The notes below the pieces were generated by a model. The model was given only the letters and a program-made list of their open reading frames with translations. It did not search any database and was not told the origin of the DNA. From the NCBI RefSeq assembly GCF_039654945.1, contig NW_027361840.1, positions 3,038,001 through 3,102,000 of the forward strand: a DNA stretch of 64,000 bases, in the 5' to 3' direction. Shown here piece by piece: positions 1-64,000 of this stretch. The stretch is from Dendrobates tinctorius (Eukaryota). The translations under genes and the position numbers were made by a program. Numbering within the stretch: the stretch's first letter is position 1; each line of letters starts with the position of its first letter.

Positions 1-70
1 TGGTGAACGAGCCACTATCCGCTGTTGTTGCAGGATCCAGTGTTCCAGATTGTGGAAAATGAAGATGTCA

Positions 71-474
71 AAGGGGGGAATGATAGGAACTGAAGGAGTT
101 AAATTGAGTTCTGTCTATGTTGCATTCTCTTGTTTAAAACCTTATCTGTTCTTCGAGGAGATGTCTCAGACATCTCCCTTGTGAACCAAGGTCAAATACC
201 TCTGCTTTTTCGCCTAAATGACTTTCTTTGTCTAAAACAAGTTGTAAAATCATTTGTACTGCGCATGTCTGTAAAATGTTTAAATTCTTTACTATAAAAG
301 ACGGAAGCCTAACTGATAAGCCAGAGGCGTCTTGAGAGGCATCCCGAGTGGTTTTATACAGCTGGTGTCTGTGTAGTTCTTCTCGACGGAGCTGATTTAA
401 TTAGAGACATATGATGCTTCACACCTAAGAACATCGGTCCTTCAGATGAAAGAGTAATCTGAGGGATCCCGACA
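71..474 (+). mobile_element. Polypurine tract and 3' LTR of an endogenous retrovirus-like/LTR element (LTR 81-474)
   Basis: AAGGGGGGAA (71-80) directly precedes TGATAGGA. The element ends TCCCGACA (imperfect terminal inverted repeat, TG...CA), with TATAAAA at ~293. At 475 the sequence switches abruptly to a MITE copy lacking its first 10 bp. Confidence 0.7.
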
Positions 475-741
475 ACACGATGCAGATTTGCAGCGGTTCC
501 GCAGCGGATTTTACCGCGCAGAAACGTTGCATTTCTGCATTGTGATGTACAGTAGCCTTAAAATCAATGTAAAAAAAAAACCGCTGTGCAGACGCTGCGG
601 ATTTTTCCGCGATACAAAATCCGCAGCATGTTACTTCTTTTGTGCGGTTTTCCATCTCCCCTGTCACCAAATCCGCAGGGGGAAAACCGCATCAAAAATG
701 GAAGAAATCCGCAGGACCAAAAAGCATGTGTGCACTCAGCC
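475..741. mobile_element. PIF/Harbinger-type MITE copy 1 (left TIR truncated by the LTR)
   Basis: Matches the 277-bp copies from ACACGATGCAG onward; right TIR ...TGTGCACTCAGCC followed by TCA. Confidence 0.85.
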
Positions 742-2744
742 TCAGGTGGAGAGACAGACCCCAAAAGACTGCAGAGAAATGTGGAGAGACAGACCCCAAA
801 AGACTGCAGAGAAAGGAGAGACAGACCCCAAAAGGTGGACAGACAGGCCTAAAAGACTCCAGAGAAAGGAGAGACAGACTCCAAAAGACTGCAGAGAAAG
901 GAGAGACAGACCCCAAAAGACTGCAGAGAAAGGAGAGACAGACCCCAAACTGGGGAGAGACAGACCCCAAAAGAAGATGAGAGACAGACCCCAAAAGACT
1001 TCAGCAAAAGGGGAGAGACAGACCCCAAAAGACTGCAGAGAAAGGGGGAGAGACAGACCCCAAAAGACTGCAAAGGAAGGTGGAGAGACAGACCCCAAAA
1101 GACTGCAGAGAAAGGAGAGACAGACCCCAAAAGACTGCAGAGAAAGGAGAGACAGACCCAAAAAGACTGCAGAGAAAGGTGGGAGAGACAGACCCCAAAA
1201 GACTGCAGAGAAAGGTGGGAGAGACAGACCCCAAAAGATTGCAGAGAAAGGTGGAGAGACAGACACCAAAAGACTGCAGAGAAAGGTGGGAGAGACGGAC
1301 CCAAAAAGACTGCAGAGAAAGGTGGGAGAGACAGACCCCAAAAGACTGCAGGGAAAAGAGGGAGAGAGACCCCACAAGACTGCAGAGAAAGAAGGAAGAG
1401 ACAGATGCCAAAAAACTGCAGAGAAAGGGGGAGAGACAGACCCCAAAAGACTGCAGAGAAATGTGGAAGAGACAGACCCCAAAAGATTGCAGAGAAAGGA
1501 GAGACAGACCCCAAAAGGTGGACAGACAGGCCTAAAAGACTCCAGAGAAAGGAGAGACAGACTCCAAAAGACTGCAGAGAAAGGAGAGACAGACCCCAAA
1601 AGACTGCAGAGAAAGGAGAGACAGACCCCAAACTGGGGAGAGACAGACCCCAAAAGAAGATGAGAGACAGACCCCAAAAGACTTCAGCAAAAGGGGAGAG
1701 ACAGACCCCAAAAGACTGCAGAGAAAGGGGGAGAGACAGACCCCAAAAGACTGCAAAGGAAGGTGGAGAGACAGACCCCAAAAGACTGCAGAGAAAGGAG
1801 AGACAGACCCCAAAAGACTGCAGAGAAAGGAGAGACAGACCCAAAAAGACTGCAGAGAAAGGTGGGAGAGACAGACCCCAAAAGACTGCAGAGAAAGGTG
1901 GGAGAGACAGACCCCAAAAGATTGCAGAGAAAGGTGGAGAGACAGACACCAAAAGACTGCAGAGAAAGGTGGGAGAGACGGACCCAAAAAGACTGCAGAG
2001 AAAGGTGGGAGAGACAGACCCCAAAAGACTGCAGGGAAAAGAGGGAGAGAGACCCCACAAGACTGCAGAGAAAGAAGGAAGAGACAGATGCCAAAAAACT
2101 GCAGAGAAAGGGGGAGAGACAGACCCCAAAAGACTGCAGAGAAAGGTGGGAGAGACAGACCCCAAAAGATTGCAGAGAAAGGAGAGACAGACCCAAAAAG
2201 ACTGCAGAGAAAGGTGGGAGAGACAGACACCAAAAGACTGCAGAGAAAGGTGGGAGAGACAGACCCCAAAAGATTGCAGAGAAAGGTGGAGAGACAGACA
2301 CCAAAAGACTGCAGAGAAAAGTGGGAGAGACGGACCCAAAAAGACTGCAGAGAAAGGTGGGAGAGACAGACCCCAAAAGACTGCAGAGAAAGGTGGGAGA
2401 GACAGACCCCAAAAGATTGCAGAGAAAGGTGGAGAGACAGACCCCAAAAGACTGCAGAGAAAGAAGGAAGAGACAGACGCCAAAAGACTGCAGAGAAAGG
2501 TGGGAGAGACGGACCCAAAAAGACTGAAGAGAAAGGTGGGAGAGACAGACCCCAAAAGACTGCAGAGAAAAGAGGGAGATAGACCCCACAAGACTGCAGA
2601 GAAAGGAAGAGACAGATGCCAAAAAACTGCAGAGAAAGGGGGAGAGACAGACCCCAAAAGACTGCAGAGAAAGGTGGGAGAGACAGACCCCAAAAGACTG
2701 CAGAGAAAGGTGGGAGAGACAGACCCCAAAAGACTCCAGAGTCA

Positions 2745-3021
2745 GGCTGTGTGCACACGATGCAGATTTGCAGCGGTTCCGCAGCGGATTTTACCGCGCA
2801 GAAACGTTGCATTTCTGCATTGTGATGTACAGTAGCCTTAAAATCAATGTAAAAAAAAAACCGCTGTGCAGACGCTGCGGATTTTTCCACGATACAAAAT
2901 CCGCAGCATGTTACTTCTTTTGTGCGGTTTTCCATCTCCCCTGTCACCAAATCCGCAGGGGGAAAACCGCATCAAAAATGGAAGAAATCCGCAGGACCAA
3001 AAAGCATGTGTGCACTCAGCC
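2745..3021. mobile_element. PIF/Harbinger-type MITE copy 2 (277 bp)
   Basis: TIRs GGCTGTGTGCACAC ... GTGTGCACTCAGCC with 3-bp TCA duplication on both sides; no coding capacity. Confidence 0.88.
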
Positions 3022-5425
3022 TCAGGTGGAGAGACAGACCCCAAAAGACTGCAGAGAAATGTGGAGAGACAGACCCCAAAAGACTGCAGAGAAATGTGGA
3101 GAGACAGACCCCAAAAGACTGCAGAGAAAGGAGAGACAGACCCCAAAAGGTGGACAGACAGGCCTAAAAGACTCCAGAGAAAGGAGAGACAGACTCCAAA
3201 AGACTGCAGAGAAAGGAGAGACAGACCCCAAAAGACTGCAGAGAAAGGAGAGACAGACCCCAAACTGGGGAGAGACAGACCCCAAAAGACTTCAGCAAAA
3301 GGGGAGAGACAGACCCCAAAAGACTGCAGAGAAAGGGGGAGAGACAGACCCCAAAAGACTGCAAAGGAAGGTGGAGAGACAGACCCCAAAAGACTGCAGA
3401 GAAAGGAGAGACAGACCCCAAAAGACTGCAGAGAAAGGAGAGACAGACCCAAAAAGACTGCAGAGAAAGGTGGGAGAGACAGACCCCAAAAGACTGCAGA
3501 GAAAGGTGGGAGAGACAGATCCCAAAAGATTGCAGAGAAAGGTGGAGAGACAGACACCAAAAGACTGCAGAGAAAGGTGGGAGAGACGGACCCAAAAAGA
3601 CTGCAGAGAAAGGTGGGAGAGACAGACCCCAAAAGACTGCAGGGAAAAGAGGGAGAGAGACCCCACAAGACTGCAGAGATAGAAGGAAGAGACAGATGCC
3701 AAAAAACTGCAGAGAAAGGGGGAGAGACAGACCCCAAAAGACTGCAGAGAAAGGTGGGAGAGACAGACCCCAAAAGATTGCAGAGAAAAGAGGGAGAGAG
3801 ATCCCACAAGACTGCAGAGAAGGTGGAGAGACAGACCCCAAAAGACTGCAGAGAAAGGTGGAGAGACAGACCCCAAAAGACTGCAGAGAAAGGTGGGAGA
3901 GACAGACCCCAAAAGATTGCAGAGAAAGGTGGAGAGACAGACACCAAAAGACTGCAGAGAAAGGTGGGAGAGACGGACCCAAAAAGACTGCAGAGAAAGG
4001 TGGGAGAGACAGACCCCAAAAGACTGCAGAGAAAAGAGGGAGAGAGACCCCACAAGACTGAAGAGAAAGAAGGAAGAGAGACCCCACAAGACTGCAGAGA
4101 AAGGTGGGAGAGACAGACCACAAAAGACTGCAGAGAAAAGAGAGAGAGACCCCACAAGACTGCAGAGAAAGAAGGAAGAGACAGACGCCAAAAGACTGCA
4201 GAGAAAGGGGGAGAGACAGACCCCAAAAGACTGCAGGGAAAGGGGGAGAGACAGACCCCAAAAGACTGCAGAGAAAGGTGGGAGAGACAGACCCCAAAAG
4301 ATTGCAGAGAAAAGAGGGAGAGAGATCCCACAAGACTGCAGAGAAAGGTAGGAGAGACAGACCACAAAAGACTGCAGAGAAAAGAGAGAGAGATCCCACA
4401 AGACTGCAGAGAAGGTGGAGAGACAGACCCCAAAAGACTGCAGAGAAAGGTGGAGAGACAGACCCCAAAAGACTGCAGAGAAAGGTGGGAGAGACAGACC
4501 CCAAAAGACTGCAGAGAAAGGTGGGAGAGACAGACCCCAAAAGACTCAAGAAAAAGGTGGAGAGACAGACCCCAAAAGACTGCAGAGAAAAGTGGCGAGA
4601 CAGACCCCAAAAGACTCCAGAGAAAGGTGGACAGACCCCAAAAGACTGCAGAGAAAGGTGGAGAGATAGACCCCAAAAGACTGCAGAGAAAGGAGAGACA
4701 GACCCCAAAAGACTGCAGAGTAAGAAGAGACCGACTCCAAAAGACTGCAGAGAAAGGTGGAGAGACAGACCCCAAGAAAAAGACTGCAGGGAAAGGTGGA
4801 GAGACAGACCCCACAAGACTGCAGAGAAAGTGGGAGAGACGGACCCAAAAAGACTGCAGGCAAAGTTGGGAGAGACAGACCTCAAAAGACTGCAGGGAAA
4901 GGTGGAGAGACAGACCCAACAAGACTGCAGAGAAAGGAGAGACAGACCCCAAAAGACTGCAGAGAAAGGAGAGACAGACCCCAAAAGACTGCAGAGAAAT
5001 GTGGGAGAGACAGATGCCAAAAGATTGCAGAGAAAGGTGGGCGAGACAGACCCCAAAAGACTGCAGAGAAAGGTGAGAGAGACAGACCCCAAAAGACTGC
5101 AGAGAAAGGGGGAGAGACAGACCCCAAAAGACTGCAGGGAAAGGTGGAGAGACAGACCCCTATAGACTGCAGAGAAAGGAGGGAGAGACAGACCTCAAAA
5201 GACTGCCGAGGAAGGTGGAGAGACAGACCACAAAAGACTGCAGAGAAAGGGGGAGAGACAGACCCCAAAAGACTGCATAGGAAGGTGGAGAGACAGACCT
5301 CAAAAGACTGCAGAGCAAGGTGGGAGAGACAGACCTCAAAAGACTGCAGAGAAAGGGAGAGAGACAGACCCCAAAAGACTGCAGAGAAAGGTGGGAGAGA
5401 CAGACTCCAAAAGACTCCATAGTCA

Positions 5426-5702
5426 GGCTGTGTGCACACGATGCAGATTTGCAGCGGTTCCGCAGCGGATTTTACCACGCAGAAACGTTGCATTTCTGCA
5501 TTGTGATGTACAGTAGCCTTAAAATCAATGTAAAAAAAAAACCGCTGTGCAGACGCTGCGGATTTTTCCGCGATACAAAATCCGCAGCATGTTACTTCTT
5601 TTGTGCAGTTTTCCATCTCCCCTGTCACCAAATCCGCAGGGGGAAAACCGCATCAAAAATGGAAGAAATCCGCAGGGCCAAAAAGCACGTGTGCACTCAG
5701 CC
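5426..5702. mobile_element. PIF/Harbinger-type MITE copy 3
   Basis: Same 277-bp sequence, TIRs and TCA flanks. Confidence 0.88.
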
Positions 5703-8070
5703 TCAGGTGGAGAGACAGACCCCAAAAGACTGCAGAGAAATGTGGAGAGACAGACCCCAAATGACTGCAGAGAAATGTGGAGAGACAGACCACAAAAGGT
5801 GGACAGACAGGCCTAAAAGACTCCAGAGAAAGGAGAGACAGACTCCAAAAGACTGCAGAGAAAGGAGAGACAGACCCCAAAAGACTGCAGAGAAAGGAGA
5901 GACAGACCCAAACTGGGGAGAGACAGACCCCAAAAGAAGATGAGAGACAGACCCCAAAAGACTTCAGCAAAAGGGGAGAGACAGACCCCAAAAGACTGCA
6001 GAGAAAGGGGGAGAGACAGACCCCAAAAGACTGCAAAGGAAGGTGGAGAGACAGACCCCAAAAGACTGCAGAGAAAGGAGAGACAGACCCAAAAAGACTA
6101 CAGAGAAAGGTGGGAGAGACAGACCCCAAAAGACTGCAGAGAAAGGTGGGAGAGACAGACCCCAAAAGATTGCAGAGAAAGGTGGAGAGACAGACACCAA
6201 AAGACTGCAGAGAAAGGTGGGAGAGACGGACCCAAAAAGACTGCAGAGAAAGGAGGGAGAGACAGACCCCAAAAGACTGCAGAGAAAAGAGGGAGAGCGA
6301 CCCCACAAGACTGAAGAGAAAGAAGGAAGAGAGACCCCACAAGACTGCAGAGAAAGAAGGAAGAGACAGATGCCAAAAGACTGCAGAGAAAGGGGGAGAG
6401 ACAGACCCCAAAAGATTGCAGAGAAAGGTGGGAGAGACAGACCCCAAAAGATTGCAGAGAAAAGAGGGAGAGAGATCCCACAAGACTGCAGAGAAGGTGA
6501 AGAGACAGACCCCAAAAGACTGCAGAGAAAGGTGGAGAGACAGATCCCAAAAGACTGCAGAGAAAGGTGGGAGAGACAGACCCCAAAAGATTGCAGAGAA
6601 AGGTGGAGAGACAGACACCCAAAGACTGCAGAGAAAGGTGGGAGAGACGGACCCAAAAAGACTGCAGAGAAAGGTGGGAGAGACAGACCCCAAAAGACTG
6701 CAGAGAAAAGAGGGAGAGAGACCCCACAAGACTGAAGAGAAAGAAGGAAGAGAGACCCCACAAGACTGCAGAGAAAGAAGGAAGAGACAGATGCCAAAAG
6801 ACTGCAGAGAAAGGGGGAGAGACAGACCCCAAAAGACTGCAGGGAAAGGGGGAGAGACAGACCCCAAAAGACTGCAGAGAAAGGTGGGAGAGACAGACCC
6901 CAAAAGATTGCAGAGAAAAGAGGGAGAGAGATCCCACAAGACTGCAGAGAAAGGTGGATAGACAGACCCCAAAAGACTGCAGAGAAAGGTGGGAGAGACA
7001 GACCACAAAAGACTGCAGAGAAAAGAGAGAGAGACCCCACAAGACTGCAGAGAAAGAAGGAAGAGACAGACGCCAAAAGACTGCAGAGAAAGGGGGAGAG
7101 ACAGACCCCAAAAGACTGCAGAGAAAGGTGGGAGAGACAGACCCCAAAAGACTGCAGAGAAAGGTGGGAGAGACAGACCCCAAAAGACTCAAGAAAAAGG
7201 TGGAGAGACAGACCCCAAAAGACTGCAGAGAAAAGTGGCGAGACAGACCCCAAAAGACTCCAGAGAAAGGTGGATAGACAGACCCCAAAAGACTGCAGAG
7301 AAAGGTGGAGAGATAGACCCCAAAAGACTGCAGAGAAAGGAGAGACAGACCCCAAAAGACTGCAGAGTAAGAAGAGACCGACTCCAAAAGACTGCAGAGA
7401 AAGGTGGAGAGACAGACCCCAAGAAAAAGACTGCAGGGAAAGGTGGAGAGACAGACCCCACAAGACTGCAGAGAAAGTGGGAGAGACAGACCCCAAAAGA
7501 CTGCAGGCAAAGTTGGGAGAGACAGACCTCAAAAGACTGCAGGGAAAGGTGGAGACAGACCCCACAAGACTGCAGAGAAAGGAGAGACAGACCCCAAAAG
7601 ACTGCAGAGAAAGGAGAGACAGACCCCAAAAGACTGCAGAGAAATGTGGGAGAGTCAGATGCCAAAAGATTGCAGAGAAAGGTGGGCGAGACAGACCCCA
7701 AAAGACTGCAGAGAAAGGTGAGAGAGACAGACCCCAAAAGACTGCAGAGAAAGGGGGAGAGACAGACCCCAAAAGACTGCAGGGAAAGGTGGAGAGACAG
7801 ACCCCTATAGACTGCAGAGAAAGGAGGGAGAGACAGACCTCAAAAGACTGCAGAGGAAGGTGGAGAGACAGACCACAAAAGACTGCAGAGAAAGGGGGAG
7901 AGACAGACCCCAAAAGACTGCATAGGAAGGTGGAGAGACAGACCTCAAAAGACTGCAGAGCAAGGTGGGAGAGACAGACCTCAAAAGACTGCAGAGAAAG
8001 GGGGAGAGACAGACCCCAAAAGACTGCAGAGAAAGGTGGGAGAGACAGACCCCAAAAGACTCCAGAGTCA

Positions 8071-8347
8071 GGCTGTGTGCACACGATGCAGATTTGCAGC
8101 GGTTCCGCAGCGGATTTTACCACGCAGAAACGTTGCATTTCTGCATTGTGATGTACAGTAGCCTTAAAATCAATGTAAAAAAAAAACCGCTGTGCAGACG
8201 CTGCGGATTTTTCCGCGATACAAAATCCGCAGCATGTTACTTCTTTTGTGCGGTCTTCCATCTCCCCTGTCACCAAATCCGCAGGGGGAAAACCGCATCA
8301 AAAATGGAAGAAATCCGCAGGGCCAAAAAGCACGTGTGCACTCAGCC
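8071..8347. mobile_element. PIF/Harbinger-type MITE copy 4
   Basis: Same 277-bp sequence, TIRs and TCA flanks. Confidence 0.88.
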
Positions 8348-9736
8348 TCAGGTGGAGAGACAGACCCCAAAAGACTGCAGAGAAAAGAGAGAGAGAGACC
8401 CCACAAGACTGCAGAGAAAGAAGGAAGAGACAGACGCCAAAAGACTGCAGAGAAAGGGGGAGAGACAGACCCCAAAAGACTGCAGAGAAAGGTGGGAGAG
8501 ACAGACCCCAAAAGACTGCAGAGAAAGGTGGGAGAGACAGACCCCAAAAGACTCAAGAAAAAGGTGGAGAGGCAGACCCCAAAAGACTGCAGAGAAAAGT
8601 GGCGAGACAGACCCCAAAAGACTCCAGAGAAAGGTGGATAGACAGACCCCAAAAGACTGCAGAGAAAGGTGGAGAGATAGACCCCAAAAGACTGCAGAGA
8701 AAGGAGAGACAGACCCCAAAAGACTGCAGAGTAAGAAGAGACCGACTCCAAAAGACTGCAGAGAAAGGTGGATAGACAGACCCCAAAAGACTCCAGAGAA
8801 AGGTGGATAGACAGACCCCAAAAGACTGCAGAGAAAGGTGGAGAGACAGACCCCAAAAGACTGCAGAGAAAGGAGAGACAGACCCCAAAAGACTGCAGAG
8901 AAAGGAGAGACAGACCCCAAAAGACTGCAGAGAAAGGTGGGAGAGACAGACCCCAAAAGACTCCAGAGAAAGGTGGATAGACAGACCCCAAAAGACTGCA
9001 GAGAAAGGTGGAGAGACAGACCCCAAAAGACTGCAGAGAAAGGAGAGACAGACCCCAAAAGACTGCAGAGAAAGGTGGAGAGACAGACCCCAAGAAAAAG
9101 ACTGCAGGGAAAGGTGGAGAGACAGACCCCACAAGACTGCAGAGAAAGTGGGAGAGACAGACCCCAAAAGACTGCAGGCAAAGTTGGGAGAGACAGACCT
9201 CAAAAGACTGCAGGGAAAGGTGGAGAGACAGACCCCACAAGACTGCAGAGAAAGGAGAGACAGACCCCAAAAGACTGCAGAGAAAGGAGAGACAGACCCC
9301 AAAGACTGCAGAGAAATGTGGGAGAGACAGATGCCAAAAGATTGCAGAGAAAGGTGGGCGAGACAGACCCCAAAAGACTGCAGAGAAAGGCGAGAGACCC
9401 CAAAAGACTGCAGAGAAAGGGGGAGAGACAGACCCCAAAAGACTGCAGGGAAAGGTGGAGAGACAGACCCCTATAGACTGCAGAGAAAGGAGGGAGAGAC
9501 AGACCTCAAAAGACTGCAGAGGAAGGTGGAGAGACAGACCACAAAAGACTGCAGAGAAAGGGGGAGAGACAGACCCCAAAAGACTGCATAGGAAGGTGGA
9601 GAGACAGACCTCAAAAGACTGCAGAGCAAGGTGGGAGAGACAGACCTCAAAAGACTGCAGAGAAAGGGGGAGAGACAGACCCCAAAAGACTGCAGAGAAA
9701 GGTGGGAGAGACAGACCCCAAAAGACTCCAGAGTCA

Positions 9737-10013
9737 GGCTGTGTGCACACGATGCAGATTTGCAGCGGTTCCGCAGCGGATTTTACCGCGCAGAAACGTT
9801 GCATTTCTGCATTGTGATGTACAGTAGCCTTAAAATCAATGTAAAAAAAAAACCGCTGTGCAGACGCTGCGGATTTTTCCGCGATACAAAATCCGTAGCA
9901 TGTTACTTCTTTTGTGCGGTTTTCCATCTCCCCTGTCACCAAATCCGCAGGGGGAAAACCGCATCAAAAATGGAAGAAATCCGCAGGGCCAAAAAGCACG
10001 TGTGCACTCAGCC
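9737..10013. mobile_element. PIF/Harbinger-type MITE copy 5
   Basis: Same 277-bp sequence, TIRs and TCA flanks. Confidence 0.88.
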
Positions 10014-11912
10014 TCAGGTGGAGAGACAGACCCCAAAAGACTGCAGAGAAATGTGGAGAGACAGACCCCAAATGACTGCAGAGAAATGTGGAGAGACAGA
10101 CCCCAAAAGACTGCAGAGAAAGGAGAGACAGACCCCAAAAGACTGCAGAGAAAGGAGAGACAGACCCCAAAAGGTGGAGAGACAGGCCTAAAAGACTCCA
10201 GAGAAAGGAGAGACAGACTCCAAAAGACTGCAGAGAAAGGAGAGACAGACCCCAAAAGACTGCAGAGAAAGGAGAGACAGACACCAAAAGATTGAAGAGA
10301 AAGGTGGGAGAGACAGACACCAAACGACTGCAGAGAAATGTGGAGAGACAGACCCCAAAAGACTCCAGAGAAAGGAGAGACAGACCCCAAAAGACTGCAG
10401 AGAAAGGAGAGACAGACTCCAAAAGACTGCAGAGAAAGGTGGAGAGACAGACCCCAAAAGACTGCAGAGAAAGGTGGAGAGACAGACCCCAAAAGACTGC
10501 AGAGAAAGGTGGGAGAGACAGACCCCAAAAGATTGCAGAGAAAGGTGGAGAGAGAGACACCAAAAGACTGCAGAGAAAGGTGGGAGAGACGGACCCAAAA
10601 AGACTGCAGAGAAAGGTGGGAGAGACAGACCCCAAAAGACTGCAGAGAAAAGAGGGAGAGACAGACCCCACAAGACTGCAGAGAAAGAAGGAAGAGACAG
10701 ATGCCAAAAGACTGCAGAGAAAGGGGTAGAGACAGACCCCAAAAGACTGCAGGGAAAGGGGGAGAGACAGACCCCAAAAGACTGCAGAGAAAGGTGGGAG
10801 AGACAGACCCCAAAAGATTGCAGAGAAAAGAGGGAGAGAGATCCCACAAGACTGCAGAGAAAGGTGGAGAGACAGACCCCAAAAGACTGCAGAGAAAGGT
10901 GGGAGAGACAGACCACAAAAGACTGCAGAGAAAAGAGAGAGAGACCCCACAAGACTGCAGAGAAAGAAGGAAGAGACAGACGCCAAAAGACTGCAGAGAA
11001 AGGGGGAGAGACAGACCCCAAAAGACTGCAGAGAAAGGTGGGAGAGACAGACCCCAAAAGACTGCAGAGAAAGGTGGGAGAGACAGACCCCAAAAGACTC
11101 AAGAAAAAGGTGGAGAGACAGACCCCAAAAGACTGCAGAGAAAAGTGGCGAGACAGACCCCAAAAGGCTCCAGAGAAAGGTGGATAGACAGACCCCAAAA
11201 GACTGCAGAGAAAGGTGGAGAGACAGACCCCAAAAGACTGCAGAGAAAGGAGAGACAGACCCCAAAAGACTGCAGAGTAAGAAGAGACCGACTCCAAAAG
11301 ACTGCAGAGAAAGGTGGAGAGACAGACCCCAAAAAAAAGACTGCAGGGAAAGGTGGAGAGACAGACCCCACAAGTCTGCAGAGAAAGTGGGAGAGACAGA
11401 CCCCAAAAGACTGCAGGCAAAGTTGGGAGAGACAGACCTCAAAAGACTGCAGGGAAAGGTGGAGAGACAGACCCCACAAGACTGCAGAGAAAGGAGAGAC
11501 AGACCCCAAAAGACTGCAGAGAAAGGAGAGACAGACCCCAAAAGACTGCAGAGAAATGTGGGAGAGACAGATGCCAAAAGATTGCAGAGAAAGGTGGGCG
11601 AGACAGACCCCAAAAGACTGCAGAGAAAGGTGAGAGAGACAGACCCCAAAAGACTGCAGAGAAAGGGAGAGAGACAGACCCCAAAAGACTGCAGGGAAAG
11701 GTGGAGAGACAGACCCCTATAGACTGCAGAGAAAGGAGGGAGAGACAGACCCCAAAAGACTGCATAGGAAGGTAGAGAGACAGACCTCAAAAGACTGCAG
11801 AGCAAGGTGGGAGAGACAGACCTCAAAAGACTGCAGAGAAAGGGGGAGAGACAGACCCCAAAAGACTGCAGAGAAAGGTGGGAGAGACAGACCCCAAAAG
11901 ACTCCATACTCA

Positions 11913-12189
11913 GGCTGTGTGCACACGATGCAGATTTGCAGCGGTTCCGCAGCGGATTTTACCGCGCAGAAACGTTGCATTTCTGCATTGTGATGTACAG
12001 TAGCCTTAAAATCAATGTAAAAAAAAAACCGCTGTGCAGACGCTGCGGATTTTTCCACGATACAAAATCCGCAGCATGTTACTTCTTTTGTGCGGTCTTC
12101 CATCTCCCCTGTCACCAAATCCGCAGGGGGAAAACCGCATCAAAAATGGAAGAAAGCCGCAGGGCCAAAAAGCACGTGTGCACTCAGCC
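11913..12189. mobile_element. PIF/Harbinger-type MITE copy 6
   Basis: Same 277-bp sequence, TIRs and TCA flanks. Confidence 0.88.
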
Positions 12190-14088
12190 TCAGGTGGAGA
12201 GACAGACCCCAAAAGACTGCAGAGAAATGTGGAGAGACAGACCCCAAATGACTGCAGAGAAATGTGGAGAGACAGACCCCAAAAGACTGCAGAGAAAGGA
12301 GAGACAGACCCCAAAAGACTGCAGAGAAAGGAGAGACAGACCCCAAAAGGTGGAGAGACAGGCCTAAAAGACTCCAGAGAAAGGAGAGACAGACTCCAAA
12401 AGACTGCAGAGAAAGGAGAGACAGACCCCAAAAGACTGCAGAGAAAGGAGAGACAGACACCAAAAGATTGAAGAGAAAGGTGGGAGAGACAGACACCAAA
12501 CGACTGCAGAGAAATGTGGAGAGACAGACCCCAAAAGACTCCAGAGAAAGGAGAGACAGACCCCAAAAGACTGCAGAGAAAGGAGAGACAGACTCCAAAA
12601 GACTGCAGAGAAAGGTGGAGAGACAGACCCCAAAAGACTGCAGAGAAAGGTGGAGAGACAGACCCCAAAAGACTGCAGAGAAAGGTGGGAGAGACAGACC
12701 CCAAAAGATTGCAGAGAAAGGTGGAGAGAGAGACACCAAAAGACTGCAGAGAAAGGTGGGAGAGACGGACCCAAAAAGACTGCAGAGAAAGGTGGGAGAG
12801 ACAGACCCCAAAAGACTGCAGAGAAAAGAGGGAGAGACAGACCCCACAAGACTGCAGAGAAAAAAGGAAGAGACAGATGCCAAAAGACTGCAGAGAAAGG
12901 GGTAGAGACAGACCCCGAAAGACTGCAGGGAAAGGGGGAGAGACAGACCCCAAAAGACTGCAGAGAAAGGTGGGAGAGACAGACCCCAAAAGATTGCAGA
13001 GAAAAGAGGGAGAGAGATCCCACAAGACTGCAGAGAAAGGTGGAGAGACAGACCCCAAAAGACTGCAGAGAAAGGTGGGAGAGACAGACCACAAAAGACT
13101 GCAGAGAAAAGAGAGAGAGACCCCACAAGACTGCAGAGAAAGAAGGAAGAGACAGACGCCAAAAGACTGCAGAGAAAGGGGGAGAGACAGACCCCAAAAG
13201 ACTGCAGAGAAAGGTGGGAGAGACAGACCCCAAAAGACTGCAGAGAAAGGTGGGAGAGACAGACCCCAAAAGACTCAAGAAAAAGGTGGAGAGACAGACC
13301 CCAAAAGACTGCAGAGAAAAGTGGCGAGACAGACCCCAAAAGGCTCCAGAGAAAGGTGGATAGACAGACCCCAAAAGACTGCAGAGAAAGGTGGAGAGAC
13401 AGACCCCAAAAGACTGCAGAGAAAGGAGAGACAGACCCCAAAAGACTGCAGAGTAAGAAGAGACCGACTCCAAAAGACTGCAGAGAAAGGTGGAGAGACA
13501 GACCCCAAAAAAAAGACTGCAGGGAAAGGTGGAGAGACAGACCCCACAAGTCTGCAGAGAAAGTGGGAGAGACAGACCCCAAAAGACTGCAGGCAAAGTT
13601 GGGAGAGACAGACCTCAAAAGACTGCAGGGAAAGGTGGAGAGACAGACCCCACAAGACTGCAGAGAAAGGAGAGACAGACCCCAAAAGACTGCAGAGAAA
13701 GGAGAGACAGACCCCAAAAGACTGCAGAGAAATGTGGGAGAGACAGATGCCAAAAGATTGCAGAGAAAGGTGGGCGAGACAGACCCCAAAAGACTGCAGA
13801 GAAAGGTGAGAGAGACAGACCCCAAAAGACTGCAGAGAAAGGGAGAGAGACAGACCCCAAAAGACTGCAGGGAAAGGTGGAGAGACAGACCCCTATAGAC
13901 TGCAGAGAAAGGAGGGAGAGACAGACCCCAAAAGACTGCATAGGAAGGTGGAGAGACAGACCTCAAAAGACTGCAGAGCAAGGTGGGAGAGACAGACCTC
14001 AAAAGACTGCAGAGAAAGGGGGAGAGACAGACCCCAAAAGACTGCAGAGAAAGGTGGGAGAGACAGACCCCAAAAGACTCCAGAGTCA

Positions 14089-14365
14089 GGCTGTGTGCAC
14101 ACGATGCAGATTTGCAGCGGTTCCGCAGCGGATTTTACCGCGCAGAAACGTTACATTTCTGCATTGTGATGTACAGTAGCCTTAAAATCAATGTAAAAAA
14201 AAAACCGCTGTGCAGACGCTGCGGATTTTTCCGCGATACAAAATCCGCAGCATGTTACTTCTTTTGTGCGGTTTTCCATCTCCCCTGTCACCAAATCCGC
14301 AGGGGGAAAACCGCATCAAAAATGGAAGAAATCCGCAGGGCCAAAAAGCATGTGTGCACTCAGCC
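14089..14365. mobile_element. PIF/Harbinger-type MITE copy 7
   Basis: Same 277-bp sequence, TIRs and TCA flanks. Confidence 0.88.
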
Positions 14366-16232
14366 TCAGGTGGAGAGACAGACCCCAAAAGACTGCAGAG
14401 AAATGTGGAGAGACAGACCCCAAATGACTGCAGAGAAATGTGGAGAGACAGACCCCAAAAGACTGCAGAGAAAGGAGAGACAGACCCCAAAAGACTGCAG
14501 AGAAAGGAGAGACAGACCCCAAAAGGTGGAGAGACAGGCCTAAAAGACTCCAGAGAAAGGAGAGACAGACTCCAAAAGACTGCAGAGAAAGGAGAGACAG
14601 ACCCCAAAAGACTGCAGAGAAAGGAGAGACAGACACCAAAAGATTGAAGAGAAAGGTGGGAGAGACAGACACCAAACGACTGCAGAGAAATGTGGAGAGA
14701 CAGACCCCAAAAGACTCCAGAGAAAGGAGAGACAGACCCCAAAAGACTGCAGAGAAAGGAGAGACAGACTCCAAAAGACTGCAGAGAAAGGTGGAGAGAC
14801 AGACCCCAAAAGACTGCAGAGAAAGGTGGAGAGACAGACCCCAAAAGACTGCAGAGAAAGGTGGGAGAGACAGACCCCAAAAGATTGCAGAGAAAGGTGG
14901 AGAGAGAGACACCAAAAGACTGCAGAGAAAGGTGGGAGAGACGGACCCAAAAAGACTGCAGAGAAAGGTGGGAGAGACAGACCCCAAAAGACTGCAGAGA
15001 AAAGAGGGAGAGACAGACCCCACAAGACTGCAGAGAAAGAAGGAAGAGACAGATGCCAAAAGACTGCAGAGAAAGGGGTAGAGACAGACCCCAAAAGACT
15101 GCAGGGAAAGGGGGAGAGACAGACCCCAAAAGACTGCAGAGAAAGGTGGGAGAGACAGACCCCAAAAGATTGCAGAGAAAAGAGGGAGAGAGATCCCACA
15201 AGACTGCAGAGAAAGGTGGAGAGACAGACCCCAAAAGACTGCAGAGAAAGGTGGGAGAGACAGACCACAAAAGACTGCAGAGAAAAGAGAGAGAGACCCC
15301 ACAAGACTGCAGAGAAAGAAGGAAGAGACAGACGCCAAAAGACTGCAGAGAAAGGGGGAGAGACAGACCCCAAAAGACTGCAGAGAAAGGTGGGAGAGAC
15401 AGACCCCAAAAGACTGCAGAGAAAGGTGGGAGAGACAGACCCCAAAAGACTCAAGAAAAAGGTGGAGAGACAGACCCCAAAAGACTGCAGAGAAAAGTGG
15501 CGAGACAGACCCCAAAAGGCTCCAGAGAAAGGTGGATAGACAGACCCCAAAAGACTGCAGAGAAAGGTGGAGAGACAGACCCCAAAAGACTGCAGAGTAA
15601 GAAGAGACCGACTCCAAAAGACTGCAGAGAAAGGTGGAGAGACAGACCCCAAAAAAAAGACTGCAGGGAAAGGTGGAGAGACAGACCCCACAAGTCTGCA
15701 GAGAAAGTGGGAGAGACAGACCCCAAAAGACTGCAGGCAAAGTTGGGAGAGACAGACCTCAAAAGACTGCAGGGAAAGGTGGAGAGACAGACCCCACAAG
15801 ACTGCAGAGAAAGGAGAGACAGACCCCAAAAGACTGCAGAGAAAGGAGAGACAGACCCCAAAAGACTGCAGAGAAATGTGGGAGAGACAGATGCCAAAAG
15901 ATTGCAGAGAAAGGTGGGCGAGACAGATCCCAAAAGACTGCAGAGAAAGGTGAGAGAGACAGACCCCAAAAGACTGCAGAGAAAGGGAGAGAGACAGACC
16001 CCAAAAGACTGCAGGGAAAGGTGGAGAGACAGACCCCTATAGACTGCAGAGAAAGGAGGGAGAGACAGACCCCAAAAGACTGCATAGGAAGGTGGAGAGA
16101 CAGACCTCAAAAGACTGCAGAGCAAGGTGGGAGAGACAGACCTCAAAAGACTGCAGAGAAAGGGGGAGAGACAAACCCCAAAAGACTGCAGAGAGAGGTG
16201 GGAGAGACAGACCCCAAAAGACTCCAGAGTCA

Positions 16233-16509
16233 GGCTGAGTGCACACGATGCAGATTTGCAGCGGTTCCGCAGCGGATTTTACCGCGCAGAAACGTTGCGT
16301 TTCTGCATTGTGATGTACAGTAGCCTTAAAATCAATGTAAAAAAAAAACCGCTGTGCAGACGCTGCGGATTTTTCCGCGATACAAAATCCGCAGCATGTT
16401 ACTTCTTTTGTGCGGTTTTCCATCTCCCCTGTCACCAAATCCGCAGGGGGAAAACCGCATCAAAAATGGAAGAAATCCGCAGGGCCAAAAAGCACGTGTG
16501 CACTCAGCC
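16233..16509. mobile_element. PIF/Harbinger-type MITE copy 8 (perfect 15-bp TIRs)
   Basis: GGCTGAGTGCACACG ... CGTGTGCACTCAGCC is an exact inverted pair; TCA flanks. Confidence 0.9.
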
Positions 16510-17389
16510 TCAGGTGGAGAGACAGACCCCAAAAGACTGCAGAGAAATGTGGAGAGACAGACCCCAAAAGACTGCAGAGAAAGGAGAGACAGACCCCAAA
16601 AGACTGCAGAGAAAGGAGAGACAGACCCCAAAAGGTGGAGAGACAGGCCTAAAAGACTCCAGAGAAAGGAGAGACAGACTCCAAAAGACTGCAGAGAAAG
16701 GAGAGACAGACCCCAAATGACTGCAGAGAAAGGAGAGACAGACACCAAACGACTGCAGAGAAATGTGGAGAGACAGACCCCAAAAGGTGGAGACAGGCCT
16801 AAAAGACTCCAGAGAAAGGAGAGACAGACCCCAAAAGACTGCAGAGAAAGGAGAGACAGACCCCAAATGACTGCAGAGAAAGGAGAGACAGACCCCAAAA
16901 GACTGCAGAGAAAGGAGAGACAGACCCCAAAAGGTGGAGACAGGCCTAAAAGACTCCAGAGAAAGGAGAGACAGACTCCAAAAGACTGCAGAGAAAGGAG
17001 AGACAGACCCCAAAAGACTGCAGAGAAAGGAGAGACAGACCCCAAAAGACTGCAGAGAAAGGTGGAGAGACAGACACCAAACGACTGCAGAGAAATGTGT
17101 AGAGACAGACCCCAAAAGACTCCAGAGAAAGGAGAGACAGACCCCAAAAGACTGCAGAGAAAGGAGAGACAGACTCCAAAAGACTGCAGAGAAAGGAGAG
17201 ACAGACTCCAAAAGACTGCAGAGAAAGGAGAGACAGACCCCAAAAGACTGCAGAGAAATGTGGAGAGACAGACCCCAAAAGACTCCAGAGAATGGAGAGA
17301 CAGACCCCAAAAGACTCCAGAGAAAGGAGAGACAGACCCCAGAAGACTGCAGAGAAAGGAGAGACAGACTCCAAAAGACTGCAGAGAAA

Positions 17390-17637
17390 GGTGGAGAGAC
17401 AGACCCCAGAAGACTGCAGGGTAAGGTGGTCCTATGAAGTACTGACTAAGGGGCTGAATACTAATGCACGGCACAATGTTCGGGTTTATAGTTGTAGAAT
17501 AATTCTTAATCCTTCCTGTATTATTTCCTTTTCTTTGTATCATAGAAAATCCCAATAGAATCCATAGAGGTTTGTGGGTGTAATGTGAGAGCTGAGGAGA
17601 AGTTCCCGGGGAATGAAGACTTTTTCAAGGCGCCTGT
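17390..17637 (+). mobile_element. Decayed 3' end of a Tc1-like DNA transposon (transposase C-terminus, 3' UTR, right TIR)
   Basis: The last monomer reads ETDPRRL, then GGT GGT CCT ATG AAG TAC TGA (GGPMKY*, 17425-17445). This is followed by GGGGCTGAATACTAATGCAC, AAAATCCCAATAGAA, GGTTTGTGGGTGTAA and GAATGAAGACTTTTTCAAGGCGCCTGT, resembling the right end of vertebrate Tc1 elements (...GAATACTTTTTCAAGGCACTG-TA, recalled, not searched). Confidence 0.8.
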
Positions 17638-19596
17638 CCAGTAACTCTCGGCCCTTCTATAGACAGAGGACGAGGCTCGCACTGATCCTGGGGACCGTCC
17701 TCCTCCGGAGCCTCCTCAGCAGAAGACATGGCACCCGGGGCACAGACTACAAGTCAGTGTGGATGGCGGCTCCATAGTGACTGTGTGGACAGAGGTCAGC
17801 GCCACCAGACAGAGCGACATCAGCTGTGCAGACAGTGAGAGGAACACAACCGCAGGAAGGGAAGGCGAGCAGTGTGAGAAGCCGCACCGTGAGAACACTC
17901 ACCAAGCCCTGACGCCGGAAGACAAGTGGTCGGGGGCTCAGCAGAAGAGAGGCCTGGAGGTAGGAACACGAGGCCAAACTGAGGGGGAAGGGGCCACTAG
18001 ACAAAGAGAGGGGCGTGAGCCGAGCCTGGGAGACCCCCGGCCATGACATCACCAGCCCCGGCCATAGGACTCTCCTCAGCACCTCAGGACCCGGTCAGTG
18101 CTGCTCATAGGGCGACTGACGCCGCGGCAGCCATGTTGGATAAGGGAACACTGCCCTGAGCCAGCAGCAGTGCTGAGGTAAAATGTTCACACAGAGGCGA
18201 CAACAACACCAGCAATATAAGAAAACGGCGTCCACAGTGATATGGAAGGACAGAAATGATACAATCCACACACGAAACCGCCAAATCGCCCCACAAGCCC
18301 CAATACGGCCATTCAGCGACACACAAAGAAGTCGCAGCTCTCAGAAGGAGGCGGCGGAGAAACTCATTTATTTTTGCAAAATATGATTTTAATGTGTAAA
18401 AGTAGCAAAGCGTAAAAAGATATAAATGTTTTACCGCTACAATCATACTGACCCGAAGAATAAATCGCTGTCGTCACTTTTACCGCAAAATAACATATAA
18501 AAACAATAAGTGAGTTTCTGTTTTGCATTTGATAAATCTGAAGAAAAAGCGATCACTAAATATTATCCCCCGAAACAGTCACAAGAAATCTCCAACAAAT
18601 GTGACAGCTCTCCGAGCATGTCTAGTGTGTGACAGCAGCAAAACATAGAAGCCATAGACATCCAGCATCGCTGTAATCACAGCACCCCGAAGAATATATC
18701 CGCCTCATCTCTGACACCGCACGAGGAGCGGCGTAACGATAAGAGCTAATCTTCTACTGCACTTTATTTGCTCATTTTACCTCCCAGAAACAGCGCTCCT
18801 TCCTTCTCAGCCCTGACGTGTGGCCCGGGCCGCCATCAGGGCATTACTGCCCTATCTGCTGTATGGGGCCTGATGAGCAGCGGCACACAGGGGAGCCCGC
18901 AGGGCCCCGTCTCTTGTGGTTCTGCTCACCAGGCCCCATCGTACACTAATGTGCTGTGCGCTGTGGGCCTGTGGTGCACACATCTGTGAGATTGGGGACC
19001 TCCGGAGTGAACCCTCAGGACTGCGACGACGAACCTCCCTCGGGCGAGCTGAACCAGGTGGACCACCCCCTATACAGGGAGTGTTAGGGGCAGACCCAAG
19101 GGAGACTATCGCCGCGGAAGCTGATACCTGGGAACAGGCGGGTAAGTAAGCAAGCAGGGAAATACAGGCGACCAGATGAGAGATGACGACGGCCACAGGG
19201 ATGGTTGCTGAGACTGCAGGAATGGTGATGGACGGCAGACGAAACTGGCAATGGCGGCAGGCAGGAATCGGTACAGGACAGGACACCAGAGCAGGAGGAC
19301 GGAAGCAGGAGCGGACTGGATCTAGGAGGGAACACAGGAAAGTCACAAACAGGCAGAACAGCGGAGACCACGGAGAGGTAGACAGCGCAGGAATGAAGAG
19401 GAACGCAGGAGCGCGTGGACCCGATACCACAAATGATAGGCAGTGAGCACAGGGTGAGACTGCCTGATATAGGACATGCTAGAGGACTTCCGGGTCAGAG
19501 TGCAGCTGAACCATGGGACCAGGAGATAGGATGCCAGGTCTAGGGGGCATATCTAACAGTACGCCTGTGTGCAGGAGCCGGCCGCCGGAGGGATGA

Positions 19597-22500
19597 TTAA
19601 CAGGTGCCAGCAGAGGGGGCGGAGCGAGAGGAGCGGACGCGCCGGAGAGGCCCAGACGGCATGGAGACAAGGGAGGCTGCGGGGACCGAAGGCGCCGCAA
19701 GCGGTGGAGCTGCGGCATCGGCAGATGGAGAGCCCCGGGCAGAGGTAGCAGAGACAGCGGCGGTCGGGACAGCAGACGCCGCAGAGCGGACCAGAGCCGG
19801 AGAGGTCAGCGTGCCAGGCGCCGGGGAGGAGGTGAGCGTGACAGTACCCCCCTCCTTACGCCCCCTCTTCTTAAGACCGGAAAGGAATCTGGCCAAGATA
19901 CGAGGAGCCTGAATGTTTTCCCGAGGCTCCCAAGATCTCTCCTCTGGACTGAAACCCTTCCAATCAATTAAGAAGAGGGTCTTACCTCTGGACTTTTTCA
20001 TTGCGAGAATGTCTTTGACTTCAAAGACATCTTGTGCAGATACAGGCGGAGGAGGACAGCCGGTGGTGGGGTGAAAGTGGTTAAGTACGACAGGCTTTAA
20101 GAGAGAGACATGAAAATAATTTGGAATCCTGAGCGAAGCGGGAAGTTTCAGCTTGTAGGCCACATCGTTGATACGGGCCGAGACTTCAAACGGACCTATA
20201 TACCGAGGACCCAGTTTATACGAGGGTTGCTTCAGGCGGACGAACTTAGAAGACAGCCATACTTTATCTCCGGGCTGGTACCGTGGGGAATCCAGGCGTC
20301 TCTTATCGGCATGTCTCTTGATCCGGCCTTGAGCCTGATCAAGCGCGGTTTTGGTCTGCCAGACCCTGGAGAACTCGGTCAGAAGATCGGCCGCCGGCAC
20401 ACCCGAGACAGGACGTACCGGCAAAGGAACACCTGGATGTTGCCCGTAGACAATAAAGAAGGGTGACTTGGAGGAGGACTCACTGTAGTGATTGTTGTAG
20501 GTGAATTCGGCCCATGAGAGCATGTTGGACCAGTCGTTCCGGTGAGCATTGGAAAAATGCCAGAGATAGGTCACGAGAATTTGATTTGTTCGTTCTGCCT
20601 GGCCGTTAGTCTGAGGATGGTAGGAAGAGGAGAAATCCAACGTTACCTCCATCATACGGCATACGGCCCTCCAAAACTGCGAGGTGAACTGCACCCCTCT
20701 GTCGGAAACGATATGCTTGGGGAAGCCATGAATCCTGAAGATATGGGTGACGAAAATCCTTGCTAATTCTGGTGCGGAGGGTAACCCTGGCAACGGAATA
20801 AAGTGGGCCATTTTGGAAAATCGATCCACCACAACTAAGATGACGGTGTGACCAGAAGATCGTGGCAGTTCAGTAACAAAGTCCATTGCGATGTGTCGCC
20901 ATGGGACCGAAGGAATCGGAAGCGGGTGCAAGAGACCAGACGGTAGATGCCGAGGAACTTTGTTTCTGGCACATGACGGGCAGGAGGCGATAAAACTTCG
21001 GACATCCTGAAGAAGAGATGGCCACCAGTAAAAACGAGAGATGAGAAGGAGTGTCTTCTTGAGACCCACGTGGCCGGCCAGCTTGGAGGCATGACCCCAG
21101 CGTAACACTCGCTTTCTCTCGCTCTCTTGCACAAAGGTCTTACCGGGCGGCAAAGAAGTCAGGTTAATGGGTGCAACCATGATGACTTTACCAGGATCTA
21201 CGATGTGTGATGGCTCTTCCTCAGTATTGGAGACCAGAAAAGACCTGGATAGCGCGTCAGCTTTCAGATTCTTGTCACCGGGACGGAAATGAAGCTCAAA
21301 ATCGAACTGGGCAAAGAACAGCGACCATCTGGCTTGTCGGGGGTTAAGTCTTTGTGCTGACTGGATGTATGCCAGATTCTTGTGGTCGGTGTAGATTTTA
21401 AACGGATGAACAGCTCCTTCCAGGAGATACCGCCACTCCTCCAAAGCCAGTTTGATGGCGATTAGCTCTCTGTCACCAATAGTGTAGTTTCTCTCGGTGG
21501 TGGAAAACATTTTAGAGAAAAAACTACAGGTGAGTAGCCGGCCGGAGGAAGATTTCTGGGAAAGAACTACCCCGGCTCCTATGGCTGACGCGTCCACCTC
21601 GAGAATGAATGGTTTGTTAATTTCAGGACGATGTAGGACGGGAGCGGAAGCGAAAGCTTGTCTCAACGACAGAAAAGCATCCTTGGCCTCCGAGGACCAG
21701 AGGTGAGGGTTGGCTCCTTTACGGGTCAAGGCGGAGATAGGAGCGGTCAGAGAAGAAAAGTGTGGGATGAATTGCCGGTAATAGCAAACCCAAGGAATCG
21801 TTGGATCGCCTTGACTCCCTGAGGACGCGGCCATTTGAGCACGGCGGACACTTTTTCAGGGTCCATGCGGAGACCCGAGTCGGAAATGATGTATCCCAAG
21901 AATGGCAGGGACGACTGCTCGAAGGCGCATTTCTCGAGTTTGGCGTAGAGACGCTGCTCTCTTAAGCGTAGTAAGACTTGGCGAACGTCTTTTCTGTGGG
22001 AAGCCAGGTCCGCGGAGAACACAAGGATATCGTCCAAATACACCACCACACAGGAGTAGAGAAAGTCTCGAAAGACGTTGTTGACAAACTCCTGGAATAC
22101 CGCGGGAGCATTGCACAGGCCAAAGGGCATGACTAAATATTCATAGTGGCCGTCTCGGGTATTGAAGGCGGTCTTCCATTTATCTCCGGGGCGAATGCGG
22201 ATCAGATTATACGCCCCTCGGAGATCCAGTTTAGTGAAGACTCGTGCTCCCCGTAGACGGTCGAATAGCTCCGGAATGAGAGGCAACGGATATTTGTTTT
22301 TGATGGTGATATCGTTGAGACCCCGGTAATCAATGCAGGGACGAAGGGAACCATCCTTCTTCTTGACGAAAAAGAACCCTGCTCCTGCCGGTGAAGATGA
22401 TTTGCGAATGAAACCTCTGGCCAGGTTCTCTTGGATGTATTCGGTCATAGCCTGGGTCTCGGAGGGAGATAGAGGATAGATCCGACCACGGGGTGGAGTA

Positions 22501-23147
22501 GAGCCAGAGACCAGGTCGATCGGGCAATCATAGGGCCGATGCGGGGGCAGAACCTCCGCCCCCTTCTTGCTGAAGACGTCCGCGAAGGCCCAATAGGCCA
22601 AAGGTAATCCTGTAGGGACTAGAGCGGAAGGCATGGCGTTCTTCGGTTGAACGGCAGACAGACATTCGGCTTGACACGACTGTCCCCAACGCAGGATGTC
22701 CCCTGAGCGCCAATCCACAACAGGCTCATGAGTCCTTAACCAGGGCAGGCTCAAGAGGATGGTGTGAGATAACGAAGGCAGAACATAAAAGACTATCCTC
22801 TCTCGGTGTAAGGCTCCAATCTGCAGTTCCACTTCTTCAGTGACCTGAGTGACGGACATCCGCAGGGGTCGACCGTCGACTGAAGCAATCTGCCGAGGAG
22901 TCTCCAGGGATCGGTCAGGGATCCGAAGTCTTTTAACCGCCTCAAACTGAATAAAATTGCCGGCAGCACCCGAATCAATGTAGGCCCACTCAGAAGATCG
23001 TTTGGAGTCTACATGCAAAAGAACGGAAAGAATCAGGGGTAGAGAGGAATCACAATCACCTAGGGAGGCCTCTCTTACCTGACCTAGGCGGAGGCGTTTC
23101 CCAGGCGTATGGGACATGAACGGAGGAAGTGGGATGCACTCCCACAA
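19597..23147 (-). pseudogene. pol of element A (PR-RT-RNaseH-IN-chromodomain; one frameshift near 21790)
   Basis: IDSGA protease, YLDD RT, VDAS/DHKNL RNase H, H2C2 + D,D,E integrase, GPF motif, and chromodomain FEVKDIL...LIDWKGFSPEERSWEP. Confidence 0.95.
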
Positions 23148-24098
23148 TAGAAACAGAGCCCCTGATCAATCCTCTCTCTCCGACGCTCCTCCACCAGCTT
23201 GAGATGATCCACTTGCATGGTTCCGGTGCAGAAGCCGTCGAGGACGTCACTGAGTGGGAGCGGGGTGGTCTACGAGCGGCTGGCAGGATGCGAGGCCTCC
23301 TCTCTCTAGCAGCCTCTCGGGATCGCTCCTGAAAGCGGAGGTCGATACGGGTGGCCAAGGAGATCAAATCCTCCAAGGAGGCTGGAGTATCTCGTCCCGC
23401 CAGCTCGTCTTTGATTCGGCCAGAGAGCCCCCGCCAAAAAGCCCCTAACAAGGCCTCGTTATTCCACCCCAGTTCAGAGGATAGGGTGCGAAAGCGTATG
23501 GCGTACTGGCCTACCGAGAGAGTGCCCTGTTGGAGATTAAACAACGCTTCGGTAGTGGAGGCCAAACATCCCGGTTCATCAAACACCATCCGAAAGGTGT
23601 CTAAAAAATTGGAGAGTTGGGAGACAATGGGATCGTCTCGCTCCCAGAGAGGATTTACCCAAGCTAGAGCCTCCCCCTCCAAATGAGATACAACAAAGGC
23701 CACCTTGGCCCGATCCGTAGGGTACTGCGGGTAAGACAGCTCGAAGTTGAGCAGGCATTGGTTTAGGAACCCTCTGCATAATTTGGGATCCCCATTATAC
23801 CGTGGAGGTCTCGCCAGACGGGGTGGGGGGTTGCCGCCTGGACCGGAGCAGAGGCTGCGGACTGGAGGGCCAGGAGACGGTTATCCACCAAGGCCATATA
23901 ATTTAAAATATGTGCCTGAGTGTCGCGCTGCTGAGCGAGCTCCCTCTGGAGACCCGCCATTTGGGAGGCGCTGGTGGGATCTGAGGACCGAAGGGAGGAC
24001 AGACGAGACTCCATAGACTTGAGGAAGGACATTATCCTCATCTGATTCTCTCGTAGGAACAGTAGTTCCTTTTGGGTCGGGGTACCAGTGGGGTCCAT
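23056..24098 (-). pseudogene. gag of element A (frameshifted)
   Basis: ORFs 23763-24098 and 23056-23703 with KVAFVVSHLEGEALAW, GLSGRIKDELA and LEDLISLATRID motifs; CCHC knuckle (CFYCGSASHFLRSC) in a shifted frame. Confidence 0.9.
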
Positions 24099-25149
24099 GG
24101 CCTGACTATACTGTGAGTTTGGGGGCCTCCGGAGTGAACCCTCAGGACCGCGATGACGAACCTCCCTCGGGCGAGCTGAACCAGGTGGACCACCCCCTAT
24201 ACAGGGAGCGTTAGGGGCAGACCCAAGGAAGACTATCGCCGCGGAAGCTGATACCTAGGAACAGCCGGGTAAGTAAGCAAGCAGGGAAATACAGACGACC
24301 AGATGAGAGATGACGACGGCCACAGGGATGGTTGCTGAGACTGCGGTAATGGTGATGGACGGCAGACGAGACTGGCAATGGCGGCAGGCAGGAACCGGTA
24401 CAGGACAGGACACCGGAGCAGGAGGACGGAAGCAGGAGCGGACTGGATCTAGGAGGGAACACAGGAAAGTCACAAACAGGAAGAACAGCGGAGGCCACGG
24501 AGAGGTAGACAGCGCAGGAACGAAGAGGAACGCAGGAGCGCGTGGACCCGATACCACAAATGATAGGCAGTGAGCAGAGGGTGAGACTGCCTGATATAGG
24601 ACATGCTAGAGGACTTCCGGGTCAGAGTGCAGCTGAACCATGGGACCAGGAGATAGATACGCCCCCTAGACCTGGCATCCTAACAGTACGCCTGTGTGAA
24701 GGAGCAGGAGCCGGCCGCCAGAGGGATGATTGACAGGTGCCAGCAGAGGGGGCGGAGCGAGAGGAGCGGACGCGCTGGAGAGGCCCAGACGGCATGGAGA
24801 CACGGGAGGCGGCGGGGACCGAAGGCGCCGCAAGCGGTGGAGCTGCGGCATCGGCAGATGGAGAGCCCCGGGCAGAGGTAGCAGAGACAGCGGCGGTCGG
24901 GACAGCGGCCGCAGACGCCGCAGAGCAGACCAGAGCCAGAGAGGTGAGCGTGCCAGGTGCCGGGGAGGAGGTGAGCGTGACATCATCGGTGTCGGAGCCC
25001 GGGAGCTTTCTCGGAGTTGTGCACGGCCATCATTCCCTGACAGCTGCGCAGCTCCGACTGCGTCCGCCCACCCTGGACTGCCGCGTACCCGATAGCGTCA
25101 TCACATACGCGCCGACATGTATGAGTACACTGTGACCAGAAATGGAGCT

Positions 25150-25800
25150 GTGCCTGCGTGTGTGCGGGTGTCTGTGGGTGTGTGTCTGCATGTGTGCAGG
25201 TGTCTGCATGTGTGTGTGGGTGTCTGCATGTGTGTGCGGGTGTCTTTGTGCAGGTGTCTGTGTGTGTTGGTGTCTGTGTGTGGTCTGTGTGCGTGAGGGT
25301 GTCTGCGTGTGTGTGCAGGTGTCTACGTGTGTGCGGATGTCTGCGTGTGTGCTGGTGTCTGCATTTGTGTGCGGGTGTCTGTGTGTGCGGGTGTCTACGT
25401 ATGCATGTGATTGTGTGCAGGTGTCTGCGTGTGTGCAGGTGTTTGTGTGTGTGCAGGTGTCTGCGGGTGTGTGCCGGTGTGTGCCGGTGTCTGTGTGCGT
25501 GCGGGTGTCTGCGTGTGTGCGGGTGTCTGCGTGTGCGCTGGTGTCTGGGTGTCTGTGTGTGTGTGTGCAGGTGTCTGCGTCGTGTGTGCGGGTGTGTTTG
25601 TGTGCGGGTGTCTACGTGTGCTTGCGGGTGTCTGCGTGTTTGTGCAGGTTTTTGTGTGTGTGCGAGTATGTGCTGGTGTCTGTGTGTGTGTGCTGGTCTC
25701 TGTGTGTGTGCGGGTCTCTGTGTGTGTGCGGGTGTCTGTGTGTGTGCAGGTGAGTGCGTGCTGGTGTCTGCAGATGTGAGCGGGTGTCTGCGTGTGCGGT
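25150..25800. repeat. GT-rich minisatellite (GTGTGTGCGGGTGTCTGC-like units)
   Basis: Degenerate tandem units are directly visible. Confidence 0.9.
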
Positions 25801-26246
25801 AACGCTAATGCCGGTACTGTCGGTCACAGCGCTGCGGGATCATGCTGGCAGATGTCAGGGTGATTCCACAGCTGACTGTGACCCGCAGCGGTGAAGCAGG
25901 CATGTCCCTCATGAGACTACTGCTCCCATCCGGCTATGTCTGGTGTCACTGATAACAGTGACAGCAGGTGCCGCTGATGGGAGAGTAGTATCATCTGCCG
26001 GCGCCTGTGCTCACTGTTAAAAAATAAAAGTAAAATTACATACATATTCATTATTCACAAAATACATACATCTTGATCTATAATACATACATATTCACAT
26101 AGAAATTAAAACCCATTATACTCACCGCACACCAAATCCCCGACGCCCTCTTCTAGAAATAATGTATAATGATAAACCAACACGTACTTCCTGTCCACCA
26201 TAGTCCAAGGTAACCCAGATTGTCCCACAGCGATCTCACGTGTAGA

Positions 26247-26528
26247 ACAGTCACATCGGTAGATGTGACCGCTCTACCTGGTCGCCGGAGATACACTGAC
26301 AGGAGATAATCACCCCCATGTTGTATCAGCTGATCGGCTCCGTGCTGTCACGGCACCGCTGCGTGGGAAAGTTCTCACACAGCGGTAGTGCCGTAAAGGG
26401 AGAGCACCGTAGTGGTGAACTCTGGTGAACTCTCAGTGCAGCTCCGTGATACACTGACATGAGGTAATATCTCCCCCAGTGTATCACCGGAGGTCGGGTA
26501 GAGCGGTCACATCTCCCGATGTGACTGT
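26247..26528. repeat. Inverted repeat with ~60-bp arms, probably internal to a non-autonomous DNA transposon
   Basis: ACAGTCACATCGGTAGATGTGACCGCTCTACC... pairs with ...GGTAGAGCGGTCACATCTCCCGATGTGACTGT; each arm carries its own GTCACATC/GATGTGAC hairpin. Confidence 0.7.
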
Positions 26529-26967
26529 GTAGTGACCCAGTCCAGAGTGTGTCTGTCCCTTTAAGTAATACTGAATTGTGAGTAGCTTCTGTACACTACT
26601 GCTCACTCTCTAACTGGCTCTCTACATTATTTGTGAGCTGTAATTCTCCATTTCTCGTCACCTTCATTTTAGATGCAATGCATTTCTCATTTGCTGTGTT
26701 CTGTCGCCATCTAAAGGTGAAACTGTACAATGACTGAATTATTGTTTTGTAAGGAGCTGAGATGTGAATTCGGTCTCCTATTAGCCAGCTCCTAGTCACA
26801 TGGTCAATAGGAGGAGCTGTTTTTCCAGGCAAGTGTAGGATGTTCTTTAGTCTGAGGGATGCCATCAGGGAGAGCAGAACAAACATGGAGGAGGTTTTTA
26901 CCTCAAGATCTCCTGCAGGCGTAAAAGCCTGAGTTCCCTCTAACCTGTACAGACATCATTCTATTTC

Positions 26968-27190
26968 TGACAGGATTCACCACATCTAAAGTATTTATGA
27001 CTGGATTCACCACATCGAAAAAGTATTTATGACAGGATTCACCACATCTAAAGTATTGCTGACAGGATTCACCACATCTAAATTATTGCTGACAGGATTC
27101 ACCACATCTAAAGTATTCCTGACAGGATTCACCACATCTAAAGTATTCCTGACAGGATTCACCACATGTATTTCTGACTGGATTCACCAC
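26968..27190. repeat. 30-bp tandem repeat (~7 copies)
   Basis: GACAGGATTCACCACATCTAAAGTATTCCT repeated. Confidence 0.92.
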
Positions 27191-27363
27191 AGTTTTTACA
27201 TTCACCTATAAGTACTTGTGCACGTGCCGTGACACACTGTGGAGATAACCCCAAATACAGGTCTGTAACCTCTAATTGCTGCGTCTACCTCCCAATGTAA
27301 CATACCAAAATACATTATCCAGTGCTCTTAAAGCTCCAGACCCCAATCACATCTCAGCATGTA

Positions 27364-28170
27364 CCGTATATACTCGAGAATAAGCCAACCTGAGTATAAG
27401 CCGACCCCCCTAATTTTGCCACAAAAAACTGGGAAAACTTATTGACTCAAGTATAAGCCTAGGGTGGGAAATGCTCCATAGATTATTCCCCCATATGGTG
27501 TCCCCAGAAGAAGCTCCATAGGCTCCATAGATTGTTCCCCCATATGCTGCCCGCTTAAGAAGCTCCATAAATTATTCCCCCATATGGTGTCCCAGAAGAA
27601 GCGCCATAGATTATTCCCCCATATGGTGTCCCCAGAAGAAGCTCCATAGATTATTCCCCCATATGGTGTCCCCAGAAGAAGCTCCATAGATTATTCCCCC
27701 ATATGCTGCCCCCATAAGAAGCTCCATAGATTATTCCCCCATATGCTGCCCCCATAAGATGCTTAATAGATTATTCCCCCATGTGCTGCTGCTGGTGCTG
27801 CATGTAAAAATTAAAATAATGACATACTCACCTCTCCGTCGCTGGGTGTCAGGTGCCGGTGTCACTGCTGGCACCTGAGATACTCACCTGTCTTGCGTCC
27901 ATGGCTGCTCATCGCTATCTGCCACGTCATCGGTCAGTGACGTTCAGATTGCAGGGGGCGCGGCGCGCACTAACCACGTCACTGCGCCCTCTGCTGTCTG
28001 AAGTCACTGACAGATGACAGACAGCAGCAAGCAGCCATGGACGCAGGACAGGTGAGTATCGCTATACTTACCCGTCCTGATGCTGTCTCTTGAGCCCCCA
28101 GCTTCTCCGCGCTCTCTCTTTCTGCCTTCAGCGGTCATGTGATACCGCTCATTAAAACTCATGAATATGC
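27364..28170. mobile_element. Non-autonomous Tc1/mariner/pogo-like element, left end, with internal ~40-bp tandem repeat and inverted repeat
   Basis: TA + CCGTATATACTCGAGAATAAGCC terminus with repeated GAGTATAAGCC. GCTCCATAGATTATTCCCCCATATGGTGTCCCCAGAAGAA is tandem at 27473-27785, with an IR at 27879-28060. The right TIR was not found. Confidence 0.65.
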
Positions 28171-29419
28171 GCATATGTAAAGTTTGGGCAGAAAAACAGA
28201 GAATTTTTGGATGTAAAAATCGATATTGTAGATGGTAATATGATCACCAAGGTACATAGAAAACCAACCGCGACTAATTCACTCCTACACTTTAATAGTG
28301 CATACCCCATGCATACTAAAGAAGGGCTTCCTTTCAGTCAGATGGTTAGATTAAGGAAACTGAACAATAATGATGACATCTGTAATAAACAAATTGAGGA
28401 ATTAAAAACACGATTGTTGAGGAGAGGTTATCCTATTGGTGTTGTAAATGAAGCTCACGAACGAGTCAAAGCCATTTCACAAAGTGATTTATTAAAAAGG
28501 GTCACCAGACGTCACAAAAAACAAATGAATAGCGAAATAAATCCACAAAAGAGATTTTTCTTTAGCTTTAAACATAGCTCCATCGACAGGATTATACACA
28601 CAGCCATTAGAAAAAATTGGCATGTTTTACGCTCTGACAAAGATTTGAATGAAATTAGTACTTTGGCTCCGCAATTTGCATATAAATGCACTCATAATAT
28701 AGCTGATCTTCTAGTACATAATCGTTTGCTCCCCCTTGATAAAAATTGGTTACAAAAAAATTCACGAAAGGGAATTTTAAATGCGGTAATTGTAATTAAA
28801 GTCATTTACATATGACTTCCAATCCTCTAAAAATCGGACCTGTTCAGCATTGGGTAAAAGATTTTCTTTCTTGTAAAAGTAAATTTGTGGTATATGTCTT
28901 GTTTTGTCCTTGTTTATTTTTTTACATAGGAAAAACTATTAGACCACTTGCAACAAGATTTCGTGAACATTATCATTCTATTAGTACAGGAAAAGGGTCT
29001 TTGCGCTTGATAAAACATATGCAAGAAAAACACAACTCCAACCCTGAATTATTACGCTTTGCTGGTTTAGAAATGGTAAAATTTCCACCACAAGGTGGTA
29101 ATCATAATAAACTCTTGATGAGACAAGAAGCCAGATGGATAATTAAATTAAAAGTGCAGGATCCAATAGGACTGAATGATAGGTTGGATTTGTCTATCTT
29201 TCTGTAAAGAAAAAAATCTTTTGAAAAAAATTCTTAAAAAAAAATTCTTAAAAAACAATTTTTTGCTTCATTGCAAAAAGAATTTTTGGAAAAGATAAGA
29301 AGAAAATAGGTTGTTGTGATCCTTTCATTACTTTTTTAGTCAGCATGAAGATGTAATTATGTCACTTGTTTTTAATGTGAAAATGTTTGTTCATGATTTT
29401 AACTGTTCACTTGCTGTTA

Positions 29420-29812
29420 AGGTACTGTCACACTTAGCGATATCGCTAGCAATATCGCTATAACTTGTGACGTTATAGCGATATTGCTAGCGATATCGCT
29501 GTGTCTGATACCTCCGACCGGCTCCCCCGCTGGTTATCGCTGATCGCGCGAGAACGTCCTGGACTGTTTCTCGTCGTCAGCTTCCTGCGGCGCTTCCTGT
29601 GGAGAGACGAGCGACGCGCGTGGAGCGGGGCGGGAGGACGCAGGATCGCCTAGTGTGACAGATAAGTAGCGACCCCCGACCGCTACGATGTCGCTGGTGA
29701 GATCTGCCTGTTTGGCAGCTCACTAGCGATCACTTAGCGATGTACCAGCGATCCTGACCGCGTCATATGGCTGGTCGGGATCGCTGGTGCATCGCTAAGT
29801 GTGACAGTACCT
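29420..29812. mobile_element. PIF/Harbinger-type MITE inserted in the Penelope-like 3' region
   Basis: TIRs AGGTACTGTCACACTTAGCGAT / ATCGCTAAGTGTGACAGTACCT with TTA duplication (29417-29419, 29813-29815). Confidence 0.88.
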
Positions 29813-29860
29813 TTAGTCATATACCTATTTAAGGAAATTACATCACGTAATTACACACCT

Positions 29861-29905
29861 GGGCCTGTTGAAGCGTCTGTGTACGCGAAACGGCTATCGT
29901 CCACT
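29861..29905 (+). ncRNA. Degenerate hammerhead ribozyme of the Penelope-like element
   Basis: CTGTTGA (core CUGANGA with one change), stem II GCGT/ACGC, GAAA, stem III ACG/CGT and GTC triplet; stem I is poor. Confidence 0.55.
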
Positions 29906-30188
29906 TTTTCTCACCACATGCCTCATATTACCTGCCTGTCCTTTATTGTGTGACCTTTAATGGTTGAATAAAGAAACACTACACTGCAAATTGGGTGAGT
30001 GCCGCATCTTTGTTTCTTCATTCATATACTTTATATGTTTTTTCTGATGCAGAGCACCGTTATCCCTAGCAGCATGCTGCATACTGTGTGCCTGTGGTTG
30101 ATCCAGGGCTGGTTGCTGGTGGATTGATGCCTTGGTGCCGTTCACTTGTGTTTTCTCTGGATTGAAAGTCCTGACATTTTTGTAACAG

Positions 30189-31270
30189 TCAATCTATCAG
30201 TCTCTGGAAAGTAGTGGGGGCAGTTTTCATCCCAAAGGGCAGTCCCAGGAACTCAAAAAGCTCAAATGGAGTACTGAAGGCCGAGCGCTCCCGAGTGTCC
30301 TCCGTTAAGGGTATCTGCCAGTACCCCTTGCTCAAGTCTAACATGGTCACAAATTGGGCACTGGCCAGACGATCCAATAGATCATCAATCTTGGGCATGG
30401 GATAAGCATCACTCTTGGTGGCATCATTTAATCATCTGTAATCAACGCAGAATCGTGTTGTACCATCCTTCTTGGGGACCAGGACGACAGGAGAGGCCCA
30501 AGAACTGTGAGATGGCGGAATAACTCCCAGTCGTTTCATCTCCTCCAGTTCGTTCTTTATCATGCCTTGAACAGCCTCTGGAACCCGGTAGGCAGCCTGC
30601 TGGACGGGGCGTTGTCCGGGGGTTTCCACATGGTGGCTGGTGAGAGTAGTCTTCCCCAGCTTTGAGGAGAAAGCAGCAGCCCTCGGCCTTAGTATGGCAA
30701 CAATATCGTCCTTTTGTATATCCGATAAATGGGAGCCCAGGGGCACTTGTTCCAGTGATCCTCCCGCTTGGGCAACCTTGAGGAGATCGGGGAGATACTC
30801 GTCGTCGGCGGTATCACTAGGGGGGTGGCAGACAGCTAGAACAGACAGAGATCGGTCGTGGTAGTCTTTCAGCATGTTAATGTGGACGGTTTTCTGTTGT
30901 CGACCACTAGAGTCCAGGGCAATAACATAGTGTCATTAGTTTTCTTGACAACCTGATAAGGGCCTTCCCACACTGCTTGAAGCTTGTTGGCAGGGGAAGC
31001 AGTAATCATGAGCACTTGCTGTCCTTCCATAAATTCCAGGGTCCTGGCATTACGGTCATACCAGGTTTTTTGTCTGGACTGGGCCATTCGCTGATGTTCT
31101 TTAGCGAAGGTAGCTAGCTGGGTGAGACGGTCTCTGAGTTCTAGAACATAGGGAATGATGGGCATTCCGGTATCTGAGATGTCTCCCTCCAAATGTTCTT
31201 TCAGAAGAGTGAGAGGCCCATGGACCTTCCGGCTAAACAGTAGTTCGAAGGGAGAGAACCCTGTGGACTC
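30189..31270 (-). pseudogene. Gmr1-like Gypsy pol fragment (integrase C-terminus followed by RT)
   Basis: On the minus strand: GFSPFELLF, WEGPYQV (GPY), then WASPVVLVPKKDGTTRFCVDYR, LDLSKGYWQIPL and LPFGMKTAP. IN precedes RT. Confidence 0.88.
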
Positions 31271-31289
31271 TCGGTAGACTAAAAAGCAT

Positions 31290-32496
31290 GTACTTATATT
31301 TTTAGGAACTGCTGGTTACTATCGCAAATTTGTTTCTAGCTTCAGCTCCTTGGCCAAGCTCCTAACCGACCTGACCCGCAAGAACATGCCTAGGAATGTG
31401 ACGTGGATGACTGCATGCGAGGATGCCTTTTCAGCGTTAAAGACCGCACTCGTCACTGCTCCTGTCTTGGCTGCCCCGGATTATAAGCGCAGGTTCCTCG
31501 TGCAGACAGATGCATCCACCTTTGGGATTGGGGCAGTACTTAACCAAGTGAACGCCGCCGGAGAAGAACATCCTGTTGCTTTTGCCAGTCGGAAACTACT
31601 GGATCGGGAAGTTGCCTATGCCACTATTGAAAAGGAGTGCCTTGCCATCGTATGGGTGCTAAAAAAATTGCAGCCATACTTGTATGGCAGAGACTTTACA
31701 ATTGTTACAGACCACAACCCCCTCACATGGCTGAACCGCATATCAGGGGACAATGGAAGATTGCTGCGGTGGAGCTTGTCCTTACAACCCTACAGCTTCT
31801 CCATCCAATACAAGCGGGGAAGCCAACACCAGAACGCCGATGGACTGTCTCGACAAGAAGAACCATAGGCTCCCCAGGCCGACCTACCCCTGCCACTGTA
31901 CAAGGAACTATAAATGGTTGAGCAATGTGGACTAAAGTGAGGCCAGAGGTCTGTGCAGACCTCATAGCGTGCTCACTTATTATTGAGGGGAGAGGTTGTG
32001 ATGGTGTGATAGGCTATGTGGATATCATTTTGTGTATATTTCTAGTTCACTTATTTTCATAGTGTTTTTCCTGTATGTCTATAGCCTGACTGGATCTGTC
32101 TCTTGATAACCCCCTGTAGTTCTTTAATCCCCAAGGCTCCTTTATTCTCCTCTGGGAGGCCTGGAAACTGCCCAAACCTGTTTGACTACCCCTGGACACA
32201 AGGAAGGGGGTGGGGTGAACAGGAGCTGGAGAAGTCAGTTCCTGTGTGGAGTGGTTTGTGTAAAGACTGCACTTCAGAGAGAAGGACCCATTTTATCCTC
32301 TGCTAGAGTTTTGGAATCTCGTCTCCCTGGACATTTTATCCTGTTACTGGACTACATTCTTGTTCTGGACTATTGTATCCTCAGTGTGGTGGATTGTTTA
32401 TGGACCTTCTAATTTTGCCTGTAATAAAGGTCTTGGGATTGTTCACTCTTCTCTCACTCTGTTGATTGTGTGGTTTCGGAGAAGGACCCCGTGACA
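31290..32496 (+). mobile_element. Gmr1-like Gypsy 3' end: RNase H, PPT and LTR (31997-32496)
   Basis: FLGTAGYYRKF, QTDAS, EKECLAIVW, TDHNPL and NADGLSR* as the last domain; PPT GAGGGGAGAGG; TGTGA...TGACA LTR with AATAAA. Confidence 0.88.
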
Positions 32497-32948
32497 GCCA
32501 TATAGGCCGAAACGTTTTGTACAGACTGCATTAATAAAAATTTGTCTTCTAATTAAGGACATCTTAAGTTGAGTGGCATGTTATTTTCACTATTTCTTAG
32601 ACTTTAAAGCTCTAGCCTTGCGGGTAATGGGTAATGACTCACCTTGCCCCAGCTATGCTCCTGCTCCTTGTTCTCTAGACCTGGCTGCTGGAATATCGAC
32701 CGTATCTCCACCTTCACATGCTCCATTTATGCAGGTCACACAGTACGTGCCAGCCCCTACTCTCGGTCATACTCCTATTACCACAGATGCACTTGTCCAA
32801 GTCCTTGACTCTGTATGCCAAGCCTTAAAGGAACTAAAAAGCCAATCCCATGCACCACGCGAGACATCCGTAAGTCGAGCAGTGTCCCCAAAAACCACGT
32901 TCTAGTCGCCCAGGTGTTGGAGGGCTTCCATCTAGAGATTGTGCCTAC

Positions 32949-32990
32949 TGTACTTATTGTGAGCGTCATGGGCACTATAAGTATCAATGC
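32949..32990 (+). pseudogene. Gag-type CCHC zinc-knuckle fragment
   Basis: Translates CTYCERHGHYKYQC (C-X2-C-X4-H-X4-C). Confidence 0.6.
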
Positions 32991-33104
32991 TATAGGTTAA
33001 ACGGGTCACCCCTGAGGCCGAGGGCCGCCACTCGGGAGGTGAATCCAAAATCCCAGAGGGACAGTCACAATGGGTCTCCTGATTTGTCTTCAAATGCCCA
33101 TATA

Positions 33105-34325
33105 CACTCACTGGCCACTTTATTAGGTACACCATGCTAGTAAGGGGTTGGACCCCCTTTTGCCTTCAGAACTGCCTCAATTCTTCGTGGCAGAGATTCA
33201 ACAAGGTGCTGGAAGCATTCCTCAGAGATTTTGGACCATATTGACATGATGGCATCACACAGTTGGCGCAGATTTGTCGGCTGCACATCCCTGATGCGAA
33301 TCTCCCGTTCCACCACATCCCAAAGATGCTCTATTGGATTGAGATCTGGTGACTGAGGAGGCCATTTGAGTACAGTAAACTCATTGTCATGTTCAAGAAA
33401 CCAATCTGAGATGATTCGAGCTTTATGACATGGCGCATTATCCTGCTGAAAGTAGCCATCAGATGTTGGGTACATTGTGGTCATAAAGGGATGGACATGG
33501 TCAGCAACAATACTCAGGTAGGCTGTGGCGTTGCAACGATGCTCAATTGGTACCAAGGGGCCCAAAGAGTGCCCAGAAAAAATTCCCCACACCATGACAC
33601 CACCACCACCAGCCTGAACCGTTGATACAAGGCAGGATGGATCCATGCTTTCATGTTGTTTACGCCAAATTCTGACCCTACCATCCGAATGTCGCAGCAG
33701 AAATCGAGACTCATCAGACCAGGCAACGTTTTTCCAATCTTCTACTGTCCAATTTCGATGAGCTTGTGCAAATTGTAGCCTCAGTTTCCTGTTCTTAGCT
33801 GAGAGGAGTGGTACCCAGTGTGGTCTTCTGCTGCTGTAGCCCATCTGCCTCAAAGTTCGACGCACTGTGCGTTCAGAGATGCTCTTCTGCCTACCTTGGT
33901 TGTAACGGGTGGCAATTTGAGTCACTGTTGCCTTTCTATCAGCTCGAACCAGTCTGCCCATTCTCCTCTGACCTCTGGCATCAACATGGCATTTCCGGCC
34001 ATAGAACTGCCGCTCACTGGATTTTTTTTCTTTTTCGGACCATTCTCTGTAAACCCTAGAGATGGTTGTGCGTGAAAATCCCAGTAGATCAGCAGTTTCT
34101 GAAATTCTCAGACCAGCCCTTCTGGCACCAACAATCATGCCACGTTCAAAGGCACTCAAATCACCTTTCTTCCCCATACTGATGCTCGGTTTGAACTGCA
34201 GGAGATTGTCTTGACCATGTCTACATGCCTAAATGCACTGAGTTGCCGCCATGTGATTGGCTGATTAGAAATTAAGTCTTAACACACAGTTGGACAGGTG
34301 TACCTAATAAAGTGGCCAGTGAGTG
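33105..34325 (-). mobile_element. Tc1/mariner transposon, DD36E (Incomer-type), full length 1221 bp
   Basis: Perfect 29-bp TIRs CACTCACTGGCCACTTTATTAGGTACACC, TA on both flanks, single intact ORF. Confidence 0.96.
33137..34177 (-). CDS. DD36E Tc1-family transposase, 346 aa, uninterrupted
   Basis: N-terminal HTH region, [16 protein letters not shown] and SPDLNPIE; 36 residues counted between the second D and the E. Confidence 0.95.
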
Positions 34326-34327
34326 TA

Positions 34328-36800
34328 TGTCGGATTTTGCAAGCAGGGCACCGGGCTCCACTTCACGCACGAGTTCGGCCGCTCTGTCAAATGAAGCGTA
34401 GGTTACGGAAGTGTCTTCTGGGGGTATTATGTCGTTAACCGAATCGCATTTTGGGTAGGAAAGGTGATGTATTAGCCGATATTTTCTGGGTTCCTTTCGG
34501 GAACAATACCTAAAGGCGAGACTGTGAAATTCTTGAATGGCAATAATGTAAATGGGAACGCCAATTTGCCCAGGTAAAATCTTGGGGAATTCTCGTGCCG
34601 ATTTTAGATTATTTAGCGCGCACGGATTTTAGATTATTTGACTAAATTTGAAGGGGATAAAAAGCCGTATTTAAAACCGTGATATGGCTGCTGGGCAGCT
34701 TCGTTATTGGGATAAAAGCCAGGTGCCTATGGCGGTTACACCCACCGGGATTATGCCTATTTTTTTTTTCTGGGCCCGACGAACAAAAAATCGTCGAGGT
34801 AGTCAATTGTTGAATTGCTACCTGTTTCGTGTTGCACTACCCAGTCTAGGAAGGCATTGAAAAGTTCGAAATAGTGGCATGAAATGGAGCAGCCCATTGG
34901 CAAGCACATGTCGAAATAAAACAGCTGGTCCACTTTACAGCCTAACAAATGAAAGCTTTCGGGGTGCACCGGCAAAAGGCGGAATTACGGACCTCGTAAT
35001 CGTTACATTTGCTTTGCAGGTACCCTTTGATGCAGGGTGTCCGCCTCCACAGGCTGAGCAGAGGGTAATAAATAAATGGCTCATTCGGCATTAATTCATT
35101 ATTGCTTTTGCTTCTGTAATAGATGCCTCGTTCGGCATTGAAACATTCTTGATTTGTGTTGAATTATTATTGATTTTGTTTTCATAGTAGATGCCTTTTT
35201 CGGCATTGATTCATTATCAATTTTGCAACATTCACCAATGTGTGTCATAGGAGTGATACCCGAAACTAGTGTAACGCCATCCCATACTCCGCTGTCCGCT
35301 GGCTCCACCCCAGGGACTCTTAATCCACCATCCACTGAGTCCACTTTTGGGACGCATATATAACTTGGTGTACCGATTTTTGATTGTCAAGCGCTACACT
35401 TGCTTGGCAGGTACACCTTGATGCAGAGCATTCGTCTCAATATTAACAAGACAAGTTCAAACGGCAGTATCCTTCCTTAAAAAGTTAGCAGGTCCCTGGT
35501 CCACGTGTGGCCACTGAATTCCGGAGTCGTTAGTGGTCGCGTATGGAAAAGGGGGGGCTATTTATATGACTTCTATATGGTATCCTGGTATATTAATAAT
35601 TTGGAGCCACGTTCATGCCTCTGGCCCATAATACAGCCAAATACTGTAAATGCCTGTTAACTCCACAGAGATGTACGTCTTTGCGTAGGCTCGCTAATTT
35701 AGATGTAACTTTAAATAGTAAGCAGGCCTCTGGTCATGTGCAACCCTTGAAATCCGGAGTAGTTAGTGGTCGCGTATGAAAAAGGGGGCTGCTTTTGAGC
35801 CATCATCAGTTGTAACCAAACATCTGTTGCTTTTACTCTCCAGCCTAGATTGGGCTGTAGGGCCAGGCGCCTGCGGAACTGTACATTGTACCACCGCCAG
35901 GCGGAACCACCATCGTTATTTCCTGAGTGATTGACAACATTTAGATCGCTGGGATGAGAACACTCACCACTATTTCACTCCGGCCGGGTGACTCCAGGTT
36001 ATGGAGGAACTCCGACTCCCGCTGTATGGTTGGTTGAGGTTTGGTGTCTGCCGTGACCAGAAGCCTTGGGAGGTTAGGATAGATCTTCCAGGCTAATAGC
36101 CAGAGATGGGGTACGTGACGTCTGATCTCTGTCGTGTCCCCGAGCCCGAGTGACTCCCGATGGGGGAACTCCGGGTTTAATCTGGTGGTTGGACTGGCTG
36201 GTAGCCCTCGGTGACGATTCACGATCGCCTATCATGACACTTAGATTGTCGGACCGATCGAATATGACAAGGGAACGCCATCTAGCGGAACGAGATCTGT
36301 GGCGGCTTCTATGTGATCCGTGTCTGCGGTGGTAACGGGATTGAAAGACTCTTAGAGGGATAGTGGGAATGGTGACGGGAGGAGGAGCGGGAGGTCCTGC
36401 GGCGTCTACGCCAGGAACCGCTGCTATTATAGGATGTGTTGGGGGCATTCACGTCAGCCATGAGGGGTTCACTAAGTGTATACAGGGCTGTGAAAAGTAG
36501 AGGTGTGCTGTGGGGCATGGGAGGTGGCCTACGTTGCTATCTTTAAGATTAATGGCAGTATATGGGAGGTCAAGGGTTAATGTATTTTTTTATTTATTTC
36601 TTTTTATTATTATTGAAATGGGGTTGACAGTGTGTAGTGTGTGGATAGAGTTAAAGTGTTACATGTGTTGGAGATGTACTATATTTCCTGCAGAGCGCGC
36701 TGAACGGTCGGGTTGGACCGGACAGCACGCTCCGCAGCAGCGTTATGGGCAGGCGTTGGGGGTGTTAATAGTGTATTAGTGATGGGTGCAGTAACATTAG
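34328..36800 (-). mobile_element. Ngaro/DIRS-type tyrosine-recombinase retrotransposon remnant, copy 1
   Basis: RT pieces PVHPESFHLLG...LPMGCSISC...YLDDFLFVGP (34757-34975), SPLGIVP and GALLAKSDI (34328-34560); ORF1 motif FRRRLALQPNLG...ATDVWLQLMMAQK near 35790-35900. Confidence 0.8.
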
Positions 36801-36803
36801 GTG

Positions 36804-39800
36804 TACTACACCGGTCCGTCATACTCACCCGACCTCCGTTCCCACGCCGCTGCCGGTCTCTGCTCCCACGCCGCAGTCGACCTCCGCTCCCACGCCGCAG
36901 CCTCTTCCCATCCGACGGCCGCGGCGGTCACCTGTGATGGGCTAGCGGCCGATGCCATCCCTGCATGCTATGCGCATGTGCCATAGGCCGCAGGCCACTT
37001 CCCTCTGAGGGAGGCGCCTGATCGTTGTGTTTCCTAGCACTCTGGCCTCGCTCCATCGTGTACTCTCTGCTCCTGCAGTTCCTTTCTCGTCTGCTCTCTG
37101 CAGCAGCCTCCAGTGTTCCTGCTCCAACCTGCTCCAGTCCCTGCCGTCCCACTCCAGTCCTGCTTCCAGTGTTCCTATTCCATCCTACTCCAGTCCTGCC
37201 TCCAGTGTTCCTGCTACATCCTGCTACAGTCCTGCCGTCCTCCAGTCCTGCTTCCAGTGTTCCTGTTCCATCCTACTCCAGTCCTGCCTCCAGTGTTCCT
37301 GCTCCATCCTGCTCCAGTCTTGCCGCCCTATTCCAGTCCTGCCTCCGGTGTTCCAGTTCCATCCAGCTTCACTCCTTCCGTCCTCCTTCTTTCCTTTCTC
37401 CTGTGTTACTACTCCTGCCATTCTTTCTCGTTCCAGTCTACTGTCTCACTCCATTCCGGCCTCCTGGTTCCAGCCCTGTTCTGTCATTCTATACTTCAGG
37501 CTCACAGTCCTACTCCGGTCCATCCTGAGCTGCCCCTCTCGGTACCGGCTACCGTGGTTCTGGTACTCCTGAGCCTGCTCCTAACGGTCCCTGTATAGGG
37601 GTCGGTTCCACCTGGCAGCTCGCCCAGGGCCCCTCGGTGCCACGGTCTAGAGGGTCCACTCCCAGAGTTTCCGGCTCCAGACCACCCACGCTAACAGTAC
37701 GATCAGGCCATGGACTCCGCCAGTACTACGGCTGCTACCCAGAAAGAGTTGCTATTCCTACGGGAAAATTAGGGTTGCATTATGTCGGTCATGAAGTCTA
37801 TGGACACCCGTTTGTCGACCTTACAGGTGGCCGATCCTTGAAATGCCACTCAGCTGGCCAGTCTCCAACAGAAGCTGGGTCAGCAACAAGATACTCAAGC
37901 CCACATTTTGTCTTACATGGCCTCCTTTGACAGTCGCTTGTCGGCCCTCCAGGCTGCCACTGCAGTCCCGACTCCTCCTCCCGCGTCTACAGCTCTCCCG
38001 ATGCCTCGCCAAGCCGCCTCGCTTCACCGGGGATCCCAAGCTCTGTAGGGGGTTCTTAAATCAGTGTAGCCTCCACTTTGAATGGCTGCCGCAGCAATAT
38101 CCCCCAGATCGGGCCAAAGTGGCCTTCATCATGTCCCATCTGGAGGGAGAGGCTCTATCTTGGTTGAACCCGCTCTGGCAACGTGACGACCCGGTAGTCT
38201 CGAGTCTCCCGGTTTTCCTGGATACGTTTCGTAGGGTCTTCGATGAGCCGGGTCAAGTTAGCCTCTCACTGAGTCACTCTTTAACTTACACCAGGACACT
38301 CTCACGGTCGGACAGTACGCTATTTGCTTTCGCACTATCTCCTCTGAGCTCAGCTGGAATAACGCGGCCTTGGTGGGGGCATTCTGGCGCGGTCTTTCAG
38401 GCAGAATAAAGGATGAACTCGCAGGTCGAGATACCCCATCCACCTTAGAGGACCTTATCTCGCTTGCTGCCCGCATTGACCTACGCTTCCTGGAGCGCGC
38501 CCGGGAGTCAGCTAGAGACAGGAGGTCCACCAGGTCAGTTTCCACTTTCACCCGATCTGACATCTCCATTCGGCTGGGTCCTATTCTCTCTCTTCGGTTG
38601 AGTCCATGCAGATAGACCATCTCAGGTTGGCCGAGTTGCGTCAGAGAGAGAGGCGGGCACAAGGTCTGTGCCTTTATTGCTGTGATTCGTCACACTATGT
38701 CCACACCTGTCCTAAGAGACAGGGAAACGACTCCACCTAGGTCAGGTAAGAGAGGCCTCCCTAGGTGATGATGATCCCTCTCAACCCCTTACGATTTCTG
38801 TGCTTTTGGTTTCAGGAGGGAGGCTTGGTTCCGAGGTGGCCTACGTGGATTCGGGCTCGGCAGGTAACTTCATTCGGCCTGAAGAGGTGGACAAATACCA
38901 AATTCCTGTAGTCACTCTATCTAACCCTATTCAGATCGCCACTGTGGATGGCAAACCGCTACAGGTGACCGTCACCTTGGTCACTGAAGAGGTGGAGTTG
39001 CAAGTCGGAGCCTTACATCGAGAGAAGATAGAGTTTTACATTTTGCATAAGCTCTCTCACGCCATTCTACTCGGTCTCCCATGGTTAAGGACTCATCAGC
39101 CTGTTCTCGACTGGTTCTCTGGGGAGATACTCCGCTGGGGTCACTCATGCCAAGCTCGCTGTCTGACTCCTGTCCGTCTGGCGGTCGCTTATCGGTCACC
39201 AGACCTTCCGGGTCTTCCTCCAGCCTACAGCTCCTTCGCCGATGTGTTTGATAAGAAGGAGGCGGAGGTCCTTCCTCCACATCGGCCGTTTGACTGCCCA
39301 ATTGAACTTGTTCCCAGTTCAACCCTTCCAAGGGGCAGAATTTACCCTCTGTCTCCTGCAGAGACTACCGCCATGTCTGAGTATGTCCGAGAGAACTTCG
39401 CCAAAGGCTTTATACGGAAGTCCTCTTCGCCCGCGGGAGCCGGGTTTTTCTTCGTCAAAAAGAAGGACGGAACTCTACGGCCGTGCATTGACTATAGGGG
39501 CTTGAATGAAATTACCATCAAGAACAGGTACCCTCTTCCACTCATTCCGGAGCTTTTTGACTGTCTCAGAGGGGCTCGGGTCTTCTCCAAGCTGGACCTC
39601 AGAGGAGCCTATAATCCGGTCCGTATCTGTGCAGGTGACGAGTGGAAGACCGCTTTCAACACTCGAGACGGCCATTACGTGTACCTGGTCATGCCCTTTG
39701 GTCTCTGCAATGCTCCTGCGGTGTTTCAAGAGTTCGTCAATGAGATCTTCCGGGATCTCTTGTACTCCTGTGTGGTCGTGTACTTAGATGACATCCTCGT

Positions 39801-42800
39801 CTTCTCGCCGGACCTCTCGTCCCACAGAAAGAGTGTCCGCCTGGTGCTTCAGCGTCTTCGGGAGAACCGCCTGTATGCGAGGATCGAGAAATGTCTCTTC
39901 GAACAGACCACTCTGCCGTTTCTGGGATACATTATCTCCGACACTGGTCTAAGGATGGATCCCGAGAAGTTGTCTGCCATCCTCAAATGACCTCGACCCG
40001 TCGGAGTAAAGGCGATACAATGATTCCTCGGATTCGCCAATTATTACCGACAATTTGTTTCCCACTTCTCCGCGATCACAAGACCCATTTCTGCGCTCAC
40101 CCATAAAGGGTCTACTCCCAAAGATTGGTCTCCTGAGGCAGAAGAGGCCTTTCTGACCCTAAAACGGGCCTTCTCCACGGCTCCGGTCCTGCTTCGCCCT
40201 GAGAGCAATCGACCTTTTGTACTCTAGGTGGACGCTTCCTCGATGGGTGCCAGGGCAGTACTGTCCCAGAGAACCACCTCCGGTTGCCTGCACCCTTGTG
40301 GCTTCTTCTCGAAGGCCTTTTCTCCATCCGAGTGTAACTACTCAATCGGCGACCGGGAACTTTTGGCCATCAAGTTGACCTTGGAGGAATGGCGTCACCT
40401 CCTGGAAGGAGCTGTCCATCCCTTTGTCATCTTCTCGGACCACAAGAATCTGGCCTACCTCCAGTCTGCCCAGAGACTTAACCCTCGCCTGGCCAGATGG
40501 TCCTTATTATTCGCCCGATTTGACTTCGAGCTCCGTTTCCGTCCTGGCAACAAGAATACCAAAGCAGACGCCCTGTCCAGGGTCTTCCAGCCACATGAAT
40601 CCACGGAGGAACCTTCGCATATCATTGATCCCACTAGGATCATCACCGTGGCTCCAGTGAACTGGCTTACTCCCCCTCCTGGCAAGATGCTTGTGCCAGA
40701 GAATCTCAAGCGAAAGGTCCTTCTATAGGGGCACTCCTCCAAACTGGCCGGCCACGCCGGAACTAGGAAGACCCTTAAACCTTATCACGCGTCACTACTG
40801 GTGGCCCACGCTTCGCCAAGATGTACTCGACTTTGTGGCTTCTTGTCCATCCTGTGCTAAAAGCAAAGTGCCACGGAGACCTCCGTCCGGCTTGTTGCTT
40901 CCGTTGCCCGTCCCTACGGTTCCTTGGGAAAACATTGCCATGGATTTCATCACCGACCTACCCCGCTCTTCAGGTTGCACAGTCATTTTGGTGGTGGTGG
41001 ATCGTTTTTCCAAGATGGCCCACTTCGTCCCTCTGCCCGGTCTTCCCTCAGTGCCGGAACTGGCCAAAGTCTTCATTCACCAAATCTTCAGACTTCACGG
41101 ACTACCTCAACGCATTGTGTCTGACGGAGGGGTTCAGTTTACCTCCAAGTTCTGGGGATTGCTGTGTAAGCTCATGAATGTTTCCCTCGACTTCTCCTCG
41201 GCCTACCATCCGCAGTCCAACGGACAGGTAGAGCATACCAACCAGACGCTTACGGGGTACTTACGTCACTTCTCCAACGCCCACCAGAACGATTGGGTCG
41301 ACTTACTCCCCTGGGCAGAGTACGCTTATAACAACCATGCTGGTGAATCCTCGGCCAAGTCTCCGTTTTTCATTGTTTTTGGCAGACATCCTGGTGTTCC
41401 TCTTCCAATAACCCCGGCCTCTGAGGTACCCGCGGCCAACGCCTTGTCCTCTGAATTTTCCATGATTTCGGCTGAGACCAACACGTCACTCAAGAGATCC
41501 GCTGATCAGATGAAGAACTATGCCGACAAAAAGAGATTGCATCCTCCACCGTATCGTGTTGGGGACAAGGTCTGGCTCTCCTCCAAATTCATCCGATTGA
41601 AACTGCCCTCCTACAAATTGGGACCACACTACATCGGTCCGATTGAAATTCTGGGACGTATTAACGAAGTCGCCTACAAATTGAGGTTGCCTGCTTCGCT
41701 CTGGGTCCCGAACACCTTCCATGTCTCTCCTGAAGCCTGTGGTGCTGAATCGCTTTCATTCCTTGCCTGATCCTGGTCCTCAGCCAGTGGGTGCCGATGA
41801 TGTTTTTGAAGTGCAGAACATTCTCGCTATGAAGAGGGTTAGAGGTTGGACTTTCTTTCTTGTTGATTGGAAGGGCTTTGGTCCTGAGGAGAGATCCTGG
41901 GAGCCTCGGGAGAACATCAATGCTCCCCGTATCCTCAAGAGGTTTCTTGCTAACCTCCGGGGGGTACTGTTACACCGCTCCGTCATACTCACCCGGCCTC
42001 CGTTCCCACGTCGCTGCCAGTCTCCGCTCCCACGCTGCAGTCGGCCTCCACTCCCACGCCGCAGCCTCTTCGCATCCGACGGCTGCAGCGGTCACCTGTG
42101 ACGGGCTCGCGGCCGATGCCATCCCTACATGCTATGCACATGCGCCATAGGCCGTGGCCGCGCCTCCCACCTGCTTATGCTCCGGCTGTGCCCTGACCCG
42201 GAAGCACCTTTGGACCAATGGCTGACCAGACGGGGCCATATCAGGCCGCTTCCCCCTGAGGGAGGCACCTGATCGTTGTGTTTCCTAGCACCCTGGCCTC
42301 GCTCCATCGTGTGCTCTCTGCTCCTGCAGTTCCATTCTCGTCTGCTCTCCGCAGCAGCCTCCAGTGTTCCTGCTCCAGTCCTGCCATCCTACTCCAGTCC
42401 TGCTTCCAGTGTTCCTGTTCCATCCTACTCCAGTCCTGCCTCCATGTTCCTGCTCCAGTCCTGCCATCCTACTCCAGTCCTGCTTCCAGTGTTCCTGTTC
42501 CATCCTACTCCAGTCCTGCCTCCAGTGTTCCTGCTCCATCCTGCTCCAGTCCTGCCGCCCTACTCTAGTCTTGCCTCCGGTGTTCCAGTTCCATCCAGCT
42601 TCACTCCTTCCGTCCTCCTTCCTTCCTTTCTCCTGTGTTCCTACTCCTGCCCAGTCTACTGTCTCACTCCATTCCGGCCTCCTGGTTCCAGCCTTGTTCT
42701 GTCATTCTATACTTCAGTCTCACAGTCCTACTCCGGTCCATCCTGAGCCGCCCCTCTCGGTACCGGCTACCGTGGTTCTCGAACCCCTGAGCCTGCTCCT

Positions 42801-42914
42801 AACGGTCCCTGTATAGGGGTCAGTTCCACTTGGCAGCTCGCCCGGGGCCCCTCGGTGCCACGGTCCAGAGGGTCCACTCCCGGAGTTTCTGGCTCCAGAC
42901 CACCCACGCTAACA
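36804..42914 (+). mobile_element. Full-length chromodomain Ty3/Gypsy LTR retrotransposon, element B (stops and frameshifts)
   Basis: LTRs 36804-37696 and 41968-42914, gag ATG at 37710, GGGAAAC at 38722, VDSGS protease, YLDD RT, RNase H, integrase, and chromodomain FEVQNIL...LVDWKGFGPEERSWEP; no TSD found. Confidence 0.95.
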
Positions 42915-43072
42915 GTAAGTACTGTTGCTGGCTTGTTGCTGTGGTCAGCCGGGAGGAAGAGGAAGTCTCCGACCCTAGCACCAGAGTTTAACCCCTGAGG
43001 GTGTGGCCGAACGCCCCTTCCCCTTTCTTCCCATTGGTCAGTGGGCGTCCTCATTAATGGCATCACCTAGGG

Positions 43073-43234
43073 CATGGTTCCCCAACTCCAGTCCTCAAGG
43101 CCCACCAACAGGTCATGTTTTCAGGATTTCCCTTGTATTGTACAGGTGATGCAATTATCACCTTGGCAATACTAAGGAAATCCTGAAAACATGATCTGTT
43201 GGTGGGCCTTGAGGACTGGAGTTGGGGAACCCTA
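43073..43234. mobile_element. Palindromic hAT-type MITE (162 bp)
   Basis: Near-complete inverted symmetry (GGTTCCCCAACTCCAGTCCTCAAGGCCCACCAACAG...) and perfect 8-bp TSD ACCTAGGG. Confidence 0.92.
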
Positions 43235-45157
43235 ACCTAGGGAGTAGTGGGGATGAGGAGGCACTGCACGAAGTTTCTAGCATAATTATCTATGGGGCTC
43301 TGCAGACAGATTCACGTTCCCTATACGCTGCCATGCTTGCCAGAATGAAAAGCTCATTGTAAGTGCTATCCAGGCATTTCCCAGACACACACCAGGGAGA
43401 CGTATCCCCCCTGATGTTCACAGGCATAGAAAGGGTCAATTGTCCATCACGAGGAAGAAATTGAAGAAAAGCGCTTTTCAAATGTGAATCACACTGGATC
43501 CTAAAACGTGAAACCAGATTTCCCAAAGGGTTAAATTATAAAACGGATCTGCTATATTTACATTGACAAGCATCAATTTCCATCCACTCATAACCAAAAA
43601 AAACCCTTTTTTTATGATTTTTTCTTTCTTCCTTTTTTCTTTTTCCTTTATTATTTCCCCTGCTCATAAGCATCCCCCTTATATATAGTCTACTTATTAT
43701 TTTTTACAAACTTATTTCATCTCATGATTCCTCCACCGTGCCTCACTGTGGGAATGGTGATCATTTAGTGATGCATGATGAGACATGGCACAAAACAAAC
43801 CTTTTAGAATTATGGATAGAAGGTTCCAGAGCTGTGCTGTTACACGCTGTGTACTGTTTACATCTGGCTGCTGCCACAGCTGGTAACAGGAGATGCTGAG
43901 TGTTACCCCCCCATTGATTTGATATTGATGACTTTTACTAAGGATAAGTCATCAGAAATGCTAAGGAACATATAGGAAAATATATAGTGGTTCCTCTGAG
44001 CTGTTGGTGAAAATTCACAGTAATGATCCAGGAGACTCAATAAATTTTACGCTTTTTTTATTATGTGTGTGTTTCAAAGTCCTCCGACTTCCTTTTCAGG
44101 ATGTAACTAGAGATGAGCGAATATTTAAGTGTTCGGTTTGGATTACATTCGCTGAATTTGTAATATTCGCTGATTAATTTGTTGAATATTCGCTGACTAT
44201 AGCCGAATGCCATGCAGGTCAATGGGAGGCAAACACAAACGCATGCACAACACCTTATAACGGTCCCATTTTCTGCCAAAACACATCAAATTAGGAGCAG
44301 ACACCAGGAAAGTAGCCTCAATTTACCCACAGTACAAATTACAGCATAGCAGTACAGCAATCAGCCAGGCATGAGGTATCATCGGGGTCTGGGACAGCAT
44401 TTACAGCTTTTAACTGAGCGTCACAGTAAGACGAGGTGGGTGAGGGATCATTGTAGGCCTCCTTTTCTGGGAGCCCTGATACCACATGCAACAACTCTAA
44501 CTGCTTTCATGCTGAGCCACACTTAGGTGCCACAAATATCAGTTTCGTAGACCACCATTGTCAGAAACATTTAAGGATAGTAACACGGGTAGTGGAGTCC
44601 AAGGAAGTGGAGGCCTGATGGTCTTGGAGGCCTACTGCTAGAGGCAACACGAGAGAGTTAGGAGACCTAACCAGGAGTGTTCATATTTCCAAAAATTATT
44701 GGCAGACACCACCATAGCGGCATCAGTTTCTCCACAGTAGAAATATAGTATAATAGGGACCGAGAGGTCTTCCTCTACACCCAATCCAGCAGAGCAGCAG
44801 ATGGACTCCCAACTAGAAAAATGTTCACATTTCCAAAAATTACTAGCAAACAGCACAAAAGTGGCATCAATTTCACCACAGTAGAAATAGTATAATAGGG
44901 ACCGACAGTTCTTCCAATACACCCAGTCCAGCAGATGGACACCATACCAGGAGTTCACATTTAATCAAGTGAGGGCCTTAACCACAGAAGTGGCATAAAT
45001 GTCACGAGAATAGAATAGTATAATTGGGATTGACAGGTCTTCCACTACAGCTAACCCAGCAGATGTTTATTTACATTGTTTATTCTTCCAACATTATTGT
45101 CTCTTCCACTTTTTATATATTAGTGGATATTTTAGTTTTCATTTTTTCTATTAATTC

Positions 45158-46082
45158 TGTTATGAATGGGTCACCGAGGAGGAGAGCAGGCCCAGGCTAA
45201 GCCACAGAAAACCAGAGAGGTTGGTAACTAAGCGGATTGCAGATCCCTAATCCTATCCACACAACTAGCAGTAGCTGTGGAGCGTACCTACGATGATCCT
45301 AGACGTCTCAGCACAGCCGGAGAGCTAACTAAGCCTAAAGCAAGAAAGGGGAAATCTAAACTGCCCCAGAGCAGACCCCAAAGGAATGGATAGCCCCCAA
45401 ACATATATTGTCGGTGAGACAAGATGAAAACACAAACACAGGTAGAAAAATAGACTGAGCAAATGATGGGGCCCACACTAACTAGACAGGATAGGAAAGA
45501 AAAGACATTGTCTGCAATCACGCAAAAAACCCCTGCAAAAAGTCCAACCCATCTGATGCACAAAAACACTGAAGTCGCACGACTTCGCCCCCACTATATC
45601 AGCACTCTGGTCTCCTTTTGCTCTGCTTTCAGAATATACCAATCTAACGGGACAAAACAAACTGGCACAAGCAGTACATATGGGTGGTGATTCAGCACAG
45701 CCCCAGCTGGAGCTGGCTGACCTGCACAAAGCAGAGATAGACAAAACCAGATCAAATGCAAACAGAAAAGCAAATGAATCACTTGGCTGAACCATGCAGG
45801 GACAGAGCTGGAGACATCAGACCTCAGGAGGCACAGGAGGAAAATCACAAGCAGGGAAAGAGGGAGTCGGCTGTCTTAAATCCCAATCTGAAACCCCAGA
45901 TCTCCAATCGTCATCCTCATTATCAGGTGGCAGACCTCTGTCAATCAGATCAGCTCCATTACCTCCAGTAACCACCAGAGGGAGCCCAGAAAGAGAACTC
46001 GAACCCAACCCCTCTGTCAATCTGACCAGCTCCACTACCTTCAGTAATAACCAGAGGGAGGCCAGAAAGCGAATTCACAACA
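45158..46082 (-). mobile_element. Solo LTR, same family as the LTR at 59568-60425
   Basis: TGTTATG...CACAACA, reverse-complement homology to 59568-60425, flanked by TAATTC on both sides. Confidence 0.88.
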
Positions 46083-46431
46083 TAATTCCTTCTTAAACCT
46101 TATTCAAGTTTTGGGTCTAATTTTGAGTGGCTGTTCACTCTTGTCGGTTGGACGCATGGATTTTTTATAACATGATTTTACCTATATTTTACATAGTTTA
46201 TATGGGTATATTTTTTTATCTGTGCATAGGTTATTTATTTTACATTGTTATTTCCACCACATCCTTTTTGGTTTGGTACTCTAACCCAGCAGATGTAGAC
46301 CAACCATGAGTGTTCACATTTCCACAAATTTGTGTTAACATCAGCAGCAGCAGGCATAGAAGCCACACTAAAGATATCACAGAGTGCAGTTACGTGACAT
46401 TAATGCATCACACTAAAAAATGCAATATCAC

Positions 46432-49015
46432 CTAGTCTCTACAGTCTGTGATTGGGGTGCAAAAGTCCTTGGAAATCCATGGTGTGTTCATCTTGATGAA
46501 AGTTAAGTGGTCTACACTTTCAGGGGACAGCCGGCTCCGCTTATCCGTCAGGACACCACCAACACGTTCCGAAGACATGCTCATCCATTTTGTAAGACCA
46601 AAATGTGAAGGGTCCAAACCCTCCCTGATGGTATTGATATTTAGTTTGAGATACTCCTGCACCATCATCTCCATTTGTTCACCACATGTAAGACTTGGAC
46701 TCTGTTGTGCTGGCGCACGAGCTTGCCTAAAAAAAGTGTCAAAGGACCCACAGAAATTGCTTCTTCCACATCCGCCACTGCTGCTGCTACTGTTTTGGCG
46801 TTGACGAATTAACGTGCCGGAGGTTGGAAGTCTACATCTGCGATACGAACTGTGGGCTTCACTGCTGTCTTGGGAAAAAGCTCTCTTAAGGTTATGTAAA
46901 AGCTTGTTTCGATACTCCAGCATTCACGGGTCCCTTCTAGGGCGGGAATCATCTGGCAAAATTTGGTTTTATAAAATGGATCTAATAACGTGGCAACACT
47001 GTAGTTATTCATAACTATATGGGGATCATGTTGCAGATAGTGCAGCAAGAAGGCACTCATATGTTTGGCTCTAACATGAGGTCAAAGCCCATAATGTGTT
47101 GGTGGCTGGGTAACAATGAGGCTCGTTTCCACCATCCCCTCCCGCCAACCACGAACAGCAAAGAGGGGAGGAATATCCTCTTCATCTGACAGTTGCTTAC
47201 TTATCACCTCTTCCTCCTCCATTTGTTCCTCGGATCTTGCACCTTCAATATGTTTGTCTGCTATCCCCAGCCACCCTCGATCGCAGTAATCCACCCTCCT
47301 TTGGCACCCACCTGTGTGACGACAGTCTTGAACTTAAAGACATTGTTATCCCTTCGGCATCCTCCTCTGCTTCCTCTTCTCCTGGGACCACCATCTTCCG
47401 CAGGATTTTCAAAGTCTGCTCCAGCATATAGATGACCGTAATAGTGATGTTGATGACGACGGCGTCAGCGCTAACCATCTTAGTAGCCATTTCAAAACTG
47501 TGCAGAAGGGTGCAGAGGTCCTTAATCTATGCCCACTCTGTAAAGATATGTGCCACATCCGTACTGCGTTGGCCCAGGCTATACGACATGACATACTGCG
47601 TCAGGGCTCATTGCTGCAACATGTGCAGAATGGAATTCCACTGTGTCGGCACATTGCATATCAACCTGTTAACTAGCATGGACAAAGACCTCTGTATCGA
47701 TGCAAGTCGGTGAGCAGAAGGGTGCAAACGGCAGAAATGAGCACACATCTTGCATGCTTTTTGGAGCAGCTCACACAGGCCAAGATAGTGGCTGAGAAAA
47801 CGCTGTACCACCAGGTTGAAGACGTGAGCCATGGAAGGCACGTGTGTGATCTTGTCTCACCATCGGGCCACCACCAGGTTCGCACCGTTATCGGACACGG
47901 CCTTCCCTGGATGCAGGTTCAGCAGAGACAGCCATTGATCAAACTCGGCCTGGAGAGCTGTCCACAACTCTTCAGCTGTATGACTGCGATCTCCAAGGCA
48001 TTTCAATTTTAATACTGCCTGATTGAGATGAGCCCTGGCTGTGCATTATCAAGGTGGTGGGGGTTTGCTCTGCACTGTTGGAACTCATGTCTCGTTAAGG
48101 TAGAGGTTGAGGGCGCAGTTGGACGAGATAGAGGAGGGGAGGCAGAAGCAGTGGAGGAAGTGTTAAATGTAGAGGTTTGTCCTGCAAGCCTTGTGGATTC
48201 CAAAACTTGTGGAGCAGCTCCTGCCCCCTACAGCCACCAGAGTCACCCAGTGTCCAGTCAGTGAGATGTAACGCCCTTGGCCATGCTTACTCGTCCAAGT
48301 GTCTGTGGTGAAATGCTTCCTGGCAGACAGAGATTTAGTCAAGGAATTGATGATGTCTGCGACATGCAGGTGTAGCTCAGGCACAGCTTTCTTAGAAAAG
48401 TAATGGCGAGGGGGTAATTGGTACTGGGGGACTGCAACGGCCGTCAGCTTTCAGAAATCGTCTGCTTCTACCAGGTGGAAAGGCAGCATTTCCGTGACCA
48501 ACAAATTGGAGATGGTGGAGTTCAACCTCTTAGCTTTGTGATGCGTAGGAGGGAACAATCTTTTATGTGACCAAAACTGTGGAACCATGGGCTGGCTCCA
48601 GTGATGTGAGAGTGTGGAGTATGGTGAACCGGACAAACTGCTGGACTGTGAGAGAGGTGCAAGCGGAGATATTACTGTGGATTGAGAAACTTGTGGTGTG
48701 ATCGTTCTCTGAGATGACATGTCCGCTTCCGTTACAGCTGAAGGTGGCCTCTCAGACAGTGTGACTGGAGCAAGTAAAGAACCCAAGGTTCTGCTGTCAA
48801 ACACCTGCATCTCAATAGTTGGCATGGTAACAGAGGAGGAGGAAGAAGCAGCAGATGTGATTGATGGGGCAGCTGATGGTTGTTGAGGTCCGCATTTTTG
48901 CGCAGAGAATCATGTTGATTGCGCATGTGAAGGTTCATACATGTAGCAGTCAAATTATTGCACTTTTTACCTTGACTCAGATTTTTTGCAAAGTTGGCAG
49001 TGTGACAGAGTCAGC
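46432..49015 (-). pseudogene. hAT (ZBED-like) transposase pseudogene
   Basis: BED-finger remnant (NLTATCMNLHMRNQH), FTTDTWTSKHGQGRYISLTGHW, MAHVFNLVVQRFL, ICNVPTQWNS, ATLLDP, and SERV...KRSRLSPESVDHLTFIKMN dimerisation domain; many frameshifts. Confidence 0.92.
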
Positions 49016-49018
49016 TTC

Positions 49019-50345
49019 TGCTGAGTCGATTTCTAGAGTGGATCCTCTTTGCCATAGCACCCACCCACCTAGGGCGAGCTGACCTTGTGAGGAACCACCC
49101 CTATACAGGGAGTGTCAGGGGAAAGACCAAGGGGGTGAGTCACCACGACTGCTGGAACCAGACGGCCGGCTCAGGGAGACACTTGTGTGTGTGTGTGTGT
49201 GTGTGTGTATGGCAACAGGAACAAGCAGGGTACAAGACAAGACAAAACATGGTCACAGGGTATCTTCAATAAAGCGTGGTCTCAGGGTTTAATCGGATTC
49301 AAGACATAAATACGAAGACACGGAGATACATGGCAGGGTGCGTGCAAGCGCAGGCCAAGTTCCAAGACAGGGTTCGTGCTAGGTGGCACGCCAGGGTCCA
49401 AGGCAGGGTGCGTGCTAGGAGACATGCCAGAGTCCAAGGCAGGGTTCAAGGCAGGCTGCGTGCTAGAAGACCCGCCAGGGTCCAAGGCAGGGTTCAAGGC
49501 AGGATGCATGCTAGGGGGACCCTCTAGGGTTCAGTCTAGGGCCTGTGCATGCTAGGAAGCACACCAGGGTTCATGGCAGGACCTGCGCGTACTTAGAGAA
49601 ACACTGGGAGGTATGCCAAGGGTGCAGGCAAGGGTCTGTACGTGCCAAGGGACACGCCAGGGTTCAGGCTAGGGTCTGTGCATGCTAGGAGGCACGTCAG
49701 GGTTCAGGCTAGGGCCTGTGCGAGCTAGGAGGCACGCGATGCACAGTGCAGGGACAGCGAGAGTGCAAGGAAGCACAGAGCATGGCTGGGGCACTGGCTA
49801 GGTGCTCGGGCTGAGGCACAGACAGGCGGGCACGGCTGAGGCATTAACAGGCGGACACAGCTAAGTCACTGGCCGGCAAGCATGGCTGAGGCACAAGCAG
49901 GCGGACACGATTGAGGCGGGCACGGCTGAGGCACAGGCAGGCGGGCAAGGCGAGACCAGGTGCGTGCAAAGGGCATGCGGAGAAACAAGGCAATTCAAAG
50001 TACAGAGCAAGGAGCAGAACGTAGGCAGAAGCACAGAGCCGAGTACAGACAAAGAAGAGGAGCGTATGCTAGGGCCCATGCTAGAGCCCAGAGCCGAGTC
50101 AGAGAAGAAACTAGGTACAGAGCCAGGAGCGGAACATAGGCAGAAGCACAGAGCCGGGTAAGTGAAAGAGAAGCGGAGCGTATGCTAAAGCCCAGAGCCG
50201 GGTCAGACAGAGTACAGAGCTAGCAACGGAACGTAGGGTGAAGCCCAGAGCCGGGTCAAGGAAGAACCTTGAGACTAGACAGAAATGTGGTAGAGGAGCA
50301 CCCTAAGACAGAGTACAAGGTACAAACTAAATACAGAGCTACAGA
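49019..50345 (-). mobile_element. Partial LTR related to elements A/B with internal tandem repeats
   Basis: GGGCGAGCTGA...CCACCCCTATACAGGGAGTGT motif shared with the element A LTR end; degenerate tandem units at 49360-49740 and 50030-50260. Confidence 0.6.
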
Positions 50346-50349
50346 ATAT

Positions 50350-52580
50350 TTTTTTTTTAATGTAAAATCTCGGGGAATTTGCATGATCTACTTGATGTAA
50401 AAATTCGGGGAATTCGTGTGCCAATTTTAGATTGTGATTTTAGATTATTTGCCGATGTTAGCTAAATTTGAAGGGCATAAAAAGCCGTATTTAAAATCGT
50501 GATATGGCTGCTGGGCAGCTCCTTTATCGGGGTAAAGGCTTAGCCAGGGGTCTATGGCGGTTACGCCCGCCGGGATTGTGCCTCGCAATTGCTCCGTTTG
50601 CTTTGAGGGTACACCTTGATGCAGGATGTCCTTGAATGTAACGATGGTAGCTGCGCAATTGATTTTGCTTCAGTAATAGATGTGTCGTTAGGCATTGTAA
50701 ATTTTTTTTTTTTTTAGTAGCTGTCTTTCTCAGTATTGATTCATTATCGATTTATCAACATTCACCAATATGTGTCACAGTAAGAGTGATACCTGAGCTG
50801 GTGTACTCCAACTCCTTGATCCGTATTCCGCTTTTATATGTGAGATACATACAGTACTCCGCTGAGTCCACACCAGGGACTCTTACATATACTCCGCTGA
50901 GTCCACTTTAGGGACTCTTACTCCATTTAACGGGGGTAAAACCTGTAATCAAATCCATAATATATCCGCTGAGCAGCTTGTAAGAGCTTCATTTGCTTGG
51001 CGGGTACACCATGATGTAGGGTGTCCGCGTCCACAGGATGAGCATCCATGTTTATATTTACCACGTAAATCAGCAGTATCCTTCGTTAAATAGTAAGCGG
51101 GCCCCTGGTCCACGTGCGACCGTTGAGTCATGGAGTAATTAGTGGTCGTGTATGAATAAAGGGGGGGGCTGCTTTTGAGCCATCATCAATCGTAGCCAAA
51201 CATCTGTGGCTTTTACTCCCAAGCCTAGATTGGGCTGTAGGGCCAAACGCTTGCGGAACTCCTCATACCGCCACCAGGCGAAAACACCATCGTTATTTTG
51301 TGAGTGATTTTTAACATGTAGATCGCTGGGATGAGAATACTCCACTTTTTGACTCTGGCCGAGGAGTGACTCCAGGTGATGGAGGAACTCCGGCTCCTGC
51401 TGTATCGTTGTTTGAGGTCCGGTGTCTGCAGTGACCAGAAACCCGGGGAGTGTGGGATAGATCTCCAAGGTTGACAGGCCAGTGAGGAGCACGTGACGTC
51501 TGATCCCTGTCGTGTGCCCGAGCCTGAGTTTCTCATGATGGGGGGGACTCCGGGGTTTTCTGGTGGTTGGACCGGCTGGTCCCCCTGGGTGAAGATCCCC
51601 TCTGGCTGTCAGGCATTGATGTAGCATGAGCGGTTCTTAGAGGGATAGTGGGAATGGTGACGGGAGTCGTCTGAGGAGGAGCGGGAGGTCATGCGGCGTA
51701 TACGCCTGGGACCACTGCTACTATGGGGAGTGATGTTACCCCCTTCGCCCGTTGTGGCTAAGGGCATAATTGATAACGTGCTTTTTTGCACGGTGGGGTA
51801 TTTTTATTTATTTATTTATTTTTTTGAAAGGGTCATTGTGGGGGTTGGCGGAGTGTACTGTGTGGTTGGAGTGCTTGTTACGTTTTGTGTTTTGACATAC
51901 TGTATATGCGGCAGAGCACATTGAACGGTCGGGTCGGACCGGACAGCGTGCTCTGCAGCAGCCTTTTGGGTTCTGACACCTGACCCCAAGTCTTCCCGAG
52001 CAAGCGGTGCAGCGTCGCCTGCCAGAGATGCTGCGGGTCAGGTGTGGGGTTAGGGTAGAATTTGTGGGGGGGAGTCCCATGCAATGTCAGCGTTTGGGGG
52101 GGCACAATCGTCTCATGGACTGGGAGCCAGACGGGTGTCCTGGTCTCCCAACGCTTGTGGAGCTCAGGCCTGGCCAATCTGTAGCACAGGAAGAGCTCCC
52201 TGCAGACAGGTGGGGCTATCCCGTGCCTGCTGCCAGGAAGTGGGCGGAGCGCGGGTGATGATGACAGGAAGTGGGTGGAGCTATTGTGGGCCGATGACAG
52301 GAAGTGGGAGGAGCTATTGCGGGCCAGATGATGGGACGTGGGCGGAGCTATCACAGGCCCGATGACAGGAAGTGGGCGTCGCTATCACGCGCCCGCTCTC
52401 AGGAAGTGGGCAGTCTGAGAGTTCCGGAGCTGCAGCGTGTTCAGGCCCGGCTCCCGACCAACCGGAAGTGGGCGGGACATGTCCGGGCCTCAGCGCGACA
52501 CCAGGAGAAGTCGCGGAGGCCCGATCCTAGGCGAGTGGAGCGCAACGCCGGCAGAGGAATAATGTGCGCAGGGCACATGC
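50350..52580 (-). mobile_element. Ngaro/DIRS-type remnant, copy 2
   Basis: Collinear homology to 34570-36750; ORF 51139-51627 contains AWWRYEEFRKRLALQPNLGLGVKATDVWLRLMMAQK. The right boundary is approximate. Confidence 0.78.
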
Positions 52581-52583
52581 TCC

Positions 52584-53611
52584 TGGGTCGCCCTCCCAGG
52601 GCTGTGGGGTACTCGGTACCAGGCCGGTATCTCAGAGGGGGATGTCACAGCAGCGGTGACCCGGTCCGTGGCCCTAGACGCCCATGTAAAAGGGGTTGAG
52701 TGATGGAAATAGAGTTTATGAGTGATTCGTAACGCCACCTGTGGTGCTCGGCAATAAAGGTGTTAAGCTGATGCTGCCGGCAGATCCTCTGGGACAGATG
52801 GTGTAAGGCAGTAAGATGTAATAGCTCCCCACAGGTAGAGCTGTAGTCCCAGGGCAGTGAGGATAGGTGTTGAGGAGAAGGGTGTAGTGTCCGGCACAGA
52901 GATGTAGCAGTGCTGGAAAAGTTGCGGGAAGAAGGCAAGGACACAACAGGGTGCAGTTTCTTTACCTTTACTTTGCTTGGCAAAGGCAGTCCAGGGTCCA
53001 GATTACAGATGGCACAGGATCTGATTAGCCTGGAAGCAACTTAGGAATCTCTCTATCAGATGGGTTGTGTAGTCTCCTTTCTAGCGCTATCTTAGGTACT
53101 TGCAGTACTGTGTTACACTGAAGTTCCACTTGCTTGTTCTCTTTAGAACTCCCTCGTATGGCAGACAGCTGTAGCCTTCTATCTCCTCCGGCTCACACGT
53201 TGCTGTTGTGCCTCCGAGTCTTATGTGGGAACAGAGCATTTACAGCTTCCTATTCCTCCGGTGTCTGCTGCAGGAACGTCAGTATCTATACAACCTTGGA
53301 GACCGGGCTCCAGATCATGCGCTATAGCTGGGAATGAGCCTGAACTCTCTGCTCAATCTCCCAGCTCCTCTCCTCACGTCCACACACTTCGCCCTCCTCA
53401 CAGAACTGACTAATTTCCCCTTCCTGGCCCCCAGAGAGCATCTCTTCCCCTTGTTTTGGTTCAGAGCTCCCTCTGCTGGCCTGGAGTGGGAACTATGTTA
53501 TATGTAGTTATTAACTGCTAGAGAGACCGTTCATTGCTTCCAGGCATGACATCACACTCCCTAGGAGGAAGGTAATGCCACTGTGGCGACCATACTCCTG
53601 GGGGCGCCACA
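52584..53611. mobile_element. Solo LTR (~1.03 kb)
   Basis: Termini TGGGTCGCCC ... GGGCGCCACA (8/10 inverted match) and 4-bp TSD CTCC. Confidence 0.75.
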
Positions 53612-53749
53612 CTCCCGTGCACGGCGACGGCAACCGCAGCGGCCGACGCGATCGGGCTGGTGGATGGAGCGGCGGTGATGACCAGCCGCCGACGTGGATC
53701 TGCACCGGATGGTAGGAGGACCATGTCACCGTCATCAATGGGATTGCAC

Positions 53750-56700
53750 AAGAGCCAGGAGCAGACACAAGGTTTCCCCATTTTATGTTGAGTGGGGAAT
53801 TGTTGTACCGGGTCACGAAAATAAGGGAGGAGGTGGCAGAGCAGTTAATAGTACCAGGCCCCTATAGACAGAAAGTGTTGGACATGGCCCATTCACACAT
53901 CTTGGGGGGACACCTGGGGGTGGAAAAAACCCAGGAACGGATTGTACAGAGGTTCTATTGGCCTGGGTGTCACCGGGAAATAGTAAACTATTGCAGGTCC
54001 TGCCCGACATGTCAGTTAACTGCCCCCACATCTCATTTTCGGAACCCTCTTGTGCCACTGCCCATTATTGAGGTGCCATTTGAAAGAATTGCCATGGACT
54101 TGGTCGGTCCCTTAGTTAAATCAGCTTGGGGCCATCAGTATATATTAGTCATCCTGGACTATGCCACACGCTATCCTGAGGCTATTCCCCATGAGAAACT
54201 CCTCCGCGAAGAGTATAGCCCGCGAGCTGGTCCATGTGTTTTCCCGGACGGGTTTGCCGAAGGAGATCCTGACCGACCAGGGGACACCTTTTATGAGCAA
54301 GGTGATGAGAGAATTGTGCAGAGTCTTGCAAATTTCCCAGTTGAGGACTTCAGTGTACCATCAGCAGTCAGATGGCCTTGTTGAGAGGTTTAACAAGACA
54401 CTGAAGAGCATGCTGAGAAAAGTCATAGAGGAAGATGGTAGAGACTGGGATTGTCTCTTACCGTATTTACTGTTTTCTATCCGTGAAGTTCCCCAGGCCT
54501 CCACGGGGTTCTCGCCCTTCGAGCTTCTGTACGGCCGGCATCCGCGAGGTCTCCTAGATATAGCCAAGGAAACCTGGGAAGCCGAAGTCACGCCCCACAG
54601 AAGCGTCATTGAGCATGTGGCACTGATGCAGCAGAGGGTTGCGAAGGTGATGCCCATTGTTAAAGAACATCTCCGCCAGGCACAAGAGGCTCAGGCCAGG
54701 GTCTACAACCAGTCAGCCAGAGTGAGGCAATTCAATCCGGGAGACCGAGTTCTCGTGCTAATCCCGACGGTGGAAAGTAAGTTCTTGGCCAAGTGGCAAG
54801 GGCCATATGAGGTGGTGGAAAAGCTGGGAGACGTAAACTACAAGATCCACCAACCCGGAAGACGGAAGCCATACCAGGTTTACCATGTTAACCTTATCAA
54901 GCCGTGGCAAGATAGAGAGCCAGCGGTAACTCCGTGCTTGCTGGGTAGCCTAGAAGGGGAGGTTGGAGCCTTTACCATAGCGGAGACTCTATCGAAGGCC
55001 CAGAAACAGCAGTGCCGGGAGTTACTCCAGAAAAACAGCGACCTGTTCTCAGAGTTGCCGGGGTGCACAAAGGTGGTGGAGCACGAAATTCTGACCGAGG
55101 CACATGTGCGGGTGAACGTGAAACCATATCGTATTCCTGAGGCCCGGCGAGAGGTAATCTCCAAGGAGGTGCAGCGTATGTTGAAGCTCGGGGTCACTGA
55201 GGAATCCAAGAGCGGCTGGTCGAGCCCGATTGTCCTGGTCCCAAAACCTGATGGTGAATGGAGGTTCTGCAACGATTACCGGAAGCTGAATGAGGTCTCC
55301 AAGTTCGACGCTTATCCCATGCCACGCGTTGATGAGCTCATCGAGAGACTTGGACCTGCCAGGTACATAACCACTTTGGACCTGACAAAGGGATATTGGC
55401 AGATCCCCATGGCACAGGAAGCCAAAGAGAAGACGGCATTCTCCACACCAGACGGGTGCTTCCAGTATGTCCGGATGCCGTTTGGCCTACAGGGAGCCCC
55501 AGCAACCTTCCAGAGGGCGATGGATAGAATCCTTGCGCCTCATAAGCTATAAGCTGCCGCATACCTGGATGATATCGTCATCTTTACCCCGGACTGGGAG
55601 ACTGGAAAAGGTCCAAGCAGTATTTGACGCTCTAAGAGAGGCGGGGTTTACAATAAGCCCGAAGAAGTGTGCCTTGGGGAGAGAAGACGCCAAGTAACTC
55701 GGATATGTAGTGGGGCGTGGCGAGATCAAACCCCAAATCAATAAAGTGGAGGCAATTCAAACATGGCCGAGACCTCTGTCAAAGAAGCAAGTTAAAGCCT
55801 TCCTGGGGATTGTGGGATATTACAGGAGGTTCATCCCAAACTTTGCCACAATGGCTGCACCTCTAACTGATCTGCTTAAGGGGACAAAGTCAGTGATGGT
55901 CAGCTGGTCCGAAGAAGCAGAGTCAGCCTTCCAAGAAATGAAGGGAGCTCTTTGTAAGCAACCCGTTTTGGTGGCCCCAGACTTTAAACGTGAATTTGTC
56001 CTCCAGACAGATGCCTCAGATGTCGGGGTAGGAGCTGTCCTTTCCCAAGAGATACGTGGGGAGGAGCATCCTGTTCTCTACTTGAGTAGGAAGCTGACTT
56101 CTTGTGAGAGAAACTACTCAGTTGTAGAGGAGTGTTTGGCCATAAAATGGGCAGTGGACACATTACGGTACTACCTGGTGGGACGGAAGTTTAGGTTAAT
56201 ATCCGACCATGCCCCACTCAGGTGGATGAGGGAAACAAAGGGCAAGAATGCTAGGGTCACCCGCCGGTTCTTAGCCCTACAAGACTTCAGCTTCCATGTA
56301 GAGCATAGGGCCGGGAAGCTACATGGGAATGCCAATGCCCTCTCCAGAATTCCTTGCCTGGTAGGTGAAAGTGCCAAGCCCCACGGCTTTAGGCAGAGGG
56401 GGGAGGTATGTGGCAGGGCTAAGGGTCGTGTAATTGATGGGAGATATGTGGCTCATAAATGGCTTATCTCCGTAATGTAGGGCATAAGTAAAGCATACCA
56501 GATATTGTGATTGTTTTTGTTTGAAGGACCTGTGGTGAGGTCACAATCATGTGACCAGTCAGCTGCTGGGTTTGTGGGTGTGGCTACAGCCTTATAATGT
56601 TGCCTGCTCCTGAACCAGGGGGCTGTGTGTGGGGAGGACTAAGCCTCCCATGTGTGCTGAGATTCCTGGTCTGAGTCTACAACCACGGACATTAGTCTTC

Positions 56701-56835
56701 TTTTGCCTGAACTAAAGGTTCCTTTTTGGTGTTATGCCGCCTTGTGCGTTTATGACGTGAATAAACCGCATGGACTTTGGAAAAACCTGTCTCATATTTG
56801 TCTTCCGCTGCACCTAAGCGAGTCACATCCCTACA
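53750..56835 (+). mobile_element. 5'-truncated Gmr1-like Gypsy element (IN-RT-RH order) with PPT and 3' LTR (56409-56835)
   Basis: H2C2 + ERIAMDLVGPL integrase, GPY motif, then RT (FCNDYRKLN, LDLTKGYWQI, YLDD) and RNase H (QTDAS). PPT AGAGGGGGGAGG precedes a TGTGG...CTACA LTR with AATAAA at 56760. Confidence 0.92.
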
Positions 56836-59800
56836 GTGTAAATTTCCCAAGGGTCGGCTTTTCAACTTATCTGTACCCGAACATGATGCTATGCGATCCT
56901 ATATTAAGGAGTCGTTGGAGAAGGGTCATATTAGACCATCCTCGTCACCTTTGGGTGCTGGGGGTTTTTTTGTGGCCAAGAAAGATGGTTCATTAAGACC
57001 GTGTATTGATTATCGTTCCCTTAACAAGATGACGGTTAAATATCAGTACCCGTTAACTCTGATGTCTGATTTATTCTCCAGAGTTAAGAGTGCCTGCTGG
57101 GTTACTAAGCTTGACCTCAGGGGGGCTTATAATCTTATTTGCATCAAGCATGGGGATGAATGGAAGACGGCGTTTAATACTCCGGAGGGACATTTTGAGT
57201 ACCTGGTGATGCCTTTTGGGCTCTCCAATGCCCCTTCTGTCTTCCAGTGTTTTATGAATTATATTTTCTGAGACTTTGTGGATAAGTTTTTGATCATATA
57301 TCTGGATGATATTTTGATCTTTTCTAGTGATTGGGATTCCCATGTGGAACATGTCCGGACTGTGTTTCGGATTTTGAGGGAGAATTCCCTGTTTGTTAAG
57401 GGATCAAAATGTCTCTTTGGCGTACAGAGGATTTCATTTTTGGGATTTATCTTATCTCCATCGAGTATTGATGGACCCAGCCAAGGTACAGGCCATTTAT
57501 GATTGCCTGCAGCCTACTTCTTTGAAGGCTCTTCAGAAGTTTTTGGGTTTTGCTAATTTCTATCGTAAATTTATAGGTAATTTTTCTAGTATTGTCAAAC
57601 CACTGACTGATCTGACTAAGAAGGGAGTTGATGTGCTGAATTGGTCTCCTGAGGCTGTCTCAGCATTTCAGGAGCTTAAGCGGAGGTTTACTTCAGCTCC
57701 AGTTTTACGGCAACCTGATGTCTCACTTCCATTTCAAGTGGAGGTAGACGCTTCTGAGATTGGTGCAGGAGCTGTTTTGTCCCAAAAAGACCCTGTGACT
57801 TCTAAGATGAATCCCTGTGCCTTCTTTTCTCGAAAGTTCTCCCCATCTGAACGCAACTATGACTTGGGGAATCGGGAATTGTTGGCCATGAAATGGGCAT
57901 TTGAGGAGTGGAGAAATTGGTTGGAGGGAGCTAGACATCAATTTGTGGTCCTCACCGATCACAAGAATCTGACTTATCTGAAGTCCGCCAAACGCTTGAA
58001 TCCTAGACAGGCTAGATGGGCCTTGTGTTTCACGCGTTTTAACTTTGTGGTCTCTTTTCTTCCGGTCACTAAGAATGTTAAGGCAGACGCCCTTTCTAGG
58101 AGTTTCTTTGCTGATTCTCTTAATGTGTCCGAGCCTACTACTATCCTAGGTGAGGGGGCAGTTCTTTCTGCCATTTCGCCCGATTTGAGACGCGCCCTGG
58201 AGGAGTTTCAGGAGGATAAACCTGAGCGTTGCCCTATGGGAAGATTGTATGTTCCGGACCAGTGGAGAAAGAGAGTGATGTCTGAAGTCCATTGCTCCGC
58301 ATTTGCTTGTCATCCAGGTATTTTTGGTACCAGAGATTTGGTGAGTCGGTCGTTTTGGTGGCCTGCCTTATCTCGTGATGTCAGGAATTTTGTACAGTCC
58401 TGTGGGACTTGTTCTAGGTCTAAACCCTGTTCTCGTTCTAGTGGGTTGCTGATGCCCCTGCCAGTGCCCAAGAGGCCATGGACCCATATCTCAATGGATT
58501 TTATTTCTGATCTTCCTGTCTCTCAGAGAATGACTGTTATCTGGGTAATTTGTGATAGATTTTCGAAGGTCCATCTTGTACCACTCTCAAAATTGCCATC
58601 TTCCGCTGAGTTGGTACCCTTGTTTTTACAACAGGAGGTTCGGTTACACGGATTCCTGAGAACATTGTGTCCGATAGAGGGGTCCAGTTTGTTTCCAGAT
58701 TTTGGAAAGCCTTTTGTTCCAATCTGGGAATTCAGTTGTCCTTCTCCTCTGCGTTTCATCCCCAGACCAATGGACAGACTGAGAGAACAAACCAGACCCT
58801 GGAGTCTTATTTAAGATGTTTTATAGCTGCTGATCAAGATGATTGGGTCTCATTTTTGCCCTTGGCCGAATTTGCGCTGAACAATAGAGCTAGTTCTGCC
58901 ACCTTGATGTCACCCTTTTTCTGTAATTTTGGGTTTCATCCTCGATTCTCTTCAGGGCAAGTGGAATCTTCGTCCTGCCCAGGTGTGGACACTGTAGTTG
59001 TTAGAATGCAGCAGATATGGGACCAAGTGGTGGATAAATTGTCACTCTCTCAGGAAAAGGCCCAGCGTTTTTCCAACTGGCATAGGACCATTGGTCCCCG
59101 GTTTAAAGTGGGTGATATGGTTTGGTTGTCATCTAAGAATATTCCTATGAAGGTTGCATCTCCAAAATTTAAGCCAAGATTTATTAGACCTTATAGGATT
59201 TTGGAGATTCTTAATCCTGTTTCTTTTCGACTGGCTCTTCCAGTTACGTTCAAAATCCATAACGTATTTCACAAATCACTGTTAAAGAGGTTTGTTGAGC
59301 CAGTAGTTCCTGTGGTGGCACCTCCTGACCCTGTGTTGGTTAAAGGCAATATGGAATATGAGGTAGAGAAAATATTGGATTCTCATTTGGTTAGACGGAG
59401 ACTCCAGTATTTGATCAAATGGAAGGGTTATGGCCAGGAGGATAATTCTTGGGTCTCTGCCTCTGATATTCATGCCAATAAATTGGTTCGTGCTTTTCAC
59501 CGGGCCCATCCTGATCGGCCTGGTGGCTTGGATGAGGGTTCGATGACCCCTCCTCAAGGGGGGGTACTGTTATGAGCTCATTTTCTGCTCCACCAGTTGG
59601 GAGTTCCCCTTCCGTTCTCCCTCTGTTGGTGACAGGAGGTAGAGAGGTTGGCTTAAGTGGTAGTGATCTGCCACTTGGTGAGGAAGCTAACGATTGGATC
59701 TCTGGAGGATCTGAGTGGATATAAGACAGCCGACGCCCTATCCTATTGCTGGTGATTTAGTCTGCATCTCAGGTCTAGGACTCAGCTCTGTTCCAGTCTT

Positions 59801-60425
59801 CAAGAAAAGTTTGTTTTTTTGCTAATGTTCTCACTTGCTCTTGTTGGTCATTTCAGTTTTTGTGTGGTCAGCAAGTCCGGCTGGGCTGGTCTGGATTTTC
59901 ACGCTTATTTGCCAAATTGTCTTTTTTTTGTCGCTTATTAGATTGGCCTCTTTTTGCTCTGTCTCAAAATATTTCAGAGTGCTGATATAGTGGGAGATGT
60001 CTAGTGACTTCAGGGTTAATTTAGCTATCAGTTGTGTTGGACATTTTTGTAGGGTTTTTTGGCAGATCGCAGACAGTATCTTTCCTTTCCTATCCTTTCT
60101 AGTTAGTTTGGGCCCCATCGTTTGCTCAGCCTATTTTCCTGCCTGTGTTTGCTTTCATCTTGCTTCACCGTCAATACATGTGGGGGGTTGTCTTTCCTTT
60201 GGGGTCTGCTCTGGGGCAGTTAGTTTTTCTCTGTTCCAGCTTTAGGCTTATGTGGTTCTCCGGTTGTGACGAAGCATCTAGGAACAACGTAGGAACGCTC
60301 CACGACTGCTTCTAGTTGTGCTGTTAAGATTAGGGATCTGCAATCTGCATAGCTACCAACTTCTCTGGTTTTCTGAGACTTAGCTTGTTGTCTTGTTTTT
60401 CCTCCTCGGTGACACAATCATAACA
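56836..60425 (+). mobile_element. 5'-truncated chromodomain Ty3/Gypsy element C (RT-RH-IN-CHD, PPT, 3' LTR 59568-60425)
   Basis: PKGRLFNLS...YLDD RT, VDAS RNase H, integrase, and chromodomain YEVEKILDS...YLIKWKGYGQEDNSW; LTR with perfect TGTTATGA/TCATAACA ends. Confidence 0.93.
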
Positions 60426-60436
60426 GTACACTATGA

Positions 60437-60480
60437 CACGCCCCATGAGGAAGGAAATCTCCGAAATGCGCATCGGGGTG
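60437..60480 (+). ncRNA. Degenerate minimal hammerhead ribozyme (Penelope-type)
   Basis: Stem I GCCCC/GGGGT, core (A)TGAGGA, stem II GGA/TCC, GAAA, palindromic ATGCGCAT and ATC triplet. Confidence 0.55.
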
Positions 60481-62978
60481 GGCAGGAGGCAGCGTGGTGT
60501 CTGGAGTCTTGCTATCTGGTATGTCTATTACATTATCTCCTGATTATGCTGGGTAGATCTACAGCTATTTGAAATAATGGATGCTTATGTGGACTATGCA
60601 ATATTACTTTGCCATTTACCATATATATTCTTACTTGCATATGAGGTATATCATATATATTTCTCATATCGCTGCATAGATCCTTGCTATGGTGTTTTAC
60701 ATACATGCCTATTTATAACATCTAATTCACTCCAAGACTCTTTGTCTAACCGCCCGTATGGTGTATGCTGTTATAGTCCGTCACTTTTAGCCCTGTTTGT
60801 CACTGACCTCTGATATTTAATAGATAATTTTTTGGGGGGGCATTTTTGGACTACTCATTGCGGATTTTCTTTGTGGTTTGCTCTTTTTCCCAGTCATGTT
60901 GCTCAGATAGTATGGACGGAGCACAGTATCAGCAACAAAAAATAAGATTTTAAACTCTGCACCACCTCTGCAAACAGCTGAATTTCAGCGACAGTAAATT
61001 CAAAGTTGAAATATGCTGTGCTGTATCGTGTTAGTCACAGAAAGAAAAAATTGAGTGTGGATGAGGCCTGTATGTCAAAGAAGTTGTGCTAGAAACATTT
61101 TTAAAGTCAGGTCCCTTACTGTATGACGTTAGTAACAGAAAACATTTTTGTGGCCTATGGATCAGGCCTCAGTAATACACTAGATGCTACAAACTCTTTT
61201 AAAGTCATGTCCCCTATTGTATGACACTAGGAACAGATGAAATTTTGTGGCCTCTAGATCAGGCCTCTGTAACACACTCGATACTACAAGCTATTTTAAA
61301 TGAAAACGAAAACAACGCGGTCTTTAGGGAACGCTGAGGCAAAAAAGGGGGAACAATTAAAAAAAAGATAATTGCACAAACCTTTAATAAAATTCTCTGC
61401 AATCCACAACGCGTGGGATACGGCGGGTTGTCTTAACATTTTTGCAACTGAAAAATAATTTTTTTTAACGTGCCTTAGTCTTGCAGACAGGTTCATATCA
61501 TTGCCACAAAATGACAACTTGGGATACAGCAGGCTGTTTTACATTTGTCAACAGAAAAATAATAACTTTGTTTTTAATGTGCCTTAGGTCTGCAGTTTTC
61601 TATCACCACAGCACTAAATGACAAGGTGGGATACAGCAGGCTGCTTAATATTTTTTCACTAGCTACATGTGTATGAGAATGCTATACTCGTGCATGGAGC
61701 ACAATAGAAGCAGAGCACAACATACTTGTAGGACATGTGCCCTGCCGGCTTTCTTTGTGGAGCTCGGTAATGTCGAAAAAAGAAAAAAATAGGTGGAAGG
61801 TAAATTTAACAGCCACACTGGACAGTAGCTACCGACAGTATCTGACTGATATACAACCGCCTAACTAACTAAAGGTGGCAGCATCAGGAGCAGCCTCTGC
61901 GCTGTTACAGGGCCAAAATGGCACTAAAACAAATTATCTGCTATTTATACAGAGAGGGACATGTGATTTCAGCAGCCAATGGTACAAGCCGTTGTGTCAG
62001 GACATTGTGGGTGTTTCCTGCGCCCTGATTGGATAGCTGTAATGTGCACACAGAAAGTTAGAGAAACAAAAAAGAGACTGTTGTGCTTACAAGAACGCCG
62101 CGCCTCTGAGCTCTGCAACCCCCCCTCATCACACGTGCCAAACGCTCATCATACACCACCAATATCATTGCTAAAGTGCTGAAAATATTTTTGTGGCAAA
62201 GCAAACATTTTCCGGCACTTGTGCAGAATGTTACCAATTTTTTCCCGATTTTATAAAATTTTGCTTGTGTTTCCGATCACGAATACGAATGTGCCATATT
62301 CGTGCCAAATTTATGTTTGGTGATCGATTTCCAAACAAATTTGCTCATCACTAGATATAACCACAGTGCATGGAGGAGAGCACAGGCTCAGATTTATCTC
62401 TCCCGACTGTAAGAAGCTTCACGCCTTTGTAGAGGTGATTATATGGAGAAAGATGTCCCCTCAGCATTGACTGGGATCGATTCTGGGAGTAGTAGTGCTT
62501 CCCACCGCTCCCTGGACTAGACAGGACTAGGTTGTCCCACCTTACAGGAAGTGTCAGCACTGAGCGTGGAGGCTTCTCCCTGTTTCTATGGCGGCTTCTG
62601 GGGGGAGACTGAATATATAGCGTTCATATGCACACATCAGCCAGTAAATGGCAGCAGAGTGCACCGCCCAATGCACATTAATCAGTCCGCAGTGCGCGCA
62701 CGTACACTGCATTATACATCTCCTGATTCTCAGCGCGCACAGTAATTCTGGCGCAATGGAGCATTAATACTGCCACACGGCAACCATTTCACTCTGCAGT
62801 AGTACAATGGGTGGCAGGATTCCACACTGAACAACAATGAACATTAGTAGAAATGATTGATTATTCTGTCTTCACCCCAAGTAAATGACACTTCTGTCAG
62901 TCAATAATAGTTCTGCTGCTTACTTTGCAATTTGTATGGGATTTTTTTCCCCAATTTATTATATTAAGATATATTTAA

Positions 62979-64000
<1,022 letters not shown>

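Follow-up and report, generated by a model that had tools for sequence, protein, structure and literature searches.

The beginnings of satellites are usually deduced from faint similarity to a possible source. The locus considered here lies in 64,000 nucleotides of the Dendrobates tinctorius genome, hereafter the window, and raises the question of whether a tandem array of about 17 kb could have grown out of the final codons of a Tc1 transposase. The original prediction held that it had, that the array arose in place, and that it was still attached to its parent element. We examined the array, its right-hand end, the relation of its unit to Tc1 coding sequences, and a second locus in Ranitomeya imitator.

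The tandem array

By unit count, the array contains about 420 units in head-to-tail order, each 32, 35 or 36 bp long, and the consensus of each length class is 94–98% conserved. TRF calls it at 746–17426 with periods of 35, 71 and 32, and an anchor search recovers 412 units spaced mostly by 35, 36 or 32 bp, with zero units in the window outside 753–17398. Every unit is oriented in the same way as the Tc1 tail that follows the array.

742–17426, plus strand: tandem array (TRF, anchor spacing and length-class consensus)
16510–17426, plus strand: terminal block adjoining the Tc1 tail (TRF rows 16516–17426 and 16937–17426; identities of unit 8)

In the terminal block the 32-bp variant of the unit prevails and a sub-periodicity of 131 bp is seen (TRF); by the identities of unit 8, this block is the most diverged part of the array. 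The plus strand of the array is 72% purine. The expected translation of the monomer in two frames is seen throughout the list of open reading frames, where GETDPKRLQRKV and TAEKGG recur. These long reading frames result from the purine-rich composition of the repeat and its scarcity of stop codons, and nothing suggests a cellular function of the array. For positions 14000–18000, Rfam gave only chance-level matches.

The Tc1 tail at the right end of the array

The array runs unbroken into the GGPMKY-stop sequence, a Tc1 3' UTR and a right terminal inverted repeat (TIR), ending at 17637, as had been predicted.

17385–17424, plus strand: last unit, continuous with the end of the Tc1 coding sequence (three-way alignment; global alignment to the Tc1 locus L001, described below)
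17425–17445, plus strand: last transposase codons, GGPMKY and stop, with TGA at 17443–17445 (sequence; alignment to L001)
17446–17599, plus strand: remnant of the Tc1 3' UTR (76% identity to the R. imitator tail; three-way alignment; word depth above that of the flank)
17600–17637, plus strand: right TIR of Tc1 (alignment to the L001 terminal repeat and to the right TIR arm of the R. imitator locus L002)

Compared with a normal Tc1, the last unit has a 13-nt gap, as does every monomer. The GGPMKY-stop sequence pairs in the alignment with GGSTKY-stop of L001, and other copies from the same genome have ACA (Thr) at 17434–17436. A motif resembling an inner repeat is located within the UTR remnant at about 17450–17469, and stop codon, inner repeat and terminal repeat are all collinear between the tail and L001. 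The right TIR matches the terminal repeat of L001 and also the right arm of a perfect 24-nt TIR pair in L002. A Tc1 match of the tail is further given by the R. imitator element, whose tail (11727–11901 of L002) aligns with window positions 17427–17645 with an E-value of 1e-23. The junction of array and tail is not an assembly artefact, since contigs of X1, the likely source sample, and of the independent study X9 cross positions 17380–17800 with one or two differences.

The array is joined to no more of a Tc1 than its 3' ~215 bp. The window contains no Tc1 body to the left of the array and no left TIR; the left end of the element is absent, and the bases just past the right TIR are CC. A comparison of L001 with positions 1–17700 gave matches only at the monomer segment and the tail, and neither a second copy of the tail nor a Sleeping-Beauty-type body occurs elsewhere in the window. 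The proposed attachment of the satellite to its parent thus holds in the window for the 3' end and fails for the body; a complete parent is kept in R. imitator.

The window also contains one intact Tc1, which had been used as the comparison for the source of the monomer.

33137–34177, minus strand: intact Tc1 open reading frame (list of open reading frames)

This element belongs to another subfamily. Its DNA is not similar to the tail, its 3' end differs and its UTR is short; it was rejected as the parent.

Similarity of the monomer to Tc1 coding sequence

In a search for Tc1 sequences suitable for comparison, a scan of viral contigs with a degenerate Tc1 C-terminal pattern gave no match, and a metagenome scan yielded a single useful locus, L001. 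It is a natural Sleeping-Beauty-type Tc1 that is unrelated to the frog element and does not represent a parent of the same subfamily. Two pieces of its open reading frame match the catalytic domain of SB100X through the last residue (PDB search, E-values 1e-38 and 2.5e-22), which identifies L001 as a genuine Tc1, and its translation terminates in KLIKTYPKRLAAVIAAKGGSTKY. Pfam assigned no family to the larger piece and only a sub-threshold DDE_3 to the smaller one.

The monomer core is identical to the ...TYPKRL...KGG codons of L001 at 32 of 33 positions in a gapped alignment in which 13 nt are missing. This match is the top one of 1412 positions in the L001 contig, and none of 5000 shuffles scores as high. 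With blastn, the consensus of every length class has its best match at the ...TYPKRL codons (E-values 2e-5 to 8e-5), and the KGG part is collinear. The internal deletion that had been postulated in the monomer corresponds to the 13 nt absent relative to L001, and the stretch that holds it is bounded by short direct repeats, TGCAG. Some contigs of D. tinctorius have a motif of Tc1-body type (AAAGCTGG...) immediately ahead of a monomer, and in one Tc1 relative 12 additional nt are present where the deletion lies. No monomers were found that keep the junction predicted by a GGT-microhomology duplication, so that an exact breakpoint model is speculative.

On this sequence evidence, an origin of the monomer from Tc1 codons is strongly supported. 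The original prediction had named two outcomes that would speak against a derivation from C-terminal transposase codons, namely a tail without a significant Tc1 match and a monomer failing to align just upstream of the transposase stop; neither occurred.

A different explanation is that a Tc1 derivative took up an already existing tandem repeat, the resemblance to codons being secondary, as proposed for the Xenopus element miDNA4. Such a capture has been discussed for a frog Tc1/mariner MITE (PMC12628747, PMC9659126). However, the unit matches, at the exact collinear position, sequence that belongs to the coding region of Tc1 elements from distant hosts (L001, SB100X), which is not expected of a captured foreign repeat. 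We consider capture very improbable. Short motifs in the monomer may distantly recall a histone 3' end, but a histone-derived origin of the unit is likewise very improbable: Rfam gives no histone stem-loop for positions 14000–18000 at E-values up to 10, 32 of 33 positions agree with Tc1 codons, and Tc1 sequence borders the array on both sides in L002 (below) and on the right in the window.

An array-bearing Tc1 in Ranitomeya imitator

A protein-database search revealed one external locus, L002 in R. imitator; a second word search with a 167-aa open reading frame of the array gave no match. The L002 element is 2.8 kb long and has the order TIR, decayed transposase body, 35-bp array, tail, TIR. 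Its TIRs are perfect over 24 nt (9141–9164 and 11877–11900); TA precedes the left TIR, and at the right the element is truncated. Of the transposase body, about 0.85 kb persists in decayed form. The body at 9274–10049 aligns with L001 over 813 nt (E-value 5e-125) and ends inside the first monomer of an array of 48 units at 10031–11723. The position of the array at the last codons is therefore seen from both sides in L002 and from the right side only in the window.

Transposable element fragments are everywhere in this genome, and an unrelated satellite might simply have come to lie beside a truncated Tc1 end. Such a chance juxtaposition is effectively refuted by the recurrence of array and tail in L002, with a body on the other side, and by the shuffle and positional tests of the monomer against L001.

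The comparison with L002 also bears on where the array was born. If the Tc1 at this very site had made it, L002 would be a rearranged orthologue or an independent event. The position and orientation of the array relative to the tail are correct for such a strictly local birth, but three observations speak against it. The window and 25 kb of L002 have no flank similarity beyond array and tail. The two tails are only 76% identical (Jukes-Cantor distance 0.29), yet both arrays consist of a common derived unit, with the 13-nt gap and a T-to-G change present in each. Finally, several diverged junction contigs are present inside one genome. A strictly local birth is thus unlikely. The shared derived monomer, together with the divergence of the tails, indicates that the birth is old and that the 17 kb are a later expansion: the seed array is probably older than the window locus, and the long array is probably a recent local expansion of this old seed. 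Of the proposed birth in place, the expansion at this locus is retained, and the birth itself probably did not happen here, as L002 shares the derived monomer.

Our preferred reading, to which we assign a probability of about 0.85, combines an origin from Tc1 codons in an inactive element, an old seed at multiple loci and a local expansion in the window that is marked by a MITE.

Higher-order units and a MITE-like element

The array of about 17 kb is real, as had been claimed, but it is not uniform: it is broken by copies of a MITE-like element of 277 bp that mark higher-order units of 1.7–2.7 kb. The element has imperfect terminal inverted repeats of about 19 nt and is present eight times, as seven internal copies and one cut copy at the left edge.

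475–741, plus strand: MITE-like copy 1 (alignment of the eight copies; blastn of one copy against the window)
2745–3021, plus strand: internal MITE-like element, 277 bp (eight-copy alignment; flanking monomers)
5426–5702, 8071–8347, 9737–10013, 11913–12189, 14089–14365 and 16233–16509: further internal MITE-like copies, all in one monomer context
9832–16327, plus strand: the three youngest higher-order units, of 2176, 2176 and 2144 bp (pairwise MAFFT identities of the eight units)

The copy at 475–741 lacks the first 10 nt of the left inverted repeat and abuts unrelated DNA (1–474), whose last letters are ...CA. The copies are 98.3–99.0% identical and their flanking monomers are identical, so a single insertion was amplified together with the array. 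In pairwise MAFFT comparisons of the eight higher-order units, the central three are 99.4–99.5% identical to one another, whereas those at the edges have only 92–95% identity to the rest.

Proposed origin of the array

We propose the following scenario. The unit derives from the Sleeping-Beauty-type Tc1 codons ...E-T-Y-P-K-R-L and the K-G-G codons just before the stop, and about 13 nt between these two parts were lost from a stretch with TGCAG direct repeats at its bounds. In an element that had already lost its activity, this segment of about 35 bp was then apparently duplicated head to tail; the probable cause is slippage, or a repair error, between short motifs that resemble each other at the two ends of the segment. 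Growth by unequal exchange would have produced an array occupying the place of the last codons, between the transposase body and the stop codon, UTR and TIR. The second locus and the several diverged junction contigs show that this seed array is an old one, present at two or more loci.

At the window locus, one MITE-like element was inserted into the array. The pattern of identities shows that this element and about 2 kb of array were then amplified together to eight copies, the latest ones in the centre; unequal crossing-over is the likely mechanism. The Tc1 body to the left of the window array was presumably lost or displaced.

Dispersal of the array is seen at two loci and a few junction contigs. 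We tentatively suggest, as a possibility of lower standing than the scenario above, that a Tc1 carrying the array between two intact TIRs, like the copy in R. imitator, acted as a trans-mobilised non-autonomous element that seeded several dendrobatid sites, and that the 17-kb array is one such seed that was later expanded. If so, the system would allow satellite seeding by a cut-and-paste transposon to be traced in nature from one locus to the next.

Comparison with known systems

Satellites derived from transposable elements, and even from their open reading frames, are already documented, and current views are left unchanged by this locus. It is a clean example of a known route of repeat origin in a family that is apparently undescribed. 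The path is legible here from the parent codons through a small deletion, a first duplication, a seed array between body and stop, and the MITE insertion to the 17-kb amplification, which makes the locus a good teaching and test case for transitions from transposable element to satellite in giant, Tc1-rich frog genomes.

The closest analogue in a frog is miDNA4 of Xenopus tropicalis, a Tc1/mariner MITE carrying a satellite motif, described by Scalvenzi and Pollet and summarised in later papers (PMC12628747, PMC9659126, PMC12054243), that serves as a model for transposon-seeded satellites. According to these summaries, it is likewise a TIR-bounded element of Tc1/mariner type in a frog genome, with an internal tandem repeat ranging from one unit to longer arrays. 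It is, however, a short non-coding MITE, and for its repeat either capture or an origin within non-coding DNA is assumed. In contrast, the unit described here comes from the C-terminal coding part of the transposase itself, and a decayed full-length body is kept in R. imitator; at 2.8 kb, with about 0.85 kb of body, L002 is not short or non-coding, unlike a MITE with tandem repeats.

Tandem units homologous to coding sequence of transposable elements are also known from PROsat and Pvc20, which derive from LINE-1 ORF2, and from CficCl-61-40, which derives from a CACTA transposase (Table 1 of PMC9659126). The link in these cases is mostly sequence similarity, whereas the frog array is embedded at the homologous position of its parent; its unit is much shorter (35 bp) and comes from a Tc1 transposase. 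In Tetris, a foldback element of Drosophila virilis (PMC4079207), and DTC84, a MITE of Donax trunculus (PMC3879986), internal tandem repeats of a DNA transposon likewise became building blocks of longer satellite arrays. They differ in that the elements are non-autonomous and carry their repeats in non-coding parts, either terminal or central; the arrays are dispersed in high copy number.

Sleeping Beauty and the Tc1-like elements of fish and frogs (SB100X, 5cr4) are homologous to the monomer and tail in their final ~20 codons, 3' UTR and TIR; the window copy differs in being a 215-bp end fragment only, in which the array replaces the C-terminal codons. Relative to a flank contig, monomer words are about 1400–2000 times as deep in X1 and about 300 times as deep in X5 and X6, a depth that does not equal copy number.

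Array structure

The array is a single dominant tandem block at 746–17426 with periods of 35 and 71 bp, plus 32 bp near its right end (TRF). An anchor search of the window counted 412 units, spaced mostly by 35 (143 units), 36 (127) or 32 bp (80), with none beyond 753–17398; the non-spacer length of the array accommodates ~420. Consensus units are 94–98% conserved in each length class, and the classes differ only at the unit junction. The + strand is 72% purine. Since the repeat composition is stop-poor, long ORFs are present in all frames, and they encode the two peptides quoted in the original prediction, GETDPKRLQRKV and TAEKGG. The array showed no match to the histone stem-loop (Rfam, 14000–18000, E up to 10) and no sign of function.

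Origin of the repeat in Tc1 transposase codons

The last unit is directly followed by GGPMKY-stop (17425–17445), ~150 nt of UTR and a terminal repeat ending at 17637; the window contains no second copy of this tail. An independent reference was sought in public viral and metagenome collections with a degenerate Tc1 coding-end pattern, which had no match in the viral collection and identified one metagenome contig, L001. Its natural Sleeping Beauty-type Tc1 has a translation ending KLIKTYPKRLAAVIAAKGGSTKY-stop, and two ORF pieces match the SB100X catalytic domain (5cr4) through its last residue (E 1e-38 and 2.5e-22). Three features of the tail line up with the L001 3' end, namely the stop codon, an inner repeat-like motif and the terminal repeat, and blastn recovers two collinear pieces (E 2e-5 and 2e-4). 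The array thus continues into a Tc1 coding end, 3' UTR and right terminal inverted repeat, as had been proposed.

Each consensus unit finds its best L001 match in the ...TYPKRL codons (blastn, E 2e-5 to 8e-5), and the KGG part is collinear. In a gapped alignment, the 34-nt monomer core is identical to L001 at 32 of 33 aligned positions and leaves 13 L001 nt unmatched, a stretch flanked by short TGCAG direct repeats. This site scores highest among 1412 L001 windows on both strands, and none of 5000 shuffled monomers equalled its score. These results bear out both the predicted origin of the monomer in the last transposase codons and its internal deletion; the net loss of 13 nt explains why ETDPKRLQ and KGG now lie in different frames. 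When the whole L001 element was searched against window positions 1–17700, only a 35-nt monomer segment and the tail matched.

Many TE-derived tandem repeats have been reviewed, including units from TE ORFs (PMC9659126), and miDNA4, a Tc1/mariner MITE of a frog, contains an internal satellite (PMC12628747, PMC9659126). The array repeat is a further example of this known kind. Neither this repeat nor any satellite from Tc1 transposase codons is described in the full-text literature searched, which misses subscription journals and is not proof.

Read-derived contigs of X1, the likely source sample, and of X9, an independent study, span the region 17380–17800 with 1–2 differences. Further same-species contigs span the array/tail junction at 8–20% divergence. 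Some carry a Tc1-body-type motif (AAAGCTGG...) immediately 5' of the monomer, some have Thr for the Met of GGPMKY, and one retains 12 extra nt exactly at the monomer deletion point. Monomer word depth relative to a flank contig, which may itself be repeated, is ~1400–2000-fold in X1 and ~300-fold in X5 and X6; these ratios are not copy numbers, and all we conclude from them is that the genomic number of units is no smaller than that of the window.

Parent element in Ranitomeya imitator

When a 450-aa ORF from the array was used in a word search, the one protein retrieved was an unnamed product of Ranitomeya imitator (P0001), in which the array repeat encodes the first ~190 residues. Its locus, L002 (assembly GCA_958301615.1), has the following features.

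Features of locus L002
9141–9164 and 11877–11900, perfect 24-nt inverted repeats
9274–10049, decayed transposase body, ending inside the first monomer, with an 813-nt alignment to L001 (E 5e-125)
10031–11723, 35-bp array of 48 units
11727–11901, Tc1 tail, matching the window tail (E 1e-23)

A complete parent element is therefore preserved at L002 and not in the window. The predicted attachment of the array to its parent holds in the window for the right Tc1 end; the body is absent there and is found at L002. The MITE-like element of the window array is absent from L002, and the rest of the 25 kb of this locus showed no similarity to the window flanks. The two arrays have the derived repeat unit in common, and their tails are only 75.8% identical (Jukes-Cantor distance 0.29); therefore the seed array is old, and the window block is a recent local expansion.

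The P0001 gene model (L002 10001–14984) joins the ~190 minisatellite-encoded residues to Gypsy gag-pol (gag/RT) exons, probably an annotation artefact and not a real protein. Directly downstream lies a 437-bp tandem repeat (14990–16848, 4.2 copies, 98% identity). Another ~3.5 kb of L002 (248–3773) is extremely C-rich and of low complexity; it is either a degenerate repeat, telomere-like or C-rich, or an artefact of the assembly or the reads.

Higher-order units and array growth

A 61-nt left-flank probe repeats at 560, 2840, 5521, 8166, 9832, 12008, 14184 and 16328. The aligned sites reveal a 277-bp MITE-like element with ~19-nt imperfect terminal inverted repeats, whose copies are 98.3–99.0% identical and lie in a constant monomer context; no copies were found in the window outside the array. 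One insertion has been co-amplified with ~2 kb of array, forming eight higher-order units of 2280, 2681, 2645, 1666, 2176, 2176, 2144 and 1099 bp. Units 5–7 are 99.4–99.5% identical to one another, units 2–3 are 97–98% identical to these, and those at the two edges share just 92–95% identity with the remaining units, the pattern expected of unequal exchange homogenising the array centre. The spacer (2745–3021 and seven further copies) may be bounded by a 3-bp TCA duplication.

Slippage or misrepair involving short similar motifs at the segment ends, AAAGCTG... upstream and AAAGGTGG downstream, may have produced the first duplication, after which the array would have grown by unequal exchange. 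A specific GGT-microhomology junction is kept in no array unit. The Tc1 body would have been lost from the window by deletion or displaced by insertion.

The leftmost MITE-like copy is missing 10 nt at the start of its inverted repeat and adjoins unrelated DNA. This segment (1–474) has a TATA-like motif and ends ...CA at the breakpoint. It may represent one end of an LTR element that inserted into the copy; if so, more of the array, and even the Tc1 body, may lie to the left of the window start.

Other elements in the window

An intact Tc1 at 33084–34330 (-), bounded by ~30-nt inverted ends, encodes an uninterrupted 346-aa transposase (ORF 33137–34177(-)) that matches SB100X at E 3e-46 and has HTH_Tnp_Tc3_2 and DDE_3 domains. 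It belongs to another subfamily than the tail, and its completeness suggests that this copy may be young or active. It was rejected as the array parent because its DNA shows no similarity to the tail and its 3' end is different and short.

Just right of the Tc1 tail, direct repeats at 18984–19779 and 24111–24912 (96–97% identical, ~5.13 kb apart) bracket a minus-strand Gypsy-type gag-pol, marking a fairly young LTR retrotransposon. An 84-bp periodic array that encodes C2H2 zinc-finger units (63273–63997, 8.6 copies, 92% identical) runs past the window end.
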